From the NCBI GenBank assembly GCA_020137815.1, contig CM035353.1, positions 62,001 to 126,000 of the forward strand: DNA of 64,000 nt, written 5' to 3'. Position numbers and translations under genes: made by a program. The stretch is from Hormiphora californensis. Taxonomy: Eukaryota; Animalia; Ctenophora. The notes below the pieces were generated by a model. It searched no databases and was not told where the DNA came from. It was given only the letters and a program-made list of their open reading frames with translations. Below are positions 1 to 64,000 of this stretch, piece after piece (the stretch's first letter is position 1; every line of letters starts with the position of its first letter).

Positions 1-67
1 AGTTTGTGTTTGTATATATATACCTTTGCGTGGTATGCTAACACACCAATAAAGGCGTCTTCAACTA

Positions 68-2152
68 GGAAAAGAGGTTGAACTCCCGAATAATGGACTT
101 CTAATAGTTTCTGAAAGGAAAAGAGGTTGGACTCCTGAATAATGGACTTCTAATAGTTTCTGAAAGGAAAAGAGGTTGGACTCCCGAATAATGGACTTCT
201 AATAGTTTCTGAAAGGAAAAGAGGTTGGACTCCCGAATAGTGGACTTCTAATAGTTTCTGAAAGGAAAAGAGGTTGAACTCCTGAATAATGGACTTCTAA
301 TAGTTTCTGAAAGGAAAAGAGGTTGGACTCCCGAATAATGGACTTCTAATAGTTTCTGAAAGGAAAAGAGGTTGGACTCCCGAATAGTGGACTTCTAATA
401 GTTTCTGAAAGGAAAAGAGGTTGAACTCCCGAATAATGGACTTCTAATAGTTTCTGAAAGGAAAAGAGGCTGAACTCCCGAATAATGGACTTCTAATAGT
501 TTCTGAAAGGAAAAGAGGTTGAACTCCCGAATAATGGACTTCTAATAGTTTCTGAAAGGAAAAGAGGTTGGACTCCTGAATAATGGACTTCTAATAGTTT
601 CTGAAAGGAATAGAGGTTGCACTCCTGAATAATGGACTTCTAATAGTTTCTGAAAGGAAAAGAGGTTGAACTCCCGAATAATGGACTTCTAATAGTTTCT
701 GAAAGGAAAAGAGGTTGAACTCCCGAATAATGGACTTCTAATAGTTTCTGAAAGGAAAAGAGGTTGAACTCCCGAATAATGGACTTCTAATAGTTTCTGA
801 AAGGAAAGGAGGTTGAACTCCCGAATAATGGACTTCTAATAGTTTCTGAAAGGAAAAGAGGTTGGACTCCTGAATAATGGACTTCTAATAGTTTCTGAAA
901 GGAAAAGAGGCTGAACTCCCGAATAATGGACTTCTAATAGTTTCTGAAAGGAATAGAGGTTGAACTCCCGAATAATGGACTTCTAATAGTTTCTGAAAGG
1001 AAAAGAGGTTGAACTCCCGAATAATGGACTTCTAATAGTTTCTGAAAGGAAAAGAGGTTGCACTCCCGAATAATGGACTTCTAATAGTTTCTGAAAGGAA
1101 AAGAGGTTGAACTCCCGAATAATGGACTTCTAATAGTTTCTGAAGGGAAAAGAGGTTGGACTCCTGAATAATTGACTTCTAATAGTTTCTGAAGGGAAAA
1201 GAGGTTGGACTCCTGAATAATGGACTTCTAATAGTTTCTGAAAGGAAAAGAGGTTGAACTCCCGAATAATGGACTTCTAATAGTTTCTGAAAGGAAAAGA
1301 GGTTGGACTCCCGAATAATGGACTTCTAATAGTTTCTGAAAGGAAAAGAGGCTGAACTCCCGAATAATGGACTTCTAATAGTTTCTGAAAGGAAAAGAGG
1401 TTGAACTCCCGAATAATGGACTTCTAATAGTTTCTGAAAGGAAAAGAGGCTGAACTCCCGAATAATGGACTTCTAATAGTTTCTGAAAGGAATAGAGGTT
1501 GAACTCCCGAATAATGGACTTCTAATAGTTTCTGAAAGGAAAAGAGGTTGGACTCCCGAATAATGGACTTCTAATAGTTTCTGAAAGGAAAAGAGGCTGG
1601 ACTCCTGAATAATGGACTTCTAATAGTTTCTGAAAGGAAAAGAGGTTGAACTCCCGAATAATGGACTTCTAATAGTTTCTGAAAGGAAAAGAGGTTGAAC
1701 TCCCGAATAATGGACTTCTAATAGTTTCTGAAAGGAAAAGAGGTTGGACTCCTGAATAATGGACTTCTAATAGTTTCTGAAAGGAAAAGAGGTTGAACTC
1801 CCGAATAATGGACCTCTAATAGTTTCTGAAAGGAAAAGAGGTTGAACTCCCGAATAATGGACTTCTAATAGTTTCTGAAAGGAAAAGAGGTTGAACTCCT
1901 GAATAATGGACTTCTAATAGTTTCTGAAAGGAAAAGAGGTTGAACTCCCGAATAATGGACCTCTAATAGTTTCTGAAAGGAAAAGAGGTTGAACTCCCGA
2001 ATAATGGACTTCTAATAGTTTCTGAAAGGAAAAGAGGTTGAACTCCCGAATAATGGACTTCTAATAGTTTCTGAAAGGAATAGAGGTTGAACTCCCGAAT
2101 AATGGACTTCTAATAGTTTCTGAAAGGAAAAGAGGTTGCACTCCTGAATAAT
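68..2152 (+). repeat. 49-bp tandem satellite, left array (~42 copies)
   Basis: Unit GGAAAAGAGGTTGAACTCCCGAATAATGGACTTCTAATAGTTTCTGAAA recurs every 49 bp (68, 117, ...) with few substitutions and no spacers. Confidence 0.98.
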
Positions 2153-2272
2153 GGGGGGGGTTCAACCTAAAAATTTCCATTTCCATTTGCCAAAATCCGG
2201 GTATCGATGGAAATTTTTAGAAATTTTTAGAAATTTTTAGAAGTTTTTAGAAATTTTTAGAAGTTTTTAGTA

Positions 2273-3143
2273 CAGTCGGACCCCGATTTAGGGACACCCT
2301 CGGGGGAAAGGGTCTTGTCCACTAAATCGGGGTGTCCACTAAATCGGGGTGAGCCATATTTGGCCCATAAAAAACCTATTTTATGCCCAAAATGCTATAT
2401 TATTAAGACACATCTAACTGTTATATGCAATAGTCATGTATTGATGACATGATCATTTCTGATTAGAAATAGAAAAAATATAAAATAATTTTTTTTCAAA
2501 AAAATGTGAAAAAATTTCTAAGTTATACCAGCCCGTCCGATTTGTGTTTCGAATCGGTGCAGCTTACTGGATGTCCTGTCTAATTAGCGGGTTCTTAACG
2601 AACCGATCCGTGATACCATGCCGAATTGGGGCACCGTAAGCGGGTGAGGAAGTATCAAAATTTCAAAATAACTTTATCTCTCAAAATTCATGGGGAGCAC
2701 CGATCAAAGCATTGACAATCCGTACTGTAAAATTTTGCAAAAAAGTTTTAAAATTTTTTAAAGGTATGCCAGCCACATCCGAATCGTGTTTCGAATCGGT
2801 GCATCTTATCGCATGTCCATGTCCTGCTGCTAATTAGACGGAACGAATCGAAACGTGATCCCCATCGAATCGAAATTTTGACGCTTGGTGAACTTGTGAT
2901 TCAATGGCCCCATGCGGATCACGTATCGGTTCGTTCCGAATCGTCTATTTAGCAGCAGGATATGCGATAAGATTCACTGATTCGAAACAGGATTCGAACG
3001 TGGCTGGTATCTTTTTGAAAAATTTTCAAAAAATTTCACAAAAAATTTTACAAAAAAAATTCAAAAAATTTTCGGGGGAAAAAAATCCTGTCCCTAAATC
3101 GGGGTGCCACTAAATCGGGGGCCCCTAAATCGGGGTCCGACTG
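2273..3143. mobile_element. Non-autonomous Tc1/mariner(pogo)-type MITE, CAGTCGGACCCCGATTTA family
   Basis: TIR CAGTCGGACCCCGATTTAG ... CTAAATCGGGGTCCGACTG flanked by TA on both sides; imperfect internal inverted repeats. Confidence 0.85.
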
Positions 3144-4065
3144 TACTAAAAATTTCCAAAAATTTCTAAAAATTTCCAAAAATTTCCATTAATTTCCAAA
3201 AATTTCTAAAAATTTCTAAAAATTTCCAAAAATTTCCATTGACCAAGAAAAGAAAAATTAACAAAAACTTGAAAATATATAAACACAGTTGTCGAAGAAC
3301 TGGTTCCTTTTCCTTACCTCTTGTGACAACTGAGCATCAATAAGTTATTGAATGATAGATAAGACATCAATATCATATATTTTTGGGCAATCCGTACAAT
3401 TTCTTCAGAAATCATAGCTTCATTGGACAACTAAGGACGCGGACGTCTCGAAAACTGATTTAAAAGTAAGTTACCAAATAGCACAAGATACCTTATGTAC
3501 TTATATAAGGTGCTATTTGGTAACTTACTTTTAAATATTCCTTCGGACGGGTCCTTTTACCATGACTAATGCTTAAAAATTTAATACCGTAGTAGATCAG
3601 TTTTCTTAGCATACAATATAGAAACTTAAACTCTTTTTTAAACTCGATAAGGGATATAGCGAGAATAAGTACTAACTTACTGTCGAAAACATGCATAGAT
3701 TACCTGTCATTACCTTGGAATTGGGTTACCGACGAACTTATATAAACTTCTAAAAGTTTCTAAAAATTTCTAAAAATTTCTAAAAATTTCTAAAAACTTC
3801 TAAAAATTTCTAAAAATTTCCATTTACTAAAAACTTCCAAAAATTTCCATTGTCCATAAATTTCTAAAAATTTCTAAAAATTTCTAAAAATTTCCAAAAA
3901 ATTCTAAAAATTTCCAAAAATTTCCAAAAATTTCTAAAAATTTCTAAAAATTTCCAAAATAAAATTTCCACACCGGAAGTCGTCGGTGAACTGATCAAGA
4001 AACACCCACCTAGTTCAGAGACATCATCCCTTCTTCAAGGACCAGCACTCCCGAATACACATTGC

Positions 4066-6291
4066 ATGTTCTCTGAGATATCAGCTGGGGCAGTAACCAA
4101 GGCAGCGAAAATGTTATCCGGATCAGGAGGACCATCAGGGGCTGACTCCGATCTATGGAAGCATATGCTGCTATCCAAGAAACTCAGTCCTGCATCTTCC
4201 GAGCTAGCGCAGGCTATTGCCACCTTTGCCTTCAAACTAGCAACAGAACCTACAGATCCAAAACTTTTATCAGCCTATGTTGCATCTCGCTTGGTTCCAC
4301 TGAGCAAACGGCCAACAGGTATCAGGCCCATTGGAATAGGGGAAGTTCTGAGGAGACTGGCTGGAAAAGTCATTACCCAAGCTCTCAAACCAGACCTGAT
4401 AGAGTGTACTGCACCCGTCCAGCTGTGTGCAGGGTTGGAAGGCGGCGTTGAAGCTGCTGTTCACGCTGCTAGAGACTTGTTTGATCTTGAGAGTACTGAA
4501 TGTTTATTGTTAATTGATGCGAGTAATGCTTTCAACTCCCTAAATCGAATTGCTGCTTTAAACAACGTTAAATACACTTGCCCTGAATTTAAGATTTATT
4601 TACAAAATACATATGGACTAACCGCGAACTTATTTTTATGCGATGGCGAGAACAATGAAGTTTTGAAGTCGTCTGAAGGGACAACCCAGGGAGATACTGC
4701 TGCTATGCATATGTACGCTTGCTGCCTAATGCCGCTTATACGGTCTGTTGAGGATAAGGACTCTAAATTGACTCAAATCTTTTACGCAGACGACGGCCTT
4801 GGCGGGGGCACTCTCAGTACTGTAAAAACCTGGTGGGAGAAAGTTAAACAAGATGGACCTGGTTATGGCTATCTCCCAAATCCAGGGAAATCCTGGCTGA
4901 TTGTGAAACCAGAATTTGAAGAAGCTGCTCGATCCATGTTCCCTGATGTAAACATCACTTCTCAGGGCCAGCGCTACCTGGGTTCATACATTGGTACGGA
5001 GGAAGGTCAGGCAGAGTTTGTGAGGAGCGAAGTTGCGAAATGGGAGAGTGAAATTGATCAGATTTGTGACATTGCCCTGAACGAACCTCAGCTTGCATAC
5101 ACTGCATACAACATCGGACTATCAAAACGTTGGAGCTATCTCATGAGAACCACTCCTGGGATTTCGGATCAACTAGGCACTATTGAGGAGAAAATTCATC
5201 AGAAGCTCCTCCCTGCGATAACCGGTCAGCCAGTTGTAAATGAAACCTTGAGATTGGTTGCAGCCCTCCCTGTAAGATTCGGAGGACTAGGAGTAGACAA
5301 CCCTCAAATATCATCAGACTCAGACTACAGTTTCTCAAAGTTTGTTACTGAAGAGCTCTCAGTTGCAGTCCTAGCTCAACAGGAAACATTCAAAATCAAC
5401 CAAAAGGAACGAGCAGAGAAGAAAACCCTCATCCACCGAACCAAGAACGATATTCATCAGAAGAAAATCGACGAGATCAAAAACATGATGACTACAGCTG
5501 AAATCAGAAACCTGGACCTACTCACGGAAAAGGGGGCCTCATCCTGGTTAACATGTCTCCCTCTCCAATCTTTGAACTTCACCCTCAACAGACAGGAGTG
5601 GCACGACGCCATGTCAGCCCGTTATAACCTGCCTCTCGTCGGACAGGCCTTACCTCAGCATTGCGCATGTGGGGAAGAAAACACCATCGATCACCTCATA
5701 TCCTGTAAACTCGGAGGTTTTGTATGTTTCCGACACAACAACGTGAGAGATTTCATTGGCCACGAACTGAATAAAGTATGTGTCGACACTAAGATCGAAC
5801 CCCATCTCCTAAATGTTAGAGGGGTGAATCTTCCGGCTGGCACTATAACAGCCGATGGGGCCAGACTTGACATCAGTAGTCGCGGCTTTTGGTCGGATAT
5901 GGACAATATCTATTTCGATGTAAGGATTTTCAATCCAAGGATATCGTCCAACTCAAACCAGACCATCGCCAAAACATATGAAAAACACGAGAGAGAGAAG
6001 AAAACATCCTACCTCCACCGTGTCCTAGAGGTGGAAAAGTCAACATTCACACCACTGGTAATGTCAACTACAGGGGGCCTCGGAAGGGAATTTAATAAGA
6101 CTTTGAAACAATTGGCTGAGAAGAAGGCGACTAAAACAGGATATTCATACGATCAGTGTATCCGGTACCTGAGGCTAAGGTTGTCATTTGCCATGGTCCG
6201 CTCCGTCACCATTTCCATCAGGGGGCACCGCGGACGACTGAGGGCAGAAGGCAGCAGCGGTCGGGATGACAGTATCTACCAAATAGACTAA
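4066..6291 (+). CDS. CRE-clade non-LTR retrotransposon reverse transcriptase + restriction-like endonuclease (5'-truncated)
   Basis: RT motifs GIRPIGIGEVLRRL, LIDASNAFNSLNR, GTTQGD, FYADD; C-terminal CACG..DHLISC zinc knuckle, RHN, and ARLDI...FDVRI...EREKK RLE motifs. The frame stays open upstream to ~3970 (ELIKKHPP..LLQGP), so the ATG at 4066 is internal. Confidence 0.93.
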   Translation: MFSEISAGAVTKAAKMLSGSGGPSGADSDLWKHMLLSKKLSPASSELAQAIATFAFKLATEPTDPKLLSAYVASRLVPLSKRPTGIRPIGIGEVLRRLAGKVITQALKPDLIECTAPVQLCAGLEGGVEAAVHAARDLFDLESTECLLLIDASNAFNSLNRIAALNNVKYTCPEFKIYLQNTYGLTANLFLCDGENNEVLKSSEGTTQGDTAAMHMYACCLMPLIRSVEDKDSKLTQIFYADDGLGGGTLSTVKTWWEKVKQDGPGYGYLPNPGKSWLIVKPEFEEAARSMFPDVNITSQGQRYLGSYIGTEEGQAEFVRSEVAKWESEIDQICDIALNEPQLAYTAYNIGLSKRWSYLMRTTPGISDQLGTIEEKIHQKLLPAITGQPVVNETLRLVAALPVRFGGLGVDNPQISSDSDYSFSKFVTEELSVAVLAQQETFKINQKERAEKKTLIHRTKNDIHQKKIDEIKNMMTTAEIRNLDLLTEKGASSWLTCLPLQSLNFTLNRQEWHDAMSARYNLPLVGQALPQHCACGEENTIDHLISCKLGGFVCFRHNNVRDFIGHELNKVCVDTKIEPHLLNVRGVNLPAGTITADGARLDISSRGFWSDMDNIYFDVRIFNPRISSNSNQTIAKTYEKHEREKKTSYLHRVLEVEKSTFTPLVMSTTGGLGREFNKTLKQLAEKKATKTGYSYDQCIRYLRLRLSFAMVRSVTISIRGHRGRLRAEGSSGRDDSIYQID

Positions 6292-6459
6292 ATCTTTATT
6301 TATATGATTTATTGACCCCGTTTGTTTAATTTATTATTGACATTGTAAGTGTGTGTACCACTATTTATATTCAAGGCCAATATCGGCCGACCCCCCCCCC
6401 CAAAAAATTTGCCAAAAAAGTGGGTATCAATGGAAATTTTTAGGGTTGAACCCCCCCCC

Positions 6460-7516
6460 AATAATGGACTTCTAATAGTTTCTGAAAGGAAAAGAGGTTG
6501 AACTCCCGAATAATGGACTTCTAATAGTTTCTGAAAGGAAAAGAGGTTGAACTCCTGAATAATGGACTTCTAATAGTTTCTGAAAGGAAAAGAGGTTGAA
6601 CTCCCGAATAATGGACTTCTAATAGTTTCTGAAAGGAAAAGAGGTTGAACTCCCGAATAATGGACCTCTAATAGTTTCTGAAAGGAAAAGAGGTTGAACT
6701 CCCGAATAATGGACCTCTAATAGTTTCTGAAAGGAAAAGAGGCTGAACTCCCGAATAATGGACTTCTAATAGTTTCTGAAAGGAAAAGAGGTTGAACTCC
6801 CGAATAATGGACTTCTAATAGTTTCTGAAAGGAATAGAGGTTGGACTCCCGAATAATGGACTTCTAATAGTTTCTGAAAGGAAAAGAGGTTGAACTCCCG
6901 AATAATGGACCTCTAATAGTTTCTGAAAGGAAAAGAGGTTGAACTCCCGAATAATGGACCTCTAATAGTTTCTGAAAGGAAAAGAGGCTGAACTCCCGAA
7001 TAATGGACTTCTAATAGTTTCTGAAAGGAAAAGAGGTTGAACTCCCGAATAATGGACTTCTAATAGTTTCTGAAAGGAAAAGAGGTTGAACTCCCGAATA
7101 ATGGACTTCTAATAGTTTCTGAAAGGAAAAGAGGTTGGACTCCTGAATAATGGACCTCTAATAGTTTCTGAAAGGAAAAGAGGCTGAACTCCCGAATAAT
7201 GGACTTCTAATAGTTTCTGAAAGGAATAGAGGTTGAACTCCCGAATAATGGACTTCTAATAGTTTCTGAAAGGAAAAGAGGTTGAACTCCCGAATAATGG
7301 ACTTCTAATAGTTTCTGAAAGGAAAAGAGGTTGCACTCCCGAATAATGGACTTCTAATAGTTTCTGAAAGGAAAAGAGGTTGAACTCCCGAATAATGGAC
7401 TTCTAATAGTTTCTGAAGGGAAAAGAGGTTGGACTCCTGAATAATTGACTTCTAATAGTTTCTGAAGGGAAAAGAGGTTGGACTCCTGAATAATGGACTT
7501 CTAATAGTTTCTGAAA
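6460..7516 (+). repeat. 49-bp tandem satellite, right array (~21 copies)
   Basis: The same unit resumes in register after the duplicated AATAAT. Confidence 0.98.
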
Positions 7517-7844
7517 AAGTCAAACGGTGTGTCAGGGAATATACTTCAAAGTTCAAAGATAAATTCAACCCTCACAAACAAAGAGGGGAATGAAGTCCAA
7601 TTGAATTTGTACATCGTGTACTTATACATGTCATGTTGTATTTACTCTAATACAGAATAATGAGAATCACTATATATAAATTGCTAGATAGTTACCATAA
7701 TAGCTTGTTTGTTAAGGGAATATCCGCCACCACTACAATATGGGGGGAAACGATCAGGCTCCCACTCTTCCTTAGTCACCTGGTACCTTCCATTCCTGAA
7801 CACCGGCATTCCTGAAACACGTAACTTAATGGGTATGCAGTATA

Positions 7845-7966
7845 ACTAAATGTGATATTACTAAATGTGATATTACTGAATGTGATATTACTGAATGTGG
7901 TATTACTAAATGTGATATTACTAAATGTGATATTACTAAATGTGATATTACTAAATGTGATATTAC
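7845..7966 (+). repeat. 15-bp minisatellite (ACTAAATGTGATATT)n, ~8 copies
   Basis: Direct tandem repeat; it explains the spurious NITFS/NVILL ORFs. Confidence 0.95.
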
Positions 7967-7970
7967 TTAA

Positions 7971-9269
7971 GGGTACGCTAACCAAATTTTTTTTTCGAGT
8001 GCAGGGAAATCTCTCACCGCAGGGTTGTAGGCCATGCAAAGGAGACCTCAAATATGCAATTTTAGCCCTCAAGTCGAATTCATATTTTTGCTACAGCCGT
8101 TTTAAAATCGTCTTGAAAATTTCTGAAAAGACGTTTTTGACACCCTAAAAATACATTTTCAGGGCTAGAAGCTTAAAATTATGGGGATTTGAAGGGGATA
8201 GGAAGGTTTATCGACACAAAAATTTTTATTAAAATCGGTGATGATTTTCGGTCTTGAGATTGATTTACTTTTTTCCCTCTTAAAGGCCCTATTTAGCAAA
8301 GTTCCGAAAGTTTGTGAAGGCTGTAAATTGGTGAAAAGTTGCGTCTAACGATTATCTAAGTGGCCACAAATTTTTGGCGTGTCCTTATTTGAGACAAGTT
8401 GTACAGAGCTTTTTTTGTGAAAGCCGTTTTTTTAGAAATAAAGAAATAGCCTGTATCTCAAAAACGACTGATTTTAGAGACCTGAGACCAAGCTTAAACG
8501 ATTCAGAAGGTCCGATTTTGGGGGGGTCTTCTGAGAGACATTTTTCTCCTACTTCAACGGTTTTTGCTGTAATTGCGAAAAAGGATTTAGCAAGAAGGTG
8601 GAAAAGCAGCACGAAGCAGGCTGTCGGAACTCCTCTTTTGCCCTCTTCAAAGGATTTGTTTTTCGCAATTACAGCGAAAACCGTTGGAGTAGGAGAAAAA
8701 TGTCTCTCAGAAGACCCCCCCAAAATCGGACCTTCTGAATCGTTTAAGCTTGGTCTCAGGTCTCTAAAATTAGTCGTTTTTGAGATACCGGCTATTTCTT
8801 TATTTCTAAAAAAACGGCTTTCACAAAAAAGCTCTGTACAACTTGTCTCAAATAAGGACACGCCAAAAATTTGTGGCCACTTAGATAATCGTTAGACGCA
8901 ACTTTTCGCCAATTTACAGCCTTCACAAACTTTCGGAACTTTGCTAAATAGGGCCTTTAAGAGGGAAAAAAGTAAATCAATCTCACGACCGAAAATCATC
9001 ACCGATTTCAATAAAAATTTTTGTGTCAATAAACCTTCCTATCCCCTTCAAATCCCCAAAATTTTAAGCTTCTAGCCCTGAAAATGTATTTTTAGGGTAT
9101 CAAAAACGTCTTTTCAGAAATTTTCAAGACGATTTTAAAACGGCTGTAGCAAAAATATGAATTCGACTTGAGGGCTAAAATTGCATATTTGAGGTCTCCT
9201 GGGCATGGCCTACAATCCTGCGGTGAGAGATTTCCCTGCACTCGAAAAAAATTTTTGGTTAGCGTACCC
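7971..9269. mobile_element. Palindromic non-autonomous DNA transposon with TTAA TSD (Kolobok-like)
   Basis: TTAA|GGGTACGCTAACC ... GGTTAGCGTACCC|TTAA; ~620-bp near-perfect inverted arms around a ~60-bp spacer. TTAA with 5'-RR termini fits Kolobok better than piggyBac. Confidence 0.85.
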
Positions 9270-10149
9270 TTAATGCGGTATAGCTAAATGTGATACATTA
9301 CTCGCCCACACAATGTAATGGGAATGTAGTGGGACCCTTGGGAATGTAGTGGGACCCTTAATTGAGGCATTGCCTTGTGGTGCCCTTGTGTGTTTTGTGT
9401 GATGTGATTAGATGTTTTTTTAAGTTGCCCTAAATTATTTTCCCAATATATGGACGTAGAGAGACAAGACCCGGTGAATAAATCCAGTAAGAATCAGTGA
9501 TTTATTCAAATGTATTCAAACTAATCTAAGCCTAAGAAGTGTGTGAAAATTAGTATACCTCCAAAGCGGACGCCTCCATAAAAAGGTACGGTGAGGTCTT
9601 GTTGTTTCATCAACAAGTCCAGTTTTGAGAGGTGTATTATCGTGTCATCATCGCACTTCACCATTACATCAAAATCATACCTGATAGGGGGGTGTGATCA
9701 GGGGGTTGTATAGCATTAAAATCACGAATCACGTGATCTGCAGTTGAGCGCAGTCATGTGACGTCATGAATCACGTGACTGCACTCAGAAATGAGCACAG
9801 TCACGTGATGCCCTTTTCCACCCACTCCCGCAGCATGCTAGGTCGTGTTACCAAGCAGTTTCACCATGCACGCCGTGGTGGTGGTGGTGGTGAATATTAT
9901 AGTGAAGTAACATGCTCTATATAAACTGATTGGTGGATGGCCTGCCTGAAAGTAGTAGAGAATTGAATTTGTCTGGCATATTTTCGACTGGACACCCGAA
10001 TGATACCATATTATGATATCTTCTCCACATCCTTGTTTTGTTCAACCCCAGTCTAGCTAGGCAACCGCATCCATAGTTTTGTACGTGCCCCATCTTTGCC
10101 CTCTGTCTTCTCGACGCTGCACAGCCCTGTCTCTCTCCGTCACATGAGT

Positions 10150-10808
10150 ATATACCCTGCTAACTTAAATAACCCGCCAGTCCCACTAGCGCGCTCTCAA
10201 TAAACAGCCAGTCCAGCGGCAGATTATTTCCCACTGGCAGGTTATTTATTTTGAACATTCAAAGTGTGTGTAAATGATCAGTTCTTACTAAAATACAGAG
10301 GGAACACTATGTGCAACACTTACACACTACATTGGAGAGAAAGAAAGGACACATTCCGTCAATTACTCTCTCTTTATCTCCCCTTTTGTCTCACTATCTC
10401 TTCCTCTGTGTTATGTGTGACATGCCCCTTATCAGGCTATTTCTTTCACTCTCTTTCCTTAGCAACTGCTTAGTAACTGTTACCAAACAGTGTACACTCA
10501 ATTGTGAGGTGTTTTAACTATTTCTCAGTCCTCTTTGAGTGTTTTGATTAGTGTTCTCTCTCTTGTTGGTGTGTAATACTTGAAATAAACAACTAAAGCA
10601 GGGTATATAACCTATAAACTCTGACCACTGGCACGTTATAGGTTTAAACCCCTCCGCCTCTCCCTCGGCTCCGCCTCGGGATCGTCGTCGTGATTTAAAC
10701 CAGTTTATCCGCCAGCGGCGGATAAACTTCAGCTAACTTCTCCCAGCGGCGCGCTGGGAGAAAGTTATCTGAAATAACGCGCCAGTGGCCAGAGTTTATA
10801 CCTCATAT
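10150..10808 (+). mobile_element. Interspersed repeat with two consecutive inverted-repeat pairs (second copy at 52978-53655)
   Basis: TATACCCTGCT...AGCAGGGTATA followed by ATAAACTCTGACCACTGGCACGTTAT...ATAACGCGCCAGTGGCCAGAGTTTAT; a diverged reverse-complement copy lies at 52978-53655. Confidence 0.8.
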
Positions 10809-11129
10809 ATATACTGCTAATTTAACATCAACATTGATGGTTGCTATTCAATCAAGAGTCGCACAAGAGAGCAGCGTGGCTGTACACGGTTGAATGAAAA
10901 ACCCGGAGAAGGCTAAGGTGTCAGTTTGACAACAAGAGTGGTCACTGACCACTGGTCAGTGACCAGTGACCAGTGGTCACTGACCACTGGTCACCTTTCC
11001 AGTCAACTAATTTCTGTTAGTTTTTTGCATAATTATAATTATTATCATTATTATTATACTATTTATCGAGGCAATGAAATAGAAAGTGACATCCTATAAC
11101 ACCACATCTATCACTGCACAGGTCAGATC

Positions 11130-11540
11130 ATGAGCAGACTAACGAGATACTTCAAGTTGATCTCTTGTTGTGCCATTGCACTTATCCTACTTCTAGTCAC
11201 AAACCAACGCCATTCCATCAATGTCTCAGACTGTGGATGGCAGGAATCGTCCAGGTCGAGCCGTCCAGCAACACCAAGACCAGATGTTACAGCCGAGAAA
11301 GATTTCAGAGAAGAGGAGAGCGAGGTCAGAGAGGGTTTATCTGATGGGGAGGATGATCATAAGGAGAATTGGCCCACAGAAGAGAGAAACCTGGAGGGAA
11401 TTTCAGAAGAGAGATACCCTGAGGTTCATTCTAGGGTGCAAGCTCGAATGTCTTACATTAGGGAAGTGTGTGAAAGAGAGAAACCTGTCCGAATCCTCAT
11501 TTGTACCATTTATGGGGTACATGAAATGCTTGACTCCTAA
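11130..11540 (+). CDS. First coding exon or fragment of a type II membrane protein, possibly a carbohydrate sulfotransferase N-terminus
   Basis: CAG acceptor just before the ATG; short basic N-terminus, signal anchor LISCCAIALILLLV, acidic stem, then RVQARMSYIREVC, resembling the pre-catalytic helix of CHST-type enzymes. No catalytic exons found. Confidence 0.4.
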   Translation: MSRLTRYFKLISCCAIALILLLVTNQRHSINVSDCGWQESSRSSRPATPRPDVTAEKDFREEESEVREGLSDGEDDHKENWPTEERNLEGISEERYPEVHSRVQARMSYIREVCEREKPVRILICTIYGVHEMLDS

Positions 11541-12256
11541 TTGCACGATTGGATGCCCTTATATGGTCATATATCACGTGACGTGGTAGAGATGGCATGT
11601 AATTGATGGATATAGATTGGGGACCCCTTCCCGGAAAATAGCTCATACATGTAACATAAATGTACAGTCTTGTACCACATACCAAGGATATCTCTCTCTT
11701 CTCTCTCTGATCTCGCTCTTCTCTCTCTCGATATATCTAGAGCTCTCTCTAAGAGAGAGCATCTATAGCTCTCTCTCTACTCTCGGAGCTATCTGAGTAG
11801 ATCTTGCGAATGCCAAAAAAGATAGAGAGCCAATGATACCACAAATCTGTGTGTATTTTATATAATGGTGTAGTGGACAAGTTACTTGACTGATTGTCAT
11901 TGTGAGAGCAAGATATGAGCCACAAAGAATTGTTGTATTGTTCATACTAATACAGAAATATTGGTGTTGACTGTCGAAGATCGGAAGACATCAGTGAAAA
12001 GTTTAATCCCAGGGTTTGCAGCGAAATTGGGCGGCGGCCAAGCCAATTTATTGGATTAACAATATAATTGTTTCCCTAGAGTGAGCCAGGTCCTCAGTTT
12101 TATGTACACAACTTCACATATTTTTTACATAGTTTTACAAATTAATATAATATTTCGATTAGTAGCAGACACGTGATCCAGGATTAGAAATGTAAATAAG
12201 AACTGCTATCGGTGATGGATGATAAGTGTGTTTTACTAATCAATATTCCCTCTCAG

Positions 12257-22107
<9,851 letters not shown>

Positions 22108-22278
22108 AGATGTTTGTATAGCTGCAAAATGCGAAGAAAAGCTGGGGTAATGTCTGACTTCAATATTGCATATATGTGTGTGTATTGGAACTGTGCGGGT
22201 GTAGAACTCAAATGTATGGGAGCTGAATGTATACCATTGCTGCACTGTATAAACGTTGAATGTGTATAATACAAGGTG

Positions 22279-23828
22279 GGCCACGGATTGTTGGTCATGG
22301 TTAGCGAGGTGGTGCATCAAAACGGTGATAGTTGTGAGAATAAAAATTATGGGAGCACTCTGGATCAATTCCTTGGTAACTTTTTCCATAATTTTTTGTC
22401 AAAAATTCGAAAATTCATTTTTCATTCCTTCATTCATTTCTCGTTCATTCATGATGTGAGCATCCTAATTTTCCATCATTATGCTATTTTTCTTTGGCTT
22501 GAATTTATCTTTCCAATGAGCACCATGAAAATGAAATTGAAGCACCAGGACACTCAGCAGTTGAGAAAATGTTCATGCATGATTTTGACTCTTTTTGCGA
22601 CTTTCAAACAGCTGTATCACAGCTACCTTTCGTTCAATCTTCTTAAAACTTAAGGAAAACATTGGATAAGCAAAGATCTTTGCTCACAAGAAAAATCAAG
22701 GCCAAAGATCAAAGTTCATTTTTCATTTTTGTTAGTTCATTCCGTTCATTCAGGAACCAACATCCCTAAAGTGATGAAAAGGTTTAGGTTTTGTTTGGCC
22801 CATGTCCTGCAATGACAGAGAGGTGTAATAACGTGTTTCCGGGCTAGTTTGTGGGCGTCCATGTGATTATGATGATATCTGACACCTTTTCTGAGCCATG
22901 ATTAAAGGATTTTCTCAAATTCAAGCATGTAACTTGGTTTTTCTGCGATTAGTACCGTGCAGCAATGTTATGAGATCTCATAATACCTCAAAAATGATGA
23001 TTAGCTCAATGAAATGAGTTGATTTATGATGTAATTGTTCGTTTCGTTCAATTTGACATCGGTTTTAATCTTTTCAATCATAAATCAACTCATTTCATTG
23101 AGCTAATCATCATTTTTGAGGTGTTATGAGATCTCATAACATTGCTGCACGGTACTAATCGCAGAAAAACCAAGTTACATGCTTGAATTTGAGAAAATCC
23201 CTTAATCATGGCTCAGAAAAGGTGTCAGATATCATCATAATCACATGGACACCCACAAACTAGCCCGGAAACACGCTATTACACCTCTCTGTCATTGCAG
23301 GACATGGGCCAAACAAAACCCAAACCTTTTCATCACTTTAGGGATGTTGGTTCCTGAATGAACAGAATGAACTAACAAAAATTAAAAATGAACTTTGAAC
23401 TTTGACCTTGATATTTCTTGTGGGCAAAGATCTTTGCTTATCTAATGTTTTCCCAAAGTTTTAAGAAGATTGAACGAAAGGTAGCTGTGATATAGCTGTT
23501 TGAAAGTCGCAAAAAGAGCCAAAATCATGCATGAACATTTTCTCAACTGCTGAGTGACCTGGTGATTCAATTTTATTTTCATGGTGCTCATTGGAAAGAT
23601 AAATTCAAGCCAAAGAAAAATAGCATAATGATGGAAAATTAGGATGCTCACATCATGAATGAACGAGAAATGAATGAAGGAATGAAAAATGAATTTTCGA
23701 ATTTTTGACAAAAAATTATGGAAAAAGTTACCAAGGAATTGATCCAAAGTGCTCCCATAATTTTTATTCTCACAACTATCACCGTTTTGACGCACCACCT
23801 CGCTAACCATAACCAACAATCCGTGGCC
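22279..23828. mobile_element. 1.55-kb palindromic (foldback) element
   Basis: GGCCACGGATTGTTGG ... CCAACAATCCGTGGCC; ~755-bp arms and a spacer at ~23036-23076; mirror ORFs 22276+ and 23819-. No TSD recognised. Confidence 0.9.
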
Positions 23829-24139
23829 AGTCTGTTTTTTGTCTGCTAAATGTCTATCAAGATAATAAGTTTATCATCCATATTATGAATATAAAGCGAA
23901 TATACTCTAAAGAGAACCCAGTCTGCAGTCAATATAAATACTGTTTTTTTTATATTGAAAAGTTTGGTGCTTACAGCATACAGCATTGAAATTTTTGGTG
24001 CATTCTATTTACTATAGGTATTCTAATACACAATTATCGATTAATTTTATTCATTTCGTTTATTGGAAACAAATATTTCTGAGTTTAACTTGAATTTATT
24101 GTAACTTCGTTTATGTAATATCTTCGATTAATATCTGTA

Positions 24140-24398
24140 CAGTTGGACCCTTATTTTACCGAGACTCCAATTTACCGGGAGGATTTGTATTGTTCATACT
24201 ACAGCAACAGCACAAGGGAGGATAAACTTCCCCCGTTATTGGAAATTAATTGCATTTCACCCCGATATACCGGACACCCCGATTTACTTGAATCGCTTGA
24301 CACTCTGTGTCCGTGAAGAAAAGAACGTGTGAACATTTCAACGATTTACCGGGCAAAACCCGTTCCTACGATCATCCCGGTAAATCGGGGTCCGACTG
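24140..24398. mobile_element. CAGTCGGACCCCG-family MITE
   Basis: TA|CAGTTGGACCC ... GGGGTCCGACTG|TA. Confidence 0.8.
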
Positions 24399-24761
24399 TA
24401 TATGTATATGGTTTATTTAATGTAACTGAAGTGTGAGAGAAAGAGAGCACATCGTTTAATGTAAAAATGGTTTATTTAAGTGTAATATTTACGTTTGGTC
24501 GCGATGTGCCCAATATTTACGTATGAAAAGTGAGGGAAGATAAACATGTATACTCACTTTAATGTCTTAGAAAATTGAACCAACTCGTTTTATAGATGTT
24601 AATATTCATCAAACATACAAACTTGATTCACAAACCACTCGCATTCTCGGCCGCACTGCTTATACTTAGTCCCTTGGTCGAATCTCTTTGTTCCAACTCT
24701 TATCAAACTCAATACCGTGCAAACATTCAGCACCTCAATTTAAATGGGACATGGCCATTTC

Positions 24762-26017
24762 TCAAGAACCATCACGGAGGCCACTAGGTAGGGGGCCCTC
24801 CGACACCCCAGTTGTCCCATTCGCCATACTCGTATCAGTCATTTCGGGGACAAATCCTCCCTTTTTCCGGCTGGACTTGTGGCACAACATGGCAGCTAAC
24901 CTCAGCCCACCACTGTGGGAGAGAGGGTGAACCTTGGAGGAGTCATGTGGGTGCCGTAGGGCCACATTGGACCCCAGTTGTAGTGGCGGGGCGGTGGAAA
25001 GGGCCTGGATCTCAGAGAACCACTTAGCCCTCTTTCTCCAGGGAACGATTAGCAGAACCTTACATGTTGATTGTGCTATTTTCCTGGCCACCCTCATTAA
25101 CACCTGATCATTATCAAAGGGGGGAAAACAGTAGACAGTGTCCCAGTTATCCCAGGACACGGTAAAGGCATCCTGTTTAAAACTCATCGGGTCCTCTCTC
25201 TGACTAACAAACACGGCACATTTATAGCTGTGGTATGACGCAAACAAGTCCATATCGGGGGCCACCTTAAAGTGATCGCAGATCTTGTCATACAGTTTAG
25301 TCGGCATAACCCAGTCAGTGGTGTCAGGCATCTGGTGACTCTGTACCTCCGCGACCTTGTTACGGGGCCCGGTGTAATAGACGGCGGTGAGAGCGAGTTC
25401 ATAACGCTTCGCCACCTCCCATATCTTCAGCTTGAGAGTTCGCGTGACTGAGTTGGGGGTGGCCTGCACTGCTCCAGTCTTGCTCGGGTTCACTCTGTTG
25501 ATCAGGTTTACTGCTTCCTAGAAGAATAGAAGCAACCGTAGTATAATAATATTGTATATCGCGACACTAACAATCTCTACGGAACCCAATTCATATCAGT
25601 ATGATTTGCAAAAAGCCACAGCGTTTATACCTATAGATTATGATTGTCTAGATGAGACAACAACAACGGTTACCTGGTTGTCTAAATACAATGTAACATC
25701 AGTAGGGTTGTATTGCTCGTGCTTGTAGAAGGTTTTGAGAACAAAGTACACAGCCTTCAACTCCCGTTCTAGTGAGGATAACTTGCATTCTTTCTCCTCC
25801 CAATATCCCCGCACGATACGCCCTAGTAGGGAAATCATGTTGTTACTACCATGCCGACCCATTCATGACACTGTTAAAGAACTAATCGATTCTAGGGAGT
25901 TATCTCAGCACTTGTTGCAATGGATCCAAAGGTGTTATAGTTGTTACCGTTTGATAGATTTTCCCCGCCCCATCCGGAGTGACTTGCATCCGACACTAAC
26001 TCAACCTGATTTCCCAT
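24762..26017 (-). CDS. Intron-containing DIRS-type RNase H + DNA N6-adenine methyltransferase-like module
   Basis: Three exons join into VSDASHSGWGG..|..RGYWEEKE..SSLERELKAV..LYLDNQ|EAVNLINR..RNKVAE (DIRS RNase H), then DW..MDLFAS..DAFTVSW..VYCFPPF..LLIVPW..WF..HP..LRLAAM (DIRS MT domain). No stops; no RT, gag or tyrosine recombinase recognised nearby. Confidence 0.88.
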
Positions 26018-29000
26018 CTGAAATATAAACAAATTAACATTGTGAACTACTACTGAAGCATTGTACTTCATTGTCACCACCATTGATCCCTACTAACCCC
26101 CTTATACAACAAACACCCTACTAACCCCCTTATAAAACTAACCCCTGACTGATCCGTTATTTCGGTGCAGTATCGGTCGCGTGGCGCCAGGAAGATGCTC
26201 TCCATCTGGCTTGTCAGCGTCTCGTCTAGCTCCGGGCTTATATACTCAAGGGAGTCTGGTGCCTCAGGAACTTCATACGTTCCAGAGTCTGAGGGGTTGA
26301 ATTCGTAATATTATATTCATATTATACATGTCTGATCGCGCCGTAGGTTTGAGACACCCCCAGACAGTATACCGGTCTAGTATTGAGTTTAGGTATTATT
26401 TTGAAGAATAAATGTGTGATGAAATTATGCAAATCTCTATTGTCTTCACCTCGTTTCGCATTATTCGCCATCGCCGTGTATTCAGATTGGGGTGCAGGAA
26501 TAACGTTGTCATCAAACACTGCCTCAACTCTGTCCAGAATGTGCTACAATTGAGAGGGTGGGGGGGTAGTCAGTTTTAAGTTGTAGTTATAGGTAGATTG
26601 CGGGATCATGGATTCAGAGAAATAGCTGGTGATTGGAGTATATGATTGTTCGATACTTTAATGCGCAAATTCATCAATGTATTACCGCTCGTTTCCCATT
26701 CCGAGATTTGGGCGAGAAGATAATCTCAAGGGCGAAGACCACAGCGGCTAACAGCACTCCGGGAATACAGATGTAGAGGATCCCCAGGAGAGAGGCAAGC
26801 TGTAAACTATCTGCCTCCGCATCAAATCCACCCTCCTCGCAGTGCACTAATAGATATAGGGAGATATAATAGATATAAGGGAGATAGAGATCCATGTTTC
26901 AATTATTAAATGAGGGGGAGAGAGGTCTTCAACCCCTTACTCAACAAGATGACATAGTTCGGCCGAAGTCTTCTGATTCTTAACTGAATTTTAGTGCTTT
27001 GAAAGAAGGAATTCTGGAATCATAAACGTTTCTAGAAATGTATGGATACTTACCGTTAACATAGCTATCCCAGAAACCCTTGATCATTCCCTTCTCCTGC
27101 ATAATTAGCATCTCCCTATTGAAGTCTTCTATAAACGGTGACCCGATCTGATAGGCAAACGCGTACCTGTAGTAATAAAGTGGGTTGGTGACATAGACAC
27201 CTGGCGTCACCAATAAAATTGGTGGTTTCTTGCTTGTTCAATATATGCCTTTTATCATATGTACTCAGACCCATGATGTAACAAAAATATAAATGAATGC
27301 TCACCCGAAATCTACAAGAACGTCCCCAATAAGCTCCAATTCACAATTCTCGGATAGAATCTTCTCCAGAGGACCAACTCCATACATAAATATATAGCTT
27401 CCGATCTTCATTCGAGTTGTGGCTTCCTTTAGCGAACTTGTGGAGTTGGATCGGGCGTAAACTTTTCGCAGAAGAGCATCCTAGTGCGGTGGGAATGTAT
27501 CATTTATTAATTGATTAGTATAATCATGGAGTAATTTCAGTAATCATTCCTAATCATGTTATGATCAGTAATCATGGTTTGTCTATTATATATTACTTAC
27601 ATCGCTGTTCTGCAACAGGTTCTCCGTGATAGACCCCTCTATTGTACCAAAAGTGTAGTCGTCCTGGTTTAGAAGGTCCTCCGGTGAACTGATATCAGCT
27701 CCCTCATTTGACACTGAGATCAGATCGCATTTGTATAACATATGGCAATGAAATAATCTTCTACAATTTTAAACATATTTTCAAAATTCAAAAAGGTTAT
27801 GTTTATTGTTTTTCTTCTAAACATATAATTACCGGTAAGGAATGCGGCAAGGTTTGCAGTGTACATACTGACCATAACCAGGCAGATCATCCACCAAACG
27901 GTTAGAAGGAGTCTCGCGGACCAGTTCTTGGGGATACCATCGGCAGGGGCCACCGCCAGGAAGGAGCAGATTGACAACCATAGGGAATTGGGAGCGTTCA
28001 TTATGGCTGAAAGGAATGAAAATAATATTTATAGTTCATTTTTGAATCACTTAAAAGTTAATTTGCATTGCTCACCCATTTGATGCTTGAGTTCATTATC
28101 TTCTTCGAATGGGCACCATACGTCTCTGAAGCCATGTTTCAGAAGATTTGTGCATTTTGAACATCCACACAGTTTCGCCTTTACATTTACCCCACCGTAG
28201 TTTCCGTAGGGGCTGATTCGGTCAAAAGAAAAGAAGACAAGGAAAAAGAATATAATTCCACAGCCAATAGACGCCCTAAAAATCGTAGCGTTAGATAATC
28301 ATTGTAATTGACGTTATAAGGTTTACTTACCATACGCCGAAAGAGAAAGGCTTTAGAAAGAAGAAGAAATCATTAACAGAGACATCTTTTGTCGTAGCCA
28401 TCCTTACCCCTCCCGGGAGAATTGTGATCCCAAAGTTCACTGCCCTCTCTCGGCTGTGTGATATCCCGAATCCCACAATCCCAATGTCCATTCTCTGCAA
28501 AGATGGTAAACAATTGAGCTTGACCCTCTTTCCGTGCCCTCTGTCACGTAAAAGAGGCCTAGGTTAGAACAAAACAATGAGATATTTTATGTTTAGAATG
28601 ATTTATTTCACCTACTTTTTCGTTGATTTCTTTAATTAGCCCATTCCATTCTCCATTAACTTCATTTCCAAACTTTCCATCTTTAGGTTCAATGAACTCA
28701 TAATCAAAGTTAAGCTTTGATTGAAGTTGCCTGATAATATCGATACTAATTCCTGTGTAGCACCATTCCTTATTCTCCATCGCTGAAAAAATGTTCTTTT
28801 CACTTTACCATACCAGATTACCAATTAGCGGTGCTGGTATCACTAAGTGATTGGCCCTGCATGCGTAGGGCCCCCATCAGGGGTTCACACCCATGGCAAC
28901 CGCTCTTATAAAATCAAATCAATCAGATTCTCAATAATTAAAAGAAGACCTTTAGAAGTTGTCTAATATACCTGAGCAATTGTTGTATTTAATGGGTCCC

Positions 29001-31801
29001 CGGGTGTAGTTGTAAATGATAAAGGGAGGATCTTCCAGGACGCCAAGTTTTAGTTTCACCTCCGTCACACTCGGCTTGTCGGAGGGTGTATCAGGCAATG
29101 CATGGGTCCATATCGGGTCCAGGTTTATCTTTAGTCCCCCATCCTTCTTCCACTCTCCGATCTGCAACACAATAAAACATTCATACTATACACTGACTTG
29201 TTGAGCAAGGGGTTACTCAACAAATACCGACGATGAAGAAGTTTTATAAAATTTATTAAAATTTACCTTTCTGATTTCATCGGAAGCGTTGAGGTGCCTG
29301 TTGAAGTTGACAATGTCGTAACTCATCTTCCTTACTGATCTCTGAATGAGATGACAAAAGTATGATGAAAACGTTATCAGTCCAATTGTAATGTGACATG
29401 ATTATAAATACGTTATCAGTCAGCGATCAGGCATTCCAATAATTCAACCTCTGTATATATACCTGTTGAAACTGTTGATAAACTCGTTCACCAAGCGGCC
29501 ATTCCAGTTCTGTGGTCGAGCAGTTGCCAGGGTAGTTGGTTATCTGTTCACTGGAGAATGAGGGACTCCGATATACCGCATCTATTGCCCCCGCCAGGAA
29601 GTGAACCGACTCGTATACTAACACATCCACCGGCTGGAAATATACACATACTTCTAGTTCTTGCATGTGCACTGTGCAGTATCGTAAAGCAATTAATTTG
29701 AACGGAGGAGGGGCGAGGGCGTCAACGTTCATGTATTTAAAATATATGTGTATTTCAGAAACCGTAATGGTCAGATTACAGATACCGTATTCTCACTACA
29801 AGCACCCATGATAGGAAGAATGCAGGATAATACTATGGGAACATGCACAATATGCCGTACTAAACATATACCGTTAGGCGCTCATTGTTTTGCAGATACT
29901 CCTCCCTCAAATTGTTTACTTTCTCCGCGGGTATGGCAAGAGTTGGTGATAGTCCGACAAGTCCATCATAGTAGGTTTTAATTCGGCCTTCCCTTGTAAA
30001 CACATCTGTCTGAAAGTGTAATGCATACTCAATTAATAAAAGCTGCTGAAAATTGTTTCCTTTTGTTCATAATTACATAGTCCATGATAAAATCTAAAAG
30101 CCCGGATCAGTGGTTACAACATACAAGGGATTGAGTGATAGGAGTTGTCACTAGCCAAACATAAACACTGTCAATCATTCCGTTCTCGCTGGCGGCCTCT
30201 AGAACGACCTCAGCAAAGGCGGGTGGCATAAGCAGCACTGTCACTCTAGTGCTCTTTGATAACAGTTCGTCAATCCAACCTTTCGTCATAAAAGTTGTTC
30301 TGAAAAATGGTTTTGATGATTTTACCACTTTGAGTCGGCCATTATACCACATATGTATGTCCTAACGTTTGTGTACTATTGTTATCACATATGTTGGTCC
30401 AACATTGTTGGATTACTTTGTTGGATTACATTGGATTGATAAGTAAATTACCCAGTTCTTCCCTTGAGTTCCTTTACTAGTGTTGTATTGAAGGTATATC
30501 GAATACGAATGTCAGACAGCAGATCTATTTCTCGTTTCTTTAGTTCCGATTTTAAAAACTTTCGCATTGTTAAACCTGAAAATTGAGGTGGTACTTTTCA
30601 GTGTTCTGAATTCTTTTGGAGGCCTTTTATTCGTTTTTTTACCAAGGCAGAAATTTGGTTATAATATAGACTAAGATGAGATCGTGGAAGATAATTCATT
30701 GTTGCTTTTCTATGATTTAAACTTACCATAGGCGTCGTCTGTGTAAACGATAGATACGCGATCCCAATGGAAATGTTTAATCAAATCTGCCATCGCAACT
30801 GCTTGTACCTAAGAGAATTATGAAACATGATAAATGGGGTGGGGGGGGGGCAACATTGCATTGGCCTAAATATAGACACTTCATAAGTTCATGTCAATAA
30901 ACATATTAAATAAAACGATTCCTTTCTCTATAGATTTTAGATTTACCTGATTAGAAGGACTGAGCCTGTAAAGAGATGCAGTCCAGCTGCCATACTCGAT
31001 ATAAGGGTCCGCCGCAGTCGGCGCTATTAACGGCATCTTTATCTGCAATAAAGTTGAATAGATATGAATCAAATCGAAGGTTCGTGATTGAGCTCTGAGC
31101 GACGCAGAAGGTGGAAAAGGTACAGTCTGTATAGTACTCTTTTGAAACAGATGTTTCGTGATTCTAATTACTTACTAGGCTGGTGAGATAAGCGCATTCT
31201 CGGACGTGGCTCGAGTCAAAGGGACCAACTACTCCGGATATCTTACTTTCACGTAACACATTACATACTGGGGATACGATATAATTGTAACGATATTATA
31301 CTCTAGTTAAAACACTATACAGTCGAGAATAAAATACAATTCTGTAGGAGCTAATTGCGGGAGCTTACGTTGTGTTGTTGTTTTGGCCGGACTACTCTGG
31401 GCTTCCAGTCCGGTACTTATAGCAACTCCTTTTAAAGTTGTCTCCGGTAATATCTATAGCATGTATTATAGAAGTTAAAACAGAATGTAATAAGAGCTTT
31501 TTGCAAGAACCATTTAATTGAGCTAAACCATATTAATTGATTTATTGTTACCGTGTCTTGCTTGTTGACTTCATTAATGGCAATTCTCATTGCCCTCTCA
31601 GAATTCGAGGCGATATTCGAGTGAAGTAAAGCTGAAAAATAATAATCAGTTAGCCATTAATAATTAATGTTTGAAGTATGTTTCATGAAACGCTCAACAC
31701 TAATTAAATGACCCTCAAAATGAAGTCTCACCTATAGTCAAGTCATCTGTAGCATGGGTTAGTCCGAGAAGACTTAAGAGAAGTAGGCGGGCAACAAACA
31801 T
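24762..31801 (-). CDS. Ionotropic glutamate receptor subunit A (epsilon-like), with predicted C-terminal DIRS-derived RNase H + methyltransferase extension
   Basis: Minus-strand GT-AG exons, all phases compatible: 31801-31732 (signal peptide MFVARLLLLSLLGLTHA), 31631-31552, 31453-31369, 31267-31176, 31042-30947, 30808-30727, 30575-30452, 30299-30125, 30009-29872, 29633-29463, 29341-29267 (ATD); 29161-28972, 28782-28616, 28494-28331 (S1, DGKFG..WNGLI, FLKPFS); 28275-28076 (M1); 28006-27833 (M2-M3, MYTANLAAFLT); 27713-27601, 27480-27305, 27166-27054 (S2); 26846-26686 (M4); then 26543-26450, 26288-26143, 26017-25948, 25822-25674, 25517-24762. The iGluR core (882 codons) is secure; the tail linkage is predicted. 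Confidence 0.9.
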
Positions 31802-32234
31802 TTGACACACTACTAGAAATATTGATGGATCTTTGTAAAAAACCAGGCAGTAATTCAAAACAAACTATATAGCAACAGTGCACAAATATTCCTTTTTTTG
31901 GCGTGATTTTGAATGATAATAAAATACTCTTTTATCAATTATAATCAACTTCAAATATACAGCGACACTCAGTTGTACTTGTACCATACTACACATATCG
32001 TTTGACGCACACACACACACCCACAGGTGAAGTTAAGATAGGCTGTAGCTGTAATTGGACTAATGAAGGAGCTGCCAGTGCGGGGCCTGCAGCATGCAGC
32101 TGTAGAATGGGGAGCAGGAAGCAGCTCCCGTGTCTCTAGCCACCACCCTGTCTATGTGAGGTTGTGTGTGTGTGTGTGTGTGCGTACCATACCAGTGCTT
32201 GTCGTATAATAGTATATCAGTCGGGTATATCACT
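31802..32234. promoter_or_regulatory. Putative bidirectional promoter and 5' UTRs of the two iGluR genes
   Basis: Only 433 bp separate the divergent ATGs at 31801 (-) and 32235 (+). Inferred from position; no core motif identified. Confidence 0.55.
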
Positions 32235-35200
32235 ATGAAGTCGCTACGTTTGTTACTGTTACATTTCTTAGCAATTGTAATATCGGGGCAGCAGGATCTC
32301 AAATCTATTAGAATAGGTCAGTCAATGCATGGCTTCAATCTTATATTGTTTCCCTTCTTCTTGGTGATCCAGACCTCTCGACAGTCCCCCCACAGCACCT
32401 CCATCCACCCACCGCCCCCACCCCACCACACAGCACCTCCACCCACCCACCGCCCCCACCCCACCACACAGCACCTCCACCCACCCACCGCCCCCACCCC
32501 ACCACACAGCACCTCCACCCACCCACCGCCCCACCACACCACACAGCACCTCCACCCACACACCGCCCCCACCCCACCACACAGCACCTCCACCCACCCA
32601 CCGCCCCACCACACCACACAGCACCTCCACCCACCCACCGCCCCCACACACCACACAGCACCTCCACCCACCCACCGCCCCACCACACCACACAGCACCT
32701 CCACCCACCCACCGCCCCCACCACACCACACAGCACCTCCACCCACCCACCGCCCCCACCCCACCACACAGCACCTCCACCCACCCACCGCCCCCACCCC
32801 ACCACACAGCACCTCCACCCACCCACCGCCCCCACCCCACCACACAGCACCTCCACCCACCCACCGCCCCCACCCACCACACAGCACCTCCACCCACCCA
32901 CCGCCCCCACCCACCACACAGCACCTCCACCCACCCACCGCCCCCACCCCACCACACAGCACCTCCACCCACCCACCGCCCCCACCCCACCACACAGCAC
33001 CTCCACCCACCGCCCCCACCCCACCACACAGCACCTCCACCCACCCACCGCCCCCACCACACCACACAGCACCTCCACCCACCCACCGCCCCCACCACAC
33101 AGCACCTCCACCCACCCACCGCCCCTACCACACCACACAGCACCTCCACCCACCCACCGCCCCCACCCCACCACACAGCACCTCCACCCACCCACCGCCC
33201 CCACCACACCACACAGCACCTCCACCCACCCACCGCCCCCACCCCTTATCCAGAGTACCCAGCGGGTACCCACTACGCTCTGCTTCTTCTTCCCTTTACT
33301 AAAGGCCTCCTCCAGGGCTTTTAATTGATTTAGTACCATTATATCGTTATTTATCTTGTTAACTCCTCTGCAGGGCTACTTTATACGGATGAGAAGAGTA
33401 ACACACCGATAGCATTTAATCAGGCTATCAACGAAGTCAACTCAGATACAGAGGTATCATATGCAGCCAATCAGAAGCCTTCATTTCAAAATCCAGGCCT
33501 CTGATTGGCTCGCAGTCAGACCCATATCATGCAGTCCATATTTTATAGCTGTTTTTTCTATTGTATAACTAAGTTATGAATCCGGCTAAGGAATTAGAAA
33601 TGAATTATGGATTAATTATCTAGAGTTTAAATCATATTTTAGAACAAAATTCCAGATTTCAAATGTTTTGTATGTTTTGTATATTCTAGTGGTTACCTGG
33701 TGTAGTATTGGACGCAGTAACGAAGAACATCGGAAGTGACAATGACAACCCCGCACAAGCCGTTCATCGAAGTGAGTTTGAGACAGATCAGATCGGTAAT
33801 ACTAAGTATTAGTATATTTGGTTTCATATTATCATAATAACGTATGATCATTTATCACATATGTTTCACAGTGTGCAGATTGCTGGAGCAGGATGATTTG
33901 ATGGCGGTTATTGGTCCCTTTTCCTCATCTCATGTGAAATCATGTTCCTACACAACACACCGGGTATGTTTAGAGATTCAAATATTGTAGATGACAGATT
34001 GGCGTCGACTGAATTGTTATAAGTACAGTTGTACGTGTGACTAGCTTAGGATTGTAATGATGAAGGATTGATGAAATGTGACCGTATTTTCAGATGGATC
34101 TACCCCTAGTAGCCCCAACAGCCACAGACCCCGATCTAACTAACCCGTTCTGGAGTGACAGTCTTTTAAAACTTAGTCCTAGCAATACCGTGAGTTTTGA
34201 TGTAGTTACCCACGTTACCTGGGTTACCAATGTTACCTCTACTATCACTGGTTACCGAGGTAACCTGCTACTACTACTGCACGGAGATCAATATGAATTT
34301 CAATTTCAGTTCCAAGCAGACGCCATGGTAGACGTTGTGGTTAAATTTGGGTGGCGGAGAGTTTCCCTTGTGTTCACTAGCGAGCCCTATGGTAATTCGA
34401 TAATTCTGCTGTATTTGTATGGTTCTAGGTCGATATGCTGTTATCGTGAATATACCTATGTGATATCTTAATTGAAGCATTTGGAACATAAATGAACATT
34501 ATCACATTTAAAAGATTGGATAATTTAAGTTTCTTTTACTCTTTTAGGTGTAACTCTCGGCTGAGGAAATGAGGAACAAAATTAAAGGGGAAGGGAGTAA
34601 AAGTTATCACGGAGTTGGAAATAGGGCTTGATTTGAACCCCTCCACCAAAACTACTAAGTAAGTGTTTCAAATTATAAATTAACGAATTGAAAGAATTGT
34701 ATATCTATTGAATTGAGTAAGCTTCAAATGATAGATTCATGAATGAATTGTATATCTATTGATAGAGGCGTGGCTGGCTGTTATACCATTATTAGTGAAC
34801 AGGATACAGTTAGCGATGAAAATTAGTTTTCAGATTTTGTAGAGAATGCTCACCTGGATCAAATAAAGATATTTTTAGGCATATGTAATTCAATAATTCT
34901 CAAATTAGTCAGAGCTGGTTAGCTGGATAGTGGATATATAGCAGAATATGATCATCATTTGCCTTTAGAGGGTGGATCAATCAGCTCAAGAATGCGGTCA
35001 CCAGGGTAACGCTCCTCCTGACTCACTCATCTGTGGGAAATGAAGTGCTGAAAGCAGCCAGGAAACACGACATGATCGGACGAGAGTATGTGTGGGTCGC
35101 TTCAACCGCTATGGCTGATGCTACGGTAAGATAATTATCATATACAATCTAAGGGAGAAATAAAGGGTAGAGGAGCTTGTTTCATTTTGACTTCTCTCCA

Positions 35201-38200
35201 TGAATCTCCACTTTCCAGGACCTTGCGTTTTCACCTGATGGAAATCTAAAGCCTGAGTATGATGGGTTGCTTGGAGTGTCGGCCTACCTAGATATCACTG
35301 GCGGTTTCTACAAGCGCCTCAGGAGGGCTTATACTGATGCTAATGTAACAAGAATATCGGTACGTATCAATTCCAATATGGAGGTTAGGATTACTTCGCC
35401 GCGGAGGTTCCGTGAACAATTGATTCTCAAAAATATATTCTTGATAATAAATTATTCACGGAACTTAATATATTAGCTCCTGCAATACAATCTTCCCCTC
35501 AATTGCTACCATATCTTGATCAACTATACAGGTGTCCATCTCACCAACTCCCCCCCCCCCTCTAGCCTGCCGATGCCCTTGTTTACGATGGAGTCTACCT
35601 ATTGGCACACGGTTTGGATAGGGTGATAAAATCACGCGATGGTAACCTGGAAATGATAGACAACTTTGCTGGTGACTGTTACTCAGACTCCTTGCCTAAA
35701 GAGTGGACTGACTTAGTTAACTCACTTAAAATCAATTTCATGGTATAACATACAACTTATTATCATTCTTTTTTCAGAAAAAAACACTCCCTTTTTTCAC
35801 TCCTCCCCGCGCTAACATTTAAAATATCATACTCAGTCCCTTACATTGCTTGTAATTTGATGTAACTCTCCTATAGTCGCCCTACACCGGTATTACGGGA
35901 TCAAGAAGCATGTGGCCAGATGGGAACCCTGACGGAGACAAGATCCGATACAATATAGTCAGCTTCTCCAATAACGCCGTGGAACCGGTATGACGCTATT
36001 TTCTGGTTTACGAACTATAATATCTTTAGTGAAGCTTTGATTTGATTTTTTGATTTGGAAAAGGATAAAAATCGATATATTTATAAAGACAATATCCCGG
36101 TTGGCTCCTATTGACGGAGTGTCAATATCGACGGAGCGCTTACACCTCAAAATACTCTAAAAATTCACACACAGACAGTTCTCACACACTACAGACAAAC
36201 AGACTAATACAGTATATTTTTAATAGAATAAACAAAATCTAATATGGCTGCTATAATAGATAATATATTGATTATTTCCCCCTCCCTAGCCAACCCCCCA
36301 AAATTCTTGTTTGTAAATGTCTTGTAATCAGTTATGTGATTAGATTCGCGACTGTGCGATTGCTTGTTGTATAGTTTCAACTCTTCAACACCACACCAAA
36401 GAAATAAATAATTTGAAGTCCATGAGATAGGAGAGATTGATCTAAAGTTTAGAAAGTAGGTGAAGTCAATAGCACAGCCGCGAATTTACGAATTTGGAAT
36501 GTTATTCCAGAGATAATCTTTGAGCTTGGCCACAAAGGCATCATGAGAATCTAGGCATCGTAGGTCATGCGGAAGGTTATTCCATTCCACATGGATACGG
36601 TAAAAATAACTATGTTTAAAAGCGTCAATATTAGGGTTATGTGTGCAAATGATGTCTGTTTGGTCCCGGTTTGTCTGTTGTCTAGTTGTACGCCTGTCGT
36701 GTCTGTCAGGGATGTATTTGTGAAGGAACATTGGAAGTTTTAGGGATGAAGATCCGTAGAATATCTTATGAAACAGTTTTAAGTCATTATAAAGGAACCT
36801 TTCGGTAATAGGAAGAATCTTTCTTTGTTTAAGTTTACTGACATACGTTTTCCAATCATAGCTGAGCTCCATTTCATTATTTATCCATTTTAATGCACGT
36901 TTTTGGAGCTTTTCGAACTTTTCAATACTAGAGGCTGAAACTGGTCGCCATATCTGGCTGCAGTGTTCAAACAACGAACTAACAAGACTGACATAAAGTG
37001 TTCTCCTCTTTAGAGGGGAATCAACCAGAGCACTAGTTCTCTTGACTAGGCCTAACCTCTGAGACGTTTTAGAAATTATCATGTTTTGGTGTTCTAGAGG
37101 CGATAATTTTCTATTGGTGATCACCCCCAGGTCAGTTTCATTTGTACATTGTTGAATCTCACTACTTCCTAAGTAATATTTTAGGTTAACAGGCTTATGC
37201 TTCAAGGTACATCTAAGAAGTTTACATTTATTAGGGTGGAACTTCATTTTATTTTTCACACTCCACTCAATCAATCTATCAATATCAGGCTGGAGACTAT
37301 CATTTTCATTCTTAATCGTCCTCCAGATTTTTAGATCATCTGCATATAGCTTTATATTGGTTTCTCCTTCATCCCCAATGGCCTCAACTATATCATTTAT
37401 AAATAGAACAAAAAGGAATGGACCGAGGATGGATCCTTGAGGGACTCCACTCTTAACATTAGACCATTCCGAGAATTCACCATCTAATGCTACTCTCTGT
37501 CGACGTCCAGATAAGTACGCTTTAAGAAATTGCAACATTTTACCGTTTATGTTATACTGGACTTTAAGTTTTTCAAGTATGACATCGTGTGATACGCTGT
37601 CAAAAGCCTTTTGAAAATCAAAATATATAATATCTGTTTGCAAGTGTTGGTTTAAATTTATTGCTAGCTCACAGTTAAACTCGATCAGTTGGGTCGTACA
37701 TGACTTCAGTGGTACGAACCCATGCTGATGAGGTGTAACTTTCTCCAGACAAGCCCTATACAGGCGCTCTCTAACCAACTTTTCGAAGACCTTCATAATT
37801 AGACACGTAAGAGAAATCGGTCTATAATTCTCTACATTAGACTTATCTCCTTTTTTGTGGACTGGCACAACATTTGCATTTTTCCACTCAGTTGGAATAG
37901 ACCCTTCATCAAAAACTTTGTTAAAAATTAATACTAGTGGATATGCCAATGATTTGTGACATTTTTTCAAAACTATACCGTCTATATTATCTGGGCCAGT
38001 GGCCTTGGATGCATCTAATTTTCTTAATATATCTACAACTTCATCAAAGTGAAAAGTTTCGTTGTTAAAATCATTATCGTGGTTTCTATCAAAATCAATT
38101 GGTGTGCTATACGTACTGGCTTGTGTGAACTGTTTACAAAAAAAATCATTAAACATTTTGCATTTTTGTTGACTACTTTTTTCAGAGTTATCCTCGTAAT

Positions 38201-41200
38201 GAACTATATCAGGGACTCTAGTGCTGCTAGTTTTTGATTTCACATGTTTAAAAAACTTTTTGGAAATTGCAGCTGTAGAGGCAGACTCATCAATGGAGGA
38301 GAGTTCTAGAAAGTGTGTTTCTTTCTCCCTTGACGCTTTTCTGTACTCTGCCTCCATACAAGTAAATACATTTTTTAGGGAAACATCATTTGGAAACTTC
38401 AGAGAAGCTTTTCTAGAATTATCCATTGACCTTTTTAACTGTCTCAACTCATCATCGTACCAGGGTGGTTGAGATCCTATTTTTACATTAACTAATGGTA
38501 CATGGTGTCTTAGGGTAATATCTAATTTTGATTTAAATTTCTGAAGAGATTGCTCGGCCCTGAGGTGTTTGAATTCCTTAGTCCAGTCATACCGAATCAG
38601 TCCCTCATTAATCGCATCCCAATCAGCTTTCTTGTAAGAAAACTTTTTAGCCGTCTTAAACTTGGGTCTTATCTTTTTGATTTGCACCTCACATTTAATA
38701 GTGAAGTGGTCAGATTTGACTAAACAATTTTCTTCTACCGATACATTGGAAAAACACGAACTATTATTTGTGAGAATTAGATCTAATACATTTCCATCCC
38801 TGTGTGTTGGTGCGTTTATTAACGAACTCATACCCAGAGATGTAAAAAGGTGAGCAAAGCCTTCGTGTATACTATTGCTCGATACTGGGTCATCCCAATC
38901 TTTAACCGAACTTAGATTGAGATCCCCGATGATTGCTAGGTTTTTATATTTTCTAGATAGGCGTGTGTAGTACCGCTCAGTTTCTTCAAGACAATCTGAC
39001 CCCGAGTAGTCATACCTGTAGAATGTTGAGATACATATCGGGGTCAGGTTTTTTGACTTGAGCAGTATGGTGACAATAGGCAGATTTACCTTGTCCTTTA
39101 CCTGATCAACTTCAATACCCATGTTATTCTTACATAGAATCATAACTCCTCCCCCACCCTTTTTATCATACATTTCCATGTCCCTTTTAGTTCTATCTTT
39201 TCTGTATATTGTATAGAACTGATCGGACACTAATTCCCCATCATTGACATGCTTGTTCAACCACGTTTCATTTAATACTACAATTTCTGGCTCATAAGTA
39301 AACAAGTATGCTCGGAGATCAGAGAGTTTAGATACTTGAAACTGGGGCTGATCACCACTAATTGATTGCATATTTATGAGACCATTAACGTTGCAGTACA
39401 CCACACTAATTTTTGTTTTTGGTTCAGTAGGCCCAGGATTTACAATACTGGGCTGGTGGATAACAATAAGTGCTTTTGCTAGACTTGAAAGAAAGATTAA
39501 TAGTACGACTAGTCGACACCTAACTATGATTTTGGAACAGGTGTTCCCTATTTTCCCCATACTTTTGAATATCACCAGGGTTAACACACAATTAGCATAC
39601 CAAATGTAATGCTGGTTGATACTCTTACCGACTTCTTCTCGGCCTGTTTCCATACATAGTTCTCTACAGGACAGAGAGGAAGTACATCTGGACATAGAGC
39701 CTAAAAGAATAAGTATTAGTATACTGTAACTTAGGTAGAGAATCAAATGAAATGGTGATATTGATGATGTTTGTCTGTACTGTCGGTCAAGGGTTTTGTT
39801 AGTAAACATTTTTCTTTTTCCACCCCTCCCCCCTGCAAACCTCCCAATAGTTTGTCTGTACTGTTCAGCACTTATCATTGTGGGGGTTTTGGATTTTGGT
39901 TTCGGCACTAAGGGTTCACGGAGGGTCTGTTGGTTGGGGTAATAAAACAACTTCTCCCCCCAAACATATATATTATCAATGCAGCAAAATCAGCAATCAG
40001 CGTAAAACTTCGTTATAAATCAGGTCAGTTAAGACCGAGTAACCATATTTATTCAAATGCACACCATCCCTACAATAAAGTGATGAGTTGAAAAACAAAT
40101 CACGCGTTAGGAAATCAGCCATCCAACTCACAAAACTGCAGTTCATGAGTTGGGACACACAATTTACAATTTTGTTGTACATGGTAACATTAGAGACCGT
40201 ATATGAGAAGTCTCCTCTCAGGGGAAGGACATGTGTAATCACTATCTCCGGGTCCCCATACAACCGTCTAATCTGCCTCACTAGGTGGCATAGTGCCCCT
40301 TGGAGTCGGTTCTTCGTTGCGCTGTTCTCACAGAAGTTCTTATCAAACCTAATATCGTTCGTACCATAGCAGATAACAACCTTCTCAAAGTGTGCCTCAG
40401 GGTGGCTCTGGTGGTACCTGGACAGCTCTTCAAACGCTGTAGTACCCTTCCATTTCGAATGGGGCTTCACAATCCTTGCACCCGACACAGAGATATTCTC
40501 AAGCCCCCGGATCTCAGGTACCCATTTGGACAGGCTCGTGCCCAAGAGCAGAGTAGTGGGGCTCCTAGGGTTGACGGCATGTCTCAAAGAAGGGACCACT
40601 CCAGAAGGGGTAGGAAGTAGGGGTGGTCTAACGGAGGGTACCGGCACGTTCGCCACTGGGGGAGGAGGAGGAGGATCCGGTTGGTAACCATCCCCATTAG
40701 GAGGAGGAGGGGAATGCTGGACTCCTATTGTTGCCCTCGATGGTGGGGAGGGCAGTCTCCGTGGGCTAGGTGGTGGTGGTGGTGGTACCAGATCTGTTGA
40801 GGGGAGCTGTGGGGTTGCTCTTCTGTAGTGATGCTTTCATTTGCAACTATGTATATGTTGTTTCCAACATCAATAAGCGATACTTTTTCTTGGAAAACCT
40901 GACCAGTGGCCTCTATACTTACATATCTCCTCCACAGGTTGGTCAGTGGCAAAAGGAGAGTAGGGTGACGCTTAACAAGGAAATTACCTGGTATGAAGGT
41001 GAAGATGTCACCCCCATTGACTCTCCAAACCTTGTCAATGTTACTCTTAAACTTGGACTACTGGAAGACAAACCGTTCATCATTTACAATTACACAAACT
41101 ACAACTATTCCAAATGTGAAGGTATATGGCCCTAGTAAACACAAAAAGTTTTTATAGCAATTGTGATGTAAATATTTGACATTGAACTGTTTCAGATATG

Positions 41201-44200
41201 CCGAATAAGGACTGGTGTTACACGGGGGTCAGCATTGATATTGTTAGGGACCTCCAGAAGAAGCTAAAGTTCAACTATGAGTTCTTTGAGTCGCCTGACG
41301 GGAAGTTTGGTAGTGTTAATAACGGCCAGTGGAATGGAATTATCAAAGAAATTAATGAGAAGGTAAATAACCTTTCAAAAAACTTTGAAGAAGAAGCCAA
41401 ATTAACTTTTAATAACCCTCCAAAAAACTCCCTAGAGGGTTGATATTGGTGTTGTTGGATTTGGTACATCGCACAGTCGAGAGAAGGCGGTTGATTTTGG
41501 TATTTCCTTCCTTCCTGGTGGAGTGAGGATGGCGACAAGAATGACTGCCGTGGAGACCAATCCTTTCTTTTTCCTGAAACCATTCTCAAACACTGTATGG
41601 TAAGCAATTGACTATTTTATATTCATACTCCTAGCCTCTCTCCTTCCCTCTTCCCAAAAAGAGAGGGGACGTCGTCCCCGGTTTCCTAGTTGGAATTAAC
41701 CCATCTTTATAATGAATGTTTTTACACATTACAGGATAGCTATTTTGGTTGGTATCCTGTTCTTCTTTGTGGTAATTCACGCCCTTGACTGGTACAGCCC
41801 TTACGGATATGCAGGTTAGTTTGAAATTGAGTTATTTGATAAAAGATGGCAGTTGAAACTATCATTATGGAGACTAGCAAAACTGGGGCGATCGTACCGA
41901 TCGCAAATCGAGGGGTCTGTTTCTATGTTTTTCTCTCTGCCTGTCTGCTATATGCTATGTGATGTGATCCCTCTCTTTTTCTTTCTTTCTCTCCCTTTTA
42001 TATATGTGATGTGACCCCTCAGGCCTCAAGTAGTTCTCAACACGTGTGATACGTGATACCTACGAATCACGTCGTCACACTGACGGATCACATCGTCTCA
42101 CTGACGGATCACATCGTCACACTGACGGATCACGTCGTCACATTGACGATAGGGTGTCACATTTCCGTGCAAATTTGCATTAGATATAGTTAGATATATT
42201 ACTTGATTTGTAATCTTCCTAAATTTCAGGAAGTATCAGATTCAAATGTAGCCAGTGCCAGTGTGAAAAATGCCAGGAGTTGACAAGACGGGGAGGGTTC
42301 AGAGAGAAACACTGTCCTTTTGAGGAAGACCACGAGCTTAAACACCGAATGGGTAAACTCATACTTTCCTGGGTCTAGGACTGAATGTCGAACAGACAAT
42401 AAATCACATCGGTTCGAAAGCTCGAAAATGTGGCCCTAACCCTAACCCGAACGATAGCCCTAAGCATATTAAGAAAACAGTACACAGTAAACTTTTCGTA
42501 TTTGGCCTAGCGGCCAAATTATCGAGCTTACATCCTAGCTCGGTGATTTATCGTCCGTTCGACTTTTAGTACGGACCCCCTTATATTATATCCTAATATT
42601 ACAATATTACAAAAAAGAGATAATACATTTACAGGGACGATGAGCAAGGCGAATGCGTTGTGGCTTTCCGTTTGCTCCTTCCTGACCTATGCCCCTGCTG
42701 ACGCGGTCCCCAAGAACTGGTCAGCCCGGATCATGATCACTATTTGGTGGATGGTGTGTCTTGTGTTGGTCAGTATGTACACTGCAAACCTTGCCGCCTT
42801 CCTAACAGGTTAGGGGGACCACATACAGCACCGGTGCGAACTCCAGAACGTCGCACCACATACTGTCGGTGGAAACTTCAGTACAGTGAGTGTATGTGGT
42901 GCCTCTTACTGAACAATCAATAAAAAACCTTCAAAACAAGCTAAAAACACGTAATTTTTTGTGAAATATCTTCCTCTCACTAATACCGAACTCTCTCTAC
43001 CTCCTTTTCTCTCTCTTGTTATGTTTATCTCCACTTATCTCTCTTTTATCTTTCCCGATTGCAGCACATATTTTCTCGATATGTTGGATAATCTCGCCCT
43101 TGTTCTAGGTGTGGCCCTTTCTGTCGTAGTGAGAGTGCGTGCGCCTCTTATTGGTTGCTGTGGTGTGGGTGTGTGTGTGTATTGTGAGATGCAGGTCTGT
43201 CATTGGCTAGTGCGCGCACGTGACCCCCACGTGACCTTTCAGTTCAGTACGAAGAGCACATACAGCACCGTACTGATCTTTTCTGAGCTAAGCTCACGTG
43301 AGATTGTGTACTGATAGTCCCACCGATATTTATCAGTAAGAGGCACCACATACGGCAGTGCGTACTGGAGTTTGCACCGAAAGTGCTGTATGTGCTAGTG
43401 AGAACTGAAGTTAGAGGCACCACATAAAGTCGGATTTTTTGAAGTTGTCACCCCAAAATGACCGCGCATGTGAAATTTATCAATTTTGACGCGCACACCA
43501 CACGTTAACATGTGATGTGACGCGCAAAAACATTCCGCGCACGACAAGGGGGGTGACAACTTCAAAAAATCCGACTTTACGGCGGTGCGAATTTCAGTAC
43601 AGTGCTGTATGTGGTCCCCCTTAGAGATCCCCATGGTAATATATCATAGAGTTTAGCTACAGATCTCCACCCCCCAACCCCACCACGGGCTGTGATTTTT
43701 GCTTGGTCCTTGAAGCGCCGTGATTGTTGCTTGGTCCTTCATGAAGGCGTGATTGTCAGGCTCATGCCCATAAACGCGGCACTCACGTGTGATCCATATT
43801 TGCATTCTGCACGTTTCAGTTCGGAAGATGACCGTGGACATCAATAGCATCGGGGACCTGCTTGACCAGAACGAATATAGTTTTGGAACCGTGGAGGGCA
43901 CTGTCACGGAGAATCTCATTCGATATGGAAGTGTAAGTGAAGTGTTTTATTTTGTTTTTAGATTTGGTTCTCATTTTCCTTAGCCCTGATCATTGTAAAC
44001 CCGATTCCTTTTGGTGTCTGAGTCGTTAGCTCACTTTGAGCTGAAACTTTGTGTACAATACTAAATTTATTTACGAATATTTATGAATGTTACTTGTTTC
44101 TAGAGCGAGGAAATGCAGAACGTTGCAAAGCGAATGAATTCCACAAACAGTTTTTCTGAGGCAGTTGATCGGATGAGATCGAGAAAATATATTTTCATGT

Positions 44201-46445
44201 ATGGGAGAGGGCCATTAGAGTACAGTACCCAAACGGAGTATTGCAATCTGAAACTGGTTGGAGATGTTATCGTTCACTTTGGGTAAGTAATACTGGTCCC
44301 TGATTGGCTGATAACTAGTCACGTGACCTAAATAACGAGTTCTGATTGGTTGGAGATGTTATCGTTCACTTTGGGTAAGTAATACTGGTCCCTGATTGGC
44401 TGATAACCAGTCACGTGATCTAAATAACGAGTTCTGATTGGTTGGAGATGTTATTGTTCACTTTGGGTAAGTAATGCTGGTCCCTGATTGGCTGATAACC
44501 AGTCACGTGATCTAAATAACGAGTTCTGATTGGTTGGAGATGTTATCGTTCACTTTGGGTAAGTAATACTGGTAACAATACACAGCAGTTCCCAGGTTCC
44601 TAAGACAAACAAACACGTTCCTAAGACGTCTTTAACAAACAAACAAACAAACAAACACAGCAGTTCTAATTCCTCTAGGTCTCAGCTTCACTCCTCTCAG
44701 GCGCCGGCATTACTTATGTTAAATAATATGTAATGCAGTAATACATAACCCTAAGCTAAGCTATATAATATAGTACTCAGTATGATTATTGAAGCGTTTG
44801 AGGCGATATATGCTTTGAATATTGTCCAAATCACAGCACTAACAAACAAACAAACAAACTCACAAACAAACTCAATAGTGTGTTGTCTCGTCTGCAGGTA
44901 CGCGTTTGCCTTTCAACAGGGGTCCCCCTACAAAGAGGCGTTCAATAGGGAGATGCTGACCATGCAGGAAAAGGGTGTCATAATGAACTACTGGGAAAAT
45001 TATATCAGCCAGGGATCTTGCGAGGAGGACAAAGAGTTTGATTTTGAGGCGGATAAATTAGAAATCAAATCATTGATTGGTAATAAAAGATAAATTAATT
45101 TATCTTTTATTACAGTCGGACAAAGCCTTTGTTGTCCATCAACTGTCGAAGGTCTTTATTCGATTCTATTTTCAGGTTTGCTTATTATTGCACTTCCGTT
45201 GGTCTTGGTTGCTCTAATTCTTTTGGGAACTGAACTCTTTGCATCTCCAAAAGGGAAAAAGGGAAAGAGAATGGTAACGAAAGCAAATTATTTTTAGTCA
45301 GATATAATCATGTTGACTTTTCTTACATATTTCCGTTGTTTACAACCTGTTTTAGCCTCATACTTGTCATTTTGCATATGTTTTTGCATTCTTCATCCCC
45401 ATAATGATATGTTTTTGCATTCTTCATCCCCATAATGATATGTTTTTGCATTCTTCATCCAATAATGATATGTTTTCTTTTCTGTTACAGTTCTCACCAC
45501 TCGGTCGCCTTTTCAACAATAGCCCCGGAGCCCGAACCTGCGAAAGTAATCTTACAACCCCAAACGTAATGAAACTATGCGCTGTTATATAATATCACGT
45601 CATCAATAATTTCTTTGTCTTCGGGAAGTTTCGGGACCCGAAAATATGAGAAAATTATAATAGTTTCATCAAATTGTAGTTTCGAAAACGAAATTCAACA
45701 ACAAAATTGTAATATCAAAAACAAAATTCAACAACAATCGATATAGTGTCATAATTTTCAGGTTTCGAAACTTTTTGAAAACAAGGGATCAGTACTTCTT
45801 CTTCTTGTGTTTTGTGCATGGTTTGCAGTGCTTGTCGTGCTTGTTTGGGGTGGAGGTAGCGTCATTGCCGTGACTGTGTGCTACTCATACTGGAGTCTTG
45901 TCTTATTCCTGCATCTTAGAGACTCCCAGTTCTTTAGCGAGGTAACTCACCTCTAGCATTTAATATATGTGCATGTATTGTTGGAAGTGTTGTTTGATCT
46001 AAAAATGGGATTCTTAATTTATTTTTTCCGTGAAATGCCCTCCTTTTGATCAAGCCCATATCTGTTATCTATATGTATTCACTAGTCTACCATAGTCCAT
46101 AGAGTTTGGTTTGGAGTTTTACAGCACAACATATATACCTATCCGTTGTGTATTATCCGTCTCAAAAGATTATCTACCTATAGGGTATGCAAGACATTTT
46201 GAAACACCAATTGGATCTAAATGAGAGTGTAGCAGACAAAATGGAGCTGAATGAGGAATCGGTGGGGCTTTCAACTGATTTTGATTCCGTTCATGCCTCA
46301 CTAGATCGAAGCGGTAAGACATTGAACGCAATTTAATTAGATAAAACATTCCTTTCCCTTTTAGCACCTTAACTGCCAATTATGTGATACCATTGACACT
46401 ATTAAAATAAATTTTTTCCTTCCACAGAGTTTGAAGAATGAATGA
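32235..46445 (+). CDS. Ionotropic glutamate receptor subunit B (epsilon-like paralogue)
   Basis: Exons 32235-32316 (signal peptide), 33374-33453, 33690-33771, 33872-33963, 34094-34189, 34310-34391, 34548-34658 (two apparent +1 indels), 34969-35125, 35219-35359, 35566-35742, 35877-35987, 40938-41121, 41196-41362, 41436-41599, 41735-41814 (M1), 42230-42352, 42635-42808 (MYTANLAAFLT), 43820-43932, 44104-44282, 44898-45079, 45176-45273 (M4). Tentative tail exons 45491-45565, 45762-45941, 46428-46445. Many exon lengths equal those of paralogue A (80, 92, 96, 82, 167, 164, 174, 113). Confidence 0.88.
32389..33245 (+). repeat. C/A-rich ~38-bp minisatellite in iGluR-B intron 1
   Basis: CACACAGCACCTCCACCCACCCACCGCCCCCACCCCAC, ~22 imperfect copies; open in several frames only because the unit lacks stops. 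Confidence 0.95.
36486..39950 (-). CDS. LINE ORF2: AP endonuclease + reverse transcriptase
   Basis: APE motifs YCNVNGL, LNETWL, GGGVMI, IIGDLNL, LDLILT, SDH; RT motifs YRPISLT, DFQKAFDSV, GVPQGSILGP, LYADDLK, DLGV; uninterrupted 1154 codons. Confidence 0.95.
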   Translation of the reverse strand: MFYYPNQQTLREPLVPKPKSKTPTMISAEQYRQTIGRFAGGRGGKRKMFTNKTLDRQYRQTSSISPFHLILYLSYSILILILLGSMSRCTSSLSCRELCMETGREEVGKSINQHYIWYANCVLTLVIFKSMGKIGNTCSKIIVRCRLVVLLIFLSSLAKALIVIHQPSIVNPGPTEPKTKISVVYCNVNGLINMQSISGDQPQFQVSKLSDLRAYLFTYEPEIVVLNETWLNKHVNDGELVSDQFYTIYRKDRTKRDMEMYDKKGGGGVMILCKNNMGIEVDQVKDKVNLPIVTILLKSKNLTPICISTFYRYDYSGSDCLEETERYYTRLSRKYKNLAIIGDLNLSSVKDWDDPVSSNSIHEGFAHLFTSLGMSSLINAPTHRDGNVLDLILTNNSSCFSNVSVEENCLVKSDHFTIKCEVQIKKIRPKFKTAKKFSYKKADWDAINEGLIRYDWTKEFKHLRAEQSLQKFKSKLDITLRHHVPLVNVKIGSQPPWYDDELRQLKRSMDNSRKASLKFPNDVSLKNVFTCMEAEYRKASREKETHFLELSSIDESASTAAISKKFFKHVKSKTSSTRVPDIVHYEDNSEKSSQQKCKMFNDFFCKQFTQASTYSTPIDFDRNHDNDFNNETFHFDEVVDILRKLDASKATGPDNIDGIVLKKCHKSLAYPLVLIFNKVFDEGSIPTEWKNANVVPVHKKGDKSNVENYRPISLTCLIMKVFEKLVRERLYRACLEKVTPHQHGFVPLKSCTTQLIEFNCELAINLNQHLQTDIIYFDFQKAFDSVSHDVILEKLKVQYNINGKMLQFLKAYLSGRRQRVALDGEFSEWSNVKSGVPQGSILGPFLFVLFINDIVEAIGDEGETNIKLYADDLKIWRTIKNENDSLQPDIDRLIEWSVKNKMKFHPNKCKLLRCTLKHKPVNLKYYLGSSEIQQCTNETDLGVITNRKLSPLEHQNMIISKTSQRLGLVKRTSALVDSPLKRRTLYVSLVSSLFEHCSQIWRPVSASSIEKFEKLQKRALKWINNEMELSYDWKTYVSKLKQRKILPITERFLYNDLKLFHKIFYGSSSLKLPMFLHKYIPDRHDRRTTRQQTNRDQTDIICTHNPNIDAFKHSYFYRIHVEWNNLPHDLRCLDSHDAFVAKLKDYLWNNIPNS
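39997..40830 (-). CDS. LINE ORF1 C-terminal part: proline-rich linker + SGNH/GDSL esterase
   Basis: LLGTSL (block I), SVSGA (II), YGTND (III), DGVHLN (V); the frame is open upstream of 40656 through poly-Pro to the truncation near 40830. Confidence 0.88.
   Translation of the reverse strand, partial: HYRRATPQLPSTDLVPPPPPPSPRRLPSPPSRATIGVQHSPPPPNGDGYQPDPPPPPPVANVPVPSVRPPLLPTPSGVVPSLRHAVNPRSPTTLLLGTSLSKWVPEIRGLENISVSGARIVKPHSKWKGTTAFEELSRYHQSHPEAHFEKVVICYGTNDIRFDKNFCENSATKNRLQGALCHLVRQIRRLYGDPEIVITHVLPLRGDFSYTVSNVTMYNKIVNCVSQLMNCSFVSWMADFLTRDLFFNSSLYCRDGVHLNKYGYSVLTDLIYNEVLR
42371..42578. mobile_element. Short imperfect-TIR element with internal CCCTAA repeats
   Basis: GGGTCTAGGACTGAATGTCGAACAGACAATAAATCAC pairs imperfectly with GTGATTTATCGTCCGTTCGACTTTTAGTACGGACCC. 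Confidence 0.55.
42813..43620. mobile_element. PIF/Harbinger-type MITE, 4 nt downstream of the M3 exon end
   Basis: TTA|GGGGGACCACATACAGCAC ... GTGCTGTATGTGGTCCCCC|TTA (3-bp TTA TSD, GGG termini). Confidence 0.88.
44255..44572 (+). repeat. 92-bp tandem repeat (3.5 copies) spanning an exon end and splice donor
   Basis: TGGTTGGAGATGTTATCGTTCACTTTGG|GTAAGTAATACTGG... at 44255, 44347, 44439 and 44531. Confidence 0.93.
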
Positions 46446-46768
46446 GTTGAAGGAGCTGAAATGTGATTGATCCCGAATTTGGACTTTCGGAATGTTTTAA
46501 AAGACTTGATTTTATTAAATTAATCAGTTATTATGTGTATTTACAATTACATGTTTAATGTTAAAAACTAAACAAAACGTCCTCTCTCCGTTTTAAATAA
46601 ATACATAGCTTTTTAAATACAACTTTTCTTCTTTTTCTTAACGTTTGATTGCATCAGATAAGACCGAAAAGAACCCTATAGTTTTATGGGTTTATGGGCT
46701 GCAGTCTTCTTCTCATGCACACAAAATCAGACATTGTTCACTTTATATAAAGTCTTATTAACTCCAAA

Positions 46769-48028
46769 TCAATTTCTCCTTCTGTTTGCTTGATTTAGTC
46801 GGACATCTTTGAAGCATTTCATTGAGTGACAACAATTCTTGTTGGAATTCCCCTTTCCCCTCTTACATTTCAATCTCAGACGTTCACAACCTGTATGTAA
46901 GAAATACGGGTAAAATCTCAGCGATCAAATCATCATGGAGAATCTCCATATAATTATGTGTTTGGTAAACGATCGAGCGTGTATATATAAAATATATAAA
47001 CAATGAACCGACCTGCTACTGTGTAATTTATTTTCTTCCAAGAGTTCGCATAAGAATCACAAGGTTTTGCGTTTTTAATTCCATGATAAGGTTGAAGGGA
47101 CCCCCGACTGTCTCCAAACAAATCGTAAACGGTCATCAAGCAGCCGTAATCCATCCTGGAAGTGATTACTAATTTTAGTAATTAATAATATAAGTAATGT
47201 TCTACAAACAATGTTCACAAACTCGAATAGCATGGAATACAGAAACAAAAAGGTGGGAAAAGAATAGTAAAATATTTATTTTGCTGTATGCTGGAAAAAT
47301 GGTTTAGGATATAATAGATTGGATATATTTTAATGCTGATATCACATCTTACTTTGCATGGTTGTACATCTCGGAGAAATCGTTGTTGGCCTTGATAAAG
47401 CAAAGCTGAGCGGCCTCTCCAGGGCCCGGGGACAGATTCTCTAGCTGACTATCATCAACACCGTCAAGAAGAGGGGTGGTAACAGGTATTTCCTGGGTTG
47501 AAGAAGCATCATCCATAGTGGTAGGTCCTTCATTTAGGTCCATAGTGGTAGCTCCTTCATTTAGGTCCATAGTGGTAGCTCCTTCATTTAGGTCCATAGT
47601 GGTAGCTTCTTCAACTAGTTCCATAGTGGTAGCTCCTTCATTTAGGTCCATAGTGGTAGGTCCTTCAGTTTCAAAAAATACACGCTTATCATGGATATCC
47701 TCTGTTGGTTGTTCAGTTTTCCATTCAGGTTGCTCACCGGTTATGACTACATCCAACCCTTCATCCTCCGTCTCCAAATCCTCCTCCTCTTTTGTGTGAC
47801 AGTCCACTGTCCCCTCCAGACTTTCCTCGAATCTCGCTAGCACGGTTATCAATGAAATTCAGTAGAGTTTCCGAGGTTTCAATGCTTTGCTGGAGAACTT
47901 TTCAGCAGCTCTCGGATCTGAGCAGCATCTTCAGTATAGCGGCTGCTGGACTGGCAGGCACCCTCAACGACGAATGTGAGGCCGGGTCCAACGATCAGAA
48001 CCAAACAAAACAGAAGGGTATTCATCAT
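46769..48028 (-). CDS. Predicted secreted acidic protein with 9-aa repeats and a Cys-rich C-terminus, unknown family
   Basis: Exons 48028-47353 (signal peptide MMNTLLFCLVLIVGPGLTFVVEGA; two apparent +1 indels near 47900 and 47857; EGATTMDLN-type repeats), 47155-47013, 46890-46769 (CERLRLKCKRGKGNSNKNCCHSMKC). GT-AG, phases 2 and 1 match. Confidence 0.72.
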
Positions 48029-49397
48029 AGTTTGAAGAAATAAGAAGAACAATGTGTTTATGGGAGCTATGAGATTTATTGCATTTTATATGGATATTTA
48101 TATATCGAGCACTGAGCACCTTGATACTTTGATCGAGTTATATGGCCCTTCCCCTCCTCCTTGGATTATGCAAGTAGGATCGCGAGGTCTGAAGCTGGGC
48201 GGTGAAAGAAAGAATCATGTAGAGGAGCTAAGGAGAGAGGGATCACAGCTTATCTGATATTTATATTTAGAGCGGCGGATAATATATGTGACGTTATTTT
48301 TATATTCAATCAGCTACGACATGTTATGACGTATTGGGAACGTACCGGCCCCTCTTTGTTGCCACAGCGATCAATATGGTAGCTATATGGATACTGCTAT
48401 TGACGTCATATAGGAACCTGTCGCTGCTGCACAACTCACCTAATGGGCAATAGTTCATGTGTATTTTGCTTTGGTGGAAGCACTAGCTGCAGGTGAGCTC
48501 CGTAAAACAAGGCCGCATGGAAGCCGGGCCGGTATCAAAACGATCACAACCTCAAAGCTGGGTGCATGCTTGTTGTCACGGGAGACTTGGATTTCGAGTC
48601 CATGATTCGTGACATATCTATTAATTCAATTTTATGGATCTGCACTTTTGCATTGATGTTCTAATTCTCTAAATCTTTCCTCCTCGACTTTTCCGGTTCC
48701 AGTTTTTCTTCTCCTTCTCTTGATTATGCTTTAGTTTTGCATATCGAATGTTAATATTTTTTAATACGGCGATATGATAACTTATCATTTGCACACAATC
48801 TACGAGTCCGCATTTATCAATCTAATATATTTGTTTATAGCTAATTAGTAAATAGTAAATACCCCGCACTGACCCCAATTAAAACGGGTCTCCCTACTAT
48901 TACTTCGTGTAGCGAATGACCCTGATGGGTGACCCGCTGCATTACAAAAACCCGGGGGTTTATTTAACGTGACTAATCACAATGTTCAGATGTTCAGGAA
49001 CAGTTCAGGACAGTTTTGAGCTGCAGCAGGTAACAGCTGATTTCTCCAAGTAACCATGCGGTGGGAGTATCATACTATCATGGTGATAATTATCTTGCGC
49101 ACATGGCTGCACTGCTCCATTGGACCTGAGCCCTTGCCAACACTGTGAAATATTGTCAACACTGAATTACCACATGTACGTGCGGCCCCACCTCAGCTGC
49201 AAGAATATGTGTGCACAGTTGCATGACTTTAAACTTTATAGTTGTTATATATTACTCATTACTCAACAAAACGCTTAAGTAGATAAAACAGTTCACTGTA
49301 GTGCAGAACTGCAGTAAGTATAGTAACTTTGTTGAGTAAGTATAGTAACTAGTAACGTACTGCAGTCGACTGTACGGGTTCCCGTTGAGTCGTTTTA

Positions 49398-49670
49398 CAG
49401 TCGGACACCAATTTACCGGGATGCACGGCCTTGCAGGCACGTCGTGCCCCCCGTAGGGCTTCGCGGGCAATGCTCGGCCGGAAAGGGTTCTGCTCGGTAA
49501 TTCGGGGTGCCCGGTATATCGGGGTCAAATACCGTCAATTTTCTATATCGGGAGAAATTTATCCTCCCGGTATATCGAGGCCCGGCCTGCGTGTGAGGGG
49601 ATCGCCCTTCGGGCGTGCGAACATGAGGGGCGCGACGTTCCCAAAGGCCCGGTGGATCCGGGGTCCGACA
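49398..49670. mobile_element. Degenerate CAGTCGGAC-family MITE
   Basis: TA|CAGTCGGACACCAATTTACCGG ... CCGGGGTCCGAC. Confidence 0.65.
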
Positions 49671-50384
49671 TTACATCCAAACATCACATGACCTTCCATG
49701 AACTGTGATTATCCGTAGTGTACATGGTATTTTACAAGCTTTTAGATCGTTTCGTTAATAAATCACCCCCTTCGCACGCTGACAAGGGGGGTGACTTCGG
49801 TACCAAGCAGATCGATATATGTTTTGTTAACATAGTTATTTTCAGCTAGAATACACTCGATGATGAATTAAATCAACTGGATTTCTGAAAGTTATATTTA
49901 AAAAAGGTAAAGGAGGGGGGGGGGTGACAAAAAAAGAAACGGTATGAACTTCGCTAAGCACTGGATCTTTCTATACTGGATCACATGTCATACATATTCC
50001 TTTGGAGGCCGGTCAACCTCCAGATCGGATCACATTGGAGGATCAGATCACAATCACCCAAGGATCAGATCACAGCTGCCCCAGTCACACAGAGGTAGAC
50101 AGATCACCTGAGAGAGAAAGAGTGAGAAAGTGCAGAGAGACCATCCCGTTTTACTTTTTAAGTGGAGAGAGGGTTGAACTTGAACAATGTAACCACACCG
50201 TTATAGTCCTACATCGATCCATATTCAATCTATAAAGGTGTTTCTGTGATGCAGTTGCCAATGTCACAGTCAATGTCAATGATTCTTGAATTCTCTTATT
50301 GTTATGGCATTTCCGACGAATCTGCTTCCTTTCATAGATCACAAGGGTGCCATTTGTTTTTAATAGAGAGAAACTTTCTCTTAG

Positions 50385-50618
<234 letters not shown>

Positions 50619-50775
50619 TACTTTAACAAGCTGTCAGATGACACTATATTGCTAGGTGTGATCTTCTGTGTTGTTGTTTTTGGCTTTTTGATAATACACG
50701 TACCTGTTGTTGTTAGTAACATTGTTATATAGTGTACAACTACAAGCAAATTAAATTAGTAAACTTGATTATAGA

Positions 50776-52737
50776 TTACCTCGACCAAAACGCGGAGTTT
50801 TTACGTCAGCCGACCCGAAACCTGATTAAATTTGGCCACCCGCTGGTCTCAGAGCCTCCAAATATGTCAAAATATGTCTAAATTGTCATTTGGGGTCATT
50901 TAGACCTTTTAATTACATGTAATTACCCTTAAATTACATGTAATTACATTTTAATTACATGTAATTACTTCCAATTACATTCCAATTACTTCAGCACCTC
51001 GAGAGCTTTCGAACGCACCCTAGAACACCTTTCTACTCCTTCTAATTGCCGAGTTCTGTATACCCCTTATTTTGACTGTTTTTCGCGTCCTACCCCTTAT
51101 AGATTTAGGTATGGCCATCGCCACACCCCCTATACGTCGCGGGACCTCGAGACCTTTCCAACGAGCCATAGAACACCTCTCTACTACTTCAGGGGGCTTC
51201 AAAACTTTCACTCTAAAAATATCTATGGTTATGGTTATGGTTTTACCTCGACCAAAACGCGGAGTTTTTACGTCAGCCGACCCGAAACCAGATTAAATTT
51301 GGGCACCCGCTGGTCTAAGGGTCTCCAAATACGTCAAAATATGTTTAAATTATCATTCTGGGTCATTTAGACCTTTCAATTACATGTAATTACCCTTTAA
51401 TTACATGTAATTACATTTTAATTACATGTAATTACTTCCAATTACATTCCAATTACTTCAGTACCTCGAGAGCTTTCGAACGCACCCTAGAACACCTTTC
51501 TACTCCTTCTAATTGCCGAGTTCTGTATACCCCTTATTTTGACTGTTTTTCGCGTCCTACCCCTTATAGGTTTGGGTATGGCCATCGCCACACCCCCTAT
51601 ACGTCGCGAGACCTCGAGACCTTTCCAACGAGCCATAGAACACCTCTCTACTACTTCAGGGGGCTTTAAAACTTTCACTCTAAAAATATCTATGGTTTAT
51701 GGTTTACCTCGACCAAAACGCGGAGTTTTTACGTCAGCCGACCCGAAACCGGATTAAATTTGGCCACCCGCTGGTCTCAGGGCCTCCAAATATGTCAAAA
51801 TATGTCTGAATTATCATGTGGGGTCATTTAGACCTTTTAATTACATGTAATTACCCTTTAATTACATGTAATTACCCTTTAATTACATGTAATTACTTCC
51901 AATTACATTCCAATTACTTCAGCATCTCGAGAGCTTTCGAACGCACCCTAGAACACCTTTCTACTGCTTCTAATTGCCGAGTTCAGCATACCCCTTATTT
52001 TGACTGTTTTTCGCGTCCTACCCCTTATAGGTTTGGGTATGGCCATCGCCACACCCCCTATACGTCGCGGGACCTCGAGACCTTTCCAACGAGCCATAGA
52101 ACACCTCTCTACTACTTCAGGGGGCTTCAAAACTTTCACTCTAAAAATATCTATGGTTTATGGTTTATGGTTTTATGGTTTTATGGTTTTTTTTCATCTG
52201 GTATTAAGGGCCTGTCGGCTCGGCCCCGTTGTTTTAGTTTTAGGGGGGATGTTTTAGGGGGGATGGGTTGAGTTTGGGTTATATTCGGGTCGGGGGGCCT
52301 TGCCAGGCCCCGAATGGTTATGGTTTTTTTTCATCTGGTATTAAGGGCCTGTCGGCTCGGCCCCGTTGTTTTAGTTTTAGGGGGGATGTTTTAGGGGGGA
52401 TGGGTTGAGTTTGGGTTATATTCGGGTCGGGGGGCCTTGCCAGGCCCCGAATGGTTTTATGGTTATGGTTTTTTTTTCATCTGGTATTAAGGGCCTGTCG
52501 GCTCGGCCCCGTTGTTTTAGTTTTAGGGGGGATGTTTTAGGGGGGATGGGTTGAGTTTGGGTTATATTCGGGTCGGGGGGCCTTGCCAGGCCCCGAATGG
52601 TTTTATGGTTTTTTTTCATCTGGTATTAAGGGCCTGTCGGCTCGGCCCCGTTGTTTTAGTTTTAGGGGGGATGTTTTAGGGGGGATGGGTTGAGTTTGGG
52701 TTATATTCGGGTCGGGGGGCCTTACCAGGCCCCGAAT
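50776..52737 (+). mobile_element. Composite repeat of three ~465-bp units then four ~140-bp units; Helentron/HINE-like ends
   Basis: Long units start TTACCTCGACCAAAACGCGG at ~50776, 51244 and 51704. Short units end TTCGGGTCGG-GGGGCCTTGCCAGGCCCC-GAAT. CCGACCCGAA/TTCGGGTCGG form subterminal inverted repeats; (TATGGT)n-like runs lie at the junctions. Confidence 0.7.
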
Positions 52738-52785
52738 ATAGAATCTGTATTATAGTACTGCAGATAGCTTGTTCCTATTGATATA

Positions 52786-52971
52786 CAGTCGGACCCCGAT
52801 TTACCGGGCCCCGGCCCCCGATTTACCGGAACCCCGATTTACCGGGAGGATAAACTTCCCCCGACATAGGAAATTAATGGTATTTGACCCCGATGGCCGA
52901 TATACCGGGCACCCCGATTTACCGGGCATAACCCTTTCCCCCGAGCATCCCGGTAAATCGGGGTCCGACTG
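52786..52971. mobile_element. CAGTCGGACCCCG-family MITE
   Basis: TA|CAGTCGGACCCCGATTTACCGGG ... CCCGGTAAATCGGGGTCCGACTG|TA. Confidence 0.9.
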
Positions 52972-52977
52972 TAATAT

Positions 52978-53655
52978 GTATATGAGGCATAAACTCTGGC
53001 CACTGGCACGTTATTTCAGATACCTTTCTCCCAGCGCGCCGCTGGGAGAAGGTAGCTGTAGTTAATCCGCCAGTGGCGGATAAACTGGTTTAAATCACGA
53101 CGACGATCCTGAGGCGTAGCCGAGGGAGAGGCGGAGGGGTTTAAACCAATAACGTGCCATTGGTCAGAGTTTATGGGTTATATACCCTGCTTTAGTTGTT
53201 TGTTTCAAGTATTACACACTAACAAGAGAGAGAACACTAATCAAAACACACAATGAAAGAGAACTGAGAAACAGTCAAAAACATCTCTCAATTGAGTGTA
53301 TATTGTTTGGTAACAGTTACTAAGGAGAGAGAGAAAGAAATAACAAGATATGGGGCATGCCAGACATAACACAGAGGAATTGAGATAGTGAAACAAAAGG
53401 GGAGATAAAGAGAGAGAAATTGACGGAATGTGTTGTTTCTTTCTCTCCAATGCAGTGTGTAACTCTTGCAAACAGTGTTCCCTCTGTATTTCAGTAAGAA
53501 CTGATCATTTACACACACTTTGAATGTAACATAGGAGTTAATAATAAACAGCCAGCCAGTGGGAAATAATCTGCCGCTGGACTGGCTGTATATTGAGAGC
53601 GCGCCAGTGGGACTTCTCGCCGCTGGCGGGTTATTTAAGTTAGCAGGGTATATAT
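52978..53655 (-). mobile_element. Second copy of the 10150-10808 repeat
   Basis: Reverse-complement homologue; the spurious ORFs at 10264+ and 53518- begin with the same residues (MCVNDQFLLKYRGNT). Confidence 0.85.
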
Positions 53656-56008
53656 GTATAGAACCAGTCCATCATGGTCAATGCCAGTTTCTTGCTTTGA
53701 CTACTGCAGGAAAGAACTAAAATGGCAAAGACTTCATATCTAGAAGTTGTATTCTTTGTTGAATAATCAACAACAATATATTGTTGTACAGTGACCTGTG
53801 ACCTGCAAGATGTACCGGGATGCTCGGGGGCCGGGGAAAGGATTTTTCTTTGACCGGTGAATCGGGGTACCCGGTATATCGGGGTGAAGTTTATCCTCCC
53901 GGTAAATCAGGGTTCCAGTTTTTCGAGGCCCGGTAAATCGGGGTCAGAATGTATTGGAAATTCCAATAAATTCGGGCCCCGATTTCTAATGGAATTCACA
54001 ATATAAATCGTATATTTACTCCCTGTAATTTGTTGGAATTCATACTATAATTCTTATACTATTTACCCCGCCATCCCCCAAATAATCAGCTCGATCTCTA
54101 CCCTCTGCACGTCTGACTGATCGGTGTTATAGGCGCCTACAATATATGTTCATTGACCTTGTTATGACTGTAACGCGCTATGATGTCATCATCAAGCGTG
54201 AGCATGCATGTTGAATGGCCGCTCAACAAGCAGCTTTTGTTAAATAAACGAGATCTTATAGAGCGATCAGACCCCCAGAGCTGGAAGATAAAGAGTTGGG
54301 AGACTAAACTATTTCAATCCCTGACTTGACATTTATCATGGCCCGTCTATGGGACTTTTATTGCCTTGTTCGTTAAAATAAAAAGAGTTCGAACAAAACA
54401 AGACTTTTACAACAGGTTATAACGAGCTGATAAATGTCAAGTCTATTAGACGTATAGTGTGTTGTTCACAGTTAACTTTATATTAGAATTGAATTTGAAG
54501 CCCAATTTTGGATCACTTTTGAGGTTCTAAAAGTAAATCGTTTCTTCTCGAGGCTTTTCCGGTTTTCCGGTTTCCGGTATATGTCCTTCTTCAATCTTCA
54601 TTTAATTATAAAATTCATTATGCGTGCCCCGGTGCTAAACCCCTAGCTGTTATGCAGCCTGCACATAACGCTCATCATTTTAGTTTTGTTTTAGTTTTGC
54701 ATATATTATTAATAATTCTTGCACAAATAATACTAGTTCGAGAGGAGGGTGTAAAGTGAGCTTTAATAACGTCATAGCATTTTCGCCTCTCTTCATTTAT
54801 TCATTCCTCTCTCTCCCACTCCCTCTCCCACTCTCTCTCTCCCTCTCCCTCTCCCTCCCTATCTCCCTCTCCTACATGCCAAGTTGCAGAAGCTCTACAT
54901 CCCGTCATCCCATTGGCCAGTAGGGTGGTCACATGACCTGAGTATCACATTACACTCACTCTGCATAAATGCTGGAGAGAGAGAAAGAGAACCCTATTCG
55001 TTAAAAGATGACGTTATTGTTGTGCGAGCTCCCTGTAATCTGTTGCAGTGGCCCAACTTTTCATTTTTTTTCACTACGGTTATTTAATATTTTTAATTTT
55101 TCCATTTTTTTTCCTCCACTCTCCAGTTGTTACTCTATAGAGTTTCAGGGATATGAGGGATTCCTAACCATAGTAATTTAGCTAGGAATCCATGATCATG
55201 CATTAGAATGCAGTTGTGTTGGGTAACGTTTGTTATGTTCTTACCCTCCCTTTACTGTGATTCGGGGGCAGGGCGCCCGAAACACAGTCTAGTCAGGCAA
55301 GGGTACCGTAGTATTATAATAGTGCACTGTGTCATCAAACTTAACGCTTCTCATATAAATACTTAACCTTCAGGCTCAGTGGTTGATTGGTGAGCTCTGG
55401 TCGATCTACTGTTGCTAGCTGATGCTAGCTGATGCAACACAGCTAGCTGCTATCCAAATACGTAATTTACTCTTAACTTTCCGGGTCATTACAAATAGCG
55501 ATATCATAACAATATCTCCAACAATATTATCCTGGTTTTCTCGGCTGATATGACGTACTGCTGCAGTAGGAGTCCCATAATAAAACTCTCTCTAATTATT
55601 ATTATTAAAGCTAAAACTCTCTCTAATTATTATTATTAAAGCTAGAGCCTAGAGTATATATCCGTCAATCTACATGGTATAGTTACAGTGGGTTTCACAG
55701 CCGGCCACACCTGGCTGGGCAAAATGCCAAAAACAACAACAGCTCTTTTGTAAGGCTTCCCCTTTAATATATTGGTTACTGGGCAATTTAAACGAGACAT
55801 GCAGTTTCTATCAAGCGTGAATCTCTCGAACTCTATCATTTACAACTGAATGAAAGTGTAATTATTTAAATTGTCAGGTTTACTTTTTTTGTTGCATCCT
55901 GCTTCCTCCTATGATGAATTGTGTCATACTAAAACTCCCCCTCCCCCTATTAGTCATATACTAAGAACTCTCTCCCTCTATTATAGTATTTAGCAAACTA
56001 AACATCAC

Positions 56009-58789
56009 ATGGCGTCAACCGCCTGTACCGAACAACTGTCTTTTAAAACCAATCGAGTCTTTGATTTCACTCAAACTCGGACTGCCATTGATACTGTCCT
56101 TATTGAAGGTAAGATATCCGGCTGGAATTCTGTTTTATTTTGTTAGCTTTCTGTACCAATATGACTTATAGTCCAACTTAGTTATTGAGAACTATAAGGA
56201 TGCATTTATCATGATGAATATTTAAAGAGTCTAAATGTCGCCCTTACTTTGTAATAGGACTAAAAGTTCGAAATTTTAAAATTCTTGTTCGTATTCACAT
56301 GCTAAATAGACGAGAAAAGAGCGGAGAGAGTTAGAGATACATGGACAAAAAGAGAACAACTTGAGTGGCTATAAAATATATCATATAGGTCATAGTCTGG
56401 GTGGTTATAAAATATGTCATATAGTCTGAGTCCTCGACACACGCACTTTTCAACACTGATCCCCCTCCTTTTTCAGACCAGGGCGCTAGTCGAACTACAG
56501 GCTTGTTTAATATCCGAATGCCGCGTGGAGACATGACTGATCTGTTGGACTCCATAGATCCCCGAACTCCTACCTCTGCCTCCTTCCTCTCGATAGAGGA
56601 CCCCATGCCCAGCTACGACCATGAGTTCAGCACTGTGACACAGGACAATGTGGACGCGATGACGAGGTTGAGGGCCCCAGTTAGCCCCAGACGTGGGGAG
56701 ATAGTGGAGCCTGCTGCTGATGAAGTGATGGAGGTTCACCACACACGTGAGTTTTTCACGTGCAGCTATTATTCTCGATATAATATGTGCCAAGCTTGAT
56801 GGCCGCGTAGCGTCCCAACCCCGTAGCGCGAACAGGGGGCGCGACGTGCCCAATACCAAGCTAAGAAATTGACAGAAACCTTACGTTACCCTTGCCATAT
56901 ATATGATCAGTAATGTATATGGCACTCGAGTTATTACTATTAATAATCTAATATCTCTTCTTGCTATATGCATATGTAATGGGAATATGGAATTCAGTCC
57001 ATATAAGTAAGACACACTCTAATCACGCCATAGCCCGCCCAGCGCCCTATTTAGAAATCAAATCAAACATATTATGTTTGTTAAAGTGGTATTAACTCTA
57101 CCGGATACGATTATACCCATATAATAATTTAATCCCCCTATAAAGATAATAATCCCCCTATAATATTTCCCAAAAGTACGCGTTTTTTCGCCCCCCATCC
57201 CTATGATAACATCACCCTAAATATTCTACCTCTTACCCACATAATCCCCCTCAGCCGCCCAACTGCCGCCCTTTTACCCACATAATCCCCCTCAGCCTCC
57301 CAACTGCCGCCATCCTATCTAAACATGAGGGACCAGCCGCTATCCCCTGCCTCGAGCGACGCGGGAAGTACGGACACTAGTCTTAGTGGGCTGAGTGATT
57401 TGGAGGTTGGACCACCCAGTCCGGCCGGTAAGATGTTGACAACCAGTCCAGCCAGCAGTAACACAACTAGAGTCGCCCGGAGAACAAGGTGTGTGTTTGT
57501 TATGAAGCTGTTCAATACGGTTCTATATTTTTTATCCAAAATATATTAGGTCTCTGTATATTCATGCAGTACGTGCGATAAGACTTGTAGGCGCTTTATT
57601 TTCCCAACCGTGTGTCACATGGCCCATATATGTGACAGTCACATGTGTAACTTCTAATGAGCAGTAATTCTAACCCCCTCCTTCCAGGCATCGCCGTGTC
57701 ACCGAGGGAGGGAGTTGCCCGCACCTCTGGCAATTCATCCTGGAGCTTCTTGGAGACAGGAGCAACGGTCAAGTCATCTGCTGGACTGGCATTGATTACC
57801 AATTCAAGGTATAATAGAGATTTCCACTTGATATATCATAGTGACAAATTAGCTACGTATATGTGAAAAGCAGTTTCTAACACGTTAAGATAGCTAAACA
57901 ATTGGCTATACAAGTTAGTTTTTATTAGAATTTCAACCTCACCCCAATTCCTAACCTCACCCCAATTCAACCTCCCCATACCTCACCTCACCCCAATTCC
58001 TCACCTCACCCCAATTCCTCACCTCACCCCAACTTTACAGGTAAACAACTCTAAGGAGTTTGCTCGACTTTGGGGAGCCAAGAAAAATAAACCCCGAATG
58101 AACTTCGACAAGCTGTCCCGGGCAATGCGGTATTACTACGACAAGAATATCCTCAAACACATCTCGGGACAGAGGCTCGTCTACGAGTTTCGAAGGTACT
58201 ACAGTCGGACCCCGATTTAGTGGCAGGATTTTTTTCCCCGATATAGGAAATTAACATTATTTGAAACCGATTTAGTGGCACCCCGATTTAGTGGCAGGAT
58301 TTTCTTCCCCCGAGGATGCCACTATAAATCGGGTTCCGACTGTATTATTGAAATTTTCCACATTTTGTAGAGCGCTATAATTTAATAATGATTGAGGTTG
58401 ATAGAACAAATAATTACATATATTACATCTCCTATTGTAAAACGTAATGTTTATCTACCTTTTCAGCAATACAGAGGACTCGGTCTACACACGGCTACTA
58501 AATGATGCCGCCCAATCCATTCCCAAACGCTCATCTATCCAGCAATCTCCGTTCACCCCCGCCAGTACCTTCTCAAGCCCGAGTCTCAGCAGCTACCTGA
58601 CTCCTGGATCCAGTGATGCAGGCTCCTTCGGCAGCATATCTGCAGGCTTGTTCACTACACCATGCTGAGTTCGCTGGCATGGTGCCCATCCAGCCTGCCC
58701 ATCCCACACAATACGACCCCAGTATGGACCAATACATGGGGAGTGATGGAGGAGCACAGTCCACTACATATCTTCTGAGGAACTGGTAG
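56009..58789 (+). CDS. ETS-domain transcription factor
   Basis: Exons 56009-56108, 56477-56746, 57296-57488, 57688-57808 ([18 protein letters not shown]), 58041-58195 ([39 protein letters not shown]), and 58467 onward. Literal stop at 58668; removing one G near 58606 would extend it to TAG at 58789. The start exon is tentative. Confidence 0.9.
58202..58342. mobile_element. CAGTCGGACCCCG-family MITE in an ETS intron
   Basis: TA|CAGTCGGACCCCGATTTAG ... ATCGGGTTCCGACTG|TA. Confidence 0.85.
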
Positions 58790-60068
58790 ATCGGCTGGGT
58801 GGTCGGGTCCTCCTTTCCTTTGATCTCCCTATTGGAGGTGGTGCCACAGGGAACCAATACCCAACTCACACCCCATACTAAATACTACCGAGAGAGAGAT
58901 TCTACCTAAACACACCTCTACAATAATACAGCACGTGTTCACGCGTGTCCTAGTATCCAAAATAAAAGAAAATCGACCCTCATGATGAAGATGTGCATGT
59001 GTGTGATTTAGTGTGTGATATGTGAAGAGGTCAGCGGGCTCTGAGCTAGTTTTGTTGTCGAAAACGAAACCAAACGACATTTACAAGTTCCTGTGGAACT
59101 TACCAAACCGATATATTCGCTACAGGGAATATTCAAAACAAATATTTGAACAATAAAAACCAGAAACTTTTCCACCGTATAATACTTTCACATTATATAC
59201 TTTAATTTAGTTAATATGTTTCAACCTTTTTTAAAAACCACTCCGGTTTTTATTAAGTAAACAGTAAAGCATTATTGCTTTGGATACTTTTTTATAAAAA
59301 AAACAGAATTAAATGTATTAGTTTTTATTGAAAATGTTTTTAAATAGAAGAAATAATAAAACTTTGGATTTTAATGTGAATAAGTTTTAATTTCTCCTTG
59401 CGGCTGGACAAATGATAGACGGGTATTTTATTGTTCTTCTACAATACCCGCCTATCAATAGTCCAGAAATCAAAACTTATATTCACTGATAATGTGGCTA
59501 ATAAACTATCAACATATATCCTTATTCCTTATTCTCTTTGGATCTGTTAAAAGCTATTATCTGCCAAGTCACCATTATATACATACATCTTTTTTTACGT
59601 TAATTATGTTTTTAGATTTTTCAAACAAATATTGTATTAGTTATATATGAGTTCTCACCATGATAATAATTGTGATCAGGAGTGTATTGATACTTTTTTA
59701 TAATTTGTTAAAAAACACCGAAAGAAACCGAAATTAGATTGATTAAATTTGAATGAAGTGATTGTATTGAATGTACCAGCAAGGATATCAGAAAAGTTTA
59801 TTTATGTATGTGGGGGAAACAGTCATGCCTGAATCTCAGCAGCTTCAGAGCACGGCTATTTTCCACTGATATAGAAGACAGTGATAGAATAATATCAATA
59901 TACAGCAGTACACAACAAGTTTGGTTAGAGTCACTACTTCCTTTTTCATGATTAATTTTAAACTTGAATTGAGTTTACTGTGATGAAAGAAATCGGCTCA
60001 GTATCTGTAAATCTAAGTCATGATTTGTGAATTGCTGTTTGAACAGGTGGAATACTATACTATTTTGA

Positions 60069-61595
60069 GGCAATTTTGCATTTGCGGGCATCGCACTATA
60101 GACGCAGTACCCACGTACTATAGACGCATTATAGACGCACTATAGACGCATTATAGACGCAGTATAGACACACGCAATATAGACGTAATTTCGTAAGCAG
60201 CAGTATAGACGCAGTATAGGCGCATTATAACAGCAATATAAACGCATTTTTATAGACGCGACGCAGTATAGCCGCATTATAGGCGCACTACCCACCCCAA
60301 AATCACTTTATAGACGCATTATAGACGCATTCTAGACTGACTATAGCAGCACCATAAACGCTACATAGACACATATAGACGCATGATAGAAGCATTATAG
60401 ACGCAAATCGCTTTTTATAGACGCCGCGTCTATAAAAAACGTGCTTTTTTAAGAATCACTATAGACGTACTCAGACGCACGCTGCGATATTTGAGGCGCA
60501 GTTGGGCGAACTATAAACGCATTTTTGTCGCATATAAAAGGAAGCAGTATAGACGCATTATAGACGCATTATAGCCGCATGTGTGCGAAATCGATAAAGA
60601 CGCAATGTAGACGCAAAATAAGAAGGAGAGGGAGAGAGACTTAGAGACTAAAGGGAGGGAGGGAGGGAGGGAGGGAGAGGGAAGGAGAGGGAAAGAGGGA
60701 GGGATACAGAGACAGATCAGACAGAGACAGATGGACACAGATCTGAGACAGACGGACAGAGTAAGATGGAGAGAGATTAAGATGGAGAGAAAGAGAGTGA
60801 GACAGAGAGGGAGATAGTAAGCGCGTGTTTGTCCGTCCGTCTGTCTCTGTCCGTTTGTTTCCATCTCTCACTCCGTCCCTATATATCACTCTCTTTCCAT
60901 CTTACTCTGTCCTTCTGTCTCAGGTCTTTATCCGTCTATCTCTGTTTCTGTCCCTGTATCCCTCCCTCAGTCCCTCCCTCTCTTTCCCTCTTTCCCTCTC
61001 CTTCCCTCTCCCTCACTCCTTCCCTCTCCCTCCCTCTCCTTTTTATTTTGCGTCTACATTGCGTCTTTATCGATTTCGCACACATGCGGCTATAATGCGT
61101 CTATAATGCGTCTATACTGCTTCCTTTTATATGCGACAAAAATGCGTTTATAAAACGCCCAACTGCGCCTCAAATATCGCACTGTAGCCTGGAGTACGTC
61201 TATAGTGCTTCTTAAAAAAGCACGTTTTTTATAGACGCGGCGTCTATAAAAAGCGATTTGCGTCTATAATGCTTCTATCATGCGTCTATATGGGTCTATG
61301 TAGCGTTTATGGTGCTGCTATAGTCAGTCTATAATGCGTCTATAGTGCGTCTATAAAGTGATTTTGGGGTGGGTAGTGCGCCTATAATGCGGCTATACTG
61401 CGTCGCGTCTATAAAAATGCGTTTATATTGCTGTTATAATGCGCCTATACTGCGTCTATACTGCTGCTTACGAAAGTACGTCTATATTGCGTGTGTCTAT
61501 ACTGCGTCTATAATGCGTCTATAGTGCGTCTATAATGCGTCTATAGTACGTGGGTACTGCGTCTATAGTGCGATGCCCGCAAATGCAAAATTGCC
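60069..61595. mobile_element. Foldback Mutator(MULE)-like non-autonomous element
   Basis: 9-bp TSD CTATTTTGA (60060-60068 and 61596-61604); GGCAATTTTGCATTTGCGGGC ... GCCCGCAAATGCAAAATTGCC; long arms built from TATAGACGCA modules. Confidence 0.88.
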
Positions 61596-63165
61596 CTATT
61601 TTGAATAGGTTGCAGTGCACCTTGATAGAAGAAACCCAGTTAACATCACTTCACATTTCGGTTTAGACTCGTCGAGTTTCAGACCCTCGAGTCTGACTTG
61701 AGTGTTCTAAAGTGAGGGCCAAATATGTCATATAACAATCCTATGAAAGTGCAGAGCGAGAGGAAAAAACACGTTAAAAAATAAATAAATTTGGGTTATA
61801 CTATAATAGTAACTGTGAAATGCTATTTTTTCTATTAAAACAAATTTAACCGAAAAAACGTATCCGATGTGTTTTAATTATCTACATGATTGTTGGCCCT
61901 AGTTTCATCAAATTCAAAAGGGCCAACATTCAACAACCATGCTGCTGAAATTGTGTTGTAATTACCCTCAGGGGAAAGGATATTACCAATTATAATTGGT
62001 ACCTATACACGGTCGCTTGTAGTGGGAAAACGGTAATAGAAAACGGAGATACAGTAAGACGACGCGCAACCGTGGCCAATCAAGGCGCTAGTACGTGCCT
62101 GTCTGGCGCCGCGACCCATCTGAGCGCACTGTCAAATGGGGTATGGCGCCGCCATACAGGTACGTGCTGAACACATGCACTTTTTGCCGTGCGTATGAAA
62201 CGTGCGCGTCTCATGACTGTATTTCCATTACGGTAATACGAATACAAGCAGCACTGCAGTTAGGTACTAGGTAGGTAATACCGAGCAGATCATTTAAATA
62301 AGTCATGGTTTTAGTAAATATATTTATTGGTGATGCTTCGCACCGCTGGTTATATGGCGAATATCCACAATCAATATCAATTTGTATCCATATAATATAT
62401 GATATATAGTGAATAGATATCCATGAAAAATGTTTATGAACCATCGACATGTAGATATTCAATTTCATGGGTATTCATGGATATTCAAGTTATAAAGTTC
62501 ATGTGTTGCCACGCTTGATATAAGTCTCATCTTCAGTAATCAGTAGTTAGTTATATTCATGGATATAATTCGTGGCACAGTCATGTGTGCAGACGTCGAA
62601 AAAAATGGATATTCATGAATAGAAATGGATCGTAATGTGAATAATGAATTCTACCATCCATGGATATCCATTTTTGAGTGCAACGGTGAACTTGACCCAG
62701 CGTCATATATACCGTTTATAATTTCAAACAACCATGATGAACGGCTGTTAGTGTTGATCATCTATTAATTACATGAAGTGACATGGTTCCATGGAACGTG
62801 AGCCCATCATTTTACGGTCGGCCATTGTCGGTACAATTATATAATTTAGTGGGCTCACTGCAGTACCACAACTAGTTACCAAAACAATATCATTTTATTA
62901 CCGGATATCATCATCTCATTCATTGTCACGATCCTGTGCCTTGTACGTTATATCTTCGTTGTTGAATCCTACAGTCATTGAAATCTACGTTGTTAACCCG
63001 GTGCAGAGATGGGAGAGGTAGATGGAAAGCAATGTGTTGAGTACCGAGTGGATGAAGAGGCAATGAAACTAAGACTACAGGTATCACATCTAATGTATTA
63101 CATCTAATGTATTTAATGTATTACATCTAATGTATTACATCTGCATCTCCAATTCCATTCTCTAG

Positions 63166-64000
63166 CCTGACCGAGTGACCGGTCGTGCAACCACTCTCTC
63201 CACGTCCATTCACCCAGCAGTACTTATAATGAATTGTTTAACACGCGTGCTGCAGGAATGAACCTGGAAACTGACATCAGTTTCCAATTTTGTAACTGGT
63301 CCCTTTCTAAAAGCCAACCAATTCCAGAAATTGAACGAGATGATACTTGATACTCTGAAGGCTGAACCTGAGATTATCGACCAGGACTCCGTTCCCTCTC
63401 TCCTCACCCCTATTGGTGTAATTGACTCCCTCTATTCCATGCTTGATATCCTACATCAACTCTTTACTGGTGCGGGTATTTCCTACTGGTTAAACTATGG
63501 GTCCCTGTTGGGGTACTCCAGACATGGGGGTATTATCCCCTGGGATGATGATATAGATGTGTGCGTAGCAGAGGAGGATAGGGATAAGATATGGGATCTC
63601 CGGGAGAAGTTTCAGGAGTATGGCATGGACATAGAGCGAAACATAAAGGAGGGTGAAGGGGGCACGGCTATAGCTTCGGACGAGAGTTTAAAGATAATAA
63701 AACCACACACAGGGGACGGTCGTGAGGATAGAGGATTGTTTATTGATGTCTATTTCTACTCCACAAAAAAGGATTCCATACACTTTGCAGTTACATTTGG
63801 TGGGGAACCTGACTGCTACAACCTCCAATACATCCATCCAATCCAAGAGGTACAATTTGGTCCTATAACAGCATGTGTCCCGGCTGATCCAGGGGCAATC
63901 AACAGGCTGGTATTTGGAGAGGACTGTATGAGAGTGGCTAGATCTGGATTCTTCGATCACGTGGCCGCCGGCGGGGCTCTGATAATGAGGCGGAAGGTGT
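63166..64000 (+). CDS. LicD / fukutin-related phosphotransferase domain protein (partial, runs off the window)
   Basis: Frame open 63262-64000 with [35 protein letters not shown] and [21 protein letters not shown]. Acceptor before 63166. An in-frame TGA at 63259 and frame disruptions upstream (62860-63080) indicate sequence errors or decay. Confidence 0.85.

Follow-up and report, generated by a model that had tools for sequence, protein, structure and literature searches.

The window analysed here, 64,000 nucleotides of the ctenophore Hormiphora californensis (GenBank assembly GCA_020137815.1, contig CM035353.1, positions 62,001 to 126,000), raises the question of whether the reading frame of an iGluR gene continues into an RNase H and methyltransferase (MT) module of retrotransposon origin, as a first-pass annotation had proposed, and what such a tail would do on a ligand-gated channel. 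We assign a probability of roughly 55% to the reading that this gene, iGluR-A, encodes an orphan subunit of the Epsilon class with an anciently domesticated DIRS RNase H-MT (RH-MT) module as a putative RNA-binding cytoplasmic domain.

Gene model of iGluR-A

Spliced on the minus strand, the iGluR-A model comprises 24 exons from 31631 and encodes 1262 residues with a single terminal stop; it starts after the first (signal-peptide) exon, which is not placed, and the length of about 1286 residues first proposed is thus plausible. All exon ends are AG acceptors or GT donors, and the order in frame is ectodomain, M4, linker, RNase H and Dam/PCIF1-like MT. Exons 1-18 (26847..31631) carry the ATD, S1, M1, a Cys-rich loop, M2, M3 (SYTANLAAF) and S2 without a stop, and are identified by orthologues and by a Pfam profile match of the ectodomain and channel exons to Lig_chan. 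The M4 exon (26686..26846) follows, supported by the splice chain and by coverage in X1 record 1, a relative's contig described below; its phase-0 GT donor lies where the first-pass annotation had put it.

Beyond M4, introns of 142, 161, 125, 125 and 156 nt with junction phases 0,1,0,1,0 lead to the sole stop of the chained tail at 24762-24764, in agreement with the five uninterrupted tail exons first described. The last three encode RH-MT, and the first two are a linker that is not DIRS-like, which refines the earlier description. Linker exon 1 (26450..26543) and linker exon 2 (26143..26288), the latter with a conserved TYE.P..SSLEY.SP motif and partly ordered in a model of the Mnemiopsis tail, were recognised by alignment. 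The exon at 25948..26017, placed by the splice chain and motif comparison, encodes strands 1-2 of RNase H, including the first catalytic Asp (DAS..GWG); that at 25674..25822 encodes the RNase H core with the catalytic Glu (ELKAV) and Asp (LDN), and X1 record 1 spans its positions 25714-25777. The last exon (24762..25517), assigned by Pfam, motifs and structure matches and spanned by X1 record 1 at 24828-24873, holds the RNase H C-terminal helix, the MT (DLFAS, DAF, YCFPP, HP) and a short disordered end. A hexamer search found the two expected candidate poly(A) signals (24412..24476, minus strand), AATAAA at 24471-24476 and 24412-24417; they are weak evidence for the gene end because the hexamer is common in the window (113 occurrences against 87 expected).

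Orthologues and a spliced relative

Reading past the M4 donor, a stop follows, plus ATTAAA at 26662, as had been anticipated for a receptor ending at M4; such a hexamer also sits in 7 of the 23 introns of iGluR-A. This would suit a reading with no functional fusion, in which the downstream exons belong to a DIRS remnant or separate gene and are connected to M4 through faulty gene prediction or rare read-through. So would two search results: a read or contig from the gene itself was not found, all 13 records compared being less than 90% alike to it and run X1 being only guessed to be RNA, and a search with the Mnemiopsis tail among 1524 candidates of 719-2289 aa, a range that excludes split or shorter models, matched P0002 and P0003 only, with no tail-bearing Bolinopsis or Hormiphora protein.

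The spliced contig and the orthologues speak the other way. X1 record 1 (1846 nt), at about 80% likeness ruled out as the window gene's own transcript, carries stretches of the MT, the RNase H and M4 in this order, spaced by 690 and 446 letters where the spliced model has 684 and 428 and the genome 840 and 981; both offsets from the spliced model are multiples of three, which keeps the frame. The junction-spanning sequence that the first-pass annotation had sought exists for relatives and not for the window's own gene. The same fusion, anticipated for other ctenophores, occurs in Mnemiopsis leidyi KAL5252227.1 (1308 aa) and in P0003, a single 1262-aa ORF on a 4759-nt contig, each with Lig_chan and Dam matches, and two Mnemiopsis gene models connect M4 to the tail. 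The linker sequence is conserved among orthologues, introns lie inside the RH domain of iGluR-A, and no orthologue has a stop or frameshift. The contig and the orthologous fusion proteins rule out an artefactual M4-tail join, and the no-fusion reading, very improbable, is largely refuted; the iGluR-A fusion is almost certainly real.

Identity to two orthologues is 42-43% in RH and 46-50% in MT, so that the tail is conserved to the same degree as the ATD (44-46%). Judged from alignment and the predicted fold, the tail is very probably folded and under purifying selection. A protein search with the last exon among 1074 longer candidates gave one match, the DIRS-type pol P0001, and missed the orthologues, which were recovered by searching with the M2-M3 exon. 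A JGI metagenome scan yielded 527 pattern matches and no confirmed case, and motif searches in the supplements of PMC6307864 gave no match. An older Mnemiopsis model, P0157, omits the pore and RNase H exons; this exon skipping may be why the architecture was overlooked.

Origin of the tail

Nearly all relatives of the tail outside its orthologues look like DIRS-type pol, and in the tail, as there, RH is directly followed by an MT with DIRS motifs. Among 90 DIRS-like relatives 48 columns are conserved, and 36 of these are retained in at least four of five orthologues. Seven ctenophore tails cluster (SH-aLRT 99) against 60 DIRS-like rows in a quick tree that carries long-branch warnings and points to no donor. 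Within the window, tblastn with the RT-bearing P0001, P0010, P0020, P0042 and P0063 matched the RH-MT exons only, and the N-terminal part of the tyrosine recombinase in P0011, the sole such query, had no match; the remnant search covered these queries. The RH-MT module was likely captured from a DIRS-type retrotransposon, and an intact mobile DIRS insertion is ruled out by the introns and the lack of RT. The DIRS1-like origin first proposed stands as to type: DIRS1 and its sister group PAT, which also carries an MT, are not separable here, as RT and, apparently, recombinase and terminal repeats have been lost.

In P0008 and P0009, on contigs of 13-327 kb, RH-MT is one uninterrupted ORF, which fits the starting state of a retroelement-derived exon. 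We envisage that a DIRS/PAT element landed downstream of the final coding exon in one member of a tandem pair of paralogues and that splicing joined its RH-MT end to the short tail the receptor already had. RT and the remainder of the element would then have been lost, the capture having likely happened once, and introns would have been gained later, in the lineage leading to Hormiphora californensis and Mnemiopsis. Linker exon 1 shows a weak likeness to the short native tail of B-type paralogues (21-23% identity to that of Bolinopsis over 47 columns), from which we infer that it is the ancestral C-terminal domain of the receptor.

Receptor half and paralogue iGluR-B

The receptor half has the order ATD, S1, M1-M2-M3, S2, M4, and in alignment the SYTANLAAF gate, the Cys-rich M1-M2 loop and the loop-1 Cys pair are all present, features of ctenophore-type Epsilon iGluRs (PMC6307864); all ctenophore iGluRs found in that paper are Epsilon according to its authors. 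Arg485 is kept, and Gly replaces the ligand-binding Glu at 705 in the window protein and in four of four homologues. Since Gly705 also occurs in tail-less B-type subunits, it is not tied to the tail; and as such ligand-site changes are found in 28 of 122 subunits (PMC6307864), it concerns ligand binding and not family membership. With the amino-acid-binding Glu replaced, the subunit probably co-assembles with ligand-binding subunits or is gated otherwise.

Head-to-head with iGluR-A, on the plus strand, lies the paralogue iGluR-B (33325..46316), identified by gene model, tree and homology and 89% identical to Hormiphora californensis AHA51398.2 across S1-M4. Directly after ...GKKGKRM, at the exon end 45273, it has the GT donor that had been noted at the position equivalent to that of iGluR-A; its tail is short, and neither it nor its orthologues have RH-MT. 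A six-row S1-M4 tree of ctenophore sequences only separates tail-bearing from tail-less subunits (100/100).

Predicted folds and activity of the tail

A first fold made with 5 sequences was poor (pLDDT 53.7) and was replaced by a 116-sequence fold of the Mnemiopsis tail, with mean pLDDT 80.2, pTM 0.75 and 261 of 407 residues at or above 90. This model confidently predicts RNase H1 and PCIF1-like MT folds, and the nuclease/methyltransferase-fold module of the first-pass annotation thus survives as a pair of folds, without the MT catalytic motif. The orthologue's RNase H1 fold matches RNase H1 with Z 15.5 and rmsd 2.0 over 121 aligned residues; the profile search that had been suggested gives the window's RNase H exon alone only E 0.11. 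The catalytic D, E and D are kept in five of five orthologues. At the position of the fourth acid the window protein has Glu and the other four orthologues have Asn; together with two neighbouring Asn this position is 98-100% conserved in the 90 DIRS-like rows and altered in ctenophore tails. These changes may mean that the nucleic-acid site was lost. With D-E-D retained and the fourth acid altered, we give measurable RNase H activity somewhat less than an even chance. With a net charge of -2 to +9, inside or close to the DIRS range, the domains are not strongly basic.

The MT has a Rossmann fold, and the last exon passes the Pfam cut-off for Dam (PF05869) with E 1.4e-7; a PDB sequence search with this exon alone returned nothing at E 10. 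By structure its best match is PCIF1/CAPAM (6irx; Z 12.5, rmsd 3.1, 148 aligned). In place of the catalytic (N/D)PP(Y/F/W) motif, five of five orthologues have FPP[F/I/L/V], and every DIRS-like row that has a residue at the position of the catalytic Asn likewise shows Phe. One report describes PCIF1 with NPPF changed to APPF as inactive (PMC9178792), and another regards the MTs of DIRS elements as probably inactive and perhaps able to bind transcripts (PMC4738411); a 2026 preprint contends that a catalytic pocket is retained in retrotransposon DAM domains, though its own assay in E. coli gave no gain in 6mA (10.64898/2026.05.21.726589). With FPP for NPP, the domain is probably an inactive pseudo-enzyme, methyl transfer by the tail is quite improbable, and an active Dam-type methyltransferase was set aside as the default reading.

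Some of these features would also suit a regulatory domain that senses ligands or acts as a scaffold and does not engage nucleic acids; it would bind Mg/Mn at D-E-D or SAM/SAH in the MT pocket, or dock partners, and so tune gating, trafficking or clustering. The MT lacks the catalytic Asn while its cofactor-pocket motifs are invariant, orthologues share the same changes in the fourth RNase H acid and the HIN motif, 23 ctenophore-invariant positions are rare in DIRS rows, and RNA/DNA hybrids would be no obvious substrate beneath the plasma membrane. Yet D-E-D and nearly all of the DIRS motifs persist despite 40-60% divergence, as would seldom be expected of a pure scaffold, and we hold this reading to be rather unlikely.

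The tail might also work apart from the channel, as the TRPM7 kinase does once released. The receptor would then be a precursor, its tail cleaved in the linker or produced separately from a shorter transcript, and the free tail would serve as an RNase H that acts on R-loops or on intermediates of retroelements, in the cytoplasm or the nucleus. In the model of the Mnemiopsis tail, residues 16-49, within the linker, are disordered, the three catalytic acids are kept, and the window's RNase H exon starts with ATG, as P0009 starts with Met at the same place. However, P0002 and P0008 have no Met there, X1 record 1 and P0003 are continuous with M4, and no conserved cleavage site was identified; we consider this precursor reading distinctly unlikely.

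On the favoured reading of a domesticated RNA-binding domain, the subunit would place RH-MT units beneath the membrane; there, metal would bind at the retained D-E-D site and the RH-MT surface would grip RNA or an RNA/DNA hybrid, possibly with slow cutting. The tail is then likely a folded, membrane-tethered RNA-binding module and not an active methyltransferase. Nucleic-acid binding as the job of this putative module is an even bet; a channel-nuclease, with a membrane-bound tail that binds RNA or RNA/DNA hybrids or cuts them, is doubtful.

Significance and comparison with known systems

Tails of iGluRs are known as flexible docking regions, and a folded two-domain enzyme-like tail widens what the family can do, in an animal lineage central to the debate on nervous-system origins. 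Our literature search found no description of an iGluR with an RNase H and MT tail, in line with the first-pass annotation. The tail presents the DIRS RH-MT pair in a stable, soluble form selected by the host; no function is known for the MT of that pair (PMC3266345; 10.64898/2026.05.21.726589), a question that thereby becomes testable in Mnemiopsis, a laboratory animal. The contrast between intron-free and intron-bearing versions among ctenophores is a clear example of introns being gained once a module had been domesticated. If true, a channel-nuclease would link receptor signalling to local RNA turnover, or the tail would detect intermediates of retroelements or viruses on the inner side of the cell and gate the pore; it would be the first ligand-gated channel coupled directly to the handling of nucleic acids, and the first case of a DIRS pol module being domesticated.

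Like DIRS1/PAT pol (RT-RH-MT; PMC3266345), the tail has RH immediately followed by MT and shares the DAS..GWG, EL.A, DN, DLFA, AF, Y.FPP and HP motifs, at 28-34% identity and 99.7% HH probability to a full pol. Unlike these elements, it has no RT, gag or recombinase match nearby, has introns inside RH, is joined to a host membrane protein and has an altered fourth RNase H Asp and HIN Asn. With ctenophore Epsilon iGluRs (M. leidyi ML032222a, ML05909a; PMC6307864, PMC12226733) iGluR-A shares the ATD-S1-M1-M2-M3-S2-M4 layout, SYTANLAAF, the Cys-rich M1-M2 loop, the loop-1 Cys pair and Arg485; it differs in Gly705, in Ala at the Q/R/N site with a one-residue pore-loop insertion, and in the added tail of about 400 residues with RNase H and MT folds. 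PCIF1/CAPAM, a cap-specific adenosine N6-methyltransferase, is the closest MT fold among solved structures, whereas the tail MT has FPP for the catalytic NPPF, no WW domain and 10-12% identity. TRPM2 (NUDT9-H) and TRPM6/7 (alpha-kinase) are tetrameric channels with an enzyme-fold cytoplasmic tail, and such tails may be active, ligand-binding or cleaved; they belong to another channel family, and the iGluR-A tail is a transposon-derived nuclease and MT pair. In SETMAR and Crypton-derived domesticated genes, a transposon domain was spliced to a host gene and kept by selection; those proteins are nuclear and come from transposases or recombinases, whereas iGluR-A joins a DIRS pol RH-MT to a membrane receptor.

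Gene A carries a fused tail

The first-pass annotation had proposed that five exons downstream of M4 extend the minus-strand receptor gene, gene A, and their positions hold, with AG..GT ends throughout and junction phases 0,1,0,1,0. The M4 exon (26846–26686, minus strand) is followed on the same strand by tail exons 1 (26543–26450), 2 (26288–26143), 3 (26017–25948) and 4 (25822–25674), all AG..GT, and by a fifth and last exon with an AG acceptor (25517–24762). Modelled with the guidance of tblastn of homologues and without its first exon, gene A comprises 24 exons from 31631, encoding 1262 aa with one stop, which is terminal. Hydrophobic peaks mark M1, M3 and M4, and since none lies C-terminal to M4, the tail would be cytoplasmic. 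The Dam-type domain predicted earlier is borne out by a Pfam Dam match above cut-off in the last exon. At 29342–29462, the model has about 20 residues fewer at the end of the ATD (a GITGH..WP stretch, present in 4/4 homologues), which reflects a genuine deletion or else an exon that the assembly lacks. Downstream of gene A, near-identical stretches of about 400 bp at 22253–22653 (+) and 23442–23870 (−), in opposite orientation and with the same translations, are probably a small repeat element.

The fusion recurs in other ctenophores

The proposed fusion is real and conserved in at least two ctenophore lineages. A search with the M2–M3 exon gave four proteins among 36 candidates, and the tail was found on the iGluR in two: Mnemiopsis leidyi KAL5252227.1 (1308 aa, annotated 'hypothetical protein') and P0003, a 1262-aa ORF. 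The P0003 contig, at 4759 nt, is shorter than the window's introns would need and is thus probably a transcript. Both proteins match Lig_chan and Dam, the Dam match passing the cut-off in P0003 and falling short of it in Mnemiopsis. Identity of the gene A protein to these two is 42–43% in RNase H (RH), 46–50% in the methyltransferase (MT) and 27–30% in the linker, with 44–46% in the ATD and 68–74% in the S1–S2 core.

A last-exon search of 1.84 billion representatives returned 4026 matches at E 0.001. The best four (E 5e-49 or better; the next at 9e-23) are further tails of the ctenophore type, namely P0006 (94% identical), P0007 (which begins in the last exon and is 89% identical to Mnemiopsis), P0008 and P0009. 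In the last two, on contigs of 13–327 kb, RH-MT is a single uninterrupted ORF, which in P0008 also takes in the second linker exon; a linker motif suggests linkage to an iGluR. In P0157, an older Mnemiopsis model, residues 980 and 1050 of KAL5252227.1 are joined directly, at the sites of two window introns. The simplest history would begin with a retroelement exon lacking introns, which acquired them before the split between this lineage and Mnemiopsis; intron loss in the others would be a less simple alternative.

The DIRS-type origin put forward in the first-pass annotation is supported. An RT domain in 19 of 26 further last-exon matches scanned, and a recombinase N-terminal part in one, indicate a likeness to DIRS-type pol, and of the 48 columns that reach 85% conservation or more among 90 DIRS-like rows, 36 are retained in at least four of five full orthologues. 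A quick tree covered 67 rows, seven of them ctenophore tails and 60 drawn from the 90 DIRS-like rows after removal of near-duplicates. In it, a branch with SH-aLRT 99 separates the ctenophore tails from the rest, with long branches leaving the sister unsure; this fits a single capture event. The source was likely a DIRS-type element, DIRS1 and PAT being indistinguishable.

A spliced record from a relative

X1, the single run listed and RNA only by our guess, has next to no exact words in common with the window. Genes A and B are each tracked by X1 records of their own, a sign that these stem from a related species and do not represent paralogues. In record 1 (1846 nt), MT (79–124), RNase H (815–878) and M4 (1325–1410; record positions) follow in order, spaced by 690 and 446 letters. 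These values lie near those expected of the spliced model (684 and 428), not of the genome (840 and 981), and both offsets from the spliced model keep the frame; by its spacing, record 1 is spliced. Granted that X1 is RNA, the M4–tail join is transcribed in a relative. Record 1 joins M4, RH and MT in frame, and all 13 X1 records aligned to the window are less than 90% alike to it. Differences listed for record 1 fall at third codon positions in 17 of 21 cases, all in the two receptor exons that it covers; none are listed for the tail, so that this bias says nothing on tail selection. We regard a tail that is released, or made separately, as improbable.

The tail-less paralogue and other elements

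The plus-strand head-to-head paralogue, gene B, is 89% identical to Hormiphora californensis AHA51398.2 over S1–M4, a likeness that places the window in a cydippid ctenophore near Hormiphora, and ends in a short tail. RH-MT protein queries (tblastn, whole window) matched at 24792–26017 only, with none at gene B, and a six-row S1–M4 tree separates three tail-bearing from three tail-less subunits (support 100/100). A GC-skewed tandem repeat of about 1 kb (32312–33330) lies between the 5′ ends of the two genes. The end of one gene B exon occurs in tandem copies (44290–44570), and several repeats of its GT donor lie in the intron that follows. Another gene B intron, across which X1 record 2 connects the exons, houses an apparently intact LINE (36486–40836, minus strand) with an endonuclease-RT ORF of 1167 aa (36486–39989) and an upstream GDSL/SGNH esterase-like ORF of 279 aa (39997–40836). 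Elsewhere on the plus strand are an 807-aa non-LTR RT ORF (3868–6291; Pfam RVT_1) with a C-terminal Cys/His and nuclease-like region, a protein-kinase C-terminal exon (about 14015–14100; weak Pkinase match, CaMK-like by eye) and an ETS-domain gene (56400–58900; Pfam Ets E 1e-19).

Folds and active sites

Structure was predicted on the Mnemiopsis tail as a stand-in, from 116 sequences (mean pLDDT 80.2, pTM 0.75; core 81–350 mostly above 90, with disorder in linker 16–49 and at the end). The RH fold resembles RNase H1 of archaea and bacteria (Z 15.5, 14.7, 14.3); MT matches PCIF1/CAPAM best (Z 12.5), then METTL5 (9.9) and the Dam enzymes of T4 and E. coli (9.1), in agreement with the PCIF1 link made in PMC4738411. 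The analysis shows a conserved fused frame and two intact folds; we consider the absence of any functional fusion very improbable.

The RNase H Asp, Glu and Asp are present in 5/5 orthologues. In place of the fourth Asp, found in 100% of DIRS-like rows, the window has Glu and the other four orthologues have Asn; changes also affect the Asn preceding this position and the Asn of HIN. E. coli RNase H D134N reportedly retains much activity. Two metals are bound by DEDD, according to PMC9719913, PMC3185654 and PMC8900815. The MT cofactor-pocket motifs are invariant and Phe occupies the catalytic Asn position, as in DIRS; PCIF1 N553A is described as dead in PMC9178792.

In the gene A receptor, Arg485 is retained, Gly occurs at 705 and, by alignment to GluK2, the Q/R/N site is Ala; under a rule stated in PMC6307864, a subunit with such residues would not bind an amino acid. 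Gene B shares this pattern. The odd pore loop (FL[A/T][V/Y]APAD; 27833–28006 and 42635–42808) and Gly 705 (27305–27480 and 44104–44282) occur in both genes and in orthologues, which together form a ctenophore subclade of probable orphan iGluR subunits.

At a probability of about 0.55, we favour a reading in which the tail-bearing protein would be an orphan or accessory receptor subunit that positions RH-MT units beneath the membrane, where the altered, metal-binding RNase H site and the pseudo-MT may grip RNA or a hybrid. With the cofactor pocket invariant and the RNase H site altered, a metabolite or metal sensor, or a scaffold, is a less probable alternative.

Relation to known systems

A full-text literature search, with most subscription papers outside it, returned no description of a receptor–RNase H–MT fusion, and GenBank holds the fusion protein solely as a hypothetical protein. 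Orphan DAM domains are treated as degenerate remnants in 10.64898/2026.05.21.726589, whose main text has 0 occurrences of 'glutamate' and 'domesticat'. The fusion is a new architecture within Epsilon iGluRs, and its tail is likely the first domesticated DIRS RH-MT module.

What the first reader, a model, noticed from the sequence alone, without database searches (positions are those of the whole stretch)
24762..26017. Spliceosomal introns inside a retroelement-derived RNase H, with RT and recombinase lost
Seen: the RNase H is split by two GT-AG introns (25947-25823 and 25673-25518), the second falling between DNQ and EAV of the third catalytic motif. The frame is intact. No RT, gag, recombinase or terminal repeats were recognised. 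The first three acidic residues (SDAS, ERE, LDN) are kept; the fourth Asp (N..AD) reads NKVAE. Established: retrotransposing copies lose introns. Inference: an old domesticated host sequence, whether or not it is fused to the receptor; DIRS-derived host genes are rare. The FPPF motif differs from the canonical (D/N)PP(Y/F) catalytic motif, so methyltransferase activity is unproven.
Basis: partly seen in the sequence, partly recalled or inferred. Interest (0 to 1): 0.72.

Follow-up and report, generated by a model that had tools for sequence, protein, structure and literature searches.

The report
Glutamate receptor with retrotransposon enzyme tail
A glutamate-receptor ion-channel gene, likely from a comb jelly, is predicted to end in three exons captured from a retrotransposon, giving the channel a conserved RNase H plus methyltransferase-like inner tail that likely binds nucleic acid rather than methylating it.

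Summary
Both GT-AG introns are real and the spliced frame is intact. The module is not a free-standing gene: it forms exons 23-25 of a predicted 25-exon, 1,286-residue ionotropic glutamate receptor (31801-24762, minus strand, no internal stop). The same fusion appears in a Mnemiopsis leidyi gene model (P0169) and as one uninterrupted 1,262-residue frame on a 4,759-base contig that looks like mRNA (P0170). The tail is a DIRS1-type RNase H plus PCIF1-like methyltransferase fold (modelled on a relative; Z 16.9 and 12.2). It is as conserved as the receptor's N-terminal domain (44-51% versus 44-46%), and synonymous sites are saturated. No RT or terminal repeats were found in the window. FPPF is the DIRS norm (122 of 147), not decay. 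The D-E-D triad is kept in 6 of 6 family members; the fourth Asp is changed in 8 of 8. Best reading: a domesticated, non-methylating nucleic-acid-binding tail on a channel subunit; function untested. No reads from this species cover the locus. Ten literature searches found no description; one key ctenophore receptor paper was unavailable.

The parts
26686..31801 (-). Exons 1-20: ionotropic glutamate receptor (N-terminal leader, ATD, S1, M1-M3 with cysteine-rich loop, S2, M4); residues 1-882
   Evidence: Spliced alignment to P0169 and P0170 gave the same exons with GT-AG introns; 69-75% identity in S1, M1-M3 and S2, 44-46% in ATD
26544..26685 (-). Intron 20 (phase 0), the splice that links receptor to tail. 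Unspliced it reads VIH-stop (TGA at 26676-26674) followed by ATTAAA at 26662, a possible short isoform
   Evidence: the neighbouring paralog has a GT at the same place after KRM
26450..26543 (-). Exon 21, linker
   Evidence: VFDD motif shared with P0169 and P0170
26143..26288 (-). Exon 22, linker with conserved YE[VI]P and SL.Y[IV]SP motifs
   Evidence: Both motifs present in 5 of 5 aligned linkers
25948..26017 (-). Exon 23, start of RNase H with the first Asp (SDAS); an alternative acceptor 12 nt downstream keeps the frame
25823..25947 (-). Intron 23, GT-AG, 125 nt, phase 1
25674..25822 (-). Exon 24, RNase H with catalytic-position Glu (ERE) and third acid (LDN)
25518..25673 (-). Intron 24, GT-AG, 156 nt, phase 0, between DNQ and EAV
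   Evidence: position likely shared with M. leidyi, absent from L002
25332..25517 (-). Exon 25, first part: end of RNase H, fourth acid position reads Glu (NKVAE)
24879..25331 (-). Exon 25: DIRS-type, PCIF1-like adenine methyltransferase fold; DLFAS kept, motif IV reads FPPF
   Evidence: Pfam Dam PF05869 E 1.4e-7, above the curated cut-off; models of relatives match CAPAM/PCIF1 best among methyltransferases
24762..24878 (-). Exon 25, C-terminal tail and stop; ATTAAA at 24563
   Evidence: the tail of relative P0012 has pLDDT under 50

Best explanation
The RNase H and methyltransferase-like domains are predicted to be the last three exons of a 1,286-residue glutamate-receptor subunit, likely of a ctenophore, and likely act as a non-methylating nucleic-acid-binding tail on the cytoplasmic side of the channel. 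Origin (inferred): a DIRS1-like element landed behind the M4 exon of a receptor gene in an ancestor. The existing phase-0 donor after M4 came to splice, through a linker, into the 3' part of pol. RT, gag, recombinase and terminal repeats were lost, the fused gene duplicated, and introns were gained separately in different lineages. Working (inferred, untested): the methyltransferase fold keeps its cofactor-side motif (D-L/M-F-A-S/T) but has Phe where active N6-adenine enzymes have Asn or Asp, so it would not methylate. The RNase H keeps three metal ligands but has changed the fourth Asp and two element-invariant Asn positions, so it would bind metal and RNA or hybrid duplex and cut weakly or not at all. 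The tail would tether RNA, or report RNA or SAM/SAH occupancy, at the receptor. A tail-less isoform may be made by alternative 3' processing. Confidence by step: fusion about 0.92, domestication about 0.95, no methyl transfer about 0.85, binding module rather than working nuclease or pure scaffold about 0.45.
For: Shown in the sequence: 25 exons, 24 GT-AG introns of 55-238 nt, 1,286 codons, no internal stop. Fusion elsewhere: P0169, M. leidyi KAL5252227.1, 1,308 aa; P0170, 3,789 coding nt on a 4,759-nt contig, where the same residues span about 6.8 kb in the window; L001 runs S2-M4-linker-RNase H-MT without introns. Selection: RNase H 44% and MT 46-51% identical to P0169/P0170, against ATD 44-46%; four-fold sites differ at 0.74-0.79 but second codon positions at 0.31-0.37 in 3 of 3 pairs. 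One origin: the 8 family rows form one clade among 101 rows, support 1.0, stem 0.84 (54 shorter rows of 155 left out). Fold: P0012 model pLDDT 86, pTM 0.81; RNase H Z 16.9, rmsd 2.4 over 121; CAPAM 6irx Z 12.2, rmsd 2.8 over 148. Motifs: D-E-D in 6 of 6; fourth acid Glu in 2, Asn in 6 of 8, against Asp in 144 of 145 DIRS rows; motif IV starts with Phe in 8 of 8 and in 145 of 147 DIRS rows. PMC4738411 (passage): DIRS1 MTases probably derive from PCIF1, are likely inactive and might interact with transcripts. PMC8287941 (passages): D/N-P-P-F/W/Y is the catalytic motif, and mutating its first residue inactivates METTL16.
Against: Binding of RNA, hybrid or SAM was not measured or modelled. Keeping three acids is only modestly above background: 28% of RNase H columns and 6 of 15 acidic columns are invariant in five sequences. 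Net charge of the window's domains is only +2 and +2. The three linking donors are weaker than those of the two RNase H introns (top 11-27%). L001 has an in-frame TAG in its linker. P0169 is a prediction, and P0160 is an older model of the same gene, so it is not independent. The mRNA nature of P0170 is inferred, and its organism is not given. By the receptor part the window groups with P0169/P0170, by the tail it lies outside them and the L001 group; this is unexplained. The folds were computed for relatives P0012 and P0161, not for the window's own spliced protein.
Confidence: 0.45

Rival explanations
1. Same fusion, but the RNase H is still a working nuclease: a channel-enzyme that cuts RNA in hybrids or structured RNA at the membrane, or after the tail is released by proteolysis.
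For: D-E-D kept in 6 of 6 despite saturated synonymous sites. The fourth position is always Glu or Asn, both able to ligate metal or hydrogen-bond. An intact RNase H fold is predicted for P0012. Recalled, not found in the passages read: E. coli RNase HI D134N keeps most of its activity.
Against: RNase H1 uses four carboxylates, DEDD (PMC9719913 and PMC3185654, passages). Of 20 DIRS-conserved RNase H columns only 12 are kept in all five sequences, and the changed ones include the Asn before the catalytic Glu (5 of 5), the late Asn (4 of 5) and the Asp (5 of 5). No obvious hybrid substrate at the plasma membrane (inference).
Confidence: 0.25
2. Same fusion, but the tail is kept only as a folded protein scaffold for trafficking, assembly or partner binding, with no nucleic-acid or cofactor ligand.
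For: Conservation equals that of the ATD, itself an assembly domain. Many invariant positions are Trp, Pro, Gly and Phe. Near-neutral net charge in the window, P0169 and P0170. The subunit has Gly where solved receptors have the ligand-binding Glu, which fits an accessory subunit.
Against: Polar pocket residues are also invariant in 5 of 5: D10, E44, D71 of the RNase H and D163, S178, D182 of the MT. The L001-type paralogs have basic domains, +4 to +9.
Confidence: 0.22
3. The RNase H-MT is a separate host gene starting at ATG 26017, and the receptor stops at VIH-TGA (26674).
For: A stop and an ATTAAA lie just past the M4 exon; exon 23 starts with ATG; linking donors are weak; L001 has a stop in the linker.
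Against: P0170 is one uninterrupted frame; P0169 is modelled as fused; two linker exons keep frame and conserved motifs; the ATG sits directly behind a strong acceptor; the paralog has a donor at the same codon.
Confidence: 0.05
4. A still-mobile or recently dead DIRS copy, or an assembly artefact, lying next to the receptor.
For: Genome-wide copy number could not be measured.
Against: Three spliceosomal introns in and before the RNase H; no RT or repeats; nearest DIRS relatives only 33-37% identical and 2.6 substitutions per site away; same fusion in other organisms.
Confidence: 0.02

Closest known systems
DIRS1-like retrotransposon pol (RT-RNase H-MT)
   Same: RNase H followed directly by the MT domain, with DAS..GWG, DLFAS, DAF, FPPF and HP motifs; order as in PMC3266345 (passage).
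   Different: No RT, recombinase or terminal repeats found; spliceosomal introns; joined to a membrane receptor; fourth Asp changed.
LAP2alpha (TMPO) and ZNF451 isoforms, DIRS1-derived
   Same: A DIRS1-like sequence exonised into a host gene, giving a hybrid protein, with the original isoform kept by alternative splicing (PMC4495291, abstract; PMC5753468, passage).
   Different: Those come from the gag ORF and are nuclear proteins of mammals; this is the pol RNase H-MT on an ion channel, and it has gained introns.
Ctenophore epsilon-subfamily iGluRs (ML032222a, PbiGluR3)
   Same: ATD-S1-M1-M3-S2-M4 layout, SMYTANLAAF, cysteine-rich M1-M2 loop (PMC6307864, passages).
   Different: About 410 residues after M4, against 12-117 in 24 of 27 listed ctenophore receptors; the other three have 222, 251 and 287 (supplement table). 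Gly replaces the ligand-binding acidic residue.
PCIF1/CAPAM cap-specific m6Am methyltransferase
   Same: Best methyltransferase fold match; weak sequence match of DLFAS to ECFAS (E 0.57).
   Different: No WW or helical cap-binding domain; FPP-x in place of NPPF.
Channel-enzyme fusions TRPM2, TRPM6, TRPM7 (recalled, from no call)
   Same: An enzyme-derived domain on the cytoplasmic tail of a tetrameric channel; in some cases it only binds ligand.
   Different: Unrelated channel and enzyme families; not transposon-derived as far as recalled.

Membership tests
Active DIRS1-like retrotransposon | Reverse transcriptase in frame upstream of RNase H | tested here: not met
   0 of 155 hits from 153 DIRS-like proteins lie outside 24700-26100; upstream exons are receptor and linker
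Active DIRS1-like retrotransposon | Tyrosine recombinase and gag ORFs | tested here: inconclusive
   16 of 16 flanking or overlapping frames of 70 or more codons gave no Pfam hit and overlapping frames are broken by stops; no dedicated recombinase or gag query was run
Active DIRS1-like retrotransposon | Inverted terminal repeats and internal complementary region | tested here: not met
   No repeat pair flanks the module in 20000-33000; the 752-nt inverted repeat at 22279-23828 lies wholly downstream
DIRS1-derived sequence (ancestry) | RNase H followed by the DIRS MT domain with its conserved motifs | tested here: met
   12 of 20 and 21 of 29 DIRS-conserved columns kept in all five family sequences; best non-family hits are RT-RNase H-MT type proteins
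Domesticated transposon gene | Orthologues under purifying selection in other species | tested here: met
   only P0169 carries a species name
Domesticated transposon gene | Low, fixed copy number in the genome | not testable with these tools
   No whole genome held; one copy in the 64-kb window
Domesticated transposon gene | Expressed as spliced mRNA | tested here: inconclusive
   No reads for this organism; intron-free fused contigs from relatives, P0170 and L001
Ionotropic glutamate receptor, ctenophore type | ATD, S1/S2, M1-M4, SYTANLAAF-like motif, cysteine-rich loop | tested here: met
   no tree against other iGluR subfamilies was built, so 'epsilon' rests on PMC6307864
Ionotropic glutamate receptor, ctenophore type | Arg and acidic residue that hold the amino-acid ligand | tested here: not met
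   Arg kept (SHSR); the acidic position is Gly in the window, P0169, P0170 and the paralog
Active RNase H1 | RNase H fold | tested here: met
   Model of relative P0012, Z 16.9, rmsd 2.4 over 121 residues
Active RNase H1 | DEDD carboxylates | tested here: not met
   D-E-D kept in 6 of 6; fourth is Glu (window, P0002) or Asn (6 of 8)
Active RNase H1 | Hybrid cleavage | not testable with these tools
   Needs an assay
Active N6-adenine methyltransferase | Rossmann MT fold | tested here: met
Active N6-adenine methyltransferase | D/N-P-P-F/W/Y catalytic motif | tested here: not met
   F-P-P-x in 8 of 8; motif definition from PMC8287941

The most novel reading that the evidence does not exclude
Ctenophores have a small subfamily of glutamate-receptor subunits that are true channel-enzymes or channel-sensors: a retrotransposon RNase H and SAM-binding fold on the cytoplasmic tail directly couples gating or receptor localisation to RNA cleavage, RNA binding or cellular SAM, and alternative splicing switches the tail on or off.
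Probability: 0.25. Interest if true: 0.93.

Novelty: new variant of a known kind. Interest (0 to 1): 0.8.

Why it matters
Known DIRS-derived host proteins come from gag (LAP2alpha, ZNF451) or the recombinase region (ALOG, search listing). My searches found none from the pol RNase H-MT, and none fused to an ion channel. The function of the DIRS methyltransferase domain is stated as unknown (PMC3266345); a host-kept copy on an expressible receptor makes it testable. The fusion adds a transposon-built subunit to the debate on how ctenophore nervous systems were assembled. It also offers dated intron gains in once intron-free sequence: at least three different intron states occur among family members.

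Tried and rejected
No whole genome was held, so copy number is open. No RNA holder was listed, and the one offered run laid 0 contigs on 22000-36000: no evidence either way. Homodimer prediction of P0012 residues 1-282 with SAM gave no answer, score 0.00, alignment not used: no evidence either way. The wide VIA-align search with the MT-only model could not be run, so Foldseek was used. The ESM Atlas gave only DIRS-like clusters at 0.79-0.87, a lead only. Viral contigs held no relative. Earlier findings of the scan: none. Literature: ten searches listed no paper describing this fusion; 'methyltransferase' occurs 0 times in the main texts of PMC6307864, PMC12226733 and bioRxiv 10.64898/2026.08.09.743775. 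Peptide searches of supplements found nothing, but the stored sequences are cut, so this says nothing. Alberstein 2015 (PMC4640758) was not available and may mention long tails. Rejected: FPPF as decay after capture (it is the DIRS norm); the nearby LINE as source (a non-LTR element; no DIRS query hits it); P0160 as independent support (same gene as P0169).

Full report
Observation. The joined exons give 324 codons without an internal stop. Unspliced, they hold 4 and 3 in-frame stops, are AT-richer than the exons, and score like the receptor's own introns. The last exon matches Pfam Dam above the curated cut-off. Its best non-family relatives are DIRS-type RT-RNase H-MT proteins at about 27-37% identity. 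All 155 tblastn hits from 153 such proteins fall in 24700-26100. No terminal repeats flank the module, and 16 of 16 nearby frames have no Pfam match. No whole genome was held, and no RNA run covered the locus.

The module is the tail of a receptor. A search for longer relatives, with an older partial model (P0160) as query, returned two proteins among 1,062 candidates. P0169 is a 1,308-residue Mnemiopsis leidyi model (KAL5252227.1). P0170 is a 1,262-residue frame on a 4,759-base ENA contig. Both read ATD-S1-M1-M3-S2-M4-linker-RNase H-MT. A spliced alignment of each to the window gave the same exon chain, differing only in a 12-nt in-frame acceptor choice at exon 23 and in how far the N-terminus was reached. 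The model has 25 exons from 31801 to 24762, 24 GT-AG introns of 55-238 nt, 1,286 codons and no internal stop. P0170 needs 3,789 coding bases in 4,759, whereas the same residues span about 6.8 kb in the window, so it is most simply a spliced transcript (inference). JGI contig L001 also runs from S2 through M4 and linker into RNase H-MT without introns. The donor that links receptor to tail sits at the codon where the tail-less paralog next door also has a GT. The linker keeps two motifs in 5 of 5 sequences. The window is judged ctenophore from 69-75% identity to M. leidyi in S1, M1-M3 and S2 and from the cysteine-rich M1-M2 loop described for ctenophores (PMC6307864, passage).

Against a simple picture: the three linking donors are weaker (top 11-27% of GT sites) than those inside the RNase H, and read-through of intron 20 gives VIH-stop followed by ATTAAA. 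L001 has an in-frame TAG in the linker. It lies in a 9-nt stretch that begins with a donor-like GT (rank 7 of 115) near the position of the window's phase-1 intron 21. That could be a tandem donor giving a tail-less isoform, or an error, or a dead allele. A short and a long isoform, as for LAP2alpha (PMC4495291, abstract), is plausible but unshown.

Domestication. RNase H and MT are 44% and 46-51% identical to P0169/P0170, the same as the ATD (44-46%) and above the linker (34-38%). In 3 of 3 DNA pairs (window, L001, L002) four-fold sites differ at 0.74-0.79, about saturation, while second positions differ at 0.31-0.37. Eight family rows form one clade among 101 rows (FastTree support 1.0, stem 0.84; 54 of 155 shorter rows dropped); the nearest DIRS rows are 2.6 substitutions per site from the window. 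The receptor part of L001 is only 52-55% identical to the window, P0169 and P0170, which share 64-79% over the same span, so at least two paralog lineages carry the tail. The tail tree puts the window outside the P0169/P0170 and L001 groups, unlike the receptor part; faster evolution or exchange of tails could explain this, and it is unresolved.

Intron states differ. P0011 and P0012 are uninterrupted RNase H-MT frames whose clusters include contigs of 13-327 kb. L002 reads straight through the window's intron-24 site but has a GT-AG interruption a short way downstream. P0160 skips blocks of P0169 whose edges match the window's introns 14, 18 and 24 and lie near intron 22, so M. leidyi likely shares intron 24. 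Gain of introns after capture is the simplest reading (inference).

Anatomy of the tail. The model of relative P0012 (120-row alignment, pLDDT 86, pTM 0.81) has two domains. Residues 2-128 match RNase H1 (Z 16.9, rmsd 2.4 over 121). Residues 128-301 match CAPAM/PCIF1 best among methyltransferases (Z 12.2, rmsd 2.8 over 148). An MT-only model of P0161 also ranks human CAPAM first. D-E-D is kept in 6 of 6 sequences that cover it. The fourth acid is Asp in 144 of 145 DIRS rows but Glu in 2 and Asn in 6 of 8 family rows. The Asn three residues before the catalytic Glu is changed in 5 of 5 and the late Asn in 4 of 5; 28% of columns are invariant anyway, so keeping three acids is modest evidence. 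Motif IV begins with Phe in 145 of 147 DIRS rows (FPPF in 122) and in 8 of 8 family rows. Iyer et al. (PMC4738411, passage) derive DIRS1 MTases from PCIF1, call all copies likely inactive and suggest they interact with transcripts. The catalytic role of the first motif residue is in PMC8287941 (passages). The receptor keeps the ligand-binding Arg but has Gly where GluK4 and the 4zdm receptor have Glu, so its ligand is uncertain.

Mechanism. Shown: exon structure, open frame, fused relatives, conservation, motifs. Predicted: folds, on relatives. Inferred: expression of the fused form in this species, a cytoplasmic position after M4 by iGluR topology, absence of methyl transfer, and a binding role. 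I put 0.45 on a non-methylating nucleic-acid or cofactor-binding tail, 0.25 on a working RNase H, 0.22 on a pure scaffold, 0.05 on a separate gene and 0.02 on a mobile copy or artefact.

Novelty. Ten paper searches listed no description of the fusion. I saw passages of PMC3266345, PMC4738411, PMC5753468, PMC13465315, PMC6307864, PMC12226733, PMC8287941, PMC9719913, PMC3185654, PMC13310575, PMC8042393, PMC7192593 and bioRxiv 10.64898/2026.08.09.743775, the abstract of PMC4495291, and supplement rows of PMC6307864; none was read whole. That supplement lists 27 ctenophore receptors, 3 with tails of 222-287 residues; its sequences are cut, so their identity is unchecked. Alberstein 2015 was not available. 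The sequence has thus been in public gene models as a hypothetical protein, apparently without comment. The kind of event, exonisation of a DIRS sequence, is known; an RNase H-MT pair on a ligand-gated channel was not found in what I could search. Verdict: real, new variant of a known kind, interest 0.8.

Noticed in passing
window 33325-45273, + strand: A second glutamate-receptor gene, head to head with the fused one, 55-59% identical in the channel core and sharing several intron positions; no RNase H or MT hit follows it.
   Followed up: partly
window 36486-40836, - strand: An intact-looking LINE (a 1,167-codon endonuclease-RT-like frame and a 279-codon upstream frame, judged by eye) inside an intron of that paralog.
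   Followed up: no
window 22279-23828: Long inverted repeat, arms of 752 nt, 97% complementary, 46-nt loop, about 930 nt past the stop; no other copy in the window.
   Followed up: partly
window 32350-33250: GC-skewed tandem array of about 38-nt units between the two receptor starts, overlapping the paralog's 5' region.
   Followed up: no
window exon 18 (27480-27305); P0169, P0170; paralog: The acidic ligand-binding position of S2 is Gly (YIF.YG.GP) in all four sequences, so this receptor group may use another ligand or act as an accessory subunit.
   Followed up: partly
L001 414-422: A 9-nt stretch starting with a donor-like GT holds an in-frame TAG just before the conserved YEVP linker motif; possibly a tandem-donor isoform without the tail.
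   Followed up: partly
L002 58-152: A GT-AG interruption at a different RNase H position from either of the window's introns.
   Followed up: partly
window 26088-26143: Two 28-nt tandem copies in intron 22 repeat the GGG-GTTAG donor motif, giving three candidate donors.
   Followed up: no
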